Of a stretch of 64,000 bases of DNA, positions 1 to 64,000 are shown one piece after another. A model generated the notes under the pieces. It made no database searches and was not told the DNA's origin. It was given only the letters and a program-made list of their open reading frames with translations. The stretch spans positions 40,734,001-40,798,000 of the forward strand of contig OX597834.1 in NCBI GenBank assembly GCA_951406725.2. The letters are read 5' to 3'. This DNA comes from Octopus vulgaris (lineage: Eukaryota). Both the position numbers and the translations under genes were made by a program. Every line of letters begins with the position of its first letter. The first letter of the stretch is position 1.

Positions 1-1838
1 AATCTTTGAGAAAATATATTGTCACCCAGGAGAGAAGTTACAGAATGGTTGGAGACAGTTACTTCCCCTTGGCAGCTTATTGAAATGTCCTAAATCTATT
101 CCTGTCATTCGATACACGTCTGTATTACTAAGTCACCTCCAGTTTGCTTACAATTGCCGTTTCAGGATCGAATCAATATACACGATTGGTAATTAACCCT
201 GTAAATAAATGAGGATAACATTCTTTAAAATGTTAAATGTTTAAAACGTAACTCAACACTTGCTATAAAATTTAAACAGCTGTCATTCATCGCTCCGAAT
301 TAAATTCTGATTATATGAACATATCGTGATATCTTATTGTGCCTATATTAATATTAGTAAGGCAAAGGCAAGAAAACAAGGAGTAATTTTTTATTTACTT
401 AAGTAAAGATTTCTTTATATACTTCCACTGTTTTGTTTTCATTCCAATTTTCGTTATTCCCCACATTTGGGGAACTACAACCGTGTTTCATGGTCTGCTA
501 CCACAACAGTTCCTTTATAGGGATCCAGTTAGCTCAAGACAACATCAGGAGGAACCACGTCCGGTTTCGGCCCCTACTCCTCTACCGTTTTGACGTGGCG
601 CACCCCAACCCTTTCGGAGGTGTCTTCAGCTCTGGTGTTGGGTGCATGTCTTCTTTCTTCTGTTCCCTGGCCTCTTCGATGTAGCGTCAGACGGTGACTG
701 ACTAACTTGTCAAATTTTTTCCCTTTAAATACCTGCCGCTAGGCTTCAGCAAGTTGTCACAAAAATGAGAAAAGGGCAGCATGTCTTGAATTCCTCTGAG
801 GACAGAGGATAAAGATCCCCTTTATATATAAACAAGGATTCCTCATATATATATGGTGGTTCTTAACTAGGGCCTAAATGACCCTTGGGGTTCGTATAAA
901 AATTTGTTATATAAAATTATGTGCAATCAATTGGTTATGCTTCTACACTATACAAAATATTCGTGGATTTGTATTCTTCACACGGGAATTCATACAATTA
1001 TGCAAAAACCAAAAGGAAAAAAAATTTGGTGCATGATTTAAGGCCAAGCAGATCTCACAATCACCATTTAATAAGCATGAATAAATAGCTTGGAAAAAAG
1101 CTAGGCTTGTTACTATGGAAACAGACATATATCTGAGGCTTACATTTGGCTAAAATTACACAAACATTAAAAGTTATTAACTCTTTATTTATTGATTTCA
1201 TATCGATGATTGGCAAAACAAAACTACATCATTACACCTAATACGAAATCAATTGCAACGGAAATTGAAAAATCGAAGCCAAACAGAGAAGATCTGATAA
1301 TGTTGTTAATTCCATTTCTGTAACTTATCTATCTATATAAACTATACGGATACTATGGAATTCCCAGTATATATCCAGTAGCAGGAGCATTCCCAGCGTA
1401 TGATGACATCAGGTAGCCAATAACTGTGGACGAGCTTTGCATAGCATTCTATAAGGTTTTTACCCGAATCTTAACTATAGATAGGTAGGTAGATAGAGGT
1501 GCCTGGTGCAGTTCTCTGGTTTGCCAGTTCCTGTCTAACTGTCCAGCTCATGCCACCGTTAAATGATAATGACGACGATATACATATGTATATCAGCGGC
1601 GAAGGGTGACTAGGAAACTAGGGCATGCAGTCCACCACACACGCTGAGGCACGTGTGTGGGTGGGTGGGGAATTTCCGAGGGTTTTCCGCCCTCCCCTAT
1701 TCTCTGTGAAAAGTGTATTATATGCTTTGAGATATGGGGAGTCTGCAAAATGAAAATAGTTTTCCCCCTACGATGCACTGTTTTAAAGTAATTAGTAAGA
1801 CACGAGAAACGTGCACGCACACGTTTCCAAAATATATA

Positions 1839-2219
1839 GGTGCAGGCGTGGCTGTGTGGTAAGTAGCTTGCTAACTAACCACATGGTTCCGGGTTCAGTT
1901 CCACTGTGTGGCACCTTGGACAAGTGTCTTCTGCTATAGCCCCGGGCCGACCAATGCCTTGTGAGTGGATTTGGTTGATGGAAACTGAAAGAAGCCCGTC
2001 GTATATATATGTGTGTGTCTGTGTTTGTCCCCCTAGCATTGCTTGACAACCGATGCTGGTGTGTTTACGTCCTCGTCACTTAGCGGTTCTGCAAAAGGAG
2101 GCCGATAGAATAAGTACTGGGCTTACAAAGAATAAGTCCCCGGGTCGAGTTGCTCGACTAAAGGCGGTGCTCCAGCATGGCCGCAGTCAAATGACTGAAA
2201 CAAGTAAAAGGGTAAGAGT
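1839..2219 (+). mobile_element. tRNA-derived SINE, family A
   Basis: Pol III A-box (TGGCTGTGTGG) and B-box-like (GGTTCAGTTCC) head, internal (TA/TG)n, GAAACAAGTAAAAG tail; more than 10 related copies or fragments in the window. Confidence 0.85.
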
Positions 2220-2224
2220 ATATA

Positions 2225-3119
2225 CAGGTACCCCGTGATTAGCAGGCGTCGAAAGGCATACGAAGGAGAAGACGAAAAGGAAGCAGAAAAAAGGGAAACC
2301 ATACCCGAAGATATTTCGGTCAAAAAACTTGAAGAATTGTTACAATTGAAAAAGCAAAAGAACTCGTTCAAGAGATTGATTCAAATGGAAAGAGATGCGT
2401 GAATGTTCGTCGAGGGCTAGATAAGCAAATTGATTGTTATTGTAAAATCACGAAGAAAAGCTACGACAGTTTAATTGAAATTAGATAAAGGTTTTTAGTA
2501 AAAAATAAAATTTACATCTTACTATATTTTTCAATATATTCCTCAATGATTTAAAGTAAATACAATGCATTATAGATGGGCCTTAAGTGAAACAAAATTA
2601 TTATAATTTTGGTATTTTCTAGGGTTACTCTTTACTCTTTTACTTGTTTCAGTCATTTGACTGCGGCCATGCTGGAGCACCGCCTTTAGTCGAACAAATC
2701 GACCCCGGGACTTATTCTTTGTAAGCCCAGTACTTATTCTATCGGTCTCTTTTTGCCGAACTGCTAAGTGACGGGGACGTAAACACACCAGCATCGGTTG
2801 TCAAGCAATGCTAGGGGGACAAACACAGACACACATACATATATATATATATATACATATATACGACGGGCTTCTTTCAGTTTCTGTCTACCAAATCCAC
2901 TCACAAGGCATTGGTCGGCCCGGGGCTATAGTAGAAGACACTTGCCCAAGATGCCACGCAGTGGGACTGAACCCGGAACCATGTGGTTGGTTAGCAAGCT
3001 ACTTATCACACAGCCACTCATTATAATTATTACACTGGTTCTTAGGCTTGGTCAGTGTGGTTTTGGTGTAAGTGGTGTTTCGCAAGAATTGATTAACCGT
3101 GCTAATCAAGGAATTCCCG
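2225..3119 (+). mobile_element. Internally deleted Tigger/pogo-like DNA transposon relic with a nested SINE
   Basis: Imperfect TIRs TA|CAGGTACCCCGTGATTAGCA and TGCTAATCAAGGAATTCCCG|TA; internal sequence reads like a Tigger C-terminus (..VNVRRGLDKQIDCY..). Confidence 0.55.
2626..3019 (-). mobile_element. tRNA-derived SINE, family A
   Basis: Reverse-complement match to 1839-2219. Confidence 0.85.
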
Positions 3120-3524
3120 TAATAGGTATACTATGATCTTTTCAGTTTCTGTTGTGTTGTTGCCACGGATACGAACAATGTTGCTATGGATTTGCCTTCG
3201 GCTTCACCCAATCTATTCTTGCGTCTTTTTTTCCACAACATCTTTGCAGTTAGGGTAGGGCTAGGGTTAGGAAAAAAAGTGAAAGATGAAGAAATTGGGG
3301 GAAGCGGGGAGCGAAATTTCAGAATGCCGATTTTTGTATATCGTCATCATTATCATTTAACGGTGACATGGGTTGGACAGTTAGACGGGAACTGGAAAAC
3401 CGGAGAACTGCACCAGGCACATTTATGTATCTACCTATCTATAGTTAAGTAAGATTCGGGGGAAAAACCTTATAGAATGCTATCCGAAAACGATCTAACG
3501 AGGGTTTTGGTAAAAATAAATAAA

Positions 3525-3905
3525 TGAGTGGCTGTGTGGTAAGTAGCTTGCTAACCAACCACATGGTTCCGGGTTCGGTCCCACTACGTGGCATCTTGGG
3601 CAAGTGTCTTCTGCTATAGCCCCGGGCCTACCAATGCCTTGTGAGTGGATTTGGTAGACGGAAACTGAAAGAAGCCTGTCGTATATATGTATGTGTTTGT
3701 GTCCCTAGCATTGCTTGACAACCGATGCTGGTGTGTTTATGTCCCCGTAACTTAGCGGTTCGGCAAAAGAGACCGATAGAATAAGTACTGGGCTTACAAA
3801 GAATAAGTCCCCGGGTCGAGTTGCTCGACTAAAGACGGTGCTCCAGCATGGCCGCAGTCAAATGACTGAAACAAGTAAAAGAGTAAAAGAGAGAGTAAAA
3901 GAGTA
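3525..3905 (+). mobile_element. tRNA-derived SINE, family A
   Basis: Near-identical to 1839-2219; GAGTAAAA tail repeats. Confidence 0.85.
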
Positions 3906-4114
3906 AATAAAAATTGGGGGGGAACGGGAGGAAATCTTTCCCCTTATTATTTAACACACGCGCCGGTTCGATTTCAATTCATTTACTTTTTTTTTTTCCC
4001 CAAACTTTCGTTGCGTCCTGCAACCTTTTCAATAGTCGCCGCCCTCATCACACACTCAAAGACATGTAAGCGTGTGCTTGTATTTGTGTCTATTTCACCT
4101 GGCATCGCTCCAGT

Positions 4115-4385
4115 CCTGACATTTTGCGCATGTTCAACCGGATCTTGTCCCGAGGAAGAACGTGTGAGAGCAAAACGGCGATGGTGTCACATCCGTTCGT
4201 ATGAATAGACCCGTCTCACACTAACCTATAAATTAATAAATAAGTAGTCATATTTCTCTATTTTATTATAATGCATATACGCAGTAGTAATTCTTCTACG
4301 CACAGTATCTCACTTCACCTCTATAAACTGATATTTGATTGCTATTTGTAAACATTATTTAATCAATGAAAGACGATTTTATGAG
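4115..4385 (+). promoter_or_regulatory. Putative promoter and non-coding exon 1 of ZNF gene 1
   Basis: Locally CpG-richer; GCGCATGTTCAACCGGAT motif; donor GAG|GTACGT at 4385/4386; collinear homology with 13315-13730. Confidence 0.5.
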
Positions 4386-4667
4386 GTACGTCCTTTTTTT
4401 TTGTCTTTGGGTTTGTCATTAAATCGTCTTTTGTTCGTTTTTCTGTTTATATTTCTGTTTTTTTCTTTGATCTGTCATGAAATTCGTTACACTCTGGTAA
4501 CGACCTGTTCTTTTTTTTTTGATCATCTGTCTGTGTTCTTAGGTCCAGCCTGGGGCTAAATTACCAAAAATTACAATAAGCAGGAATTAACCATTTTGAA
4601 GAATTAACCATCTTTATCTTATGTGTACACACACACATACGAATATATGTGTGTGTATATATATATA

Positions 4668-4777
4668 AAAGAAAAAGGTGTTCAGAATGCTGGATGGTTG
4701 TAAAAATAAATATTTATTTACATATAAATATATTTTTTTACAACCATCCAGCATTCAGAACAACACCTTTTTCTTTC
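4668..4777. repeat. Inverted repeat (hairpin) next to a (TA)n tract
   Basis: AAAGAAAAAGGTGTTCAGAATGCTGGATGGTTGTAAAAA mirrored by TTTTTACAACCATCCAGCATTCAGAACAACACCTTTTTCTTT; (TA)n at about 4820-4863. Confidence 0.75.
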
Positions 4778-4817
4778 AAATGTATTAAATCTGTACATCA
4801 CCCCCAATACTTCTAAC

Positions 4818-4870
<53 letters not shown>

Positions 4871-6552
4871 TAATAAAAGGGTAAAATTAATTAATTATTA
4901 ATTAATTTTACCAAGTAGTGTTCAGTATGTAAAAAGACCATTTACGGTATATTTAAAACATTACGTTACATAATTAGGGTTCAGTAAAATAATTTACTTT
5001 ACCACGCACCGAACTTTTAGAAATAGCAGCCAAAAAATTTTTAGCTATTTCCTTTACTATAAGAAAAGTCTCTCAGACAAAGTATACTCAAAAATAATTC
5101 ACGCAGGTATAGAGGGGAAAATAACGAAAGATCACAGGTACATCGATTACTTATATATATATTAATTATGCGGTTAGTGTAGTAGCCATGGTTTGTCATT
5201 GATTGTTACCTGACAAGGAAATTCTACATCGTTCATTAGGAAGGAGGGAAAAAAAGGAACTAAAACAAGCCTGGATCGTAGAATTACCAAAGTAAGCAGG
5301 GGAGATCCTATTTTAGTCGATTTTTAAATAATAATAATAATAAATACTCCCTTCTGAAATTTTTATCTTTATTAAGGAAAGATGATAAAATTTCATAGGC
5401 AGCAGCAATAATTCTTTTTTCGTTTATAGAATTCGATGATTAATCAGTTTTCTCTTGTAGCAGAAATGTGATCTCTTCACATAAATTTACGAATATATCC
5501 ATTGAAGAATTTGCTTTGGTATATATACCATGTACGTTTTTGACTTATCTTTTTAGCATAATGCCAAATGTGAAGTCTAGAACCCTCGAGTGATATCAAA
5601 TTTAAACTCATCTTCTTCAGCATCGAAATTATTGATATTTTTTAATTAAAAAAAAAAGACGTAAGCTCTTCATCCTACATCCCGGTTTCATTAATTTTCT
5701 TGAGTGTTGATCCGTATCTTCTCTTCACAGGCCATTCAATATATATTCCAAGCTGCATTCAACACTAAATCTACTAAATGACATTTATTGCATTTTCTTT
5801 CATAAATTTCATTTACTCCATAATAATTAATAGCAGGGTCTGCATTTCTTTCTATCCTTCCAAGTTAGGCTTTGAAATTATCAGTAGTTTCTCGTTTTTT
5901 TTTTCTTCTTTAATACATTATATACATTTTGTATGAAATAATAAATATCTAGATATATAAATGTTAATGTATGCACATTCTTAGTTGTAGGTCATCGATT
6001 ACTACAAAGGTAGTTGAAATTTTGCACAGTGGTACTTCTTACGAAGAAATGCTACAGGCTTTGATTTTTCATTATATTTACCATAAGAGCAAGGTTAAGT
6101 ACTTCTGCTGCTAATTATACACATCCAGTAAGTAATTGTGAATCTTTAGAAAATTTATCGTATTAAAACTGTGGTTTTACATAATTACTGCTAAGCCATT
6201 TGTATTCATCCAGCAGTGGTTTTTTCTTTCTTTCTATTTGCTGAATGTCTCATAATGTCCACGCTTCAATTCTTTTTCTGTGTCCCAGTTATGTTGTTTT
6301 AATTCAGATGTATCTTTCTCTTAGTATAATAATATCTCATTAGCATAAAGTATGGCATTTTTTTTGAGTAAGACGAGAGAAAAGCTATCTAATGAAGTTT
6401 ATATACCTGAGCTTGTGGGATCGAGCAACCCAATTAATTTTTAATTTCTGCGGATGCATGCAGTTAATTTTTTTGTCTTTTGTACCTAATGGAAAAGTGG
6501 CGTAATTAAATTTGAAATTAACCTGAAATTGTAAAACAGATTACACTTACAC

Positions 6553-6950
6553 ACTTTTACTTGTTTCGGTCATTTGACTGTGGCCATGCTGGAGCACCGC
6601 CTTTAGTCGAGCAAATCGACCCCGGGACTTATTCTTTGTAAGCCTAGTAATTATTCTATCGGTCTCTTTTTGCCGAACCGCTAAGTTACTGGGACGTAAA
6701 CACACCAGCATTGGTTGTCAAGCGATGTTGGGGGGGGGGACAAACACAGACACATAATGATACATACACACATATATATACATATACGACGGGCTTCTTT
6801 CAGTTTCCGTCTACCAAATCCACTCACAAGGCTTTGATCGGCCCGAGGCTATAGTAGAAGACACTTGCCCAAGATGCCACACAGTGGGACTGAACCCACG
6901 TCCATGTGGTTGGTAAGCAAGCTACTTACCACACAGCCACTCCTGCGCCT
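6553..6950 (-). mobile_element. tRNA-derived SINE, family A (intronic)
   Basis: Full-length reverse-complement copy of family A. Confidence 0.85.
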
Positions 6951-7433
6951 GTCATAACAAATTATAAAGTGAATTCATTTGTTCAGCCAATGTCTAATTT
7001 TTCAATATAGAAATGTAGTAAAATTTTCACTGTTAAATCACTTATTTTTTTTTTACTAACCTCTATATCTTATTCTGTTTCTTTATTGCAGAATATCAGA
7101 TGATACAAGCTTAAAACTTCGGATACATCACTATTTATCATCATTTAAGAACTAAAGGAAGATGTTATTCAGAAGAGATATAACACTGTTTGTGTAATTA
7201 CTATGAAATGTTTCCTCTGAAAATCTCTTGTGTTGTCTGGGACATGAAATTGATGATTTCGCATTTTGATTAAACTTGGACAAATTTTACAAAAGGATTT
7301 GCGGTGACTTCAGATATCAACAAAATCACAGAGATGATGAAAATATAGAAAATTCGAAAAGGATAAAATACTTAAACAAAAGTAAATTTATACATTATTT
7401 TTTTTTTCTCTTTTTGTGGTGAAAAAAAGAACA

Positions 7434-8204
7434 ATGATGGAAAACGAATTATGTGGGGACCTGGTTAAGTGTAAAACAGAGCCTGAAAGTATTGATTTTC
7501 CTGAAAAGATGCTTAAAGAGATAAGAAAAACATCATATTACTGTGATATCTGTAAAAAGTCATTTGCTCAAAAAAGTAACCTTACAGCTCATATACGTAT
7601 CCATACGGGAGAAAAGCCATACCAGTGTGATATGTGCGGTAAATCATTCTCGCGGAATGATGATTTAAGCATACATATCCGCCTTCATACAGGAGAGGAA
7701 CGACATCGCTGTGACATTTGTGGTAAATCATTTTCCCATGGAAGCACGTTGACTACTCACAAACGAACTCATACTGGAGAAAAACCATATCACTGTGATA
7801 TTTGTGGTAAATCATTCTCTCAAAATTCTCACTTGACTAAGCACAAACGCATTCATACAGGAGAGAGACCATATCAGTGTCACATCTGTGGTAAATCATT
7901 CTCTCGCATATATACCTTAACTGCTCACATACGCATTCATACAGGTGAAAAGCCATATCATTGTGATATCTGTGGTAAACCGTTCTCTCTAAAAAGTCAC
8001 ATAGCTTCTCACAGACCCGTTCATACAGGAGAGAAACCATATCACTGTGATATCTGTGGTAAATCATTCTCTCAGAAATATCATTTCAATAAACATATGT
8101 GCATTCATATGCAAGAGAAACCATTTCAGTGTGATATCTGTGATAAATCATTTTCCCAGAAATGCCAGCTAAGTGCACACGTACGTATTCATATAGAAGA
8201 GTAA
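7434..8204 (+). CDS. C2H2 zinc-finger protein, 8 fingers (ZNF gene 1)
   Basis: 8 C-x2-C-x12-H-x3-H units with TGEKP-type linkers; first ATG at 7434 (ORF track starts at GTG 7416); acceptor TTGCAG|AATATCAGA at 7091/7092. Confidence 0.93.
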
Positions 8205-10466
8205 TTGAGTCTCTCAAAATCCCTTCAATGAGAAAAATACATACCCATAGATATATTCACACTGGACATAAGTGTGGTAACCTCCTCCCAACTTGTATTT
8301 TATTTAATCGCAACTATGTCTACGTTTGGGAGATAACTTACAACTGTGATATTGTTAATAAAAGCATTGTTTTTTAACAGGAAGAAAAGACTCTGTTATT
8401 TTATGTGACATTGAGAATAAATGACTAAGAAATGTATACTCCTGAATCGAGGACAACATCACCGAAGAATACACAAACCACAAAAGAAACCATTTCATCT
8501 TACCATTAGATGATGTACGAGATATCTGATGGATATTCTAGATTACATATGTATCTTGTCAAGGAATTCATACATAAACTTGTGTAATGTTTCTTTTATT
8601 TATAACATGCTTCCTAAAAATAAAAATAAAAAACTTAACGATTAAGCTGAATGCTAATTTGCAAGTGTAACTGTAAACTTCAACTTAATGTAATTTGAAA
8701 AATGGTGATATTTGTGAACTGTCTTCGGTGTTTACATGTTAATTCCACATGCTGTCATGAGTGGGACACAGTTCTCCTCCAAGATATAACATCATCCTTT
8801 GTCAATGTTTTGTCTCGCTCAGAATCTTGAATTCTGACTCCTTAGGCATTGCAAATATTTTTAATAACCTAAAATATAAATAAAGCTGATTTATTCTAAA
8901 GCTCTTCTTTTATCATTTTTTGATGTAACTGAAAATTGCTCTGTCACAATGATAAACTGTAGAATTTACAAACTGTATCCTTGTCGTATGATAAAAGTTA
9001 CACTTTCCTCTAAATTCAGTTTAACTACTTTTACTTTGAAGCTATAAAATTAGGTGCTTGCATGGCTATGTGGTTAAGAATTTTACTTCCCAACCACATG
9101 GTTTTGGGTTCGGTCCCACTGCATGGCACCTTGGGTAAGTGCCTTCCGTTACAAGTTGATCAGAGCCTTTGTGGGTGGATTTGATAGATAGAAAGAAAGA
9201 AGCTCATTGTATGTGTGAGTGTGCATGTAGTTGTCTCTCTGTCTTGCATAATGGTTGTAGAGTGTCATACAAACAAACACTCATTTCCAATATTCTGTGA
9301 AAAGCATGTCTGGTCATGGGGAAATATTACCTTGCTTAGAAACAGGTGAAGGTTGGCAACGAGAGGGTTATCCAACCATAGAAAATCTGCCTCAATAAAT
9401 TCTATCCAACCCATGCAAGCAAGAAAAGGTAGATGTTAAAATGTTGATATTCTATACTAAATAAGGCAGCGAGCTGGCAGAATTGTTAGCATTTTGTCTT
9501 GACGTTCTGAGTTCAAATGCTGCCAGGGTCAACTCTGCTTTTTATTCTTTTGTAGTCAATAAAAATAAATACCATTCAAACACCAGGGTCAATGTAATCA
9601 TCTAAGTGCCAGAATTTGAAATCAATATTATTTTATACTAAATACAGCAGAATTATTCGTGAGTGGGACTTCTTCCAATACTTTGCTATGAGTTCAAATT
9701 CCGTCCAGGTCGACTCTGCCTTTCATCTTTTGAGGTTATAAAACTGGTATCTGTTGAGCCCTGTGGTCATTATAATTGACTTGAACCCTTCTCCCACACA
9801 AAATTGCTGACCATGTGCCAAAATTTGAAACCAATATATTTTGTGTTCAAATACCACCGAGTTCAACTTTGGCTTTCTTCCTTTTGGGGGTCAATAAAAT
9901 AAATACCAGTTGAGCAATGGAGTTAATGCAATCATCTTCCCCTTCCCCTCAAAATTGCTGGCCTTGTGCTTAAATTAGCATCATTTTTATACTAGATTCT
10001 CAGAAATGAGAGATAAGCAATATGATAATTTTGTTGATTAAATAAGCTTAGTGGCTGTTGAGTTAATTTGTGATATATCTAATTGGTTGATGGTATCCAA
10101 GCTAGAAACAGTCTAATTAGTAATGAGAGTATATATCATTCATCATTGTTTGACCATGGTCAAGACAATGGAATTTACTATGTTACGCCAGACTTCACGG
10201 TCCATCATGGCATTACAGAGGTCCTGTTGAATATATATACAAATCACTGATGTGGTTTATAATGTCATACTTATACAAAGTGCAGCAACACATCAAATGC
10301 ATACAGGACCTTTCAGTTTTATTAAATGGAAATGCTGTAAAAGAGTAGTTAGGATCTGCATATGCTGTACCCTGTGTCACCTTCAAACATGAGATGTAGA
10401 GGGATCACTTGTGGGTTAACAGACATAGATATGGTTTGTGTGTGGCAGATGCAGTGGAGCAACATG

Positions 10467-10857
10467 TACCTATTTCTTTACTTCCCACAAGGGGCTAAAC
10501 ACAGAGGACAAATAAGGACAGACAAATGGATTAAGTTGATTATATCGACCCCAGCGTGTAACTGGTACTTATTTAATCGATCCTGAAAGGATGAAAGGCA
10601 AAGTCAACCTCGGTGGAATTTGAACTCAGACGAAATACCTATTTCTTTACTACCCACAAGGGGCTAAACACAGAAGGGACAAACAGATTAAGTCAATTAT
10701 ATTGACCCCAGTGCGTAACTGGTACTTAATTTATTGACCCCGAAAGGACGAAAGGTAAAGTCGACCTTGGCGAAATTTGAACTCAGAACGTAGCGGCAGA
10801 CGAATTCCGCTAAGCATTTCGCCCGGCATGCAATCAATTCTGCCAGTTCGCCGCCTA
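10467..10857 (-). mobile_element. SINE family B, tandem partial copies
   Basis: Repeated CCCACAAGGGGCTAAAC..GAAAGGATGAAAGGCAAAGTC..GAATTTGAACTCAG unit; also near 9463, 11260, 18718, 24490, 30695, 57530, 62046 and 63423. Confidence 0.75.
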
Positions 10858-11874
10858 CATGTGGAGCAACATTTACCATGAGCACACTGGAAATCATGTG
10901 ATTGGTCAGACTATCAGATGTTCCATATCACTGGTGACAATGTGCTTTGCATCGTTTTAGCCTTGGAATCGCTCCACCCGCTGGCTAGGTGAGCCAATTA
11001 ATGTTCCCTGCTGAGTGAAAAGGGGACTGAAGCAATGTAAAATAAAGTGTTTTGCTCAAGAACACAAGACGCTGCCAGGTCTGGGAATTGAGCCCATGAT
11101 TTAACGATTGTGAGTGCAATAGCCTAACCACTTGGTCATGCACATTCACACACTGGAAATAGTCTCCTAAATTCCTGGATGGGTTACTATAGTAACAGTC
11201 AATAGCTTCAGGTACCTAACTGACAGATATTAGCAAGGGAGGTGTTTGTTCAGAGAATATATATTTCTTTACTGCCCACAAGGGGCTAAACCTAGAGGGG
11301 ACAAACAAAGGGATTAAGTCGGTTACATCGACCCCAGTGCGAAACTGGTACTTTATTTATAGACCCCGAAAGGATGAAAGGCAAAGTCGACCTCAACGCA
11401 ATTTGAACTCAGAATGTAACGACAGACAAAATACCGCTAAGCATTTCACCTGGCACGCTAACGTTTCTGCCGCCTTTGGTTCAGAGAATATAGTAATCAG
11501 AGTAAGAACAGGATGGTAAAAGTGCTGAGATCAAATTCCATTGCAGCATTAGTCTTTTCCTTCAGGATGAAGGCTACATTGTGTGGTGCATGTGTTAGAA
11601 TTGTGATGCTACTTGATAGCAAGACATGGACCTTGAAAGTAGAATACTTGGGAACACTAGAAAGAAAGGAAGTGAACATATTCCAATGAACACCAGAGCA
11701 CAAATGAGCCGAGAGAACAACTGGGTTTTAGAAGGATCCGGTGTAATGTGCAAAGGAGAAGGCTGTGTTGGTATGGACATGTGATGTGTATGGAGGTTGG
11801 CAGCAGCATAAGGAAGTGTTGAGCTCTCTAACTGAAACCTATGGAAGAGGGCAAAGAAGGGGTGAAGGTTGGCC

Positions 11875-12183
11875 TTGGCACATAAAAAGCACCATCCGAA
11901 CGTGGCCAATGCCAGACTCCCCTGGCACCTGGCTTTCATGCCGGTGGCATGTTAAAAGCACCAACCGATCGTGGCCGCAGCCAGACTCCCCTGGCACCTG
12001 TGCCGGTGGCACGTAAAAAGCACCTACTACACTTGCGGAGTGGTTGGCGTTAGGAAGGGCATCCAGCTGTAGAAACACTGCCAGATCAGACTGGAGCCTG
12101 GTGCAGTCTCCTGGCTTCCCAGACCCCGGTCGAACCGTCCAACCTGTGCTAGTACGGAAAACGGACGGTGAACGATGATGATA
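11875..12183 (+). mobile_element. SINE-like element, family D, with (GAT)n tail
   Basis: GGCACGTAAAAAGCACC subrepeats, GGTTGGCGTTAGGAAGGGCATCCAGC core, GATGATGAT tail (RTE-like 3' end); many copies. Confidence 0.7.
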
Positions 12184-13012
12184 AAGGACCATTCTAATTA
12201 GTGATACATAGTGCTATAGAAGACCCATCTTCCCATGGCTAAACACACTGACACAAGGGTAGTGTTTAGAAGCCCAGATGTATATTTTTTATACTCTGCC
12301 AAGCGTACCTTTGTTACTCCCTTGCTTTACATCCTCACCCACCTTTCCTGTCTTACATCTCACTGCTCAAAGCTCTCCATCCTCATTTCACCATTCCCTC
12401 TGCTCATCACACCATACACTTCTCCACATTGACCTCCCGTATTCATTAGGCTTTCATATAAAAGACTGTTTTGGATCATCCTCATCCTCCCCACATCCAA
12501 ATTATTCCCTTTCTACACTGAAATTATATATGTGTGTGTGCGTGTATAGATAGGTATGTATTATGTACATATATTAAATGTAGACATGGCTGTGTGGTGC
12601 AACAAATTGTTTCCTAGCCACACAATTTCAGCTTCCATTCCACTGTGTAACACATTGGGTAGGTTTCTTTTATCAGCCCGGGTTGACCAAACTCTAGTGA
12701 AGGAATTTGGTTGAAGGAAACTGAAACAAACCATAATATGTATGTATATTCATGTATATTATTTTATTCTTTTACTTGTTTCAGTCATTTGACTTCGGTC
12801 ATGCTGTAGCACCGCCTTTAGTCGAGCAAATCGGCCCCAGGACTTATTCTTTGTAAGCCTAGTACTTATTCTATCGGTCTCTTTTGCCGAACCGCTAAGT
12901 TACGGGGACATAAACACACCAGCATCTGTTGTCAAGCGATGTTGGAGGGACACACGCACACATACATACATATATACGTAGTCTAGGGCATCTGTCATTA
13001 ATATAATAAAGA

Positions 13013-13180
13013 GGCGTAACTTCGGTATAAGTACCGGATGCATTTCAAGAAAGTGGGGTTTTTTTTATATGGGGGGGGGGGGGTAGGGTTTGTGTTAGGG
13101 TGAGGGTTGGGAGAAAAAGGGTTTTTTTATCTTCAGAAATGTAAACAAAGTCACGCGTGTACCTATACCGAAGGATCGCC
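13013..13180. mobile_element. MITE with GG..CC termini and 9-bp TSD
   Basis: TIRs GGCGTAACTTCGGTA / TACCGAAGGATCGCC; TSD TAATAAAGA at 13004-13012 and 13181-13189; internal TTAGGG-like repeats; related copies at 24689-24872 and 30893-31076. Confidence 0.85.
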
Positions 13181-13314
13181 TAATAAAGAAATTGAAATTT
13201 TTGTTGGAACTCCCATTTCATATAGTATTTACGAAGATCTTTCCAGAAATCAATGGGCTGTGGTTGAATGATAAAAGTACACATAGAAACATGTCAACAA
13301 TTAATTCTCATCCC

Positions 13315-13625
13315 CGGGCATTTTGTCATGCGCGTGTTCAACCGGATATTTATCTCAGACTTTCAAAATCCAAGAGACATTTCGCTGCCATTCAAAACCC
13401 GTCCACCCCAAGAAAGACCCTCTTTGTTGTGAGATTTAAAGTTAAATGTTAAAGAAATCCTATTAACATATTATTCTATAACATTTACGCAGTAACACAC
13501 TTCACAACAAACTCTGACTTTTAATATTTACAGGGAATTTGTCTGATATTTGTTTTTTCTTCTCTTCTGTTATTCTTCACTCACAACTTTACTGCTTCAT
13601 TTACGGAAAAAAAGATATAGACGAG
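13315..13625 (+). promoter_or_regulatory. Paralogous ZNF-type promoter and non-coding exon 1, upstream of the Tigger transposase
   Basis: Blocks shared in order with 4115-4500: GCGC(A/G)TGTTCAACCGGAT, TACGCAGTA, CTGATATTTG, GAG|GTA donor (13625/13626), then intronic TCATT(A/C)AATCGTCT. Confidence 0.55.
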
Positions 13626-13839
13626 GTAATATTTCAAATAGTTATTTTCTTCATTCAATCGTCTATTTTCCGTTCATCAATATAATGTTTCTCTTTGTTT
13701 GATCCATCATATATTCGTAGCACCTCCGACTAGACTCATAGAACACCTTCACGTCAGCGAAGATTTTTTTAATTAAATATTAAATTAAAACGGTCAGTGC
13801 TATAATTATTTACAGTAATACTTCGCTTTACGAGTTTTA

Positions 13840-14231
13840 TCTCTCTCTATATAAAGCTGAAGTTGTCTGTGTGTGGCAGGTTTGGTAGCCTTCAACTAAC
13901 ACTATCTCCTCTGAGACCCTGCAGCTCAAGTTGACCAAAATTGAGAGTATGATAGAAGAAGGCTTGCTCTTCCTTCCGTAGAAGAAAAATTCAAATCGGA
14001 CCATGTTAACACCAAAAATTATTTACATCAAAAAGGTGCTTTTTTTTCTATGAAAATCCCTATTTTTTACGATTTTTCGACTGCTGTGTCGCCAGTTTTC
14101 GGTGTATTTCAACCAGAAAAATGTTCACTTAAAGAGAATAACAAGCTACATAATGCAAAATTTTTACTTTTCAAAAATTCTAACTCTAAAGGGTCGAAAC
14201 AAACCCGAGCAACGCCGGGCGATACTGCTAG
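13840..14231 (+). mobile_element. Non-autonomous Helitron nested in the Tigger 5' region
   Basis: 5' TC(TC)nTATATAAAG, 3' hairpin CCCGAGCAACGCCGGG then CTAG; A|T insertion with no TSD, supported by the empty site at 46561-46590. Confidence 0.85.
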
Positions 14232-14481
14232 TTCTATAATTAATATAAAAATGTTAAACAGTCATTATGTGTGTGGCAACATTGGTTCTGACACGTCTAC
14301 ACAGTTGCAGAGAGCGACGGAATAAAATGACAGGATAAAATTTCAATTTTACCAAAATTTAAATGCCTTAGTTGCACGTGCGCTTTGTTGAAAGAGATTG
14401 TAAGCTAATTCTTCGTGCTCTGTATTTTATATTGTGTACGTGTTTTTACTATTTTCGGCATTTTTAAAAAACCCACCCAAT

Positions 14482-14802
14482 ATGTCTAAACGAAAGTGTA
14501 CAACGGACACCGACGGGAACAAAAAGAAACGGAAAGCCATCACTTTAAAAACAAAGTATGAAATTGTAAAAATGCACGATGGTGGTACAACCGTGAAGAA
14601 CATTTGTGACAGGTTTTCACTTAAATCGTCAACTGTCTGCACGATTCTCAAAGAAAAACAAAAATATTTATCTCAGGTGAGAAATGCGCAGCCTTTGCAA
14701 TCGACGTGGTCTCGTAAAAGAGATGCTGGAAGCATTATTCCGGAAATGGAAAGACTTGTAAATGCATGGATAACTGACACGACGCAACGAATGCAGATAT
14801 GA
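14482..14802 (+). CDS. Tigger/CENP-B-like transposase, N-terminal HTH DNA-binding part (frameshifted from the downstream ORF)
   Basis: KKKRKAITLKTKYEIV..SSTVCTILK (CENP-B N-terminal HTH) and EMERLVNAWI (start of the second HTH); stop overlaps the next ATG (ATGA). Confidence 0.7.
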   Translation: MSKRKCTTDTDGNKKKRKAITLKTKYEIVKMHDGGTTVKNICDRFSLKSSTVCTILKEKQKYLSQVRNAQPLQSTWSRKRDAGSIIPEMERLVNAWITDTTQRMQI

Positions 14803-16112
14803 ATGTCAATCAAGCGTCGATCCGCAGCAAAGCTTTGTCCCTTTTCAATCTGCTCAAAGAAATGAAAGGCGACACAACCGAAACTTTTGTTGCGAGCAGA
14901 GGATGGTTTGAGCGATTTAAAAATCGACATGGGTGGCATTCGGTCAGAGTGCAAGGCAAAGCACCAAACGCTGATGTCGATCCAGCAAAAACCTTTACAG
15001 AAACATTGGCAGGAACGATCGAAGAAGGGGGCTACGTGCCACAACTGATTTTTAATGTCAGTGAAACAGGACTTTTCTGGAAACGTCTGCCATCCAAGAG
15101 CTCCATTGTTAAGGAAGAATCTGCACTGCCTGGTTTCAACGTTGCAAAAGATCGACTGACATTATTATTTGGAGGAAATGCATCTGGGGATTTAAAATTA
15201 AAACCAATGCTAGTTTATCGAACGGAAAACCCTAGGGCACTCAAAGGTATCTTAAAAAGTACTCTTCCAGTCTTGTGGAAATCTAATGAAAAAGCTTGGG
15301 TTACGGCAACATTATTTGAAGAATGGTTTTCATACCACTTTGTACCGGAAGTTAAGAAATATTGTGATAAGAACCAACTTCCATTTCATGCAATGTTGAT
15401 TATTAACAATGCACCCAGCCACCCTCCAATTCTGCAACATCTCCATCCTAATGTCAAAGTTGTTTTTTTGCCTCTGGATACATCACTTTTGCAACCAATG
15501 GACCAGGGTGTTATTGCAGGTTTTAAAGCTCATTATTTACGTTATACATTTGCGATGCTGAATGAAGAAACGGTCAAAGAAGGGGGACCTACTGTAATGG
15601 AATTCTGGGAAAGTTACAACATTTATACTGCAGTGAAAATCATAAGAAAAGCATGGGATGATATCACTGAAAAGAATATGAAGAGTGCTTGGAAAAAACT
15701 TTGCCCTCAATTTCTTAATGATTCTGAGGATTTTGAATCACTACAAGAAAGTGTTCAAAAAGAAACAGAAGAAATTGTAAAACTGGCAAATGAATTGAAT
15801 CTCAACGTGTCAGCAAGTGACATAGATGAGCTGCTTCGATCACATAGTAACGAGCTTACTAACGAAGAACTTGTAGCAATGCAAGAGGAGGCAACAGCAG
15901 AAAAGGAAACGGACACTGTTGATGAAACGTCAGTTAATGCGTTCACGTTGCAAGGACTCGCAGAAGCATTTCAGCATTTGGATAAAGCGTTGGACATTTT
16001 TCAAAGACAAGATCCAAATTTTGAACGAAGTGCAAAAGTTTTTACTGCCATAACAAATGCTTCTGCATGTTACCGAGAAATTTATAAAGAGCAAAAAAAT
16101 GCTTCTTCTTAG
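14799..16112 (+). CDS. Tigger/pogo transposase-derived protein (DDE_1 domain, two catalytic Asp substituted), 437 aa
   Basis: FVASRGWFERFKNRHG, FNVSETGLFWK, KDRLTLLFGGNASGD, IINNAPSHP and LQPMDQGVI motifs of the Tigger/TIGD family. Confidence 0.8.
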   Translation: MNVNQASIRSKALSLFNLLKEMKGDTTETFVASRGWFERFKNRHGWHSVRVQGKAPNADVDPAKTFTETLAGTIEEGGYVPQLIFNVSETGLFWKRLPSKSSIVKEESALPGFNVAKDRLTLLFGGNASGDLKLKPMLVYRTENPRALKGILKSTLPVLWKSNEKAWVTATLFEEWFSYHFVPEVKKYCDKNQLPFHAMLIINNAPSHPPILQHLHPNVKVVFLPLDTSLLQPMDQGVIAGFKAHYLRYTFAMLNEETVKEGGPTVMEFWESYNIYTAVKIIRKAWDDITEKNMKSAWKKLCPQFLNDSEDFESLQESVQKETEEIVKLANELNLNVSASDIDELLRSHSNELTNEELVAMQEEATAEKETDTVDETSVNAFTLQGLAEAFQHLDKALDIFQRQDPNFERSAKVFTAITNASACYREIYKEQKNASS

Positions 16113-16881
16113 CAAACAACTCTAGACTTGTTTTCTAAAAAAAGAAATCTACAAGTCTGTCTTTGGGTGCTTGTGAATCAGCGATCGTGTCTGCAAGTGA
16201 TGGTGTGTGTGTGAGTGAAAGTGATTCAGAAAACAATTATATTTTCTAATAAATGATCCAGACATTCTTTTTACTTTCCATTCTGCTGTTGTTTTATTGC
16301 CATTTATTTGCGAGTATTTACTCTTTTACTTGTTTCAGTCATGTGACTGTGGCCATGCTGGAGCACCACCTTTTTAGTTGAGCAAATCGACCCCAGGACT
16401 TATTCTATCGGTCTCTTTTTGCCGAACTGCTAAGTGACGGGGACGTAAACACACCAGCATCGGTTGTCAAGCGATGTTGGGGGGGAGGGGACAAACGCAG
16501 ACACACAAACATATGCACATACATATATATATACGTATATACGACGGGCAACTTTCTTACCTTCCTGTGATTCCACTAAAGTGTTAGTACAGAGTGTAAT
16601 ATGAAATTAAATAATTGACAAAGGAACAGGAAATTATGCAATGAACTTGATGAGCTTACAGCTGCTGCTACTATAAGATGCAGTACATTCAGAGCTGGGT
16701 CCTTCTGCATCCGCTCATAGCTTCCAAAATGAAGTGCAACTTTATTTGGGAAAACATTTACGTATATGGAAAAGAACATCACCGAATTAAATAAAAAATA
16801 TTGTTTTGGTGAACCTGTCTACAATGTTGTTTCAGGCTGTCTGCTGATGCAGATTGTTTTCTATACCCACTACAAGTAGAT

Positions 16882-17240
16882 GTGGAGACGCAATGGCCCA
16901 GTGGTTAGGGCAGCAGACTCGCGGTTTTGATTCCCAGACCGGGCGTTGTGAGTGTTTATTGAGCGAAAACACCTAAAAGCTCCACGAGGCTCTGGCAGGG
17001 GATGGTGGTGATCCCTGCTGTACTCTTTCACCACAACTTTCTCTCACTCTTACTTCCTGTTTCTGTTGTACCTGTATTTCAAGGGGCCGGCCTTGTCACG
17101 CTGAATATCCCCGAGAACTACGTTAAGGGTACACGTGTCTGTGGAGTGCTCAGCCACTTACATGTTAATTTCACGAGCAGGCTGTTCCGTTGATCGGATC
17201 AACTGGAACCCTCATCGTCGTAACCGACGGAGTGCTTCCA
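16882..17240 (+). mobile_element. tRNA-derived SINE, family C
   Basis: TGGCCCAGTGGTTAGG A-box, GATTCCC B-box-like; TSD ACAAGTAGAT; near-identical copies at 36837-37203 and 54445-54814. Confidence 0.85.
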
Positions 17241-18039
17241 CCACAAGTAGATATGCTGCATAATGCATAATTAACAACTACTTTCTGTTTGTGGTTTCTC
17301 AGATAACTCCTAAGGCCTGTCTTACTCAGACAGATGTAAACATAATTTGTTACATGTTAAATTGGGCTGTACGCCAACACATTCAGGTAAATCAACATTA
17401 AGCCCCTAACAAACATTTCTCTTGAGCTTTTCATACTTGATACAATTTTGTTTGGATTCTTTCCTTCCATCATACAGTACTTTCCTTCAAGCTGAACAAT
17501 CTAGAATGTGATTTTCTCATCCATTTCCCAAGATTTTGACCTTCTCCAGTGTATTCTTCATGCAATCTTTATACCTTAATTTCAGTCTGTGGGCTGGTCC
17601 TTATATTTGTCCCCCCCCACCACCACTTAACAACCAGTGTCTGTGTATTTACGTCTTCATAACTTAGTGGTTTGGCAAAAGAGACCAGGAGAATAAATGC
17701 CAAGCTTTAAAAGAAAAAAAAAAATAAGTATCAGTCAAATACTGAGATAAGTTTTATCCAGTCTAAACTTCCGTAAAGTATATAGTTTTGAGCCAATGTG
17801 AGAAATTAATGTTTTCATGCTCTTGAAAAGCCAAAACTATGCAAGTTATAAGAGACGAGCAAAATGTACCCCCGTCCAATGGACGGTGCTGAGTTGTCAA
17901 ACATTTAAACCAAATTTTCTCAGAACAACTTGTCCGACCGGCCCATAGGCCTCCCCTTTGAGAAACACTGATTTAACCTAAATTTGAGACACCAGCAAGA
18001 AGAAATACAGACTGACTTCTTTTTCTATTCCCAAAGAAT

Positions 18040-18211
18040 GCTTTATCGATCGTATTCTCACCTGGAATCGAGTTTTGTAATTTTTTCAAAACTTCTACAT
18101 GCCTTTAGTACCGTCAGTATCTACAAATCAAATTTGAGTGCAATCGGATGGAGGATGCCCGAGATCCTAGAAGACACATACACAGACAGACAATGGATTT
18201 TATATAATAGA
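18040..18211 (-). mobile_element. Helitron-derived fragment (5' end)
   Basis: Reverse strand begins ATCTATTATATAAAAT followed by TGTCTGTCTGTGT, resembling the 5' ends of the other Helitrons here. Confidence 0.4.
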
Positions 18212-18935
18212 TCTGTCAATAGTTTGCACATTTATATTTTGGGGTTGAGACATTGCTCTTCAGGGAAAAGCAGCTAATATATTTTGGACTTGAAGTCCTA
18301 GGGTCAACTGGACTTATTCATTTGGGAGTTAAATATTAGTTATATATTGTGGCTAATACATGCTGCCTACAATTATTTGGCATTTCTGTTACTGAAATAA
18401 AAAAGCAAATTATATCCATCATGGTAGATTGGAGAAAGAAATGTAACAACAGACAAAAATTGCAACAATTCAGTTATATTTTTATTACAGCTTCTTCTAT
18501 GTTGCCATGTTGTTTGTTCAAGATATCTTGAATGAAGAAATATCACAAGTTTATTTATTACAACCAACAAAAGATAAAAAAGGTTTCAGGTTTTTAAATA
18601 TTTTAGGGCTTTGGGAATACAAGTTCCTGAGTTAGTCTGCCTCTCACTTGGCTGTCATCAATTTATTGCCTACGCATGTTCACTGGATGACCATTTTGAT
18701 TGTAATTTAACCCTTTAAAGGCAGCAACCTGACAGAATCATTAGCATGCAAGGTGAAGTGCTTGGCAGTATTTCACCTGTTGCTATGTTCTGAGTTCAAA
18801 TTCTGCCGAGGTCAACTCTGCCTTTCATCCTTTCGGGGGTTAATGAATTAAGCACTAGTGTGAAACACTGGGATCAATGTCCACTCCCCCAAAATTTCGT
18901 GCCTTGTGCCTTTAGTAGAAAGGATTATAACTTAA

Positions 18936-19154
18936 CCCTTTAGCATTCAGATTACTCCACCAAATGTAATTCTTGTTTATTCACATTGTTTTGAATTATT
19001 CATGCATTGTTTTGCAATTCTGAGATTTCAATATGATTGTTTATTTTATTTTTTTTTTTTGAGAATAACATCATAAGTTGTGCATGAGGTCAAATCTGAC
19101 CAGTGTGAACATAAAACAAAGTAGAATACTCGGGCCAGTTTAAATGCTGAAGGG
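18936..19154. mobile_element. TTAA-type (piggyBac-like) MITE, degenerate
   Basis: TTAA|CCCTTTAGCATT ... AATGCTGAAGGG; relatives at about 37330-37396 and 48410-48771. Confidence 0.55.
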
Positions 19155-20040
19155 CCAGTGCACTAAATTAAGTGATTCTGTACTTTATCTTTCAAGCACT
19201 ATATGATAATGTCTGGAGTCAGGTTCTCAGTATCAAATGATGTCAACAAATTACTCAGCATCTAAGTAAGTAAAGAGTTAGTGGACAACAGTTCAGAGAC
19301 ATGTGCAACTTTTATCACACAATGAACAAATTTATGAATTCTGTCAATTCTAGGTGTGTCAACAGCTAAAGGTTTGCTTAGATACCCTACATGTAAAATG
19401 ATAGGGGTAAAGACCTCCTTCGGTGATGAATGACCATGAGATTGCACCTAAAAAGTTCCCCTCCAAGGCACAAGTCTGGGCAAGGTTGTTTATGGAAGAC
19501 CGGCAGTCACCCATGCATAGCAGTCTCCCTCTCCATGCCACTGATGTTATCCAAGGGAAAGGCAAAGGCAGATATAGTTTGGTATCAATGATATCACAAC
19601 TCATTTCTACAGCTGAGTGAACTGGAGCAATGTGGAATAAAGTGTCTTGCTCAAGGACACCCCGACAGCCTTGTCGGGGAATCAATCTCACTGAGCCATG
19701 AGCCTTCACATGTGAAATGACAAAAGAATAATTTACGAACAAATCAGTATTTAAATATGAGATTATTATTTACAGAAAGTGATGATATCAAAATTCTTGT
19801 TATGAAGGAACCATGCGAAATAAAAGAAATGATAAAATTTAATAGATTTTACTCCCAACAGAATCATTCCCTTGATTGTATAAAACATGAAACAAGAATG
19901 TACATTCCAAAATGTTGATAAGCTGTGGAATATATATATATAAATGGATATATATATTATACATGCATATATATATATACATATTCATACAACCCGTGCT
20001 GCACGGAAAACGGACGTTAAACGATGATGATGATGATGAT

Positions 20041-20276
20041 GTATATATATATATACACACATACATATTTATATATATATATATATATATACATACATAT
20101 TCATATATATATTCATATATATATACATACATACATATTCATATATATATTCATATATATATACATACATACATATTCATATATATATTCATATATATAT
20201 ATACATACATACATATTCATATATATATTCATATATATATATACATACATACATATTCATATATATATATATATAC
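20041..20276. repeat. Compound (TA)n/(TACA)n microsatellite with a ~40-bp higher-order unit
   Basis: Repeated ATACATACATACATATTCATATATATATTCATATATAT. Confidence 0.9.
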
Positions 20277-20630
20277 CTCATTAGGATATGATCAAAGATC
20301 TTTCAAGGCTTGTATTAACTCTACATTGATATTATCCTCACACAGATTCCTGAGGATACTTTTCTCAGTTATTTACCCACAATGTCAATCAATCAACAGC
20401 GGTTATTCTCTCTTCTGTAAATATGTCAAATGGAATATACATAAGCATAGTGAAAGAGAGGTTTTGTTAAAAACACGGTGCTATGTTATTTCCCCAACAT
20501 AAATATTGCAGTAGCCATACAAAATGTAGTATTGGAAGGTTATTATCACAGTATTATATCTTCTCTCTGGTGGGAATACAGTTGTATAAGATCTTTCTTT
20601 TATAGAAACTTTTTTTTACATAGGACATGG

Positions 20631-21644
<1,014 letters not shown>

Positions 21645-24195
21645 CTATATTTCTTTTCTTACACCAATCAACAGAATTTTTTTTTCTTCCTCTCGTGTTA
21701 TATTTTAATCCTAAAAAATATTTCTACAATTATACTTTCAACAAGAGTGATTGCTGTTGACAGCTGAAGAAGCTTCAGTTTCCTTTGTAAATTTGTCTGA
21801 GGTTAATTAGAATGAAAACCCGTCTTGTGCAAATGCCAAACAGTTGAAACAGAAATTTCGCTATTAATCTTATTTGAGAAGAAATATTTCACAAAATTTG
21901 ACTGTAGTTATATATAAATATATATATAGCAGTTCTGTAGAATATCTTTTCCTTTAGTTTTCAAGAGATGATAAACACTTTTGATGCATCCGAAGTAAAA
22001 TATTCTTTTACACCAATGTCATCTGATATTCTGAAAAATATAAGATATAGACAATGCTTAATAACAGAAACCAGAAATTCTAGTATAATTGTATATTAAT
22101 AAACTGTAGATATAAACTTTTACCTTAACCCGCCTGAAACCGCTTCTGGCTCTGTAATACAAATGTCTTGTTTTCCTAAGTTTTGAATTAAAATCTTCCA
22201 CCAAACCTTAGTCACAATTTATGTTCCTAACACTAGCTTAATGATAACTAAGTTATTTTACTAAATTCTTTGTTACATTTGAAATTAACTGAAAGAAACA
22301 CAGGGCATCTCATGTATGCCTTGTGTTTAGATTTATAAATAGTGGGATGGTTGAGAGTATAGTAGCATGAGCAATTTTGAGAGAGGACAGATGTATAGAT
22401 TGGTGATGTCAAAGATAAAACTTTTCTTCATTAACACAAACAGTCGCATAGGGAGGCGATGGTTCTGTATGATGTTATTTCTCTTGGTGATGCAGCAGTT
22501 ATTCAGACCATGGGTGTTTTTGGTGTAAGCTTGTGATATTGTTTGGTTTTGAGACTTTTAAGGTTTTGAGTTCCCTATGGAAGGAAGGGGCCAAAATCAT
22601 GATCTATACAAACACACAAATAGGTGCAGTCGCAGTTGAGAAGCTTGCTTACAAACCATCACCAGTTGTCAAGCAGTGTGGAGAACACAAAGTCATACAC
22701 ACAACGGGTTTCTTTCAGTTTCCGTTTACCTAATCCGTTCACAAGACACTAACCCAAGGTACCACACAGTGGGACTGAACCCGGAAGCAAAGTTATTATA
22801 CATATATATCCATTTTAACACGTTTTAGCTCGGACACATTTTTTTGTCTCCTCATCTGGCCTTTTAATAGAAGAGTAGGCTCGAAACGTTAAAGGCGTCT
22901 TCCATTTTCCCGGAGTGTCAAGCTAATACACTGTTTGTTGCTCTTTAACTTTGCATTTTTGGACCATTTCTCTTTCTCTCTCTTCGGTCATGAATGACCA
23001 AGAGGTGGCTCCTAGACAGTTACCATCCGAGGCACAAGACCAGCCTCCCCGTCGATGTTATCCAAGGGAAAAGGCAAAGACCGATACAGCTTGGTGCCAG
23101 TGACATCGCAACTCATTTCTGCTGAACTGGAGCAACGTGAAATAAAGCGTCTTACTCAAGAATACAACACACAGCCCGGTCCGGGAATCAAACTCACTGC
23201 CTCATGATTGTGAGCCAGACGCTCTGACCACAGAGCCATGCACCTTCACACAGACACAATTTTAAAATTATATTATTAATAACAAATTGTGGTAGAAAAA
23301 TCTCAGAAGACATTCTTAAAAATACTGGAGCAGTAACTTAAAAAGATTACAATATTCTGCATATTGCAATGAATAAAAGTAACATATCAGTTTCTCATCT
23401 CAATACCTGGACTTTTATTAACTATTTCGATCACATAGTTATAAACCTTTTGCTTTTAAAACACAAATTTAGAGTATTTTCAGTGAAGCATTGCTTGATG
23501 AAACAATTAAAAAAAAAAAACCAACGTATATTGGACATAAAACGCATTCTAGAAATCCACAAAATACATTTGCCACAAAGGCAAAATGTGGCCGAAGAAT
23601 ATCGATAATGTTTCTCGATTCCCTGAGGAATCAAGTTTCATTATGAAATGTCTGTTTCAAGTGAATATATTTCCAGGGAACTCCTACAATCGCAGATCAT
23701 AATAAGGTTGTATTTAACGATCACTAAAAACTAAGTTACATACATACATGTCTCGTAGAAATATCTAAACTTTACTGAAGTGAAATATATCACAAATGGA
23801 GCAACACAATTGCTTTATATGTTGTAGATCTTAACTGTGTTAAGACACAAGCGAAATATGATAAAAGAAAATGATAATAAAAACAGATTCCCAGTAGAAT
23901 AAGCTTATATATAAATATATATATATACATATGAATGACTTACAGGTCAGAAGAAAGCTTTTCAATGTGTGGCATGTAGAAATTCTGTCTTTAAATTCAC
24001 CAGCAACAAATATTATATTATATCAATTAGTGAAATAATGTAATTGATTTGCTGGAACGGGCAGCTGTGTCTGAGAGAGAGATCTTAGCCTTCTCAGATC
24101 AAATATAGATATATATACTACAAGACTACATTGGATGATGTAGTCGTAGAAACAGTCTGACTCATGTAAAATATGGAATGAATAATAATACTTAC

Positions 24196-24460
24196 CATAT
24201 CAATAACGTAGCAGCGATAGTGGCGGCGGCGGCGGCGGTGGTGGTAGGACGACATAAAATATGAGAGATGACCTCATAAGGTGAAAGGTGAAGTCTTGAG
24301 AGGTCAGGGGAAAACATTCACATAACTTCCGGCGATACAGTTCACTCTTCCCTCTATCGGATAAATAATGAAATATATCAATACAAAGGGGAACAACCTT
24401 CACGATGCGTGTCATGTAAATATCACAAAGTTTGAAACCAGCTTCGGCCACGTGGGATGA
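24196..24460 (-). promoter_or_regulatory. Putative promoter and non-coding exon 1 of ZNF gene 2
   Basis: Minus-strand consensus donor ATG|GTAAGT at 24196/24195; CCG/CCA triplet run; ETS-like CCGGAAGT near 24330; E-box CACGTG near 24450. Confidence 0.5.
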
Positions 24461-25749
24461 GAATTTAAGAGAGGAAACTATTTAATTTTCTATTTCTTTA
24501 CTACCCACAAGGGGCTAAACACAGAAGGGGACAGACAGACAGATTAAGTCGATTTGATCGACCTCAGTGCGCAACTGGTACTTATTTAATCGACCCCCGA
24601 AAGGATGAAAGGCAAAGTCGACCTCAGCTGAATTTGAACTCAGGACCTAAAGACAGACGTAATACTTATTTCTTTACTACCCAGAAGGGGCGATCCTTCG
24701 GTAGAAGTACCGTAAGTGGCTTTGTTTACGTTTCTGAAGATAACTGAAACCCTTTTCTCCCACCTCTAACCCTAACACAAACCCTAATACTACCCCCCCC
24801 CACCATATATGTATATATATATCAAAAAACACTTTCTTGAAATGTATCCGTTACTTATACCGAAGTTACGCCACTATTTAATTTCATTAACCTTTTTTTT
24901 TGCTGCCCTGGGACTTTATTTTATCGATTCCGAAAGAACGAATGAATGCCTCGGCGGGGTTCGAACTTGGAATGGTAAAGAACCGTTAGAAATGCCGCTT
25001 CGCATTCTACCAGCTCGCAATCTTACGCGTGTGGTATAATATCTAATACTGCTTTATTTTTATGAAACGGGTGAGTTGACAAAGATTTGTTGTAAGGCTG
25101 TAAAAAGGTGTATCAATGGCATAATATATTTCCTCATTGTAGCTTTTACGAATGGGATAAAATGTGTTTCGAAATTCATGTTTGTCTATTACTAATGAAA
25201 ACCTTTTTATATACGTTCTTGACCGCCTTGCTTGCATGCAAGGGATGTCATCTTTTTTTCATAATTACTGACCTATTTATTTTTTGACCTCTTACCAACT
25301 TGACCCAAATTAGCATCCAATTTTTTAAGCAATTTCTGAAGAAGGTAGGTATTCCTTCGATATGACTCGACAAAATCAAAATTGGACTCCGGTATTTTCC
25401 GAAATTCCCTACCCCACTCTTCCTAAAACACGCCCCTCCCCAAACATTTGGGATCTACATGATATAACACATATTCGTAGGGAATTTCATTAAAAAAATA
25501 TCCATTTTACTGAAAGTTATGATCATCTAAAGTAGGGGAGTCGATAAAAAAATATTCGATGTAAATTGGATTGATAAATTTATTATTTATTTATGATTGA
25601 CTGTTATATGCAAGATCAAATATATAAGTTGCATTTGTTTCTTTACAGTTAAAGAAGACAAGATTGGTATATTCGGTAAATTTGGACAAGTATACCTGCA
25701 TTCGGTTCACCAAAAGAAAAAAACCCGGATTTTTCACCTGGAAAAGTAT

Positions 25750-27130
25750 CTTTCCCGCCAAAACTCTAATAGGGGAACTAATGCGTTTCATTTTTGCGTG
25801 GGGAGAGAGAGACAATCAATGTTTTCACTCTACAAAGAAGCGATTTAAAAGAAATATATGCTTATAGAAAACTATTGTATCTTTTAAAAATATCCTTAAT
25901 TTACATATTGTATGTTGTATGCGTGTGTGTTTTTTTATTTGTTTTCTCTTCCACAGTACTTGTTCATTTCTGTGTGTGTGCGTGAGAGAGAGAGCTGAAA
26001 AGCATATAAAAATAAGCGGAATTTGCAAAGCTGTTCGGATTTAGTTCTACCGTGATGTCGTGTGCAACCTGTCAGCGCATATACTATGATTGCATCTATG
26101 ATTTTCATAAGCAGAATGAAGAATCTATTGTATTCCTCCGGAACCATGGTGTTCTGCCCACTGATGTAATATGTCCACGCTGTCGGAGTGAATGCGTGTA
26201 TATAAAGGAAGAGCATCTCTGGCAGTGCAGGAGCTACACTGACGCTGAATCTAGAAAACGGCAGCAGTGTGATTATTCAGTATCGGACTTTAAAGGATCC
26301 TTTCTTGATAATGCACGCATTCCTCCGTGGAAAGTCGTTCTTTTTGTAAACGAATTTCTAAATCAAACTTGGAGTGATATGATACTGATGGCGAAGCAGG
26401 AAATGTGTTTAAGAGCTCAAGAATGGAGGTCGTTCTGCTGTGGAGTAACAGAAAACTGGCTTCACAAACAGGAACAAATTGGTGGAGAATCAATTGAGGT
26501 CGAAATTGGTGAGGCCTTAATTGTCCACCGGAAACCTGACAGGGGTCCAATTTTGAACCAAGTTTGGTTGTTTGGTGGATTAGAGCGAACCAGTAAGCGT
26601 CATTTCGTTGTGCCACTAATAGATAAGGAGCGTGACAAAGCGACACTGGTTCCTCTGATCCAGACATTTATCAAACCTGGCTCAGTTATTTATAGTGATA
26701 CAGGGGCTGCCTACAGTGATTTAAGCAGTTTGGGTTATCACCATTACGTGATAAACCATTCTGAAAATAGTGATCAAACGCATATTCACACACAAAACAT
26801 TGAACATTTGTGGAGGAAGATAAAATGGAGTATGAGAAGGCTGTCAAGTACTGGATCCAAATGTTTCCATCAATATCTGGCCAGATATTTATTTATTTCC
26901 TCAGAGAAGGACAAGTCAGTATTACACCACAAATTTTTTCGAGAGGCAGCCCAATTATATGTACCCCTCTCGGACCAGCCATGTCCTTCAACTACATAAG
27001 GACTTATGTCTCTCCTCTCTTTCATAGAAGGCTCTCTCTCTCTCTCCATAGTTTCTCATCTTTCTCTCTCTCTCTCCTTACCTACACGGAAATGAAACGC
27101 ATTAGTTACCCGATTAGTTTCAGCGGGAAA
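25750..27130 (+). mobile_element. Merlin (IS1595/IS1016-like) transposon with decayed inverted repeats, copy 1
   Basis: TTTCCCGCCAAAACTCTAATAGGGGAACTAATGCGTTTCATTT vs AAATGAAACGCATTAGTTACCCGATTAGTTTCAGCGGGAAA flank the ORF; no TSD found. Confidence 0.75.
26055..26999 (+). CDS. Merlin/ISXO2-like transposase-derived protein, copy 1
   Basis: Zn-ribbon-like CPRC..WQC; VEIGE, WLFGGLER, IKPGSVIYSD, AY..L...GY.H..INHS and HTQNIE.LW motifs of DDE_Tnp_IS1595; ATG at 26055. Confidence 0.85.
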   Translation: MSCATCQRIYYDCIYDFHKQNEESIVFLRNHGVLPTDVICPRCRSECVYIKEEHLWQCRSYTDAESRKRQQCDYSVSDFKGSFLDNARIPPWKVVLFVNEFLNQTWSDMILMAKQEMCLRAQEWRSFCCGVTENWLHKQEQIGGESIEVEIGEALIVHRKPDRGPILNQVWLFGGLERTSKRHFVVPLIDKERDKATLVPLIQTFIKPGSVIYSDTGAAYSDLSSLGYHHYVINHSENSDQTHIHTQNIEHLWRKIKWSMRRLSSTGSKCFHQYLARYLFISSEKDKSVLHHKFFREAAQLYVPLSDQPCPSTT

Positions 27131-27407
27131 ACTTGTGAAAGGAAAGTGATTTTGGTTTTTCAAACCCTCAATACTGTTTCAGTCTATTCTGCAATCTGGG
27201 ATTAATGTATCCAGTGATCTTAAGAGGTATGGAAAAGATATTTTATTTTAATATTATGCCTTTACTTATTTCACACAAACACAAAAATTCTCCAGGGGAT
27301 TCATTCTTGAGAGTGTAGATAGATTACAATGCAGGTTTATCTTTTACTTGCTTCAGTCACTGGACTGCGGTCACACTGGGACACAGCCTTGAAAGGATTA
27401 GTCAAAC

Positions 27408-27850
27408 ATCATCATCATCATAATTTTTTAACGTCCGCTTTCCATGCTAGCGTGGGTTGGACGATTTGACTGAGGACTGGCAAACCAGAAGGCTGCACCA
27501 GGCTCCAATCTGATCTGGCAGAGTTTCTGCAGCTGGATGCCCTTCCTAATGCCAACCACTCCAAGAGTGTAGAGGGTGCTTTTACGTGCCACTCAGGCAG
27601 TACTGGCAACGGCCACGCTCAAATGGTGTTTTTTACATGTCAGTGGCACTGGCAACGACCTTGCTCAAATGTTTTTTCACATGTCAGTAAGACGACACTG
27701 GTAGGGGTCACGCACGAATGGTGCTTTTTACATTCCACCGGCACGGAAGCCGGTTTGCTGCTCTGGCAACGATCACACTCGGATGGTGCTCTTAGTGCTC
27801 CACCAGCACAGATGCCAGTCATCGAATTTGATTTTGATTTCACTTGCCTC
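27408..27850 (-). mobile_element. SINE-like element, family D
   Basis: (CAT)n tail followed by the reverse-complement family D core. Confidence 0.7.
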
Positions 27851-28267
27851 AACTTTAAGAGTAAGATTCATATGTTTAAGTAAAGGATTATATCTATAGT
27901 TTATCATTATAAAAATGTAAAATTTCTAATCTTTAAATGACTTATATTTTGTTTTTTCTATTGTTTCAGAAAAACAGACAACATTGTTATTTTATTCAGA
28001 TGCATTATTAATATTCATCATTTGCTAATGACTAAAGGAAGATATTTCAGATTTTATTTTGGATTACCGTAACATATTGCCTTTGAATAAAATGAATAGC
28101 AAAATATTTATTTTGCCACCATACAAAATGATCAAATTTGAACAAATTTGCGAAAGATTTTGCAGTGTTTCAACATGAGGATTAAGATTACAGCTGAAGG
28201 AAACTTAGAAAGAAAATGCAAGACCAAATAGGAGAAAATATTTGGACATTGTGAAAAGAGAAAATTG

Positions 28268-28745
28268 ATGGTAAAAGAATAATTGAAGAACCAAAGTATA
28301 GATCAAATACAATCTAAAAGTATTGATTTTTATATGTTGAACAAGATGAAGAAAACATACCACTGTGATGTCTGTAAAAAATCAGTCTCTCATAAAAGTA
28401 ACTTTCCTCACAAATGCTTCCATACAGGAGGAAAACCATATCACTGCAATAGCTGTGGTAAAGTATTTGCTACAACTAATTATTTAACAGCTCACAAGCG
28501 TATCCATACAGGAGAGAGACCATATCGCTGTGATATCTATGGTAAATCCTTCTCTCAAAACTTTGTAACTACTCACAAGCGCATTCATACTGGAGAGAAG
28601 CCATATTACTGCAGCATCTGTGATAAATCATTCTCTGAAAAAAAGTCTCTTAACTACACACAGCCATATTCATACAGGAGAAACACCATATCACTGTGAT
28701 AAATCATTTTCTGTGAGTAGTGCCTTGATTAGTCACAATGTATTA
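28268..28745 (+). pseudogene. C2H2 ZNF pseudogene (duplication copy 1)
   Basis: ATG GTA AAA GAA TAA early stop in the family leader; shortened fingers, C>Y change, frameshift near 28640; acceptor TTTCAG at 27969. Confidence 0.8.
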
Positions 28746-29460
28746 ACCAAAGGATTTTACCTTTTCTACACTAAAGATATAAAGAGTAAATCCTTCAATT
28801 AATGCAGTGAGTGATAGTCTTTCATTGAACTCCTTTAATTTCTCTACAAGCATCAGAAATAATTGTTGATTCTGGTAGTTCATAGATAGGAAGGCAAAAT
28901 ATACACATCGACAATCAATCGAAAAAATGTTTTTCTTCAAATGGAAATAATTAAAAGTACACTCAGATATGGTTGTCCACAAAGCAGAAAAGAGAAAGAT
29001 GAACCATTATTATTAGATTCTGCTGGTTACTGTTGAGACCTCAGGTGTTCTTGGACTTCCGTCTGCTGATTTTTCTCCCCAAAATCATATCTGAGAAATG
29101 AGCTCCATGTGGTGGGGGTGGCTGTTTTCTGTAGCAATGCTTTTGCAATCATGCTAGTGAGGCATGATGAAAGACACATCATTTGCTCTGGGATACACAA
29201 CCCATTATTCCCCCCCCCCATCTGTTGCTTTTTTTTTTTGTTTCCTTGGTGATGCAGTTATGGGTTTTGTTAATTTGATCCTTTATACTTTTAATGTTTT
29301 TCTTTCTGTAAAAGTGTGTTAATAAAACTGAAGGTAAAAAAACAAAGTAATAAAACGTGTGATGTTTATTAATTTCTTTATTATTTTTTACACCATTGAA
29401 GTAAATAATTTAACATCCTCCTCAATTGCTGGCATGGGTCGGATGGTCTGGCAGGAGCTG

Positions 29461-30458
29461 TGACACTCGCAAATTGATATTCAACCAGACCATCAAGTCA
29501 TGGAGGAGTCACACTATAAATATATCATCATCATCGTTTAATGTCCACCTTGCAAACTGCCATGGGTTGGATGGTTTGACAAGAGGCAGACAGGCAGAAG
29601 ATTGCACCAGACTTCTGTGTCCATTTTGGCATGATCTTTACAGCTGGATGCCCTCCCTAACAACAACCACCTCACAGAACGGAATACAAGAAATGATAAA
29701 TATAAGATCTTATTATCACTTCCTTGAAGACAGATATACACAAAGCTCCAAATCAGAATACATACAATACTTGAAAGAATGTATATAAATAACATCCATA
29801 ATATATATAGGATGATAAAGGATAAAGATCCTTCACAAGTTATAGACTCATAGGGCTAGTTTCCCAGTTTATGTGGAGCATACATTCCCCACTGGACAGA
29901 ACACTGGTCCATCAAAGGATTACTCATTTTTGCCAGCTGAGCGGACTGGAGCAAAGTGGAATGAAGTGTTTTGCTCAAGAACACATTGTATTGCTTGATC
30001 GAGGAATCGAAACCTAAATCATACAATCATGAGTCCAACACCTTAACCACTAAGCAACACACTTGCACCAAAATATATATAAGGGCTTACATGCACATAC
30101 ATACTACTGTGGTATGACAAAAGAATTTTTGCCATGAATCCTGTGTTTATTTCTAACATGATAACTGTAGAGAGAAGTTGATCCTGATTTAGGACAATAC
30201 AATTCTCAGTCATTTATTCACAATGTCAAATAAATCAATACAATGCTTTTTTTTTCCCTTTGGACATATGCTAGATGGAATATATATGAGCATTCCGAAA
30301 TGACTGGTAAGCCGTCTCACCAATGTAGGAATAGTTGAGGACGTGTGTATGTGTTTGTGTATATAATGAAGTGTTGGGTGGTTGTTTTCACACCATCATA
30401 TTTTTTAAAGTATATTCGTTAGATATATGTTATACAAAAAAATCCATTTTCACATTGT
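29461..30458 (+). repeat. ~1-kb copy of the 3' flank/3'UTR of ZNF gene 3, inserted at the duplication junction
   Basis: Collinear near-identity to 49395-50385. Confidence 0.92.
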
Positions 30459-32295
30459 TAAAATATGAGAGATGACCTCATAAGGTGAAAGGTGAAGTGT
30501 TGAGAGGTCAGGGGAAAACATTCACATAACTTCCGACGATACAGTTCACTCTTCCCTCTATCGGATAAATAATGAAATATATCAATACAAAGGGGAACAA
30601 CCTTCACGATGCGTGTCATGTAAATATCACAAAGTTTGAAACCAGCTTCGGCCACGTGGGATGAGAATTTAAGAGAGGAAACTATTTAATTTTCTATTTC
30701 TTTACTACCCACAAGGGGCTAAACACAGAAGGGGACAGACAGACAGATTAAGTCGATTTGATCGACCTCAGTGCGCAACTGGTACTTATTTAATCGACCC
30801 CCGAAAGGATGAAAGGCAAAGTCGACCTCAGCTGAATTTGAACTCAGGACCTAAAGACAGACGTAATACTTATTTCTTTACTACCCACAAGGGGCGATCC
30901 TTCGGTAGAAGTACCGTAAGTGGCTTTGTTTACGTTTCTGAAGATAACTGAAACCCTTTTCTCCCATCTCTAACCCTAACACAAACCCTAATCCTAGCCC
31001 CCCCCCACCATATATATATATATATAAAAAAAACACTTTCTGGAAATGTATCCGTTACTTATACCGAAGTTACGCCACTATTTAATTTCATTAACCTTTT
31101 TTTTTTGCTGCCCTGGGACTTTATTTTATCGATTCCGAAAGAACGAATGAATGCCTCGGCGGGGTTCGAACTTGGAATGGTAAAGAACCGTTAGAAATGC
31201 CGCTTCGCATTCTACCAGCTCGCAGTCTTACGCGTGTGGTATAATATCTAATACTGGTTTATTTTTATGAAACGGGTGAGTTGACAAAGATTTGTTGTAA
31301 GGCTGTAAAAAGGTGTATCAATGGCATAATATATTTCCTCATTGTAGCTTTTACGAATGGGATAAAATGTGTTTCGAAATTCATGTTTGTCTATTACTAA
31401 TGAAAACTTTTTATATACGTTCTTGACCGCCTTGCTTGCATGCAAGGGATGTCATCTTTTTTTCATAATTACTGACCTATTTATTTTTTGACCTCTTACC
31501 AACTTGACCCAAATTAGCATCCAATTTTTTAAGCAATTTCTGAAGAAGGTAGGTATTCCTTCGATATCACTCGACAAAATCAAACTTGGACTCCAGTATT
31601 TTCCGAAATTCCATACCCCACTCTTCCTAACCCCCCCCCCCCGAAAAAACCATTTTTTTGTATATTTGGGATCTACATGATATAACACATATTCGTAGGG
31701 AATTTCATTAAAAAATATCCATTTTACTGAAAGTTATGATCATCTAAAGTAGGGGAGTCGATAAAAAAATATTCGATGTAAATTGGATTGATAAATTTAT
31801 TATTTATTTATGGTTGACTGTTATATACAAGATCAAATATATAAGTTGCATTTGTTTCTTTACAGTTAAAGAAGACAAGATTGGTATATTCGGTATTACT
31901 TATTCGGTAAATTTGGACAAGTATACCTGCATTCGGTTCACCAAAAGAAAAAAAAACCCGGATTTTTCACCTGGAAAAGTATCTTTCCCGCCAAAACTCT
32001 AATAGGGGAACTAATGCGTTTCATTTTTGCGTGGGGAGAGAGAGACAATCAATGTTTTCACTCTACAAAGAAGCGATTTAAAAGAAATATATGCTTATAG
32101 AAAACTATTGTATCTTTTTAAAATATCCTTAATTTACATATTGTATGTTGTGTGCGTGTGTGTTTTTTTATTTTTCAATTTGTTTTCTCTTCCACAGTAC
32201 TTGTTCATTTCTGTGTGTGTGCGTGAGAGAGAGAGCTGAAAAGCATATAAAAATAAGAGGAATTTGCCCAGCTGTTCGGATTTAGTTCTACCGTG

Positions 32296-33240
32296 ATGTC
32301 GTGTGCAACCTGTCAGCGCTTATACTTTGATTGCATCCGTGATTTTTCTATGCAGAATGAAGAATCTATTGTATTCCTCCGGAACCATGGTGTTCTGCCC
32401 ACTGATGTAATATGTCCACGCTGTCGGAGTGAATGTGTGTATATAAAGGAAGAGCATCTCTGGCAGTGCAGGAGCTACACTGACGCTGAATCTAGAAAAC
32501 GGCAGCAGTGTCGTTATTCTGTATCGGACTTTAAAGGATCCTTTCTTGATAATGCACACATTCCTCCGTGGAAAGTCGTTCTTTTCGTAAACGAATTTCT
32601 AAATCATACTTGGAGTGATATGATACTGATGGCGAAGCAGGAATTGTGTTTAAGAGCTCAAGAATGGAGGTCATTCTGCTGTGGAGTAACAGAAAACTGG
32701 CTTCACAAACAGGAACAAATTGGTGGAGAATCAATTGAGGTTGAAATTGGTGAGGCCTTAATTGTCCACCGGAAACCTGACAGGGGTCCAATTTTGAACC
32801 AAGTTTGGTTGTTTGGTGGATTAGAGCGAACCAGTAAGCGTCGTTTCGTTGTGCCACTAATAAATAAGGAGCGTGACAAAGCGACACTGGTTCCTCTGAT
32901 CCAGACATTTATCAAACCTGGCTCAGTTATTTATAGTGATACAGGGGCTGCCTACAGTGATTTAAGCAGTTTGGGTTATCACCATTACGTGATAAACCAT
33001 TCTGAAAATAGTGATCAAACGCATATTCACACACAAAACATTGAACATTTGTGGAGGAAGATAAAATGGAGTATGAGAAGGCTGTCAAGTACTGGGTCCA
33101 AATGTTTCCATCAATATCTGGCCAGATATTTATTTATTTCCTCAGAGAAGGACAAGTCAGTATTACACCACAAATTTTTTCGAGAGGCAGCTCAATTATA
33201 TGTACCCCTCTCGGACCAGCCATGTCCTTCAACTACATAA
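32296..33240 (+). CDS. Merlin/ISXO2-like transposase-derived protein, copy 2
   Basis: Same length as copy 1, 11 aa differences, no indels or stops; same VEIGE substitution. Confidence 0.85.
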   Translation: MSCATCQRLYFDCIRDFSMQNEESIVFLRNHGVLPTDVICPRCRSECVYIKEEHLWQCRSYTDAESRKRQQCRYSVSDFKGSFLDNAHIPPWKVVLFVNEFLNHTWSDMILMAKQELCLRAQEWRSFCCGVTENWLHKQEQIGGESIEVEIGEALIVHRKPDRGPILNQVWLFGGLERTSKRRFVVPLINKERDKATLVPLIQTFIKPGSVIYSDTGAAYSDLSSLGYHHYVINHSENSDQTHIHTQNIEHLWRKIKWSMRRLSSTGSKCFHQYLARYLFISSEKDKSVLHHKFFREAAQLYVPLSDQPCPSTT

Positions 33241-33647
33241 GGACTTATGTCTCTCCTCTCTTTCATAGAAGGCTCTCTCTCTCTCTCCATAGTTTCTCAT
33301 CTTTCTCTCTCTCTCCTTACCTACACGGAAATGAAACGCATTAGTTACCCGATTAGTTTCAGCGGGAAAAACTTGTGAAAGGAAAGTGATTTTGGTTTTT
33401 CAAACCCTCAATACTGTTTCAGTCTATTCTGCAATCTGGGATTAATGTATCCAGTGATCTTAAGAGGTATGGAAAAGATATTTTATTTTAGCATTATACC
33501 TTTACTTATTTCACACAAACACAAAAATTCTCCAGGGGATTCATTCTTGAGAGTGTAGATAGATTACAATGCAGGTTTATGTTTTACTTGCTTCAGTCAC
33601 TGGACTGCGGTCACACTGGGACACAGCCTTGAAAGGATTAGTCAAAC

Positions 33648-34090
33648 ATCATCATCATCATAATTTTTTAACGTCCGCTTTCCATGCTAGCGTGGGTTGG
33701 ACGATTTGACTGAGGACTGGCAAACCAGAAGGCTGCACCAGGCTCCAATCTGATCTGGCAGAGTTTCTGCAGCTGGATGCCCTTCCTAATGCCAACCACT
33801 CCAAGAGTGTAGAGGGTGCTTTTACGTGCCACTCAGGCAGTACTGGCAACGGCCACGCTCAAATGGTGTTTTTTACATGTCAGCGGCACTGGCAACGACC
33901 TTGCTCAAATGTTTTTTCACATGTCAGTAAGACGACACTGGTAGGGATCACGCACGAATGGTGCTTTTTACATTCCACCGGCACGGAAGCCGGTTTGCTG
34001 CTCTGGCAACGATCACACTCGGATGGTGCTCTTAGTGCTCCACTAGCACAGATGCCAGTCATCGAATTTGATTTTGATTTCACTTGCCTC
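33648..34090 (-). mobile_element. SINE-like element, family D (duplicate of 27408-27850)
   Basis: Part of duplication copy 2. Confidence 0.7.
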
Positions 34091-34506
34091 AACTTTAAGA
34101 GTAAGATTCATATGTTTAAGTAAAGGATTATATCTATAGTTTATCATTATAAAAATGTAAAATTTCTAATCTTTAAATGACTTATATTTTGCTTTTTCTA
34201 TTGTTTCAGAAAAACACAACATTGTTATTTTATTCAGATGCATTATTAATATTCATCATTTGCTAATGACTAAAGGAAGATATTTCGGATTTTATTTTGG
34301 ATTACCGTAACATATTGCCTTTGAATAAAATGAAATTGCAAAATATTTATTTTGCCACCGTACAAAATGATCAAATTTGAACAAATTTACGAAAGATTTT
34401 GCAGTGTTTCAACATGAGGATTAAGATTACAGCTGAAGGAAACTTAGAAAGAAAATGCAAGACCAAATAGGAGAAAATATTTGGACATTGTGAAAAAACA
34501 AAATTG

Positions 34507-34790
34507 ATGGGAAAAGAATAATAGAAGAACCAAAGTATGGATCAAATACAATCTAAAAGTATTGATTTTTATATGTTGAAAGCATACCACTGTGATGTCT
34601 GTAAAAAATCAGTCTCTCATAAAAGCGCATTCATACTGGAGAGAAGCCATATTACTGCAGCATCCGTGTTAAATCATTCTCTCAAAAAAAGTCTCTTAAC
34701 TACACACAGCCATATTCATACAGGAGAAACACCATATCACTGTGATAAATCATTTTCTGTGAGTAGTGCCTTGATTAGTCACAATGTATT
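34507..34790 (+). pseudogene. C2H2 ZNF pseudogene (duplication copy 2, further deleted)
   Basis: Homologous to 28268-28745 but missing about two fingers and frameshifted. Confidence 0.8.
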
Positions 34791-36836
34791 AACCGAAGGA
34801 TTTTACCTTTTCTACACTAAAGATATAAAGAGTAAATGCTTCAATTAATGCAGTGAGTGATAGTCTTTCATTGAACTCCTTTAATTTCTCTACAAGCATC
34901 AGAAATAATTGTTGATTCTGGTAGTTCATAGATAGGAAGGCAAAATATACACATCGACAATCAATCGAAAAAATGTTTTTCTTCAAATGGAAATAATTAA
35001 AAGTACACTCAGGTATGGTTGTCCACAAAGCAGAAAAGAGAAATATGAACCATTATTATTAGATTCTGCTGGTTACTGTTGAGACCTCAGGTGTTCTTGG
35101 ACCTCACGCTGCTGATTTTTATCCCCAAAATCATATCTGAGAAATGAGCTCCATGTGGTGGGGGTGGCTGTTTTCTGTAGCAATGCTTTTGCGATCATGC
35201 TAATGAGGCATGATGAAAGACACATCATTTGCTCTGGGATACACAACCCATTACTCATCCCCCCCCACACATGTTGCTTTTTTTTTTTTTTGTTTCCTTG
35301 GTGATGCAGTTATGGGTTTTGTTAATTTGATCCTTTATACTTTTAATGTTTTTCTTTCTGTAAAAGTGTGTTAATAAAACTGAAGGTAAAAAAACAAAGT
35401 AATAAAACGTGTGATGTTTATTAATTTCTTTATTATTTTTTACACCATTGAAGTAAATAATTTAACATCCTCCTCAATTGCTGGCATGGGTCGGATGGTC
35501 TGGCAGGAGCTGGCAAGATAGAAGACTCTACTATCAAGACAAAACCCCTTAATGAAATGAGGAGGGGGTTGGCTTTGTGCCAGGTGATGAGAGGTTAGAG
35601 CTGTAATTCCAAATGTGGAGCACTGGTGAGGCATACATACATAGTTAGGGGGCAATTCGTGAATGAGTTAAAAAAGAATTCTTTTACATCCCCTCTATGA
35701 CAAATTTATCAAATTTTGACACTTTAGAGACATCAAAACAGGTTGTGTGCATCAGTCATAAACACAAGATCTGATGTCTCTAAAGTGGCAATCTTGTAAT
35801 AATTACAAACGTGTGTGTGTGGTATAGAATCTATGGATGCACAAAACAAACAAAATGAAATAAATATGGATGACTTGTTTGAAAACACCTGCAAGTGAGG
35901 AACAGTTCTCAAAGATAGACCCAAAATTCCTACGTCCTTGGAATCTACATAATCGAAAGGTATATTTGTAGAGAATTTCATTAAAAAAGTATCCATTTTC
36001 TTGAAAGTTAAGATGAATTGAATTGGACTCTGGTGAAATTTCCAAAATTCCCCTTCTAAAATACTTTCCCCCCCAAATTTTGTATATTCGGAATCTACAT
36101 GATATAACATTCGTAAATAATTTCATTAAAAATATCCATTTTTCTGAAATTTATGATCAGCCAAAGTTGAGGATGCAAAAATTTGTAGTTATGCTGATTC
36201 AAAAATACGGTAGTGTAAGTAAAATAATGTTCGTCAACATTCAGAGGAATATTTAAAATTTGGATTTATACTCGCTATCCACGATAAACTGACACCAGGT
36301 TATGGGCAAAAAACTCGGATCTTGTGAATTTTCTGAAGTCCTTTCTCCATTCCTAGGAAAAGATTTTCCCATAAACATCTTTATAGTCGTTATCTATGCT
36401 GGTTGAATATAAAATTTTATTAAAAAAAAACATTTTCCTAAAAGTTACGAGGGAAAAACTCGGATCATGCGAATTTTCCGAAGTCCCTCTACCATTCATT
36501 AATGTGAATTTGTTTCATATTCGTTTCCTAAACATTTTATTTTGAATAACAAAAATTATATATCACAAGGGGGCATCAGGATTTCAGAAATGATTTGGTG
36601 GGGCATGGTCAGAAATCAGCTGGGAACCACTGAATAAGAGTGTGACTAGAGGAGATACATGGCAACCTCAGCTGGAGAAAGATAATATGTGACAGGGAAG
36701 TGTATATAATGAAATGGACCATGGACAGCATGTGACTGGGTTGGGTAAAGAGAGTGATGGAAAAATAAGTGCCACAAGATAATCATCGTCATCGTTTAAC
36801 GTCCATTCTCCTCTCTTTCTCTTCTCTTCTTTTAAA

Positions 36837-37203
36837 GAAGCACTCCGTCGTTTACGACGACGAGGGTTCCGGTTGATCCAATCAACGGAACAGCTTGCTC
36901 GTGAAATTAACGTGTAAGTGGCTGAGCACTCCACAGACACGTGTACCCTTAATGTAGTTCTCGGGGATATTCAGCGTGACACAGAGAGTGACAAGGCCGG
37001 CCCTTTGAAATACAGGTACAACAGAAACAGGAAGTAAGAGTGAGAGAAAGTTGTGGTGAAAGAGTACAGCAGGGATCACCATCATCCCTGCCGGAGCCTT
37101 GTGGAGCTTTAGGTGTTTTCGCTCAATAAACACTCACAACGCCCGGTCTGGGAATCGAAACCGCGAGTCCGCTGCCCTAACCACTGGGCCATTGCGCCTC
37201 CAT
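36837..37203 (-). mobile_element. tRNA-derived SINE, family C, nested in a family D tail
   Basis: Reverse-complement match to 16882-17240. Confidence 0.85.
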
Positions 37204-38542
37204 GTCCGCTCTCCATGCTAGCATGGGTTGGACGGTTCGACCGAGGATCTGGGAAGCCAGAAGGCTGCACCAGGCTCCAGTCTGATCTGGCAGTGTTTCT
37301 GACTGGAGCCTGGTGCAGCCTTGTATGATTAATTCAAATCAATGTGAATGAATAAGCATTACACTTGACAGAGTAATCTGAATGCTAAAGGGTTAAAAAA
37401 AAAAGAAAAAAGTTTAGATCTTTAAACCAGCCATATCTGGCCGAAATATTCTAGCTGTTTTTATCTTTGGCCAGATCTGGTCTCTCACACTTACTCTACA
37501 ATATTATTCTAAAAATAAACAATCACATCATTGAAATCTCAAGGCTACAAGGTAATGCATGACTAATTCATATCAATGGGAATAAATAAGTATTTAGTTT
37601 CACAGAAATCTGAGTGCTAAATAGTTATCTCTAGCATTTAAAGTGGCCATATCCGGCCAATATATTCTACCTGATTAATCTTCAAGCTGGCCAGATCTGG
37701 TCTCTCACACCGACCTATGTCATTTGAAAAATAAACAATTATCTCATCAAAATCAGAGTTAAAAATGTCTCTTCTAATTACTGCAATTTATCTGAACTTT
37801 CAAACGTTTCTTTGAAGGTTCGTGCAAACATTATTAAAGAACAAGTTCCAAGCTCCTGGTTTATAACTGCAGAAATGATGAATGCTGTTTATTGCACACA
37901 TCAATATTCTGGGGTTGAGACAATGCTAACTTTTTAGAAACTGGGACCCAATTTAATTATGTATTAACCAAAATCCTTAACCTAAGAACAATGCAGAAAC
38001 GAAACGGAGCAAGAGACACGACCTTGTCTTTTGGTATTTTTTTGTATCTGTCAGCTGAAGGTTTTCTACCATCTTTTCTGTTTAATCATTGATGTATGCA
38101 ACCACCACCTTTGAATTCTTCGTATTCATCTTTTACTGAGTTGTCAATGTCTGACCATATCCACTAGAAGCAGGAAGTGATGGAGGTCCTGTAACATGAC
38201 TAAACTAATGTTGAGCCTGTGGCAGTGGAGACCTCCGGCATCCTTGGCTCCTGGACCATATCCAGAAGGGAAAATCCTGTGAATTGACACAAGAGATAGG
38301 TCCCCTCTTATGATATTCCAGTCATCACTTACTGACCGGTTGCACTATTCAACAGCTTGCTATTAATAAAATAAGGGGTGGCAGTGATGTATATAAACAC
38401 AAACTTGCGAGTTGGATGCAAGCATCCCACAGTCAACTTAGGGAGCTCTGTGGACTGATTTTGTGTATTTACACCAATTTGTCTAGAGCAAGAAATTTTC
38501 TCCATGACAAAATTCAGTTAGTAACTTTCTTACAAGTTCATA

Positions 38543-38820
38543 TCATCATCATCATCGTTTAGCGTCTGCTTTCCATGCTAGCATGGGTTGGACGGTTCAA
38601 CTGGGGTCTGGGAAGCCAGAAGGCTGCACCAGGCTCCAGTCTTATCTGGCAATGTTTCTACGGCTGGATGCCCTTCCTAACGCCAACCACTCCATGAGTG
38701 TAGTGGGTGCTTTTTACGTGCCACGATCGGATGGTGCTTTTTAAGTGCCACCGGCACGGGGGCCAGGTGAGGCTTGCAACGGCCACGAACGGATGGTGCT
38801 TTTTACGTGCCACCGACACG
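38543..38820 (-). mobile_element. SINE-like element, family D
   Basis: (CAT)n tail and core match. Confidence 0.7.
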
Positions 38821-38982
38821 AGGAACTGATAAGGATTTTGTGTTTATACACGTCACTGCTTGCTGATGTCACCTCATAAGATATGTTGAGTTGCTGGACT
38901 ACAGCCATAGCAATATTCTCCAAAGGTTTCCTCAATCTTATCAACTGCAGTCCTTATGTCAGTCTCATGCTTATTTTATTGA

Positions 38983-39333
38983 ACTCTTTTACTTGTTTCA
39001 GTCATTTGACTGTGGCCATGCTGGAGCACCGCCTTTAGTCGAGCAACTAGACCCAAGGACTTATTCTTTGTAAGCCCAGTACTTATTCTATCGGTCTCTT
39101 ATGCCAAACTGCTAAGTGACGGGGACATAAATACGCCAGCATCGGTTGTCAAGCAATGCTAGGGGGACAAACACAGACACACACACACATATATATACAT
39201 ATATACGACGGGCTTCTTTCAGTTTCCGTCTACCAAATCCACTCACAAGGCATTGGTCGGCCCGGGGCTATAGTAGAAGACACTTGCCCAAGGTGTCACG
39301 CAGTGGGACTGAACCCTGAACCATGTGGTTGGT
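38983..39333 (-). mobile_element. tRNA-derived SINE, family A (5' truncated)
   Basis: Near-identical to 2626-3019. Confidence 0.85.
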
Positions 39334-39774
39334 TGCACTTTTTGGCACAACTCTGGTAAATATAAACCTGGACACAGATACATACGGTAATAAGGTGGGC
39401 AGTATCCATCGACCAAATTTCACATCAATTCACAGCTGGTTACATTACACTTGCCTAAGATGACGTGCAGTCACCACATAGGTTGTGAAACAACTTCTTC
39501 ATCAATGGTCAGGGCAGCACCAATAAATCAATCAAATTTGGGAGTTCTGAAGTTTGTGGTTCGATTAGCACAAATATCAATCTGTTTGTCAGAAGGCGGG
39601 AAATGAAGTGGTTTCGTCAAGTCACGTGTCCCCCCCCCCCCCATCACACCCTACTTCTACACCCGTGTCACTTGGTCGATTTTTTGTTTCCTGCTGCAAG
39701 TGATTTACTACATGCAACAATGATATGACTTCTATCCCGTATGAATGTGTTTGTGAATCAATAAGTGATGATTC

Positions 39775-40106
39775 AGCCAGGATCCCTGGTCTGGTGGTAC
39801 GTAAAAAGCACTATCCGACTCGTGGCCGATGCCAGCGCCGCCTCCACTGGCTTCCATGCCGGTGGCACGTAAAATACACCAATCCGACCGTGGCCGTTGC
39901 CAGCCTCGCCTGGCACCTGTGCAGGTGGCACGTAAAAAGCACCCACTACACTCACGGAGTGGTTGGCGTTAGGAAGGGCATCCAGCTGTAGAAACATTGC
40001 CAGATAAGACTGGAGCCTGGTGCAGCCCCTGGCTTCCCAGATCCCCGGTCGAACCGTCCAACCCATGCTAGCATGGAGAACGGACGTTAAACGATGATGA
40101 TGATGA
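39775..40106 (+). mobile_element. SINE-like element, family D
   Basis: Subrepeats, core and (GAT)n tail. Confidence 0.75.
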
Positions 40107-40293
40107 AGGACCGAGATCTCTGGAGATATGCTGTGACTGTAAAGACCCAGGCTGCTTCCTGCACCAGTTCTGCATACCCCTGCCTATTCAAAGTACCTTG
40201 GATTTCAGAACAACCCGTTGTGCTTGAGGAGACCTATTGAGTCAAGTACATGAACATCGAAATAAATATCAATGGAAATAGTAGTTGTGATAC

Positions 40294-40561
40294 CTGTGCC
40301 GGTGGCACATAAAAAGCACCATCCGAACATGGCCGATGCCAGCACCGCCTCGACTGGCTTCTGTGCCGGTGGCACATAAAAAGCACCATCCGAACGTGGC
40401 CGATGCCAGTGCTGCCTCGACTGGCTTCTGTGCCGGTGGCACATAAAAAGCACCATCCGAACGTGGCCGATGCCAGTGCTGCCTCGACTGGCTTCTGTGC
40501 CGGTGGCATGAAAAAAGCACCATCCGAGCGTGACCAATGCCAGTGCCACCTTGACTAGCTT
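40294..40561. repeat. Tandem array of 4 x 67-bp units (family D subrepeat)
   Basis: CTGTGCCGGTGGCACATAAAAAGCACCATCCGAACGTGGCCGATGCCAGTGCTGCCTCGACTGGCTT units start at 40294, 40361, 40428 and 40495. Confidence 0.9.
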
Positions 40562-41047
40562 CTATCCTGTGTGAACACGTTTGTGCTTAGTTAAGTTACC
40601 ATTTTGAGAAAATGATTTACCACAGATATCACAGTGATATGGCTTTTCACCAGTGTGCGTGTACATGTGTTTAGTTAAACCGTATCTTCGAGTGAATGTT
40701 TTCCCACAGATATCACAGTGATATGGCTTCTCTCCCGTATGAATGCGTATGTGAGTAATCAATTCACTATTTCGAGAGAATGCTTTATCACAGATGTCGC
40801 AGTCATAAGGTTTCTCTCCTGTATGAATGCGTACATGAGAAGTTAATTCACCATTTCTAGAAAAGGATTTACCACAAATATCACATTCAAATGGCTTCTC
40901 TCTTGTATGAATATGTCTATGTTTAGTTAAGTCACAATTTCCAGAGGAAGATTTACCACAGATGTCACAACAATAAGGTTTTTCCCCTGTATGAATCCGT
41001 ATGTGAGCGGTTAAGTTACTACTTTCAGAAAATGATTTATCACAGAT

Positions 41048-44000
41048 AATAATAATAATAATAATAATAATTGTGTACAGTGCTCAGGTGCACTACAACT
41101 CATCTAAAGTGTATATATAATCAGGTGAAGTTTCGGCGGATTTCGGAAAGCATGAGGGCCTTAAAAGATGCAGTGTCATGGCAGTCAACAACTGACGCAG
41201 GCAGTTTATTCCATGCTTCAGCAACTCTGAGCGTGAAAAAATGTTTCCGAAAGTCATGGGAGCTGTATTGTTTTCTGACTTTGTAGGCATGTCCACGTGT
41301 GTTAGACACATGGAGATCAAAAAGGTGTTCAGTGTTGTTGTTGGTGAGGTGGTTGATAACTTTGTGGGTGTTTACCAAGTCCGTCGCCAAACGCCGGAGC
41401 TTCAGTGAATCCATGCCCAGGGAAACAAGGCGCTCAGAATATGGTAGGTGTCTGATGGAGGGTATGCGTTTGGTTGCACGTCTCTGGACAGATTCCAGGA
41501 GGTCAATGTTCTGTGCAAGATAGGGGTTCCAAACTGATGATGCGAATTCCAAGTGTGGTCGTACCATAGCTGTATACAGTTTTAAATAGATGGCTGGAGA
41601 GCGGCTAACAAAAGACCTGCTGAGTGATGCCAAGACACCCTCGGCCTTCCTGACAATCTTAGAGATATGCTTTGACCAACGCAAATCACTGCTGACAGTG
41701 ATGCCTAGGTCACGCTCGCAAGAGGATTTCTTGATATCAGTGTTGTGGAGGGAGTATGTGAACGCAGGGTTTTTTCTCCCAAAATGCATGGTGGTACACT
41801 TGTCCACAGCCAGTTTCAGTTGCCAGTCTGTGATCCATTGCTGCATTGTGTCTAGGTCTGATTGCAGGAAAGAGTTGTAGACATCAGGATCTGTCCTCTT
41901 GATTTCAAGGTACAGCTTGATGTCGTCTGCATATTTCAATACTGTGGCATTCTTTAAATTGGCATCTATGTCGTTAATGTATGCCACAAACAAGAGGGGG
42001 CCAAGGACAGATCCCTGTGGTACACCCGATGACATCTCATATGGTGTAGAGTGCTGTCCTAGAACTGTGACTACCTCCTTTCGGCTGAGGATGAAGGATT
42101 TCAACCAGTTAAAAAGGTCATCCCCCACACCCATTGCAGAGAGTTTCACCATAAGCCTTTTGTGTGGCACAGAGTTGAAAGCCTTAGCAAAGTCAAGGTA
42201 GACAACATCCACCCATGAGCCACTGTCAGTAATCTGAGTAATGTCCTCAAGGAACTCGACAAGCTGGTCACTGCAGCTGGAGTTAGGGACAAATCCATAT
42301 TGTGAGGGTCGGATGAGACTGTGAGAGCTCCAGAAGTTCCAGAGTGTTTCTCTGACACACGATTCCATCAGTTTTGCAATACAGCTAGTGAGACTGACTG
42401 GGCGATAGTTGACAGGTGATGTGCGGTCGCCCTTTTTGAACAGAGGAATGACACTGGCAGTTTTCCACTGCTCCGGAGTAGCACCATTGTTGAGACAGTA
42501 CTGGAAGAAAATAGAAAGCTGGTGTAAAAGGAAGTGCCTGCCACGTTTGAGAAGCAGGTATGTAACTCCATCGAGACCAGGGGAGGCATAGTTGCGCTTA
42601 TTTTGAAGGTGACGTCGCAGCATTGCAGGTGTAAATTCCATAGTTGTTATGGAGTTTGCTGTTAGTGATGGTGAAGATGGTACATTTTGACTTTCAACAG
42701 TGAATATGTTTGCATAGCACTCGGCAATGAGTTCTGCGCATTCCTTGGGGTCGTCAGTGATCTGGTTTGTGTGAGGGTTGCGAAGAGGGCCCACTGGAGA
42801 GTGAGGTCTCTGCTTTGAGTGCACATATTTCCAGAAAACCTTGCTGTCAGGATTGGCTGCTATGCACTGTTCAAATTCAAGCACTGCTTTTTTTGTCACT
42901 TGCTTGAGATGGTTGGAGGATTTATTCCGCTTCTTCCTGTTGGTGTCTGATTTATGCAACCTGTATTCCCGTTCAGCAGTCCGACGTTCCCTCCTGGCAA
43001 GTCGGACCGCTGAAGTTTCCCAAATTGCCCTTTTGGGGCGGTTCTTCTTTTTTTGTTTACGTGGCACTGATGCTGCACATGCTGCCCATATTGAGTCCAG
43101 GATACTCTGGAGTATAGTATTCACATCTCCAGAGTTGTAGAATTCACGCCAGTTTGGGTGCTGTAGTTCAGTGTGGTACAGGTTCCAATCTGCTCTCTTC
43201 CAATCGAAGGAAGCAGATTGGAGATGGTTCAGGTTTTTGTTGCCCGCAAGAGCCAGATTGGCGATGATCATAGCATGATCAGAGTCACCTAGAGGTTCCT
43301 CCGTAGTGCAATTGATAACCGCTTCAGGAGTTGTGGTGAAGAGCAGGTCCAAGGTGTTGTCGCCTCTTGTTGGAGAGGTGACTACTTGTGACCAGTTTGA
43401 GTCCAGCACAAGCTCAACAAAATCGTTTGCACTCTGTGGCCAATGGAAGGTCTCCCAATCGATCTCAGGATGATTGAAATCGCCTGCAATAAACACATAA
43501 GTGGCTGTTTTCCTGGCAGCAGCTCGGAGGACATTGCAAAGCTGTGTGTCCCGATGGTAACTTGGGGGACGATAAACAACGCCAAGCAGGAGTGTTGACA
43601 TGGTCATACGCACGTCACAGAAAAAAACTTCTTCTTGTGATTCGTTCAAATCGGCACAAGGAATTACCAAAAAATTTGAACGAACGTAGACCATCACACC
43701 ACCACCACGGCGGTTAGTGCGGTCCTTACGGAAGAGGTTGTACCCCGTAATGTTGAAAACCCCATCACAGAGTAAGGAATGCGCCCATGTTTCCGTGACA
43801 GTGATGAAGTCAGGGTCAACACTTCTGACGTAGGCGTTGAACAAATGTATTTTGTTGCATAAACTGCGAGCATTTAAGGACAACAATTTGTACCCTGCTC
43901 GCAGTTTATGATGGTGTGTAGAGGATGGCAGGTTGTTCTGGCTTAGTTTCCCTGAGTTGCTGTAGTTTTTTTAGTTATTGTGGGTAGAGAGCACTCAGAC

Positions 44001-44132
44001 CAGCTGGTATCTCTCTTCCACGTTTCAGCAGTCTTGACAAATCTCCAGATTTGTCCATCTTCCCGAAGACTGAAGCTTTCCTGTAGAGCTGAGTTCCTAT
44101 TCAGGGAAGCCACTACACGTAGCTTTGGGCGT
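41048..44132 (-). mobile_element. CR1-like non-LTR retrotransposon (LINE), 5' truncated
   Basis: Intact APE-RT ORF2, short 3'UTR, (TTA)n tail, GC-rich relative to flanks, inserted in a ZNF finger. Confidence 0.93.
41121..43886 (-). CDS. LINE ORF2: apurinic-like endonuclease and reverse transcriptase (921 aa)
   Basis: LNARS, VTETW, GDFNHP, LDL, SDH (APE); YRPVSLT, YLDFAKAF, GVPQGSVLGPLLF, YADD (RT); C-terminal TRGH..FF..RV..WN.LP typical of CR1-group LINEs. Confidence 0.95.
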   Translation of the reverse strand: MLSLNARSLCNKIHLFNAYVRSVDPDFITVTETWAHSLLCDGVFNITGYNLFRKDRTNRRGGGVMVYVRSNFLVIPCADLNESQEEVFFCDVRMTMSTLLLGVVYRPPSYHRDTQLCNVLRAAARKTATYVFIAGDFNHPEIDWETFHWPQSANDFVELVLDSNWSQVVTSPTRGDNTLDLLFTTTPEAVINCTTEEPLGDSDHAMIIANLALAGNKNLNHLQSASFDWKRADWNLYHTELQHPNWREFYNSGDVNTILQSILDSIWAACAASVPRKQKKKNRPKRAIWETSAVRLARRERRTAEREYRLHKSDTNRKKRNKSSNHLKQVTKKAVLEFEQCIAANPDSKVFWKYVHSKQRPHSPVGPLRNPHTNQITDDPKECAELIAECYANIFTVESQNVPSSPSLTANSITTMEFTPAMLRRHLQNKRNYASPGLDGVTYLLLKRGRHFLLHQLSIFFQYCLNNGATPEQWKTASVIPLFKKGDRTSPVNYRPVSLTSCIAKLMESCVRETLWNFWSSHSLIRPSQYGFVPNSSCSDQLVEFLEDITQITDSGSWVDVVYLDFAKAFNSVPHKRLMVKLSAMGVGDDLFNWLKSFILSRKEVVTVLGQHSTPYEMSSGVPQGSVLGPLLFVAYINDIDANLKNATVLKYADDIKLYLEIKRTDPDVYNSFLQSDLDTMQQWITDWQLKLAVDKCTTMHFGRKNPAFTYSLHNTDIKKSSCERDLGITVSSDLRWSKHISKIVRKAEGVLASLSRSFVSRSPAIYLKLYTAMVRPHLEFASSVWNPYLAQNIDLLESVQRRATKRIPSIRHLPYSERLVSLGMDSLKLRRLATDLVNTHKVINHLTNNNTEHLFDLHVSNTRGHAYKVRKQYSSHDFRKHFFTLRVAEAWNKLPASVVDCHDTASFKALMLSEIRRNFT

Positions 44133-46343
44133 ACAGTGATATGGCTTTTCTGTGACATATGTCACAGTGATATGGCTTTTCTCCAGTATGAATGCGTTTG
44201 TGTTTAGTTAAATTACAATTCTGTGAGAATGATTTACCACAGATATTACAGTGATATGGCTTCTCTCCTGTATGAATGCGCTTGTGAGTAGTAAGATGAG
44301 TTTCTTGAGAGAAAGATTTACCACAGGTGTGGCAGTGAAATGGTTTTTGCCCAGTATGAATATGCTCATGTTTTGCTAACTGATCACCTCTGGAGAATAA
44401 TTTACCACAGGTATCACAACGATATGGTTTCTCACCTGTATGAGTTCGTTTATGTATAGTTAAATGAGCAGCTTGAGAGAATGATGTGCCACAGATGTCA
44501 CAGTGGTAAGGTTTATCTCCAGTATGAATGTGTTTATGTTTGGTCAAATGATTATGCTGCAAAAACGATTTACCACAGATGTCACAGTGGTACGGTCTCT
44601 CACCTGTATGAATGCGTTTATGACAAATTAAGTTATTTCCATTTGAGAAAGATGCACCACAGATTTCACAGCGATATAGTTTTTCTCTGGTATGAATGTA
44701 TTTATGCTTCGTCAAGCTGCGAATTTTAGAGAAAGATTTGCCGCAAATATTACAGCAAAATGGTTTTTCTTCTATATTAGTGTGCATGAGTTCAGGTAAA
44801 CGATTAATTTCAAAGAACAATTTCCAACAAATTTCACTTGATATGGCTTCTCTCCTGCATAAATGGATATGCAGGCAGTGAAGTTATTTCTTGCAGAGAA
44901 TGATTTACCACAGTTATTACTGTGGTATGGTTATGGTTTTTCTCCTGTATGTGTATCTTTGTAATTAGTAAAGCTATTATTGTGAGAAAAAGATTCCCCA
45001 GGTATCACTGTGATAAGGCTTCTCTCCTGTAGGAATACATTTGGGAACAGTCAGCTTGCCTTTTTAAGAGAATGAGTTTGTAGTGATATCACAATAATAT
45101 GAGTTCCCTATTTCATATTTTTACAATGAAAATCAATCCTTTTAAATTGTCATAATTTTAACTTTGTTCAGAAATAATTTATCATCTATAATTATTCTTT
45201 CACAATATTGATACTTTCTTTCTTTCTATTTTTAAATCTTTTTCCTAAAAGACAATACCTACTGCTGTACTTCTATTAAACAGTGATATTTGTCAAATGC
45301 TGAAGATACTGCAAACTCTTTTTTCACATCTGTCCACGTTTAAGTAGAATGCAAAACAAGCTTGCACACATTCAGATAGTCAAGTAAACAAATTTTGTTG
45401 ATATTATCACTCAGAGGTAGTATTCCACACTAATTGTTCCACAGATTTATGTAGCCAAATTTACACAACTGTTGCGTATAACATATTCCTCAGTCGTTAA
45501 TAGGTGATGGTGCTTCTGATAATCCTTTTTAATGCCAATGTCATCCGATATTCTGAAATAATAAAGAAATATTATCAGTTATATAAGATACTAAAAAATT
45601 TTAGATTCAGCAATTATTTTACTATAATTTTAGTAGTGTACATGATACTGATAAACTACAGATACCAGTTTTTATCTTTACTCTCTTATTTGTTTCAGTC
45701 ATTTGACTGCGGCCATGCTGGAGCACCGCCTTTAGTCAAGCATAAAATAGTCGGCATTCCTTCGATATAACTCGAGAAAATCAAAACATTTCACTCTCGG
45801 GTATTTCCGTGGGTCGTGGAAATAACGAAATTATGCCAGCAACGTCTCATTTCAAACTTGGAGTGGCCTTATAGGCTGCCGGCTTCGATCTTTTAAACTT
45901 TTATTCGTTTTCTTTTTAATTAAAAAAAAAAAAGTTCTAGTTTAAAGGAAATGGCAAAGTTTCGCATGTCGTAGCACAGATTTCCGTCGATTTCCGTAAA
46001 AAACTTTTATTTTTTTACATAAGTAATGAGAGCGAAAGAGACTAAGAGGAAGCGATTTTATGACGAGAAGGTTTCTCTTTGAAATCGGCCTGTGTGTGTT
46101 TGATGGGGTGTGGGAGACAGACAGTATGTTGTGTAAGTGAAGTGCTTCTGTTAGTGTGTGCGAAGAGACAGAGAGAGTAATGTGTGAAAGAGAGAGATAA
46201 CTGATTTTTTACTCGGTGTATGTGTATATGTATGTATGCATGTATGTGTGTGTGTGTGTATGTATCTATGTATGTGTGTGTGTATGTATGTATGGCCGAT
46301 TCATCGTAATTTTTTACTCGGTGTATGTGTATATGTGTGTCTG

Positions 46344-46473
46344 CAAAAGCCGTTCGATTCACTTCAACATTTAAGTTTAGGTTTAATTAAACTTAAGTTT
46401 AAGTGTAATTAAACTTAAGTTTAAGTTTAATTAAACTTAAACTTAAATGTTGAAGTGAATCGAACGGCTTTTG
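46344..46473. repeat. Near-perfect 130-bp palindrome
   Basis: CAAAAGCCGTTCGATTCACTTCAACATTTAAGTTTA.. mirrored by ..TAAACTTAAATGTTGAAGTGAATCGAACGGCTTTTG; core of AAACTTAAGTTT/TTAATTAA repeats. Confidence 0.9.
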
Positions 46474-46528
46474 TGTGTTTCTTAGACGGCAGTCTGTTGT
46501 ACTGAATTGCATCTCTGGATTTCAAATA

Positions 46529-46750
46529 CAGTAATACCTCACTTTACGAGACACCAAATTTACGAGTTTTGTTTTATAATAAATATAAAAAGGTCATACA
46601 TTTAGTTTGTGTGTGGAAACACTGCTTATAGCGGAGTAAAATGACGGCATAAAATTTCAAGGTCTTACTTTGCGCGTGCGAAATTGTTGAGAGTGATTAT
46701 TATAAGCGAATTCTTCGTGCCACATTTTACGTTGCATACGTGTATTTACA
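46529..46750 (+). mobile_element. Truncated 5' end of the same Tigger family as 13812
   Basis: TA|CAGTAATACCTCACTTTACGAG and collinear similarity to 14232-14450 (GTGTGTGG, AAAATGAC, ATAAAATTTCAA, AATTCTTCGTGC). Confidence 0.75.
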
Positions 46751-46769
46751 TTCTGAAGAATTTTAGTCG

Positions 46770-47070
46770 AATGAATTGACCTCAGTACTTTTTTTTTTTA
46801 TATTTTTAAAACCTGGTACTTATTCTATGGGTCTCTTTTGTCGAACCGCTAAGTTACGGGGGATGTAAACATATCAACACCGGTTGTCAAGCGGTGGAGG
46901 GGGGGACAAACACAGACACACACGTATATATATATATGATGAGCTTCTTTAGGTTTCTGTCTACCAAACTCCAGTGACAAGGTTTTGATTGGCCTGAGAC
47001 TATAGTAGAAGACATTTGTCCTAGGTGCTACGCAGTGGGACTGAACCTGGAGTCATATGGTTGGGAAGCA
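46770..47070 (-). mobile_element. tRNA-derived SINE, family A (older copy)
   Basis: Diverged reverse-complement match. Confidence 0.7.
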
Positions 47071-47217
47071 AAAAGGATGTTAAATGATGATGATGATGAT
47101 GATTAGATTCCTAGATAAAGTCATTCCTTATGTTTACTTTATATATGTGCATGCCACAAAATCCCACAAGGCTAGACATCACTATCTAAGTCTTAGCTTA
47201 AGATTATCTCTGAAGTA

Positions 47218-48008
47218 TTGGGTTGTCTGGAAAGTTCATGCCAATTTATATTAGCTTACCTTTCGACTTATTTTAGAACATGGTTGAGTCCAGAAAATAG
47301 AATTTGACTACACCTCCATTTAGAGCACAGTTTAAGCTATCTTTTTGTGGAAGAAGATTTATGTTCCTATAACCTGTGTTAATTCTGTAACCCTTTAAAA
47401 TGGAAGATAAGAAAGTTCATTTTCGGCACTTGATGCTTTGGGAACCAGGCAAAAATTGCTGCAGCTCGGCTGGGATGTGTTACCCCACCCTCCATATTCA
47501 CCAGATATTGCTCCTTCGGATTTCCACTTATTCAGGTCTCTGCAGAATAGTCTTAATGGTAAAAATTTCAATTTCTTGGATGACGTAAAAAGATACCTTG
47601 ATGAATTTTTTGCCATGAAACCACCTCAATTCTGGGAAGAGGGTATTTTCAAGTTAAAGGAAAGATGGAGACGCATTGTGCAACAAAATGGTTCATATTT
47701 GGTTGATTAACCCTTTCATTACTGTATTTATTTTGAGATGCTCTGTGTTTCATTCAATTAATTTTAAATATAACTAAGAATTTAGTAAAAGAACTTAGTT
47801 ATCATTCAGCTAGTGTTGGGAACATAAATTGTGACTAAGGTTTGGTGGTATATTTTGATGCAAAACTTATGAAAACAAGACATTTGTACTACAGAGCCAG
47901 AGGCGGTTTTGGCCGGGTTGGTATCAAAAGGGTTAAAAATGTAATGGCAAGTATTTATCGACCTTTTCTTTCCTTTAAAAATCGGCACAAACTTTCCGGA
48001 CAACCCAA
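47218..48008 (+). mobile_element. Internally deleted mariner element
   Basis: TA|TTGGGTTGTCTGGAAAGTT ... AACTTTCCGGACAACCCAA|TA; N-terminal MEDKKVHFRH joined to C-terminal HPPYSPDIAPSDFHLFRSLQN. Confidence 0.9.
47711..47932. mobile_element. piggyBac-like MITE nested at the mariner stop codon
   Basis: TTAA|CCCTTT ... AAAGGG|TTAA; sister copy in opposite orientation at 48847-49055, fragment near 22126-22310. Confidence 0.85.
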
Positions 48009-48846
48009 TAAAACAATAAATATCAGTGTAATTTCCACAAACCATGAACAATTTCCAATTTATGAGAATGAAGGACAACTAAATATTGAGACTAAGGCAT
48101 AAAATATATGCATTCCAATCATCAGATGCCAATTGAATATCACTAGTTTCGACACTTGGGCAGCACCATTCAATCTAGCAGCGTCAAAAGCATTAAAAAC
48201 ATAAATGTGCTCAGGAATTAATGGTAATCTTTTTTTGGATGTGTTGAAGGATTTGTGCATACTTAAGAGCCATACTGCATTCAATGTTGGTAGGACCAGT
48301 GGCATAGCTTTTCTAAGAGTTGAGATATATTGTTACATATTCCCAAGGATTGTAGCATTAATTTTGCTTTTGTTTCATTTCACTCTTTGTGTAAAACTTC
48401 TTTGCTTTAACCCTTTGGCATTCAGATTACTCTGTATGGTGGCTGGTGTTAGGAAGGGCATCCAGCCGTAAAAACCATGCCAAAACAGACAGTGGAGCCT
48501 GGTGCAGTCTTCTGCTTAACCAGCGCCTGTTAAACCAACCAACCCACCCATGCCAGGATGGGAAAATGGATGCTAAATAATGGTGATTACTGTCAAATGT
48601 ATTGTTTATTTATTCACATTGTTATGAATTAATCATGCATAATCTTGTAGCTTTAAGAGTGCTTATTTTTAAAATGACATTGTATGCTACATGTGAGAGG
48701 CCAGATCTGGCTGCCTTGAACATAAAATAAAATATTTGGGCTGGATATAACCAGTTTAAATGCCAAACGGTTAAAGTGACATCCATTTTTGAATATATAT
48801 TTAAAAGTGATTTCCCTATATTTTCTAATCTCTTATAACTGTTTAA

Positions 48847-49055
48847 CCCTTTCGTTACCAACCCGGCTGAAACCGGCTCTGGCTCTTTAGTACAAATGTT
48901 TGGTTTTCAAAAGTTCTGAATTAAAACCTTAGTCACAATTTATGTCCCTAACTCTAGCTTAATGATAACGATGTTATTTTACTTAATTCTTTGTTATATT
49001 TAACATAATTGGAAGAAACACTGAGCATCTCAAAATAAATTCAGTAACGAAAGGG
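48847..49055. mobile_element. piggyBac-like MITE
   Basis: TTAA|CCCTTTCGTTAC ... GTAACGAAAGGG|TTAA. Confidence 0.88.
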
Positions 49056-50458
49056 TTAAAAGTTATTTCAATAATTTATTGAATGTTCATCTTCTAGAGA
49101 TTTAATAAAAAGAGGAGAGAAAGGTGAATGACTTTGAACTTTATCACTTGATTCCTTTAAACCTTTAAATTCTGATGCACATATCTCAGCTCAAACAAAA
49201 CTTTATTTATCAAAATAAACACCATCAGAATCAACACATTTTTACCAATGCAAAACAAGTTTATTTATCCAAATGTTGGCTTTCACAATCAATGAAAATA
49301 TACAGAATGAACATTAAAACATTGATGCTGATGATGATGATGATTCACAAATTATACCATGGACTTCGCATTTATATTATGTTCAAGGCTACACTGACAC
49401 TCGCAAAGTGACATTCAACCTGCCATGGAGGAGTCACACTATAAATATATCATCATCATCATTTAATGTCCACCTTCCAAACTGCCATGGGTTGGATGGT
49501 TTGACAAGAGGCAGACAGGCAGAAGACTGCACCAGACTTCTGTGTCCATTTTGGCATGATCTTTACAGCTGGATGCCCTCCCTAACAACAACCACCTCAC
49601 AGAACGGAATACAAGAAATGATAAATATAAGATCTTATTATCACTTCCCTGAAGACAGATATACACTAAGCTCCAAATCAGAATACATACAATACTTGAA
49701 AGAATGTATATAAATAACATCCATAATATATATAGGATGATAAAGGATAAAGATCCTTCACAAATCATAGACTCATAGGGCTAGTTTCCCAGTTTATGTG
49801 GAGCATATATTCCCCACTGGACAGAACACTGGTCCATCGGAGGATTACTCATTTTTGCCAGCTGAGCGGACTGGAGCAAAGTGGAATGAAGTATTTTGCT
49901 CAAGAACACATTGCATTGCTTGATCGAGGAATTGAAACCTAAATCATACAATCATGAGTCCAACACCTTAACCACTAAGCAACACACCTCCACCAAAATA
50001 TATATAAGGGCTTACATGCACATACATACTACTATGGTATGACAAAAGAACTTTTGCCATGAATCCTGTGTTTATTTCTAACATGATAACTGTAGAGAGA
50101 AGTTGATCCTGATTTAGGACAATACAATTCTCAGTCATTTATTCACAATGTCAAATAAATCAATACAATGCTTTTTTTTTCCCTTTGGAAATATGCTAGA
50201 TGGAATATATATGAGCATTCTGAAATGACTGGTAAGCTGTCTCACCAATGTAGGAATAGTTGAGGGCGTGTGTATGTGTTTGTGTATATAATGAAGTGTT
50301 GGGTGGTTGTTTTCACACCATCATATTTTTTAAAGTACATTTGTAAGATATATCTTATACAAAAACATCCCTTTTCACATTGTTACAGTGGTTTCTTCAG
50401 TATCCATAAATGCATGTGTAGCTCAGTAACTTTTATGAGAAAGGATTTGCCACAAATA

Positions 50459-51814
50459 TCAGTTATATTCTTTCTTCCCTGTATGAATAAATTTGTGTCT
50501 AGTTAAGGAATATCTTTGAGAAAACGATTTGTCACATGTATCACATTGATATGGCTTCTCTCCTGTATGGATACGGTTGTGCTTACTTAAGTTAGCACTT
50601 ACAGAGAATGATTTACCACAGATAACACAACCATATCGTTTCTCTCCTGTATGAATATATCTGTGGTTAGTTAATATAGATCTTAAAGAGAATGATTTAC
50701 CACAGATATCGCAGCCATGCGGTTTTTCTCCTGTATGGATTAGTTTGTGACTGGCCAAGTGAGACCTTTGAGAGACTGATTTACCACAGATATCGCACTG
50801 ATATGGTTTTTCTCCTGTATGAATATGTTTGTGACTAGTTAAGTCAACATTTCGAAAGAATGATTTACCACAGATATCACAGCGATATGGTTTCTCTCCT
50901 GTATGACTACGTTTGTGAGAAGTCAAGTAACTATTTCGCGAGAATGATTTACCACAGATATCACAGTGGTATGGTCTTTCCCCGGTATGAATACGTTTAT
51001 GTGTAGTCAACGTGTTTCCGTGAGTGAATGATTTACCACAGATATTACAGTGATGCAGTCTTTCTCCTGTATGAATAAATTTGTGGGTAGTTAAGTGACC
51101 AGAGGCAGAGAATGATTTTCCACAGATTTCGCAGTGATACGGCTTCTCTCCAGTATGAACACGCTTATGAGTAATTAACTGACTTTTTTGAGAGCATGAT
51201 TTACCACAGACATCACAGCAATATGGTTTTTCACCTGTATGAATACGCTTATGAGTACTTAGCTGACTTGTTTGAGAGAAAGATTTACCACAGATATTAC
51301 AACAATATGGTTTTTCTCCAGTATGAATATGCTTGTGAATAATTAAGGATCCATTTCGAGAGAATGATTTACCACAGATATTACAGTGGTAAGGCTTTTC
51401 TCCTGTGTGAACGCGTTTGTGTGATGTTAACGTACTTCCATGAGAGAATGATTTGCCACAGGTATCACATTGATATGGCTTCTCACCTGTATGGATACGT
51501 TTGTGACTAGTTAAAGTACTACTTTTGCAGAAGGATTCACCACAGATGTCACAGTGATATGGTTTTTTACCTGTATGCATATTTTCATGATTAGTCAGGT
51601 CACTTCTTAGAGAAAACGACTTACCACAGATGTCACAATGATATGGTTTTCCTCTTGTATGAATACGCTTGTGAGTGGTAAGCTTACTTTTTTGAGAGAA
51701 CGTCTTTTTACAGATATCACAGTGGTACAATTTCCTTCCCATCTCACCAGGAAAATCAATCATTTTAGACTGTGTGTTACATTTAAACTGGTTCTTGGAC
51801 AATTCCTTTTCCAT
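50459..51814 (-). CDS. C2H2 zinc-finger protein, 15 fingers (ZNF gene 3)
   Basis: 15 C2H2 fingers; leader MEKELSK..SKMIDFP; acceptor TTTCAG|AATATCAGA at 52038/52037. Confidence 0.94.
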
Positions 51815-52471
51815 TATTTTTCTTCCCTCATCACAATATACAGACAGAGATTTTGTTTCTTCTTGTTTTCATATAGCCTTTCTAGTAAACATTTCTACAT
51901 CATATTTCCATCAGTTGTGATCTTTGCTGACGACAGAAGTTGCTAACTCATTTGTAAATTTTGTTGTGTATAATATCTTTCTTCAGTCTTATATTAGATG
52001 ATATATATATTATTTTATACCAATGTTGTCTGATATTCTGAAATAAAGAAATAGTATAAGATATAGGGAGTACTTATGTAAACATTTTATTACTTTTCTA
52101 TATTAACAATCTCCTGACATAAACATTTACCTCAATGACTGAAATTCACTTTTTAATTCATCAAAATACTATCATATAACCTTGTCTGAAGTCTACATAT
52201 TTGCAGACAACAGATTTTCAGATTCTTTTTACTCTCTTTTACTTGTTTCAGTCATTTGACTGTGGCCATGCTGTAGCACTGCCTTTAAGTCAAGCAAATC
52301 GACCCCAGGACTTATTCTTTGTAAGCCCAGCATTTATTCTATCGGTCTCTTTTGCCGAACTGCTAAGAAAACTGTGGCAACAACAGAAAAGATGCCAGCT
52401 CTGTTCCAGTTGACCTGTGATTGAATGCATTCCAGGCTTGACCATCCCATCAATTATTTTACAGAGAATCA

Positions 52472-52633
52472 CAGGAGTGGCTGCGTGGTAAGTAGCTTGC
52501 TTACCAACCACATGGTTCCAGGTTCAGTCCCACTGCATGGCACCTGGGCAAGTGTCCTCTACTATAGCCTTGGGCCGACCAAAGTCTTGTGAGTGGATTT
52601 GGTAGACGGAAACTGAAAGAAGCCCGTTGTATA

Positions 52634-52682
<49 letters not shown>

Positions 52683-52873
52683 ATATGTTTGTGTATCTGT
52701 GTTTGTCCCCCCACCACACCATCGCTTGACAACCGATGGTTGTGTGATTACGTCCCCGTAACTTAGCGGTTCGGCAAGAGACCGATAGAATAAGTCCAGG
52801 GGTCGATTTGCTCGACTAAAGGCGGTGCTCCAGCATGGCCACAGTCAAATGACTGAAACAAGTAAAAGAGTAA
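52472..52873 (+). mobile_element. tRNA-derived SINE, family A
   Basis: Full-length copy; inverted partial copy at 52225-52365. Confidence 0.85.
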
Positions 52874-53498
52874 GGAAATTTATATAACGACGAACAATGT
52901 AGCTGTTATTTCTAGCATGTTGGGCGACAGCAGTTGACCTTACAGAAGCCTTTCGCTCGTTGTTTCTCTCATCTACAGCCTAATGACGAAAGACCTTCAT
53001 TCAGTCACTTTTATTTTTCGGGTAAAGTAGACTACGTTATCCAATGCATCCTTTTTTAAAAAACGGGTGACAGGGGACATTAAAAACGACACGATGGTTA
53101 CAGCTAAGACGTTTTAAAAAACGAGATGGTCACAGTTGGAACCGTTTTTAAAACACCAGTATGATCACGGCTGAAGCATTATTGAAGACACATTTAGAAA
53201 ACCTATGTTTTTGCCTCCCAGTGCGTCGCACAAATGAAATGGAAATGTTTTTTTATTTGGAGAAATTCTTTTTCAAAATTTGCTTCTCCATTGTGTAGGT
53301 GACGCACCATATGGCATTAGTGTACTCAGGACTACATTATCCGTTTTCTAAATGGGTACAATTAGATAATATAGTTCAGGGTGCGCTATGAGGGAAATTT
53401 TGATATAAAAGAAAAAAAAAACATGAGACAGTCCAGGATAGACCACCTTGAAAGACAAACACTTTTCGTACGTCCTCATATTTACGTATGCAGAAACG

Positions 53499-53872
53499 GG
53501 TACTACATGAGAACAGCGGTCCCGGTGCGCGCACTCGCGCTAGCTAGACGTGACTAGTCGATCCTACAACGACTACCTAGCAAAGTAAATATAAGGTTGT
53601 CCCAAAAGTTCGTAGAAAGTCTTGGAAAATAATGGTCTTTATTTTGAGGAATAATTTTTGTTGTTTTTGTTAGTACTTGGCGAGTAAAAATTCAATTTTC
53701 GCAAGTGTTTACGAACTTTTGGGACAACCTAATAAAATACCAAAATAAATAATTTTTGTTAAACAAAGTAAATAACACACAAAAAAAACACAAAGTAAGG
53801 ATCGACTAGTCACGACTAGCTAGCGCGAGTACGCGAGTGCGCGCACCAGGACCACTGTTCTCAAGTATTACC
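53499..53872. mobile_element. Merlin-type MITE with 8-bp TSD
   Basis: TSD CAGAAACG at 53491-53498 and 53873-53880; ~70-bp TIRs GGTACTACATGAGAACAG.. / ..CTGTTCTCAAGTATTACC. Confidence 0.85.
53592..53732. mobile_element. Mariner-type MITE nested in the Merlin-type MITE
   Basis: TA|TAAGGTTGTCCCAAAAGTTCGTA ... TACGAACTTTTGGGACAACCTAA|TA. Confidence 0.85.
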
Positions 53873-54444
53873 CAGAAACGAACCGGACGTGTTATTTTCC
53901 AATTTCATTCTTTGGAAAATTAATAATAATAATAATAAAAAGTGAATAAAAAATAGAAAAATAAAGAAACAGGGCGATGCCTTCTGGAATAAAGAGGTGG
54001 GACTTTCCTGGTGGTGTGAAAGAGTATAAGCATTAATGTCAAAGAAGAGATATCTCTTAAGTTTGTCGTTTCTCTAAAATTACTGCGGCCTTGAAGATGG
54101 TTATTCTATCATTTAGACACATTACCTGACAGATATATTGAAATCTTCGTCAACTTACCGTTCCAAGATGTTAACAGCGATTTACCATTTCGTGTCTTTT
54201 AGTTTTTTCGAAATGACGTAAATCATTTCAAAGTTAGATTCTATATCCTTAGCCACAGTTTCGATAAACCGGGTGTCCCAGAAAGATTTATCGATGGTTT
54301 AAAAAAATTCTTGAAAATTATTGGATTAAGCAATTATATTTTTTATTGCTTTCAGCAATTCACGCATGTTTCAGCTTTAAGTGTTGTTTATAGTGTTTTT
54401 CTTTTTTTGTTTATAATAATTTTTTTCAGAGAACGATTATATGA

Positions 54445-54814
54445 ATGGAAGCACTCCGTCGGTTACGACGACGAGGGTTCCGGTTGATCCGAATCAACGG
54501 AACAGCCTGCTCGTGAAATTAACGTGTAAGTGGCTGAGCACTCCACAGACACGTGTACCCTTAACGTAGTTCTCAGGGATATTCAGCGTGACACAGAGAG
54601 TGACAAGGACGGCCCTTTGAAATACAGGTACAACAGAAACAGGAAGTAAGAGAGAGAAAGTTGTAGTGAAAGAGTACAGCAGGGATCACCACCATCCCCT
54701 GCCGGAGCCTCGTGGAGCTTTAGGTGTTTTCGCTCAATAAACACTCACAACGCCCGGTCTGGGAATCGAAACCGCGAGTCCGCTGCCCTAACCACTGGGC
54801 CATTGCTCCTCCAC
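54445..54814 (-). mobile_element. tRNA-derived SINE, family C
   Basis: Match to 16882-17240; flanking direct repeat AACGATTATA. Confidence 0.85.
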
Positions 54815-55108
54815 AAGATAACGATTATAACTGGCAAGGTGAACGGCAGACGTAAAAGAGGCAGACCACCCAGTTCTTGGCTGAAAGATTGTCTTTATTC
54901 TCAGCTGTCCATGGGGCAGAGGACAGGAGAAGGTAGCAAGACATCGGGATGACCACAGCATCACTTAGTGTGACACCTGACTAGGACGATGATGATGACA
55001 TATTCAAATGGCTTTCCTCCAGAAATCACACGAACCATCTTTCTGGTGAATCTTTAACAGAACAGAATTAGCATAGCTGTCTCAGTGTTCTTTAACATTT
55101 TGGCATTA

Positions 55109-55305
55109 GTTTGAACTTGTAAACAAGCCTTTCACTGTGTTTTCTTAAGGAGAAAATCTCTCACTGTAGACAAATCGTGTAAATACCCCTAAATCATGTC
55201 TGTAGTGAGAAATTTTCTGATTTAGGTGTTATTTACACCATTTGCCCACAGTGAGAAATTTTTCCCATGACAAAACACAGCAAAAGGCCTATTTATGAGT
55301 TCAAA
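55109..55305. mobile_element. Degenerate palindromic MITE
   Basis: TTTGAACTTGTAAACAAGCCTTT..GTGTAAATA mirrored by TATTTACAC..AAAGGCCTATTTATGAGTTCAAA. Confidence 0.6.
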
Positions 55306-55508
55306 CATGAAACTAGCATATTTGAACTGATAATAACCTTGCATTTATATACATCACGACTTAACGCTCCCACCTAAGTATCATTCTTATTTCGATGATA
55401 AAGGTAGAAATAGTTGTTGAAATGAGCAAAGCAGAAGCATATTATGGAGTAAACCAAGGTTAAATGAAAGGCTTTTGTGGAAGAAATGCAACTTTTGATA
55501 ATCTAGAT

Positions 55509-55756
55509 CAGTAATTCTCAACCTTGTTTGCTTATGGATCCTTTGGATTCCTGTTTTACACTATTGGACTTCCATTGCCTTTCATTATATATAAAGAAAA
55601 TCCTATTGTATTTTTATAATGAAATATTATTAGGAATTGTATAAAAAAAATTGTTAAAATATTTTATATTTTGTAGAAATATAATCATTTTATTAACAGC
55701 AAAATCTTATATACAGACCCCCAAGGGCCATATGGACTTTGACTGAGAACCACTAC
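55509..55756. mobile_element. hAT (Charlie-like) non-autonomous element
   Basis: CAGTAATTCTCAACC ... CTGAGAACCACTAC ends; TAGAT flanks. Confidence 0.55.
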
Positions 55757-56319
55757 TTTAGATCTAAAGCAATATTCAAGTGGGGAATTGGCCTGGAAAA
55801 ATACAGTCCTTCACATCTGTTCACAGCATATGAAAACAGAATGGCACATCAAAAGAGTCTTTGCTCAGCACATCAATAAACACAATGGAAGTGTAATCTG
55901 ATCTGTTAAGCAGAGATAACAGTTGTAGTGTAATGATTTATGTGTAGTAAGGAAAAGATCAAGCAGATACTAACATTTGGAACACGAGTTAGAGAATCAA
56001 CAATATTGGTTAATTTGTATGCCTCAGAAATCTCAACAGAGTCTGTCACGAATGTCAGTTTTGTTGGAATATATCCTGTGTTTATGGCAGATGCTGAAAT
56101 CTCTACATATAGATAACTATTTTGTCACCTCCCATGCAATTCAATCACTAGTTGCACAGTAATCATCCAGAAGCTGATGAGTGAATATAAAAACTGTGCT
56201 GGTGGAACACTAAGAGAACCATACAAGTGAGATCGGGGCCAGAGCAACAAGCTGGGCTCTGAGCCGATGTCACGTTAAAAACACCATTCGATGTGATAGT
56301 TACCTGTGCCGCCTTACTA

Positions 56320-56627
56320 GCACTTGTGCTGTCGAGCGAGGTCATTGCCAGTGCCACTGGACTGGTTCCTGTGCAGGTGGCACATAAAAAGCACCATTTG
56401 AGCGTGACTGTTGCCAGTACCGCCTGACTGGCCCTCGTGCCAGTGGCATGTAAAAGCACCCACTACACTCTCAGAGTGGTTGGCATTAGGAAGGGCATCC
56501 AGTTGTAGAAACTCTGCCAGATCCGATTGGCGTCTGGTGAAGCCATCTGGTTCGCCAGACCTCAGTCAAATCATCCAACCCATGCTAGCATGGAAAGCGG
56601 ACGTTAAACGATGATGATGATGATGAT
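56320..56627 (+). mobile_element. SINE-like element, family D
   Basis: Subrepeats, core and (GAT)n tail. Confidence 0.7.
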
Positions 56628-56897
56628 GGTATGTAGAAAGACATGAATGGCCAATCAGGATCTTTTACTGTCTTTGTCATTTAACGTCCTCTTTTCTATG
56701 CTTGCATGGGTCAGATGGAATTTTCTGAGGCAGATTTTTGAAGGCTAGATGCCCTTCTTGTGACTTACCCTCATCTGTTTCCAAGCAAGATAATGTAGTC
56801 AGACATAATTTTCAAGGGAAACTGGAAATGAATAACATTACTTATTTACAGTCATATGAAGAAAAGGGTACATACAAACGCACATTTTTCATCTCTT

Positions 56898-56929
<32 letters not shown>

Positions 56930-58210
56930 CACACACACTGTCGTATATATGTATGTGTGTATATATGTTTGTGTGTCTGTGTTTGTCCCGCCAACATCGC
57001 TTGACAACCGATGCTGGTGTGTTTACGTCCCCGTAACTTAGCAGTTCAGCAAAACAGACCGATAAAATAAGTACTAGGCTTACAAAGAATAAGTGCTGCG
57101 GTTGATTTGCTCGACTAAAGCTGGTGCTCCAGCATGGCCACAGTCAAATAACTGAAACAAGAGTGTGTATATTTGAAGCTATAAGGTGTTACTCAAGCAC
57201 TCAACTAAGAGTGCACTGCATTTTATAGCAGAAACGGCTGTAAGCTAATGAAGTCCATATGATAATTATTCCTTTGTCATCACATTTCCTTTTAAAATCA
57301 TCATTATTTGCCCCTTGCCAAGTCTACTGCTATTGCTTTCCCTACACTAAGACTCTTTCATTACCCCATCAGACACTTAGCTGTCAACTTTATTTCTACC
57401 ATTCACCCTTTATTGTTTGTGCCATTCGTTTATACGGGACTCACCAATTTTCCCCCCTTTTACCACCATCTTCATCATTCAACCACTCTGGTTCATCTCA
57501 AATTGATTTCAAATTTTGGCACAAAGCCAGCAGTTTTGGGGCAGTGGGTAAATCAATTACATCGACCCCAGTGCTCAGGTGGTACTTAGATTATCAACCA
57601 CCAAAAGGATGAAATGCAAAGTTGATCTCAGTGGAATTTAAACTCAGAAGAATGTGAAGACAGAACGAAATACTCAGCCACATTCCACCTAGCATGCTAA
57701 CTATTTGGCCAGCCTGCTCTCTCACTTTGTATACTCTTTTACTTGTTTCAGTCATTTGACTGCGGCCATGCTGGAGCACCGCCTTCAGTCGAGCAACTCA
57801 ACCCTGGGACTTATTTTTTTTGTAAGCCCAGGACTTATTCTATCGATCTCTTTTTGCCGGAACCATGTGGTTGGTTAGCAAGCTACTTACCACAGAGCCA
57901 CTCTTTTCAAATTTTGGCACAAGGCTAACAATTTCAGGGGAACGGACAAGTCAATTACATCAACCTCAACGCACAACTGGTACTGATTTTATCAACCTCA
58001 AGAGGATGAAAAGCAAATTTAACCTTGGCAGGATTTGAACTCAGAACATGAAGACGGATAAACTGTCACTAAACATTTTACCCAGAACGCTAACAATTCT
58101 GCCAGCTTGCTTTCCTAGTTTGCATATATATTAAAATGAAGGTTACATTGAAACATAAAAAAAATTAATATTTGGCTTATTAATCAAGTCATGAAGGAAT
58201 CATTATCATA

Positions 58211-58605
58211 TCTTTATATATAAAAGTGAGGTTGTGTGCTGTCTGTCTCCTACGATTTAGATTCCTAACTACTCCCACATTTTGCAGTGCAGTTTAACCA
58301 AAACCGGGTATCTTATAGTCGTGATTCACATCGAGCCCTTCTGGGTATTAGCACATGTCTACGATGAGTTTACGATTTAAAAAAAAATTTACCATCAATT
58401 TTTTCCATTTTTAATGCATTTTTGGCATATATAAGGGAAGTAACTCTCTAAAAATTTATTATCAAATCTCAGAACGTAAAAAGCTACAGTAACCCCCCCC
58501 CTTTGTGGTTAGCCATATTGAGATGCTATTATACTTAACATCTCTAAAAATGCTTATATAGTTATTTCCCTTACAAACCCGAGCAACGCCGGGCGATACT
58601 GCCAG
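58211..58605 (+). mobile_element. Non-autonomous Helitron
   Basis: 5' TCTTTATATATAAAAG; 3' end AAACCCGAGCAACGCCGGGCGATACTGCCAG matches the 13840-14231 element while the interior differs. Confidence 0.8.
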
Positions 58606-59116
58606 TAAATGATAAAATAACATAAATCAAGAAGAGAATCGTTTCCTTGATGGGTTATTTACTAAATAGATTTTACAGCAAAAATAATGTACATAAAATC
58701 CAGAATATACCATAATCATATTTACATATATGATTATGGTATATTGTTTATTACATATATGATTATGGTATATTGAAGTACTTTTGCATGGTTTGTGCAT
58801 TGATAACAGTTGCAATAATGGTTTATTAGAAAATATCTTTCAGCAATTTACCAACAATGTCAAATGAATGGTCAGCATTTTCTCTCCCACTTCTGGAAAT
58901 GTGTTACATGAAATATATACGAGAATTCTGAGTGAATGCATCTATTAAAAGAAGTTGCAGTGCTAAATCATCTCACCAATGAAGATGTAGCTGTGAATGG
59001 CATCCCAACGATAGGCTGTGCCAGTCACATGATGAGGAATATGATTTTAGGAGGTTGTTATCACATTGTTATATTTTCGTAACTATGTAAATACATTTAT
59101 GATCTTAACAGATACA

Positions 59117-59260
59117 AGCGGGGTGCTGAGAAGTTCCTGGTTTTGAGTAAAAGAAAATACAGAAGGATCAGTTAATTATGATTTTATTCAACATATTCCC
59201 CTCTCAGATTCACACACTTTTTGCAGTGGTCCTTCAGTTTTTCTAAGTCCTGTAAAAGAA
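59117..59260 (-). mobile_element. Mariner 3'-end fragment
   Basis: Reverse strand encodes LEKLKDHCKKCVNLRGEYVE*, a typical mariner transposase C-terminus, followed by a TIR-like end. Confidence 0.6.
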
Positions 59261-59591
59261 CTCGGAAGGTTGGTCTTCTAGCCAGGCCCTTTGTGATACC
59301 CTTAAAGCCATGAACTTTCCAGCACCACCTCGTATATATATTACACCAGGACACGTCAAAACAGAAACTGACCACACAAAATTCAAGAAGTCTTTGGACA
59401 AATTTCTTTAAACAGTCCCGGACAAACCACCCACACCCGGATATGTCTCCGCAAACAATAACTCTCTGCTCGAATGGGCCTTGGTGCCCAAATCCTGAAT
59501 TGAAAGACTTCACCAGGTGGTGCTATTAAGTTAGACATGGCCTGGGCCAATACTTGCCAAAACCTTTCTAAGTTACATATATATATACATA

Positions 59592-59633
<42 letters not shown>

Positions 59634-59746
59634 CATACACACATATATATATTTGAATAACTTGCTATACTGATAGTTATTTTTGTAAAGACTACTTAGG
59701 TGTGTAGTTTCACGATTTTTTTAAAGAGAATTATTTTCCAAGAATA

Positions 59747-60694
59747 TCAGTCATATGGCTTCTCTTCTGTATGTACATACTTGTGTCTCGTTAAGTTACC
59801 AGTGAGAGAGAATGATTTGCCACAGACATCACAGAGATATGGCTTCTCTCCTGTATGAGTGCGTTTGTGTTTAATTACATGATGATTCTGAGTGAATGTT
59901 TTCCCACAGATATCACAGTGATATGGCTTCTCTCCCGTATGAATGCGTATGTGAGTAACCAATTCACTATTTCGAGAGAATGCTTTATCACAGATGTCGC
60001 AGTCAAAAGGTTTCTCTCCTGTATGAATGCGTACATGAGAAGTTAATTCACCATTTCTAGAAAAGGATTTACCACAAATATCACATTCATACGGCTTCTC
60101 TCGTGTGTGAATATGTCTATGTTTAGTTAAGTCACAATTTCCAGAGAAAGATTTACCACAGATGTCACAACAATAAGGTTTTTCCCCAGTATGAATGCGT
60201 ATATGAGCGGTTAAGTTACTACTTTCAGAAAATGATTTATCACAGATGTCACAGTGATATGGCTTTTCTCCAGTATGAATGCGTTTGTGTTTAGTTAAAT
60301 TACAATTCTGTGAGAATGATTTACCACAGATATTACAGTGATATGGCTTCTCTCCTGTATGAATGCGTTTGTGTTTAGTTAAGACCCACATCTGAGAGAA
60401 GGATTTATCACAAATATTGCAGTAATATGGTTTCTCTCCTGTATGGATCCGTTTGTGTTTAGTCAAGACCCCACTTTGAGTGAAGGATTTACCACAGATG
60501 TCACAGTTATATGGTTTCTCTCCTGTGTGAATACGTTTGTGAGTAGTTAGGTTACCATTTTGAGAAAATGACTTTTTACAGATATCACAGTGGAATAATG
60601 TTTTTCCGATCTCTTTGAATGTCTCATCAGGAAAATCAATCTTTTTAGATCCTGTTTTATATTTCACCTTTTTCTCATTTATTTCGTTTGCCAT
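59747..60694 (-). CDS. C2H2 zinc-finger protein, 10 fingers (ZNF gene 4)
   Basis: 10 C2H2 fingers; leader [24 protein letters not shown]; acceptor TTTCAG|AATATCAAA at 61054/61053. Confidence 0.94.
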
Positions 60695-62045
60695 AATTTT
60701 TCTTCTCTCACCACAATATACAGATGATATTCTCTTTTACTTCTTTTATATTTTTCGTTCCAAAAAATATTCTTATGACTATATTTCCATTGTCTATGAT
60801 CCTTGTTTATACCTGAAGGTTTTATAAGTTTGTCCAAAGAATGTAAAATCATCTTGTACATATTCCAGACAATGAAGCCGAAGCCCCTTGCAAATAATCT
60901 CACTTGGTGGAAATATTTTTTTAGGAACTCTACTCCTGATTTATATAAGCAGGGTTACATATCTTCTGCATAATCTCCCTTCGGTGTTTCAAAGACGATA
61001 AACATTGATAATGCATCTCGAAAATGATTTTTATGCCAATTACATTTGATATTCTGAAATAAAAGCGAAATAATAAAGATATAGAGAATACTTAAAAAGT
61101 AGGAATTTAATAGTAGAAATTTTGCTACATTTCTATATTGACAGACTTGAGAAAAACTGTAACAACTGGATTTTAGTTTTCTTAATTTACTAAAATTATA
61201 TCAATCAAACTCGTGTGAAATTTACGTATTCACAGACAGCACCTTCAGATTGAGCAATATTATAAATGTCAAACTACAGAATGGTACATAATAATATTCT
61301 TTCCTCGAGATTTCTTATTATCCAGTTGTTGGCTGTCTCTAAATCAATCCTCACTGAGCAGATAAACAATCAACAATATTCCAGCAATGACCAACCATAG
61401 TCCCTTCAGGCACTACATACCTCGAATTATATTATTCGATATACGCCTCCATTTCATGACGAGAGAGTCAAGTTTCACGGAAACTTGGTTGCGTTTTCTA
61501 GCAGGTCTGAACACCCCGAGTAGTTTATTATTACTTTGAAATTATCGTTTATGAAATGTTGTAGCTTCTTTATGTGCAGCTACTTTAGGGACACGAAGAG
61601 GTGAGGTGTGAAAGTGAAATATACTTCCCCAAAGAGGAAAATATTATAAGTAAAGCCGAAACAGATTGCATGGAATGAAGAAAGCAATATCGACCTTCGA
61701 CTAATTTTGGATCTTTTCTGAACCAATTTAAAAACAAAATCTACAAAGATGTAGTTCTGATTGTTAATTACGAAAATCTCTTTCTTTTCATACTTATGGG
61801 TTTGATCAAATAAGTAAAGGTGTGATCCTCGTGTCAGTGCTTGAAATTTCGTTTATATACTCAGATAATAAAATTCGATCAAATGTTTACAGTCGACACA
61901 ACCTGTTTTTGATTTAAATAAAATGGAATTTATTTTCGATCCATGGTTCTCAAAAATAACAGATCAGAATTCCAGTTCGATAGTAGATCCTGTGTGTAAA
62001 TATCAACACGACAAGATACCTTTCTTCTAATGTTATTTACATGCG

Positions 62046-62235
62046 TAGCCGTATTTCGTCTGCCGTTACGTTCTGAGTTCGAATTCCGCCGAGGTCGACT
62101 TTGCCTTTCATCATTTCGGAGTCGATAAACTATGTACCAGTTACGCACTGGGGTCGATATAATCGACTTAATCCGTTTGTCTGTCCTTGTTTGTCCCCTC
62201 TATGCTTAGTCCCTCGTGTGCAATAAAGAAATAGG
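62046..62235 (+). mobile_element. SINE family B
   Basis: GTTCTGAGTTCGAATTCCGCCGAGGTCGACTTTGCCTTTCATC.. to AAAGAAATAG tail. Confidence 0.75.
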
Positions 62236-62779
62236 TATATTTACAGGTTCACTTTCGTTTAATTACTTCATCCTCCAAAAGAAACAATTCCGATTTACAC
62301 AATTACAACCTTAGAGAGCAAATCTTCATCAACTTACCGAGTTGAGATGTAAACAGTGAACTAGTTAGTGTTTTACCCTTTTACCAAACCATCACCTCGT
62401 TAAATTGAGATTTTCAGAGGTTTTAATTAATAACTTTTAACTCTTTGACATCAACGTTTCAAGATTTTCAGATTTATTTCTTGTTGGTATGAAACAGTGA
62501 AGCTGCTATTTTCATCTTCAGCCGCAGTTTCGCCTAAGAAATAATATGCGGGTGTGTAAAATACTAATTATCTCAAACAGTGCCCCTCGACTGGTTTTTG
62601 CATCAATTTCGCGAAATACAATTTTTTCACGGACCAGGAGATCATGCAGAAAATAAAACACAATAACTACATATCTACAAAAATGTGCTTCAACCGATTT
62701 TGTTTCCTCATAACTTTCAGAAAAATTTATATTTTTTTATGAAATTTTCTACAAATGCTTTTCAGATGGTTTAGAATAC

Positions 62780-63049
62780 GGATCTTTACCTTTTGAGCTA
62801 CAGATTTAAAAAATAATTTTTTATAACTAAACACTTTCAAACTTCGGACACTGGTAGAATGTCTCATATAAAACATCTTTTACTCTTCGCATACTTTAAC
62901 GTGAAATTATTTCGTAAATATAAGTTTTTCTCAAAAATGCCAAGAGTAAAAGATGTTTTATATGACACATTCAACCAGTATACGAAGTTTGAAAAGGCTT
63001 AGTTACAAAAAATTATTTTTTAAATCTGTCGGTCAAAAGGTAAAAATCC
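62780..63049. mobile_element. Merlin-type MITE with 8-bp TSD and ~105-bp TIRs
   Basis: TSD TAGAATAC at 62772-62779 and 63050-63057; GG..CC termini; long inverted arms; nested in an older repeat. Confidence 0.85.
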
Positions 63050-64000
63050 TAGAATACAATTATATTGGAATTTAATATGAAAAACAAAAAAAAAAGGAAA
63101 AAAAGGTGGACGCGCACAAATGTTTTCCACAATTTCAAGTTTCGTTTCATAGATATGTAATGTGAGTGGGTATGTACGTGTGCGCGCCCACAAACTATTT
63201 TTTACACATTAAATTCCGATATAATCATATTCTGCATCACCTGAAGTGTATATGTAGAAAATATCCATTTTTCTGAAAATTACAAGAAAACAAAGTCGGG
63301 GATGGGAGCACAATTCTGTTGGTATGACGCATAATATATAATTTAATTATTACTTAAATAATTCAAGTAATTAAAACATTGTATATTGTGAACTTTATTT
63401 CTACTATTATTACATTGCAATGTAAGGCGGTGAACTGGACGAAATGCTAAGCAGTATTTCACCCGTCACTTCATTCTGAGTTCAAATTCCGCCAAGGTCG
63501 ACTTTGACTTTTATCCTTTCGGGGTCGGTAAATTGAGTACCAGTTGATGTAATCGACTACTCCCCTCCCACAAATTGCTGCCATTGTGGCAAAATTTGAG
63601 ACCTTTATTACATAGCCAGCTACTTACCACACAGCCACTCCTGCGCCATTAGTTGAGGTTTGTTTAAACATTGGCATTGCTTTCTGTGGTAAATCTAACT
63701 TTTGCTTCCCTCCTTGCTAAATAAACTAGATGTCTAACTTCTCTTTCAGTTAATAGATATTCCTTGCTCCTCTCTTCCATTCTTTCCTAGGCCTATCTTC
63801 ACTTACTATAGCTTTGTCTATTATACATCTCCAACACTACATCAGCTTCTGCTTGGCCATCTATAGATTTGAGATTTGGTCAACGGCATACATCAGGGTC
63901 TCATGTAAAAATTCCCAGCAGGTCCTATTCTCTTTCCCATACATATCTGAATCGAGATCTGGTTCTTACTCTGAATAAATCACTAGAATATGTTGAGTGA

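Follow-up and report, generated by a model that had tools for sequence, protein, structure and literature searches.

Transposase reading frames of two unrelated DNA transposon superfamilies lie among C2H2 zinc-finger (ZNF) genes in the 64,000 nucleotides of Octopus vulgaris DNA analysed here (the window), raising the question of whether they were captured as host genes or are decaying passengers of the cluster. ORF and domain searches of the window reveal one Tigger/pogo coding sequence and two Merlin ORFs of the ISXO2/IS1595 type. The three transposase ORFs of the preliminary description are therefore real, but they represent two insertion events instead of three, because both Merlins share one duplicated unit. 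Positions 24255 to 29460 and 30459 to 35512 (both forward strand) are copies of a duplicated 5.2-kb segment with about 97% identity and one Merlin each, and we dropped the idea of three independent captures in favor of this segmental duplication. Copy 1 comprises a CpG-rich region (head-to-head with exon 1 of ZNF-B), the Merlin, a dead ZNF-C terminal exon, and poly(A) signals, and the ZNF exon of copy 2 carries 12-bp and 181-bp deletions. With unit boundaries set by us, ZNF-type units make up approximately 59% of the window, and simple arithmetic from this coverage puts the chance of both insertions landing sense-oriented within such units at approximately 0.09. A LINE is also present inside a ZNF exon of the window, so insertions into ZNF units are common.

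The Tigger-derived gene (14482 to 16112, forward strand) is assigned to the pogo/Tigger group by its CENP-B_N helix-turn-helix (HTH; E 9e-6), HTH_Tnp_Tc5 (E 2.5e-8), and DDE_1 (E 3.6e-42) domains. The protein start is NLS-like, and over residues 16–149 the protein is similar to the DNA-binding domain of CENP-B (1HLV, E 4.6e-6), making DNA binding by the HTH likely as a sequence-based prediction. In the window the frame is broken, running from the ATG at 14482 to a stop at 14802 with the remainder in another frame. This 2-base frameshift near 14795 is found only in the window: the contigs spanning 14646–14897, drawn from 4 public runs, are two letters shorter in 4/4 cases, implying a gene of 542 aa. 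The frameshift is either a mistake in the assembly or an allele private to this sequence; in the latter case, the 104 conserved residues discussed below would remain encoded. We dropped the notion of a pseudogene created by it. The long open frames reported earlier hold for both Merlin copies; for Tigger, an open frame is implied by all four runs and absent from the window itself. Contigs of three small runs cover the Tigger coding sequence; they are guessed to be RNA, with no run on record as such. The O. sinensis Tigger model P0086 is a spliced prediction.

The catalytic triad of Tigger reads S-N-D in the window and in P0086 and S-D-D in P0087 of O. bimaculoides, so that none of the three has the DDD triad of an active element. 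With G-D-E in Merlin, the loss of catalytic residues is only partial in both superfamilies, which rules out that all catalytic residues were substituted. An early stop excludes the in-frame tail QTTLDLFSKK (16113 to 16142, forward strand), which we take to resemble the QxxLxxFF PCNA-binding motif; a motif of this type is present in 35/63 Tigger relatives, and P0087 stops at the same place as the window.

Upstream of Tigger, positions 13314 to 13725 (forward strand) are a paralogue of the ZNF-A promoter, non-coding exon 1, and intron 1 start. They align to 4115–4493 upstream of ZNF-A with 57% identity and a score of 88 (best of 30 shuffles 54; best shuffle of a second comparison 43), and a GAG|GTA donor is in register between the two regions (candidate donor GT at 13626). 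Tigger sits approximately 190 bp 3' of this duplicated exon-1 donor, bearing out its proposed tie to a ZNF-type promoter. One contig (run X1, record 1) crosses the candidate donor unspliced, and no joint from exon 1 to Tigger is among the 15 splice joints listed (778 more lie beyond these). The TA target site and 5' terminal inverted repeat (TIR; 13812 to 13839, forward strand) are well preserved, with TA followed by CAGTAATAC... at 13814 and a family relic at 46530 that differs at 5 of 24 positions. The 5' region is split by an insert at 13840 to 14231 (forward strand) that begins with TC, contains a hairpin, terminates in CTAG, and is flanked by A and T. We presume from Helitron anatomy that it is non-autonomous and Helitron-like; it is matched by very many contigs. 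A 3' TIR was not found in the window with up to 6 mismatches allowed, so that of the two TIRs and TA target duplication of an active Tigger only the 5' side is seen there, and the description of its termini as decayed or missing fits the 3' side alone. Since one of the six criteria given in PMC4231638 is that no TIR be left, the surviving 5' TIR lowers the formal membership of Tigger among domesticated genes, but not the claim that it works like one.

Downstream, the only AATAAA within 200 bp of the Tigger stop is a candidate poly(A) signal at 16248 to 16253 (forward strand), and a search of the window 3' of Tigger found neither a ZNF coding remnant nor a ZNF terminal acceptor. An alternative C-terminus is encoded by a downstream exon at 17303 to 17386 (forward strand; donor GT at 15933), whose translation equals C-terminal residues of P0086 with AG/GT borders, and a second downstream exon of that model lies at 19197 to 19265 (forward strand). 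This mapping of the P0086 C-terminus to both window exons indicates synteny with O. sinensis, for which we also counted that its Tigger and Merlin records are on contigs of equal size. The unique Tigger flanks are thinly covered in three small runs, and contig depth gives no basis for ranking.

Among the best 120 hits listed, the Tigger-like gene is found only in three Octopus records, and the proteins of the window, O. sinensis, and O. bimaculoides form one clade with 100/100 support. The intact P0087 shares with the window the change of the first catalytic Asp to Ser (D in 57/63 relatives, S in none), a one-codon deletion (T in 53/63 relatives), and the early stop; from these shared derived changes and the tree we infer that P0087 is orthologous. 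In the genome-sized run X19, the missing codon is present in two contigs, which hints at further copies of the family without the deletion. Every gap separating window ORF2 from P0087 comprises whole residues. Residues 1–104 differ at 3/104 positions and the others at 73/434 (97% versus 83% identity; Fisher p = 6e-5), a protein-level comparison with a boundary picked after the frameshift was known. A neutral simulation at 8% divergence (PMC6472339) predicts 16.7 differences in residues 1–104 and 69.5 in the other 434, amounting to a five-fold deficit of replacements in the former and a roughly neutral rate in the latter, with a chance of approximately 0.004 that no stop arises in both lineages. 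The family norm is the opposite, with an N-terminus less conserved than the remainder (44% versus 61%; reversed in 73/1891 pairs). The second HTH drifts (8/55 residues), and 17 lineage-specific or double changes fall on 161 family-conserved columns. The conserved 5' part is CpG-rich (observed/expected 1.39 versus 0.37 in the DDE core), so a low mutation rate or constraint at the DNA level could mimic protein constraint; at a lower local rate the deficit has P = 0.02 (4%) or 0.09 (3%). P0086 lacks the N-terminal 126 residues, which may reflect either a damaged O. sinensis gene or an incomplete model of it. The combination of a conserved HTH end and a drifting remainder, as in SETMAR, makes it likely that Tigger was domesticated recently as a DNA-binding protein.

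The two Merlin ORFs (copy 1, 26055 to 26999, triad G-D-E, candidate acceptor AG at 25955–25956; copy 2, 32296 to 33240; both forward strand and 314 aa, unlike at 11 residues) are Merlin/IS1595-derived by their DDE_Tnp_IS1595 domain (E 1.7e-15), and the predicted structure has an integrase-like core (pLDDT 87.7, confident). Their termini are decayed as first described: the left subterminal inverted repeat (25719 to 25812, forward strand) is only 73% identical to the reverse complement of the right one (27067 to 27160, reverse strand), and a search across the ends found no 8- or 9-bp direct repeat. An active Merlin would have GG...CC TIRs, an 8–9 bp target duplication, and an intact DDE triad, of which the first Asp is Gly here; recent mobility of either element was rejected. 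A broken ZNF exon follows 3' of each Merlin on the same strand, in agreement with the preliminary description. In copy 1 this exon (27970 to 29354, forward strand) has degenerate fingers, a frameshift near 28660, AATAAA at 29321 and 29349, and an acceptor (27964–27969) with the terminal-exon motif found at 5 other ZNF genes. No A(A/T)TAAA lies between the Merlin stop and this ZNF-type acceptor, and to judge from the sequence the decayed exon is now probably the Merlin 3' UTR; a 3' UTR spliced on in this way could make the mRNA a target of nonsense-mediated decay. A search of the other cluster promoters for a counterpart of exon 1 in the Merlin unit gave nothing convincing. The Tigger and Merlin ORFs each have their own ATG and stop and no host domain spliced in frame, and the one longer hit among 738 candidates for fused Merlin forms is an amphipod Vps52 model, weak evidence that ZNF fusions are absent. 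The copy 1 stretch is matched in 19/24 runs (14 guessed to be RNA, 4 small and of unknown kind, 1 genome-sized); none is on record as RNA, and we do not take these matches as proof of expression.

The Merlin frame is whole in both copies and in P0207 of O. sinensis (97%), and the copies differ by no indel in the coding sequence (4.2 expected, P = 0.015). Their dN/dS is 0.52 for the whole coding sequence (p = 0.17) and, after a post hoc split, 0.97 for codons 1–124 and 0.13 for codons 125–314, the latter from six substitutions only (2 N, 4 S, one-sided p = 0.02). The closest relative, the truncated 224-aa record P0002, is 75% identical, which is faster than the neutral expectation of 84%, with 38/120 differences in the N-terminal half versus 17/104. 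Besides P0002, a profile search gave no full-length match above 51% among the best 150 of 5713; the tree was built by a quick method. The change of the first Asp to Gly is absent from P0002, which keeps all three triad residues, and present in 5/65 relatives, and it appears to be recent. Invariant residues were lost by D152G, W217G, and R165P, the first two at near-invariant positions of the core. Several degenerate Merlin relics occur in O. bimaculoides (P0074, P0306, P0308), and 28,998 Merlin insertions are listed for O. vulgaris (PMC13282606). Because only one catalytic residue is lost and the N-terminal half evolves fastest, the proposal of nuclease-dead DNA binders is unsupported for Merlin and survives for Tigger, which is old, keeps its frame, has a substituted triad, and shows conservation, probably by selection, concentrated at the N-terminal HTH.

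We favor, with a probability of roughly 0.55, the reading that two unrelated DNA transposons landed sense in ZNF units, whose transcription they likely usurped, with Tigger likely domesticated and a use of Merlin doubtful. Tigger, its 5' end intact, would have landed behind the duplicated exon-1 donor and, before the split from O. bimaculoides (approximately 34 My in the literature), would have lost its first catalytic Asp, one codon, and the C-terminal tail. Since then, selection would have held residues 1–104 (basic N-terminus and first HTH) while the remainder drifted without a stop. Through its first HTH, the Tigger protein would recognize the terminal repeats left in relics of its family, and it may, having no fused effector domain, be a passive blocker or adaptor. 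Merlin would have settled between the CpG-rich promoter region and the ZNF terminal exon, which then decayed and likely serves as 3' UTR, and the whole unit would have been duplicated like any cluster gene. Duplicated promoters with a non-coding first exon are plentiful in ZNF clusters, so a dedicated trap is not required to explain such captures.

It is possible, if rather unlikely, that both elements are neutral fossils with read-through transcription, a Tigger 5' part conserved as promoter-proximal, unmethylated, CpG-rich DNA, and long frames that stand out by ascertainment among thousands of relics. The neutral divergence of the Tigger C-terminal 434 residues, its 17 changes at conserved columns, the window frameshift, and the truncated O. 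sinensis model would all fit, as would the 75% identity of Merlin to P0002, the degenerate relics of O. bimaculoides, and the sheer number of Merlin insertions. The five-fold deficit in residues 1–104, the P of approximately 0.004 for no stop, the whole-residue gaps relative to P0087, and the absence of the frameshift from all four runs argue against it for Tigger. We regard as improbable the broader idea of a trap, in which DNA transposases are repeatedly caught by the ZNF clusters of cephalopods and retained as nuclease-dead proteins that repress their cognate MITE families. Two superfamilies do lie sense in ZNF units whose ZNF exons are lost or dead, the 3' region of Tigger is hit by very many X19 contigs, which hints at a related family of many copies (summed depth giving no copy number), and an excerpt of PMC10547256 has octopus ZNFs among those tested for binding to transposable elements. 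However, n is 2 and ZNF-type units fill about 59% of the window, so that chance placement is adequate and a trap system is unproven; moreover, the N-terminal half of Merlin changes fastest, no fused repressor domain was seen (weakly indicated by the 738 Merlin candidates), and the LINE lies in a ZNF exon as well.

Most improbable to us is that Merlin was kept for its RNase H-like core (as scaffold or residual nuclease) rather than to recognize DNA, or that it was still mobile in the recent past. The dN/dS contrast between core and N-terminal codons, the retention of 2/3 triad residues (3/3 in P0002), and the confidently modelled integrase-like core point that way, but the core signal comprises six substitutions only, and D152G and W217G hit near-invariant positions. 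Mobility is further opposed by decayed termini without target duplication and by shared flanks that reflect segmental duplication instead of transposition.

Under the favored reading, Tigger resembles the primate SET-Hsmar1 fusion SETMAR, in which, according to an excerpt of PMC6326780, the DNA-binding part is conserved and the catalytic part drifts (Ka/Ks 0.1 versus 0.7) over approximately 50 My, with cognate relics as proposed targets; unlike SETMAR, it has no fused host domain, is of pogo and not mariner type, and is characterized by protein-level divergence only. Its placement inside a ZNF gene and behind a ZNF promoter recalls the KRAB-ZNF fusions KRABINER and KTIGD1, where the excerpted account (Cosby et al., 10.1101/2020.05.07.082677) has a transposon in a ZNF intron, expression driven by the ZNF promoter, and eventual loss of the host transcript. 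KRAB- or SCAN-Tigger fusions (PF01352, PF02023) also occur among the Tigger matches listed. By contrast, the octopus is a mollusc without KRAB, and no coding domain is seen in its ZNF exon 1; capture would therefore be confined to the promoter, joined in the case of Merlin by the 3' end. Domain composition (CENP-B_N, HTH_Tnp_Tc5, DDE_1) and a degenerate triad are shared with the domesticated pogo genes CENP-B, TIGD2-7, JRK, and Drosophila CAG (PMC7386202, which sets TIGD1-like genes aside as pseudogene-like), but Tigger is far younger and retains its 5' TIR. The D. simulans CAG, given in a table of PMC4231638 as 111 aa with the first HTH only, parallels the frameshifted form of the window. For Merlin (IS1595-related), the closest parallels are old, TIR-less, segmentally duplicated copies in Stentor and Symbiodinium, read in an excerpt of PMC8101967 as possible domestication; these share the DDE_Tnp_IS1595 domain and segmental duplication, while the octopus Merlin has an animal host, lies inside a ZNF gene unit, and lacks GG termini and an 8–9 bp duplication.

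Tetrapod ZNF genes are already known to capture transposases, and a single TIGD-like candidate is a modest addition, whereas a cluster-wide claim would be far larger but is unproven. In its widest form, which we consider improbable, cephalopod ZNF clusters would be a nursery of transcription factors by promoter capture, in which transposases take the place of the finger array and, nuclease-dead and unfused, bind the families they came from. This would be convergent with tetrapod KRAB-transposase capture, though lacking an effector domain, and would extend to a host gene of Merlin origin in an animal. An excerpt of PMC12513265 describes as open whether cephalopod ZNF expansions are involved in a transposon arms race; a young, octopus-specific gene of transposase origin, whose HTH is conserved and whose own TIR is a candidate binding site, would make part of it testable. 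As a likely case of domestication, the octopus Tigger would show how this route can be taken in a KRAB-free lineage, by borrowing a duplicated ZNF promoter.

The window holds a cluster of C2H2-ZNF genes with a single coding exon apiece. The encoded proteins match named Octopus sinensis records at 96-99% identity, which suggests an octopus of the vulgaris/sinensis group. A common acceptor motif is found at six ZNF terminal exons (7085, 22036, 27964, 45558, 52043 and 61059). The genes are ZNF-A (7.4 kb, +), ZNF-B (20.6 kb, -), the dead ZNF-C (28.3 kb, +) and ZNF-C' (34.5 kb), ZNF-D (40-45 kb, -; split by a LINE), ZNF-E and ZNF-F. The preliminary description listed three transposase ORFs among them, a pogo-type Tigger and two Merlins, but these are two insertions: identity is 96.9% between 24255-28398 and 30459-34625 and 97.5% between 28577-29460 and 34623-35512, so that both Merlin ORFs, their flanks and the ZNF exons are one duplicated unit, ruling out three separate captures. 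This unit starts in CpG-rich sequence lying head-to-head with exon 1 of ZNF-B, ends shortly past two AATAAA signals, and has the span of one gene. ZNF-B exon 1 (-, donor near 24195) faces the unit start, making 24195-24480 a possible bidirectional promoter. About 960 bp of the ZNF-E 3' side (49424-50385) are copied at 97% between the units (29499-30460), so the duplication is not a simple tandem copy.

The Tigger gene (14482..16112, +) had been described as tied to a ZNF-type promoter and exon 1, and anatomically this holds: 13314-13725 and the sequence upstream of ZNF-A are 57% identical across 432 alignment columns, scoring 88 where the best of 30 block shuffles reached 54, and a GAG/GTA donor falls in register. 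No splice from donor 13626 is found among the 15 joints listed (there are 778 further ones) and one contig crosses it unspliced, so the link is anatomical and we infer that the ZNF-type promoter serves Tigger. Between 8368 and 20628 there is no ZNF remnant. The termini, thought decayed or missing, are so only in part: no 3' TIR lies in the window within 6 mismatches, but a TA plus terminal repeat is kept at 13814, about 190 bp past the donor, and matches a family relic at 46530. With this 5' TIR still present, and conservation measured on proteins rather than as dN/dS, Tigger falls outside formal domesticated-gene membership. The 5' region also contains an insert at 13840-14231 that we take to be Helitron-like. 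The relic, a same-family 5' end upstream of ZNF-D (46344-46770, TA and TIR at 46530), adjoins a palindrome of 130 bp that is nearly perfect (46344-46473). In the genome-sized run X19, very many contigs match 15838-16285, in the 3' region of Tigger, at no less than 88%, hinting at a multi-copy non-autonomous relative.

Among the best 120 of 944 matches, the closest to Tigger are P0086 of O. sinensis (99%) and P0087 of O. bimaculoides (82%; 540 aa, unbroken), followed by one at 57%, and the three form one clade (support 100/100, 20-row tree). All three carry serine at the first catalytic Asp, where 57/63 relatives have D and 0/63 have S; at the second Asp, N is limited to the window and P0086. 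All three also lack the codon after PxD (T in 53/63 relatives), and the window and P0087 share a stop position immediately ahead of a QxxLxxF tail present in 35/63. Two X19 contigs retain the missing codon, a hint of other family copies without this deletion. The P0086 model lacks the first 126 residues, and its odd C-terminus maps to two AG/GT-bordered exons of the window, 17303-17386 and 19197-19265, establishing synteny with O. sinensis. One source dates the split of O. vulgaris and O. sinensis to 2.5 My and that from O. bimaculoides to ~34 My (10.1101/2023.05.16.540928).

In the window, the Tigger CDS runs from 14482 to a stop at 14802 and then continues in a different frame up to 16112. 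Four runs were compared over 13150-19850: X1 and X10 (organism A, guessed RNA), X13 (organism B, guessed RNA) and X19 (organism A). One listed contig per run spans 14646-14897, and in 4/4 runs it falls two letters short of the window (contig/window 1155/1157, 300/302, 1014/1016 and 274/276), a difference whose place is bounded by this span rather than read directly; adjacent contigs are without gaps. The shortfall agrees with the +2 near 14795 seen against P0087. Tigger is thus likely whole (542 aa) in the individuals behind these runs, and the frameshift is an assembly error or private allele; the long frame claimed initially is broken in the window but likely intact there. Contigs of the three small runs, whose RNA nature is a guess, cover the CDS.

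At the protein level, Tigger and P0087 differ at 3 of residues 1-104 and at 73 of the other 434 aligned (Fisher p=6e-5, with the boundary chosen after the frameshift was seen). The genomes of O. vulgaris and O. bimaculoides diverge by ~8% overall (PMC6472339). Neutral simulation at that rate expects 16.7 differences in residues 1-104, with 3 or fewer in 0/3000 runs, and 69.5 +/- 7.7 for the rest; both lineages would stay free of stops with a probability of ~0.004. In the 63 relatives it is instead the N-terminus that is less conserved, at 44% vs 61%, with the order inverted in 73/1891 pairs. A conserved N-terminus with the rest at neutral rate matches the pattern described for SETMAR (PMC6326780). 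Constraint at the DNA level may also have conserved residues 1-104 in this protein-level comparison: this part is rich in CpG (o/e 1.39 vs 0.37), and P rises to 0.02 or 0.09 if the local rate is 4% or 3%. Residues 16-149 match the DNA-binding domain of CENP-B (1HLV, E 4.6e-6). The second HTH drifts (8/55 residues differ). Pogo HTH recognition of a 12-bp TIR site is the subject of a title cited within PMC4231638. The conserved part ends almost exactly at the window frameshift (14482-14802), so the frameshifted form would still encode the conserved 104 residues, similar to D. simulans CAG (111 aa).

The Merlin ORFs (26055..26999 and 32296..33240, +) are both 314 aa long and 97% and 96% identical to O. 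sinensis P0207, which appears under four accessions and is a mosaic of both copies. The substitution claim applies to their first acidic residue alone (EIGEA), the other catalytic residues being kept; the closest relative, P0002 (224 aa, 75%), retains it, and 5/65 others also have G. Decayed termini are borne out by subterminal inverted repeats only 73% alike and by an 8-9 bp target duplication that was looked for and not found. From the Merlin stop to the ZNF-C acceptor there is no A(A/T)TAAA, and the dead ZNF-C exon therefore likely serves Merlin as 3' UTR. Changes between the copies number 14 at replacement and 7 at silent sites (dN/dS 0.52, p=0.17). Their CDSs show no indel, whereas the 19 indels elsewhere in the unit, many of them in simple runs, would predict 4.2 (P=0.015). 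A post hoc split gives dN/dS 0.97 for codons 1-124 and 0.13 for codons 125-314, and differences to P0002 number 38/120 in the first aligned residues and 17/104 in the others. The N-terminal half, modeled with Cys pairs and a helical bundle (pLDDT 87.7), is thus the least conserved part, the reverse of what the proposed kept DNA-binding protein would show; the core is predicted to fold like integrases. O. bimaculoides has degenerate family relics (P0074, P0306 and P0308), within which the window Merlins, P0207 and P0002 group together (support 92, quick tree). The CDS 5' half (26055-26500 vs 32296-32740) differs by ~4% between copies vs ~1% in most of the unit, suggesting gene conversion, a third paralogue or diversifying selection.

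ZNF-type units, with rough boundaries set by the analyst, make up 59% of the window, and two insertions would both lie in sense within them with a chance of ~0.09. Enrichment of captures in the ZNF cluster cannot be shown from one window, and the system-level trap is a testable idea, not a finding. The ZNF-D coding exon also holds in sense a LINE with an unbroken 949-aa endonuclease and reverse transcriptase ORF (41121-43970, -) and an (ATA)n tail (41046-41071), which probably inserted recently and inactivated ZNF-D. Upstream of ZNF-E, long inverted arms at ~53500-53570 and ~53790-53860 look MITE-like by eye.

Transposase capture through ZNF gene introns is described for tetrapods, with 32 KRAB fusions and KRABINER, which derives from a mariner inside the final intron of ZNF112 (10.1101/2020.05.07.082677). 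Pogo domestication is reported repeatedly (PMC7386202, PMC4231638 and PMC13548663), and Merlin domestication as possible in protists (PMC8101967). The open-licence papers searched yielded no octopus domesticated Tigger transposase, the titles and abstract openings listed there named no animal Merlin-derived gene, and PMC12513265 does not use the word "transposase". Merlin is one duplicated frame of uncertain use. Tigger is credible as a young pogo-derived gene, specific to octopus and placed behind a ZNF promoter that it borrowed, and would work like the DNA-binding half of SETMAR or like CAG.

Follow-up and report, generated by a model that had tools for sequence, protein, structure and literature searches.

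A Tigger transposase ORF lies within a cluster of zinc-finger (ZNF) genes of Octopus vulgaris, directly behind a sequence that resembles the likely start of one of these genes. The locus raises the question of how such a transposase came to be expressed and whether it now serves as a host gene. The stretch examined here (64,000 nucleotides, referred to as the window) contains three transposase ORFs, a LINE, and many short repeats, in addition to eight terminal exons of C2H2 zinc-finger genes, which lie on both strands. A preliminary description had proposed that the transposon took over a duplicated promoter and first exon of ZNF gene 1 and replaced the ZNF exon behind it.

A two-copy unit upstream of ZNF gene 1 and of the transposase

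4052 to 4487, plus strand: copy 1 of the unit, likely the promoter, non-coding first exon, and start of intron 1 of ZNF gene 1 (a predicted role)
7092 to 8204, plus strand: terminal exon of ZNF gene 1, with an acceptor at 7090 to 7091, a long 5' UTR, an ATG at 7434, and a 256-aa C2H2 protein
13279 to 13718, plus strand: copy 2 of the unit, an orphaned duplicate, likely the promoter of the transposase gene
13330 to 13347, plus strand: most conserved block of the unit, identical at 17 of 18 positions
13623 to 13631, plus strand: former first-exon splice donor, cut after 13625, weakened and read through

Pairwise alignment bore out the ordered blocks that had been described between 13315 to 13730 and 4115 to 4500. 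The two copies are identical at 264 of 391 aligned positions (67.5%), and all nine named blocks were found once per copy in conserved order. As copy 2/copy 1, the block starts are 13319/4120, 13330/4126, 13415/4207, 13486/4278, 13543/4328, the donor at 13625/4385, 13651/4416, 13698/4466, and 13713/4482. The local alignment score was 169.5, a value reached by none of 500 dinucleotide shuffles (97.4 ± 9.9; maximum, 132.5) and none of 500 block shuffles (maximum, 130.6). Past the upstream and downstream limits of the unit, no homology above the shuffle level was found. Each copy was the top non-self match of the other among the 634 tile-strands of the window, and a two-copy profile search of the 64 kb detected no third copy with an E value below 0.1; within the window, the shared unit is thus not a dispersed repeat. 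Within the window, the suggested search for the motif before other ZNF genes came out negative, none of them carrying the unit.

The CpG observed/expected ratio of copy 1 was 1.14 to 1.38 (90th to 96th percentile of 300-nt windows), whereas that of copy 2 was lower (0.76 to 0.85); the median of the window was 0.57. The donor of copy 1, after 4385, matches the U1 consensus at 7 of 9 positions, and the donor of copy 2 matches it at 6 of 9. The block at 13330 to 13347 resembles an NRF1-like plus an ETS-like site. Copy 1 is located 2.7 kb upstream of the terminal exon of ZNF gene 1, which has the same acceptor context as gene 2, is preceded by no coding exon, and has a 5' UTR homologous to those of six other ZNF terminal exons in the window. 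Because of its position, CpG enrichment, and strong donor, copy 1 is quite probably the promoter of ZNF gene 1. The first exon of gene 2 (~24195 to 24330) is unrelated to the unit. The direction of copying between the 4.1-kb and 13.3-kb units is not given by the sequence alone. No octopus orthologue of ZNF gene 1 was present among the best 120 of 817 matches (8,000 candidates scored), and an exact protein look-up matched two of eight window proteins, both Merlin-like ORFs, and no Tigger or ZNF protein.

Tigger left end, Helitron, and search for a ZNF exon

13811 to 13839, plus strand: TA target followed by the Tigger left terminal inverted repeat (TIR) and subterminal repeat; the TIR starts at 13813
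13840 to 14231, plus strand: non-autonomous Helitron of 392 bp, with 5' TC and a 3' hairpin plus CTAG, inserted between A and T
14232 to 14481, plus strand: remaining Tigger left arm (5' leader), which aligns to a Tigger fragment at 46569 to 46766 and follows the Octopus bimaculoides cDNA where visible
16248 to 16253, plus strand: candidate poly(A) signal AATAAA
16317 to 16577, plus strand: copy of an abundant short interspersed repeat, sitting where the Tigger right end is expected

The Tigger left TIR had been placed about 190 bp behind the unit on the same strand, and this placement is correct. With a TA at 13811 and the TIR at 13813, the left end begins 188 bp past the 13625 donor and ~95 bp beyond the end of the homology. 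A 15-base segment of the left-end region is absent from the window and present in sequencing run X1 and in O. bimaculoides. On the reverse strand of the window, no right TIR was found with at most 6 mismatches in 23 nt; the only similar end elsewhere in the window is a second left-end fragment, at 46529.

Helitrons are defined by a 5' TC, a 3' hairpin followed by CTRR, and insertion between A and T without target duplication. The element at 13840 to 14231, which, like the missing right TIR and the two-base excess at 14797, is not in the preliminary description, has these ends as well as many insertion sites. It sits inside the Tigger left arm, between the left end and the ORF, and has a relative within the window at 58208 to 58606. 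Many different flanks join at 14232/14233 in all four runs analyzed (below), and O. bimaculoides has an empty site. A Merlin-like element is found 10 kb further on in the window.

The statement that no plus-strand ZNF exon precedes gene 2 also held, as a search of 8300 to 20300 with nhmmer matched no ZNF coding, 5' UTR, or 3' UTR remnant. Over the same interval, tblastn gave only chance-level matches (E of 0.1 or worse), the top one being the 3' flank of gene 1. The intron of ZNF gene 1 had no counterpart 3' of the Tigger above the level of mononucleotide shuffles (20 to 100 each), and no minus-strand ZNF exon was found in 8900 to 13300. ZNF gene 1 is the nearest upstream gene, on the same strand as the transposase, and ends 5 kb away. 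Promoter capture by the Tigger is likely because the unit is present in two copies and the sequence runs unbroken from the unit into the transposon. The replacement of a ZNF exon found no such backing, with no remnant in 8900 to 20300; a traceless replacement is possible, and duplication of the promoter only would fit equally.

Read-through of the former splice donor

Assembled contigs of four runs, from four studies with two organism labels and taken as RNA by guess, were aligned to 13190 to 16316. They belong to a set of 18 runs, among 24 listed, that hold 0.60 to 0.75 of the words of 13250 to 16316 (5 studies and 2 organism labels; 14 guessed to be RNA and 4 of unknown kind); the other six hold next to none. 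The four runs comprise 36 to 110 million letters each, far below the size of an octopus genome, which fits transcriptomes without being proof. Such contigs give no strand, start, or level, and rare forms are dropped, so that a minor spliced isoform may have been missed.

One contig per run crosses 13625 uncut (13344 to 13866, 13491 to 13865, 13368 to 13856, and 13374 to 13772), and three of the four also pass the TIR into the Helitron. The contigs 14172 to 14519 and 14206 to 14673 (runs X3 and X12) bridge the 3' end of the Helitron and reach past the ATG. Since the Helitron is repetitive, the locus is not covered from end to end by any single contig. A transcript joining the unit to the transposon had been named as a check, and the sequence does continue from one into the other, both in the mRNA model of O. 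bimaculoides and in all four runs, which are RNA by guess. The predicted splicing from the 13625 donor into 14230 to 14480 was not seen: the two joints listed for the four runs both lie at the Helitron end, all four runs read through the donor, and so does the O. bimaculoides cDNA, a predicted RefSeq model that is unspliced there. Within 14233 to 14481, a pyrimidine-rich acceptor was absent, as none of the 10 AG dinucleotides had more than 11 pyrimidines in the preceding 18 bases.

The bin 13190 to 13294 was uncovered in all four runs, and the first contigs start at 13344, 13368, 13374, and 13491, which is at most a weak hint of a transcription start site. At the other end, one X12 contig departs from the reference at 16278, one X3 contig extends past 16316, and X8 has no cover past ~16130. 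The mRNA is likely a single exon from ~13345 to ~16280. Its leader of 1,138 bases (1.1 kb) contains 11 upstream ATGs, five of them derived from the Helitron, which would lower translation. Over the ORF, one or two contig versions were seen per place among the pieces listed, and the unit was covered by one contig per run, in contrast to the many for the Helitron.

An open transposase frame with a degenerate catalytic triad

14482 to 16112, plus strand: transposase ORF, with a frame change at ~14797 and a stop at 16110 to 16112
16113 to 16142, plus strand: former C-terminal tail with a PIP-box-like motif (QxxLxxF), severed by the stop, which is at the same place in O. bimaculoides

Two extra bases at 14797 break the ORF in the window sequence only; they are missing from all four runs, and without them the ORF has 542 codons. 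In run X3, the row at 14797 has a depth of 18.3 out of 29.7, and the other record listed there stops at 14798 with 9 letters unaligned. The frame is also open in O. bimaculoides, and the O. sinensis model is incomplete. A decayed, frameshifted fossil was dropped as an explanation on account of the open frame in the four runs and the O. bimaculoides protein and cDNA. The stop at 16110 was likewise ruled out as a recent lesion, being common to O. bimaculoides.

The protein contains the Pfam domains CENP-B_N (E = 5.5e-06), HTH_Tnp_Tc5 (E = 2.5e-08), and DDE_1 (E = 3.6e-42). The CENP-B DNA-binding domain (PDB 1hlv, E = 3.5e-16) matches the protein over the N-terminal 150 profile positions, and no match to a solved structure was obtained for the DDE or C-terminal part. 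The catalytic triad reads Ser, Asn, Asp in the window and O. sinensis and Ser, Asp, Asp in O. bimaculoides, so that the first column is Ser in all three octopus sequences; Asp occupies the three columns in 28, 28, and 24 of 30 homologues, respectively. The spacer between the second and third Asp (Asp2 and Asp3) has 31 residues, compared with 32 in homologue P0004 (by eye). A PIP-box is carried by pogo and Tigger transposases (PMC5371812). The locus thus has the domains of an autonomous Tigger (pogo) transposase but neither TIRs at both ends nor an intact DDD triad.

Orthologues in other octopuses and the order of events

In its second frame, the ORF is 99% identical over 81% to an O. sinensis protein and 82% identical to an O. 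bimaculoides protein. The best non-octopus matches were Tigger-like proteins with 52 to 58% identity, and only the two octopus proteins exceeded 58%; no orthologue was found beyond these octopuses. Among shorter homologues (best 120 of 145), none had a cephalopod name and none was above 72%. SCAN- and KRAB-Tigger proteins were among the homologue matches (P0028, P0075, and P0094).

The O. bimaculoides orthologue is LOC106876935 / XP_014781176, a protein of 540 aa with the same start and stop as in the window. Its cDNA was compared over the first 350 bases, the part taken from supplement file 3 of PMC10027918. By eye, the cDNA begins 7 bases before the 13625 donor and tracks 13619 to 13839 and then 14232 onward, with 16 substitutions and 5 indel events in ~307 aligned bases. 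Two of the substitutions fall in the 100 bases common with copy 1 and 14 in the other 207, and one indel is the 15-base segment also seen in run X1. Positions 13619 to 13718 show 2 substitutions in 100 bases and a single 3-base gap (by eye), the GT of the donor is kept in both lineages, and the left TIR shows 1 change in 22 bases.

The window and the cDNA have ~190 bases of non-transposon flank in common, which places the two genes at the same genomic position. Because the cDNA carries this flank, the TIR, and the Tigger arm, the duplicate and the Tigger were joined before the split from O. bimaculoides, ~34 million years (My) ago. Three derived changes are common to both lineages: the replacement of the first Asp (Asp1) by Ser, the 31-residue spacer, and the stop before the PIP-box tail. 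The change of Asp2 to Asn and the Helitron insertion came later, in the window lineage.

The O. sinensis model XP_029648908.1 is missing the first 126 residues and ends differently. Its defect probably differs from the frame break of the window because its start Met lies later than that break would give. The two assemblies with a broken model could represent null alleles rather than errors.

Likely uneven constraint along the protein

Between the window and O. bimaculoides, residues 1 to 105 differ at 4 of 105 positions (96% identity) and the rest at 73 of 434, with Fisher's P of 2.7e-4, which is descriptive, as are the other P values between regions, since the regions were picked after the data were seen. 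Columns were called conserved when kept in at least 80% of 30 outside homologues. Among them, 0 of 18 changed in residues 1 to 105, 0 of 30 in residues 411 to 540, and 16 of 118 in the DDE core (P = 0.007); the second helix-turn-helix (HTH) had 3 of 21 changed and the linker 3 of 10. Within the DDE core, conserved columns (16/118) changed about as variable ones did (18/108; P = 0.58).

The ORF has two gaps relative to O. bimaculoides, both in frame, compared with the five indels in ~307 non-coding bases counted by eye. No stop was observed, whereas 4 to 5 would be expected had the 73 changes been unselected (P about 0.01). In addition, 11 of the 17 ORF variants listed in the runs, a listing that favors well-supported variants and leaves 33 further rows aside, were synonymous, compared with 21 to 28% expected; P ranged from 1e-4 to 2e-3 with the transition bias assumed. 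These comprised 4 of 4 in the N-terminal part and 7 of 13 after it, and two variants share one codon.

Taken from the leader, the neutral baseline would be 5 to 7%. At 7%, 60 of 434 changes are expected, so the 17% divergence after residue 105 looks neutral. An alternative neutral rate of 0.09 per 25 My, over two branches of 34 My, amounts to ~24%, a baseline that would imply clear constraint after residue 105. The N terminus is constrained under either baseline (P = 0.001 at 7%). These sequence proxies would favor selection on residues 1 to 105, the C-terminal helices, and the frame rather than on the DDE core.

Alternative explanations

The explanation that we favor, and hold to be probable, is an immobilized Tigger gene that is catalytically dead, is transcribed without splicing from the orphaned copy of a ZNF promoter, and is retained for putative DNA binding. 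It must be weighed against a slowly decaying transcribed pseudogene, in which the duplicate promoter drives transcription of a dead Tigger whose protein is without function. The broken frame of the window and the incomplete O. sinensis model would suit decay, as would the loss of two catalytic residues, the DDE-core conserved columns that change like the others, a leader with a Helitron and 11 upstream ATGs, and orthologues under three octopus names with none found beyond. Nevertheless, none of the 48 conserved columns at the N and C termini changed, all gaps were in frame and no stop arose over ~34 My on two branches, and the synonymous excess (11 of 17 listed variants) goes with a frame open in every run; we consider a pseudogene unlikely.

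It is also rather unlikely that the gene is domesticated and the unit something other than a ZNF promoter, either a low-copy regulatory or repeated element or a sequence whose older copy is the one at 13.3 kb, with the copy at 4.1 kb driving something else. The direction of copying leaves room for this, as does the fact that no other ZNF gene in the window has the unit, but copy 1 is CpG-rich with a strong donor and stands 2.7 kb before a terminal exon whose gene requires a first exon further upstream, such as gene 2 has at ~24195. Moreover, the unit lacks TIRs or other repeat ends and yields one contig per run, unlike the Helitron. A further alternative concerns the RNA, in that the donor at 13625 would join the duplicated first exon to an acceptor within the Tigger arm, the spliced mRNA being the one translated. 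Splicing would strip most upstream ATGs, both lineages retain the GT, rare variants are lost from contigs, and a further 57 loose ends lie outside the listing. With unbroken contigs over the donor in all four runs, no joint among those listed, an unspliced O. bimaculoides cDNA, and no pyrimidine-rich acceptor in 14233 to 14481, this form is improbable.

A model for the origin of the gene

For the favored domesticated, promoter-driven Tigger gene, the events can be ordered as follows. The unit was duplicated and has diverged to 67.5% identity, and a Tigger entered a TA ~95 bp past the homology, where intron 1 would lie, at a time before O. bimaculoides split off. The right TIR and any ZNF exon, both absent from the window, may have been removed by one or more deletions, or the promoter alone may have been copied. 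The change of Asp1 to Ser, the loss of one residue between Asp2 and Asp3, and the stop before the PIP-box preceded the split, as both lineages carry them, and the change of Asp2 to Asn and the Helitron followed. Transcription likely starts at ~13345, reads through the weak donor, the TIR, and the Helitron, and ends at ~16280 as a single-exon mRNA. The frame, two helix-turn-helix domains, and C-terminal helices are likely under selection and the catalytic core relaxed. Finally, the protein might bind the terminal repeats of Tigger elements, among them the repeat retained in its own leader, and repress or occupy them without cutting, which we offer tentatively, by analogy and at somewhat less than even chance. 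Tigger ends would be the likeliest targets because transposase-derived factors bind cognate TIRs, as do host-transposase fusion proteins (bioRxiv 10.1101/2020.05.07.082677), and because CENP-B-like proteins of fission yeast silence transposons (PMC5371812).

Comparison with known systems

The HTH-Psq list of PMC10027918 (supplement file 3) names "Ob_76935" as a potentially transposon-derived transcription factor. On XP_014781176, the parts of PMC10027918 covered contain no promoter origin, selection test, or catalytic status. That protein shares its flank, start, stop, and Asp-to-Ser change with the window gene but lacks the Helitron and keeps the second Asp, whereas the window gene has the Helitron and Asn.

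Primate TIGD1 (PMC2777200) and Drosophila LOC26532114 / cag (PMC13548663) are, as the gene described here likely is, young, Tigger- or Tc1/mariner-derived, and driven by a host promoter. TIGD1 lacks one TIR, as here, but unlike here has kept its catalytic core. TIGD1 and LOC26532114 / cag share the live promoter of a neighbor (head-to-head for TIGD1 and cag), whereas the octopus gene would use a separate duplicate in the same orientation that serves no other gene; the head-to-head arrangement of bidirectional-promoter capture was not found here. KRABINER and KTIGD (bioRxiv 10.1101/2020.05.07.082677), in which a transposase within a zinc-finger gene uses the 5' part of that gene, have kept the DNA-binding domain. 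In contrast to them, the octopus gene has no added host coding exon, shows no splice joint, and has apparently borrowed only a promoter and a non-coding exon; in both lineages, its protein begins with the Met of the transposase itself, so it is not a host-transposase fusion.

TIGD2-7, JRK, and CENP-B (PMC7386202) resemble this gene in comprising a whole transposase with CENP-B_N, HTH_Tnp_Tc5, and DDE_1 and a degenerate triad. They differ in being far older, without a TIR and with low Ka/Ks throughout, whereas the DDE core here is weakly constrained. A screening rule for domesticated genes asks for no TIR or target site duplication on either side (PMC7386202); the octopus gene retains its left TIR and TA, and TIGD1 also keeps one TIR (PMC2777200). 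Further references are PMC9795677, PMC12988792, PMC13282606, and bioRxiv 10.1101/2023.05.16.540928.

Implications for gene birth in octopus ZNF clusters

The general phenomenon is well known, and the protein has been listed as potentially transposon-derived; no published account of the promoter origin was found. A full-text literature search, largely outside subscription journals, retrieved no publication describing this locus or, in cephalopods, the capture of a duplicated ZNF promoter. Found at one and the same position in two octopus lineages, the gene is likely a young host gene with a putative function, and it was masked by a 2-base assembly difference. Its route, an orphaned same-strand promoter duplicate with no splicing and no host domain, is unlike the bidirectional and exon-fusion routes.

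A broader and more doubtful proposal is that the tandem ZNF clusters of octopuses serve as nurseries of new transcription factors, in which orphan ZNF promoters left by duplication may switch on transposases inserted behind them, together with the ZNF program, and these transposases lose catalysis and are kept as sequence-specific transposon-end binders. If this is true, the gene would be a Tigger-end repressor coexpressed with its ZNF sibling, having converged, without a KRAB domain, on the KRAB-ZNF/Tigger fusions of mammals. The Merlin-like element could then represent an earlier point on this path.

The first stable expression of a transposase is usually erased by time. At this locus, the promoter source, the insertion site, the loss of mobility, the loss of catalysis, and the later Helitron are readable and can be ordered relative to the ~34-My split, which makes it a testable case of gene birth within the expanded C2H2 clusters of octopus.

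Tigger ends and the Helitron family

A second, incomplete Tigger end was found in addition to the main Tigger, the transposase gene behind the 13.3-kb duplicate of the likely ZNF gene 1 promoter and first exon.

46529-46766, part of the left end of a related Tigger element
58208-58606, second copy from the Helitron family, with greater divergence

The Tigger fragment showed a TIR with 4 mismatches in 23 nt, retained the subterminal direct repeat, and was interrupted by a member of the short repeat family also found after the 16.3-kb end of the main Tigger. At position 13826, in the left end of the main Tigger, a 15-base indel polymorphism was located between two direct repeats. The long form was present in sequencing run X1 and O. 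bimaculoides, and the short form was present in the window and in runs X3 and X8.

The diverged Helitron copy was compared with the 392-bp copy at 13840-14231, and the two were identical at 33 of 34 bases at the 3' hairpin end. In run X1, one contig connected the Helitron 3' end (14232) back to the 5' end (13838), going back 395. We interpret this joint as coming from a circle junction or from head-to-tail tandem copies of the 13840-14231 family, somewhere in the sample. Runs X3 and X12 contained an opposite-strand joint, 14233 / 16241, whose sides were short, at 32 and 24 letters, and which is probably another Helitron insertion site.

Duplicated segments and a LINE between ZNF pieces

The ZNF segments at 40558-41047 and 59758-60247 were 90.6% identical. 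Because this far exceeds the 70-78% of other ZNF pairs, the two segments appear to have been recently duplicated or gene-converted. Recent segmental duplicates were also observed between 28577-29460 and 34623-35512 (97%) and between 29461-30460 and 49395-50385 (96%).

41121-43970, minus strand, LINE ORF (endonuclease/reverse-transcriptase, 949 aa)

On either side of this ORF lay a ZNF piece on the minus strand (44113-45100 and 40558-41083), which looks as though the LINE had inserted into one ZNF coding exon.

Likely first exon of ZNF gene 2 and the Merlin-like element

24195-24340, minus strand, likely ZNF gene 2 first exon with its donor
25766-27117, complete Merlin-like element, with a second copy around 32257-33240
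13012-13181, 24689-24870 and around 30900, copies of a small inverted-repeat element

The likely first exon of gene 2 was unrelated to the 4.1-kb unit (likely promoter and first exon of ZNF gene 1), thereby indicating different promoters among the ZNF genes of the cluster. Its region contained a site at about 24330 which we take to be ETS-like. The small inverted-repeat element lay just upstream of the 13.3-kb unit (13012-13181) and also adjoined the gene 2 promoter region (24689-24870) and its duplicate (near 30900).

The Merlin-like element had the gene 2 promoter region on one side and a ZNF exon of the plus strand on the other, and was copied along with a 4.3-kb duplicate segment (24255-28535 and 30459-34747, 95.8%). 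Its TIRs differed at 1-2 of 20 positions, a good acceptor was present at about 25956, and the element carried an ISXO2-like DDE ORF of 314 aa counted from its Met; the O. sinensis homologue was represented by at least four RefSeq accessions. The Merlin-like element is possibly a second transposase under a ZNF promoter.

Follow-up and report, generated by a model that had tools for sequence, protein, structure and literature searches.

A Merlin/IS1595 transposase frame in a zinc-finger cluster

The window, a 64-kb stretch of Octopus vulgaris DNA, carries clustered C2H2 zinc-finger genes interspersed with repeats. It holds a transposase frame of the Merlin/IS1595 type, flanked by remnants of inverted repeats and present again in a tandem copy (Table 1). 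An earlier note on this DNA had described an intact Merlin-like frame in which the first catalytic motif, VE(I/V)DE, reads VEIGE, while YSD (D215) and NIE (E250) keep the other two acidic residues in both copies. Our results agree on each point. The frame is open over 314 codons with no stop, and a profile search matches it to Pfam PF12762 (DDE_Tnp_IS1595) with an E-value of 1.5e-15 and a score of 57.9 bits, where the cut-off is 27. Both ORFs carry the three motifs as described. The window protein thus reads G152-D215-E250 and lacks the D-D-E triad of autonomous Merlin elements. The column where the window has Gly is occupied by Asp in 76 of the 86 other relatives in the alignment, by Gly in five and by Asn in two; the remaining three have a gap.

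Table 1. Features of the transposase locus and of two further transposon-derived frames in the window.
Feature	Positions	Strand	Remarks
Candidate promoter and first exon	24690-25070	+	ends at donor ACGG/GTGAGT; CpG observed/expected 1.37; join to next exon inferred
Exon with entire element	25649-27226	+	acceptor TTTACAG/25649 to donor 27226/GTATGG; ~1.58 kb
Left inverted-repeat remnant	25751-25812	+	terminal GG and target duplication unrecognisable; carries TCCCGCCAA
Five upstream ATGs	25781-26045	+	9-41 codons each; none in frame with ORF
Merlin/IS1595 transposase ORF	26055-26999	+	314 aa; N-terminal part rich in Cys, helices in the middle, RNase H-like core holding G152/D215/E250
Hypervariable patch 1, aa 8-21	26076-26117	+	11 of 14 residues differ from O. 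bimaculoides protein, P 0.0014
Hypervariable patch 2, aa 103-122	26361-26420	+	predicted helix-turn-helix; 12 of 20 residues differ from KOF76175.1
GGT, Gly152 at first catalytic Asp	26508-26510	+	motif VEIGE
In-frame GT..AG segment, 34 codons	26562-26663	+	coincides exactly with gap in O. bimaculoides gene model; retained in X1 record 5
Right inverted-repeat remnant	27067-27130	-	pairs with 25751-25812
GT-AG intron, 743 nt	27227-27969	+	absent in X1 record 5; 3' end crossed unspliced in X19 and X20
Terminal exon of cluster C2H2 zinc-finger gene	27970-28900	+	frameshifts and stops in both copies
Tandem duplicate of 24255-29460	30459-35512	+	second intact ORF at 32296-33240
Tigger/pogo-like transposase	14404-16112	+	two overlapping frames, frameshift near 14790
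LINE ORF2	41121-43970	-	open over 949 codons; endonuclease and reverse transcriptase

In DDE enzymes the first Asp binds metal, and DNA cutting is not expected without it. We predict that the window transposase is unable to cut DNA. The damage to the protein exceeds this one residue. Of the columns that are strongly conserved in the family (at least 80%), 15 of 103 are altered, including W217G, E130G and R251H. By comparison, the median loss of conserved columns is 5% among 46 near-full-length relatives whose triad is intact, and 22% among nine whose triad is not. Short in-frame indels relative to the family lie near residues 120, 238 and 263, and a compensated frameshift may lie near aa 256-267. 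All seven conserved N-terminal Cys residues are kept, as are H31 and C128. The AlphaFold2 model is confident (pLDDT 82.7, lowest around aa 101-120, ends aside), and structure comparison shows that its predicted core resembles retroviral integrase folds. The Asp-to-Gly change, being A-to-G, might in principle be a fixed RNA-editing site, but relatives beyond the octopus branch have it too.

The two inverted repeats match in 52 of 66 columns (79%) with six gap columns (E 9e-12). The relative L029 also carries TCCCGCCAA, 18 nt inside its GG-starting 28-bp TIR, so the true ends of the window element appear lost. Described Merlin TIRs measure 24-462 bp and start with 5'-GG (available text of PMC8101967). 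Outward extension of the repeat was no better than in 154 of 300 shuffles, with no GG terminus on both sides. A search for target duplications of 8-9 bp with at most one mismatch returned nine pairs, none of them with GG at both inner ends. The earlier description of eroded TIRs without a target duplication therefore stands. When 24 of 80 related loci were examined for inverted repeats, five were positive and only L029 had a clean GG-starting TIR.

Splicing and copy number

Four of 24 listed sequencing runs were chosen for alignment to 24300-28900: X1 and X13, the two RNA-like runs, of which X1 was considered RNA only by guess, and the DNA runs X19 and X20. Records 1 to 5 of X1 tile the element-bearing exon with a single gap of 14 nt (26403-26416). 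Record 1 starts exactly at 25649, directly after the AG acceptor, and carries 50 unplaced letters upstream of it. Record 5 joins 26417-27224 to 27968-28521, which gives the 743-nt intron once the shared AG is allowed for. This splice, together with the unspliced passage of X19 and X20 across 27970, places the whole element within an exon spliced to the 27970 exon. Five other zinc-finger exons within the window have acceptor regions homologous to that of the 27970 exon. Thus one run, taken as RNA by guess, shows that the element sits in a spliced exon of a broken C2H2 zinc-finger gene. This is the main feature of the locus, and the earlier note had missed it. The contigs carry no strand, start or level information and are no proof that one transcript spans them. 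Within the window, no paralogue of the middle exon from before the insertion was found.

The transposase is the only long frame remaining in the spliced unit. A fusion of zinc-finger and transposase frames is ruled out because the transposase stop precedes the intron. Among longer proteins, one match in 738 candidates joins a Merlin domain to Vps52, which is weak evidence for the absence of fusions. A predicted acceptor at 25956/25957 would skip the upstream ATGs; record 1 of X1 runs through it unspliced. An exon junction lies 227 nt beyond the ORF stop, and this junction and the upstream ATGs may limit translation. Both N-terminal variants occur in X1 at similar depth (14.8 and 11.4). X13 has no cover over the ORF, and we draw nothing from it. 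At 26272, X1 reads A-to-G but lacks the adjacent change that copy 2, X19 and X20 carry, so that it would be either a third allele or an A-to-I edit.

Non-coding divergence between the tandem copies is 1.45%, close to the heterozygosity of 1.22% given for the O. vulgaris assembly in the available text of PMC10700109. The pair may be a recent 6.2-kb duplication or two alleles assembled in series. Since copy 2 lies within the duplicate, the two copies amount to one observation of Gly: the earlier note was right that both carry it, but they are not independent. The spacer between the copies (29461-30460) has 96% identity to 49395-50385, beside another zinc-finger gene 20 kb off, and this likeness may be a sign of rearrangement or of an assembly join.

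Copy number was judged from contigs of the sequencing runs at an identity of at least 88%, below which copies are invisible. Between 25994 and 26455, X19 has a depth of 40-48 and X20 one of 4-7, resembling single flanking contigs. The DDE half attracts extra short pieces from other loci (~89-94% identity in the contigs listed), and depth there reaches 144-285 in X19 and 28-67 in X20. At this threshold no dispersed Gly-bearing copy appeared, and the 5' half of the ORF stands at single-locus depth in both DNA runs, X19 and X20. The flanks are found in the two runs as well, and the element is immobile at one locus plus its tandem duplicate.

Together these features make the frame a Merlin transposase by descent that fails the tests for an active element. 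Like Merlin/IS1595 elements (PF12762; available text of PMC8101967), it has the DDE_Tnp_IS1595 domain, a single ORF in the range of ~310-340 aa, the conserved Cys pattern and the inverted-repeat motif CCCGCCA. Unlike them, it has Gly for the first Asp, no 5'-GG termini and no 8-9 bp duplication, and it is embedded in a spliced host exon at a single locus.

Relatives and constraint on the frame

The closest relative is O. sinensis LOC118767442, where an identical 314-aa protein stands under four RefSeq accessions (XP_036367921-924). It carries the same Gly, differs from the window protein at nine residues (97% identity) and is its mate in the 90% cluster. Next comes KOF76175.1 (OCBIM_22033671mg; our P0003) with 75% identity, an O. 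bimaculoides protein given as partial in the supplement of PMC8101967. Both genes are annotated only as uncharacterised or hypothetical. A tree built with a quick method from 55 of 89 proteins (P0050-P0084, and with them P0056 and P0057, were left out) unites seven octopus proteins in one branch (SH-aLRT 99) and places KOF76175.1 as sister to the window group (99). The two share two derived deletions, and both already lack the family-conserved E130, H108 and L115 and the TSVDW and FVDP segments. KOF76175.1 keeps D-D-E, including Asp152, as well as Trp217. Thus Gly is younger than that split, if the genes are orthologues. The KOF76175.1 gene model lacks the 34 codons of the window's GT..AG segment, which may reflect alternative splicing or a detour of the model round a lesion.

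Three other O. bimaculoides family members that we found are pieces of 113-173 aa. A profile-free search of 1.84 billion representatives returned no closer full-length protein, and no orthologue was found outside Octopus, where the best full-length match has 51% identity. The five relatives with Gly at the first-Asp column (P0004, P0011, P0017, P0056 and P0057) are full-length and each forms a single-member cluster; they are possibly further dead, retained Merlin genes. A common origin of the window Gly with that of other VEIGE proteins is unsupported, P0004, P0011 and P0017 lying outside the octopus branch. Two long relatives, P0145 (1750 aa) and P0164 (1611 aa), have four to five tandem DDE_Tnp_IS1595 domains with repeated helix-turn-helix matches. 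In alignment A2, Zn_ribbon_IS1595 gives a weak match to five of 25 members (best E 0.0098), and the N-terminal Cys residues are conserved in the clade. The Merlins described in the available text of PMC8101967 lack this domain.

We compared the differences between close sequences with a neutral simulation, using 72 conserved sites among 222 columns for KOF76175.1. Only nine of the 52 differences from that protein fall at family-conserved sites, against a neutral 16.0 +/- 2.8 (2 of 400 simulations as low, P ~0.005). Likewise, none of the 11 differences between copy 1 and copy 2 does (neutral 3.5, P 0.015). The same test against O. sinensis gave a null result (two of nine, neutral 2.9, P 0.42). 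Changes along the protein are clumped, with a block variance equalled in about 1 in 10,000 shuffles, while aa 81-100 are identical at 20 of 20 residues. Two patches stand out. The first holds five of the 11 differences between the copies; in the second the family TSVDW reads AQEW, with a one-residue deletion. Together they hold seven of the 15 sites varying among three close sequences (P 0.0003), or five of 13 when two sites common to KOF76175.1 are left out (P 0.006). Because these same data served to set the limits of the patches, the P values for the patches are optimistic.

Three full-length sequences carry several in-frame indels and no frameshift. Between the copies pN is 1.9%, not lower than the 1.45% of flanking non-coding DNA; pS is 3.6% (seven changes), and pN/pS is 0.52 on 21 changes. 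Record 18 of X19 (25558-26816, depth 36), the sole contig given for that region, is one base short near 26456. This deletion would shorten the product to 154 aa; X20 is intact at the site. X19 also carries letters that match the O. sinensis protein.

Under assumed indel rates, a neutral frame would survive 0.1 substitutions per site with a probability of ~1e-5 to 5e-4, and 0.05 substitutions per site with 0.003-0.018. In the neutral model the whole distance to KOF76175.1 is covered by 0.125 substitutions per site, or ~0.06 per lineage. The split of O. bimaculoides from O. vulgaris and O. sinensis is put at ~34 Mya in the available text of PMC10700109, and a rate of 0.0036 substitutions per My is given in that of PMC13282606. 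If that rate applies per lineage, 34 My give ~0.12 substitutions per site in one lineage.

Relic, recent mobility or co-option

The earlier note implied that the gene is domesticated, and set against this many dispersed Gly-bearing copies with target duplications, or a species-specific and silent locus. We found instead single-locus depth, splicing in X1, an annotated O. sinensis gene and an O. bimaculoides sister protein. Domestication itself is only partly borne out: splicing in X1, single-locus depth and the sparing of conserved sites against KOF76175.1 speak for it, while the X19 frameshift allele, a pN at or above flanking divergence and a Gly younger than the O. bimaculoides split speak against. 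On balance we see about an even chance that weak selection has kept the transposase as a young, non-cutting, DNA-binding host protein.

A transcribed relic has a substantial probability too, though clearly below even. Here an old insertion would be read passively from the zinc-finger promoter and decay neutrally, as one unhit frame among hundreds, and the insertion itself may have killed the zinc-finger gene. The X19 allele, the pN, the null result against O. sinensis, the 15 lost conserved columns and the ATGs ahead of the ORF are all as expected of such a relic. Its root-to-tip distance (~0.47) lies within the 0.23-0.57 of fragmentary octopus copies. The family is also large, with 191 Merlin sequences in O. 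bimaculoides (available text of PMC8101967), and a younger insertion, one of about 190 copies each surviving 0.05 substitutions per site with a probability of 0.003-0.018, could plausibly have escaped by chance. What neutral decay explains poorly is that conserved sites were spared in two comparisons, that changes clump so strongly around an unchanged aa 81-100, and that the three full-length sequences acquired indels in frame only.

Selection during a mobile phase is distinctly improbable. KOF76175.1 and the window copy would be separate insertions of a divergent, recently active Merlin subfamily, with Asp152 lost late and decay just starting, and conserved sites would have been spared because the transposase was then at work. 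An intact D-D-E and W217 in KOF76175.1 would suit this, its synteny with the window locus is unproven, Merlin TIRs can be very imperfect (available text of PMC8101967), and two Merlin families with 11 recent insertions are reported for O. vulgaris (available text of PMC13282606). Yet in neither X19 nor X20 is the 5' half of the ORF covered by another locus at 88% identity or above, the residues and segments missing from the window protein are missing from KOF76175.1 as well, and TIR ends and target duplication are gone. That the enzyme tolerates Gly and is still active we find hardly credible: five of 83 relatives with a residue at the column do have Gly, but three of these five lack another triad residue as well, the first Asp is a metal ligand in DDE enzymes, and the element occupies a single locus with no target duplication.

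Under weakly constrained co-option, the insertion would predate the split of O. bimaculoides from O. vulgaris and O. sinensis, ~34 Mya (available text of PMC10700109), if KOF76175.1 is the orthologue. The zinc-finger promoter, putatively at 24690-25070, would then have driven the transposase frame, which comes first on the RNA, and the zinc-finger frame would have decayed afterwards. Asp152 would have been replaced by Gly at a later time, in the lineage that the window shares with O. sinensis. The protein would act through its retained Cys/His zinc-binding region and a dimer-forming core; the helix region, putatively a helix-turn-helix, has been rewritten while the Cys/His set and the core fold are retained. 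As to its role, we offer the guess, unlikely to be right in this form, of a non-cutting binder that restrains its own Merlin family by binding or poisoning that family's transposase or DNA. The fast change in two helices fits a conflict with that family. A fuller account, which we hold tentatively and with well under even confidence, is that Merlin took over a C2H2 zinc-finger unit, of a class linked to transposon control, and replaced its gene product. Catalysis would have been lost in the lineage of O. vulgaris and O. sinensis, and two helices that putatively contact DNA or a partner would be diversifying under selection, so that Octopus would show a domestication still in progress.

The primate CSB-PGBD3 is a transposase gene that exploits host splicing, and the pogo-derived TIGD/CENP-B genes are catalytically dead. 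The octopus locus resembles these in that a DNA-transposon frame is expressed through host exons and has lost catalytic residues. It differs from them in having no fusion protein, with a separate transposase frame ahead of a dead host frame. Putatively domesticated Merlin genes are described from Stentor, Symbiodinium, Perkinsus, Bodo and Perkinsela (available text of PMC8101967), and the candidates in the literature that we found are confined to protists. They share with the octopus gene a preserved ORF, no sign of mobility, a sometimes altered DDE and segmental duplication of copies. Unlike these protist genes, which have no TIR, the octopus gene is an animal gene with TIR remnants, hence younger, and uses zinc-finger exons. 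Neither this locus nor any domesticated Merlin gene of a cephalopod turned up in the literature that we searched, and supplements of papers other than PMC8101967 could mention the gene; the word Merlin is absent from the main text of PMC10027918, PMC12513265 and PMC12988792.

With TIR remnants, an Asp-bearing sister and segregating variants, a case as young as this would allow the steps of co-option to be ordered and tested with few genomes. If co-option is true, the locus illustrates one route by which cephalopod zinc-finger clusters lend promoters to new genes; as a relic it would be no more than a transcribed insertion of the ordinary sort.

The zinc-finger cluster holds a second long, catalytically altered transposase frame, of the Tigger/pogo type. 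Its first part (14404-14802) matches CENP-B_N and its second (14778-16112, 444 aa) HTH_Tnp_Tc5 and DDE_1. Where DETG and DNA.. would be expected as the first two catalytic motifs, it has SETG and NNAPSH. The LINE ORF2 frame has part of a zinc-finger array on either side (40562-41083 and 44113-44883), as if it had recently been inserted into a zinc-finger exon.
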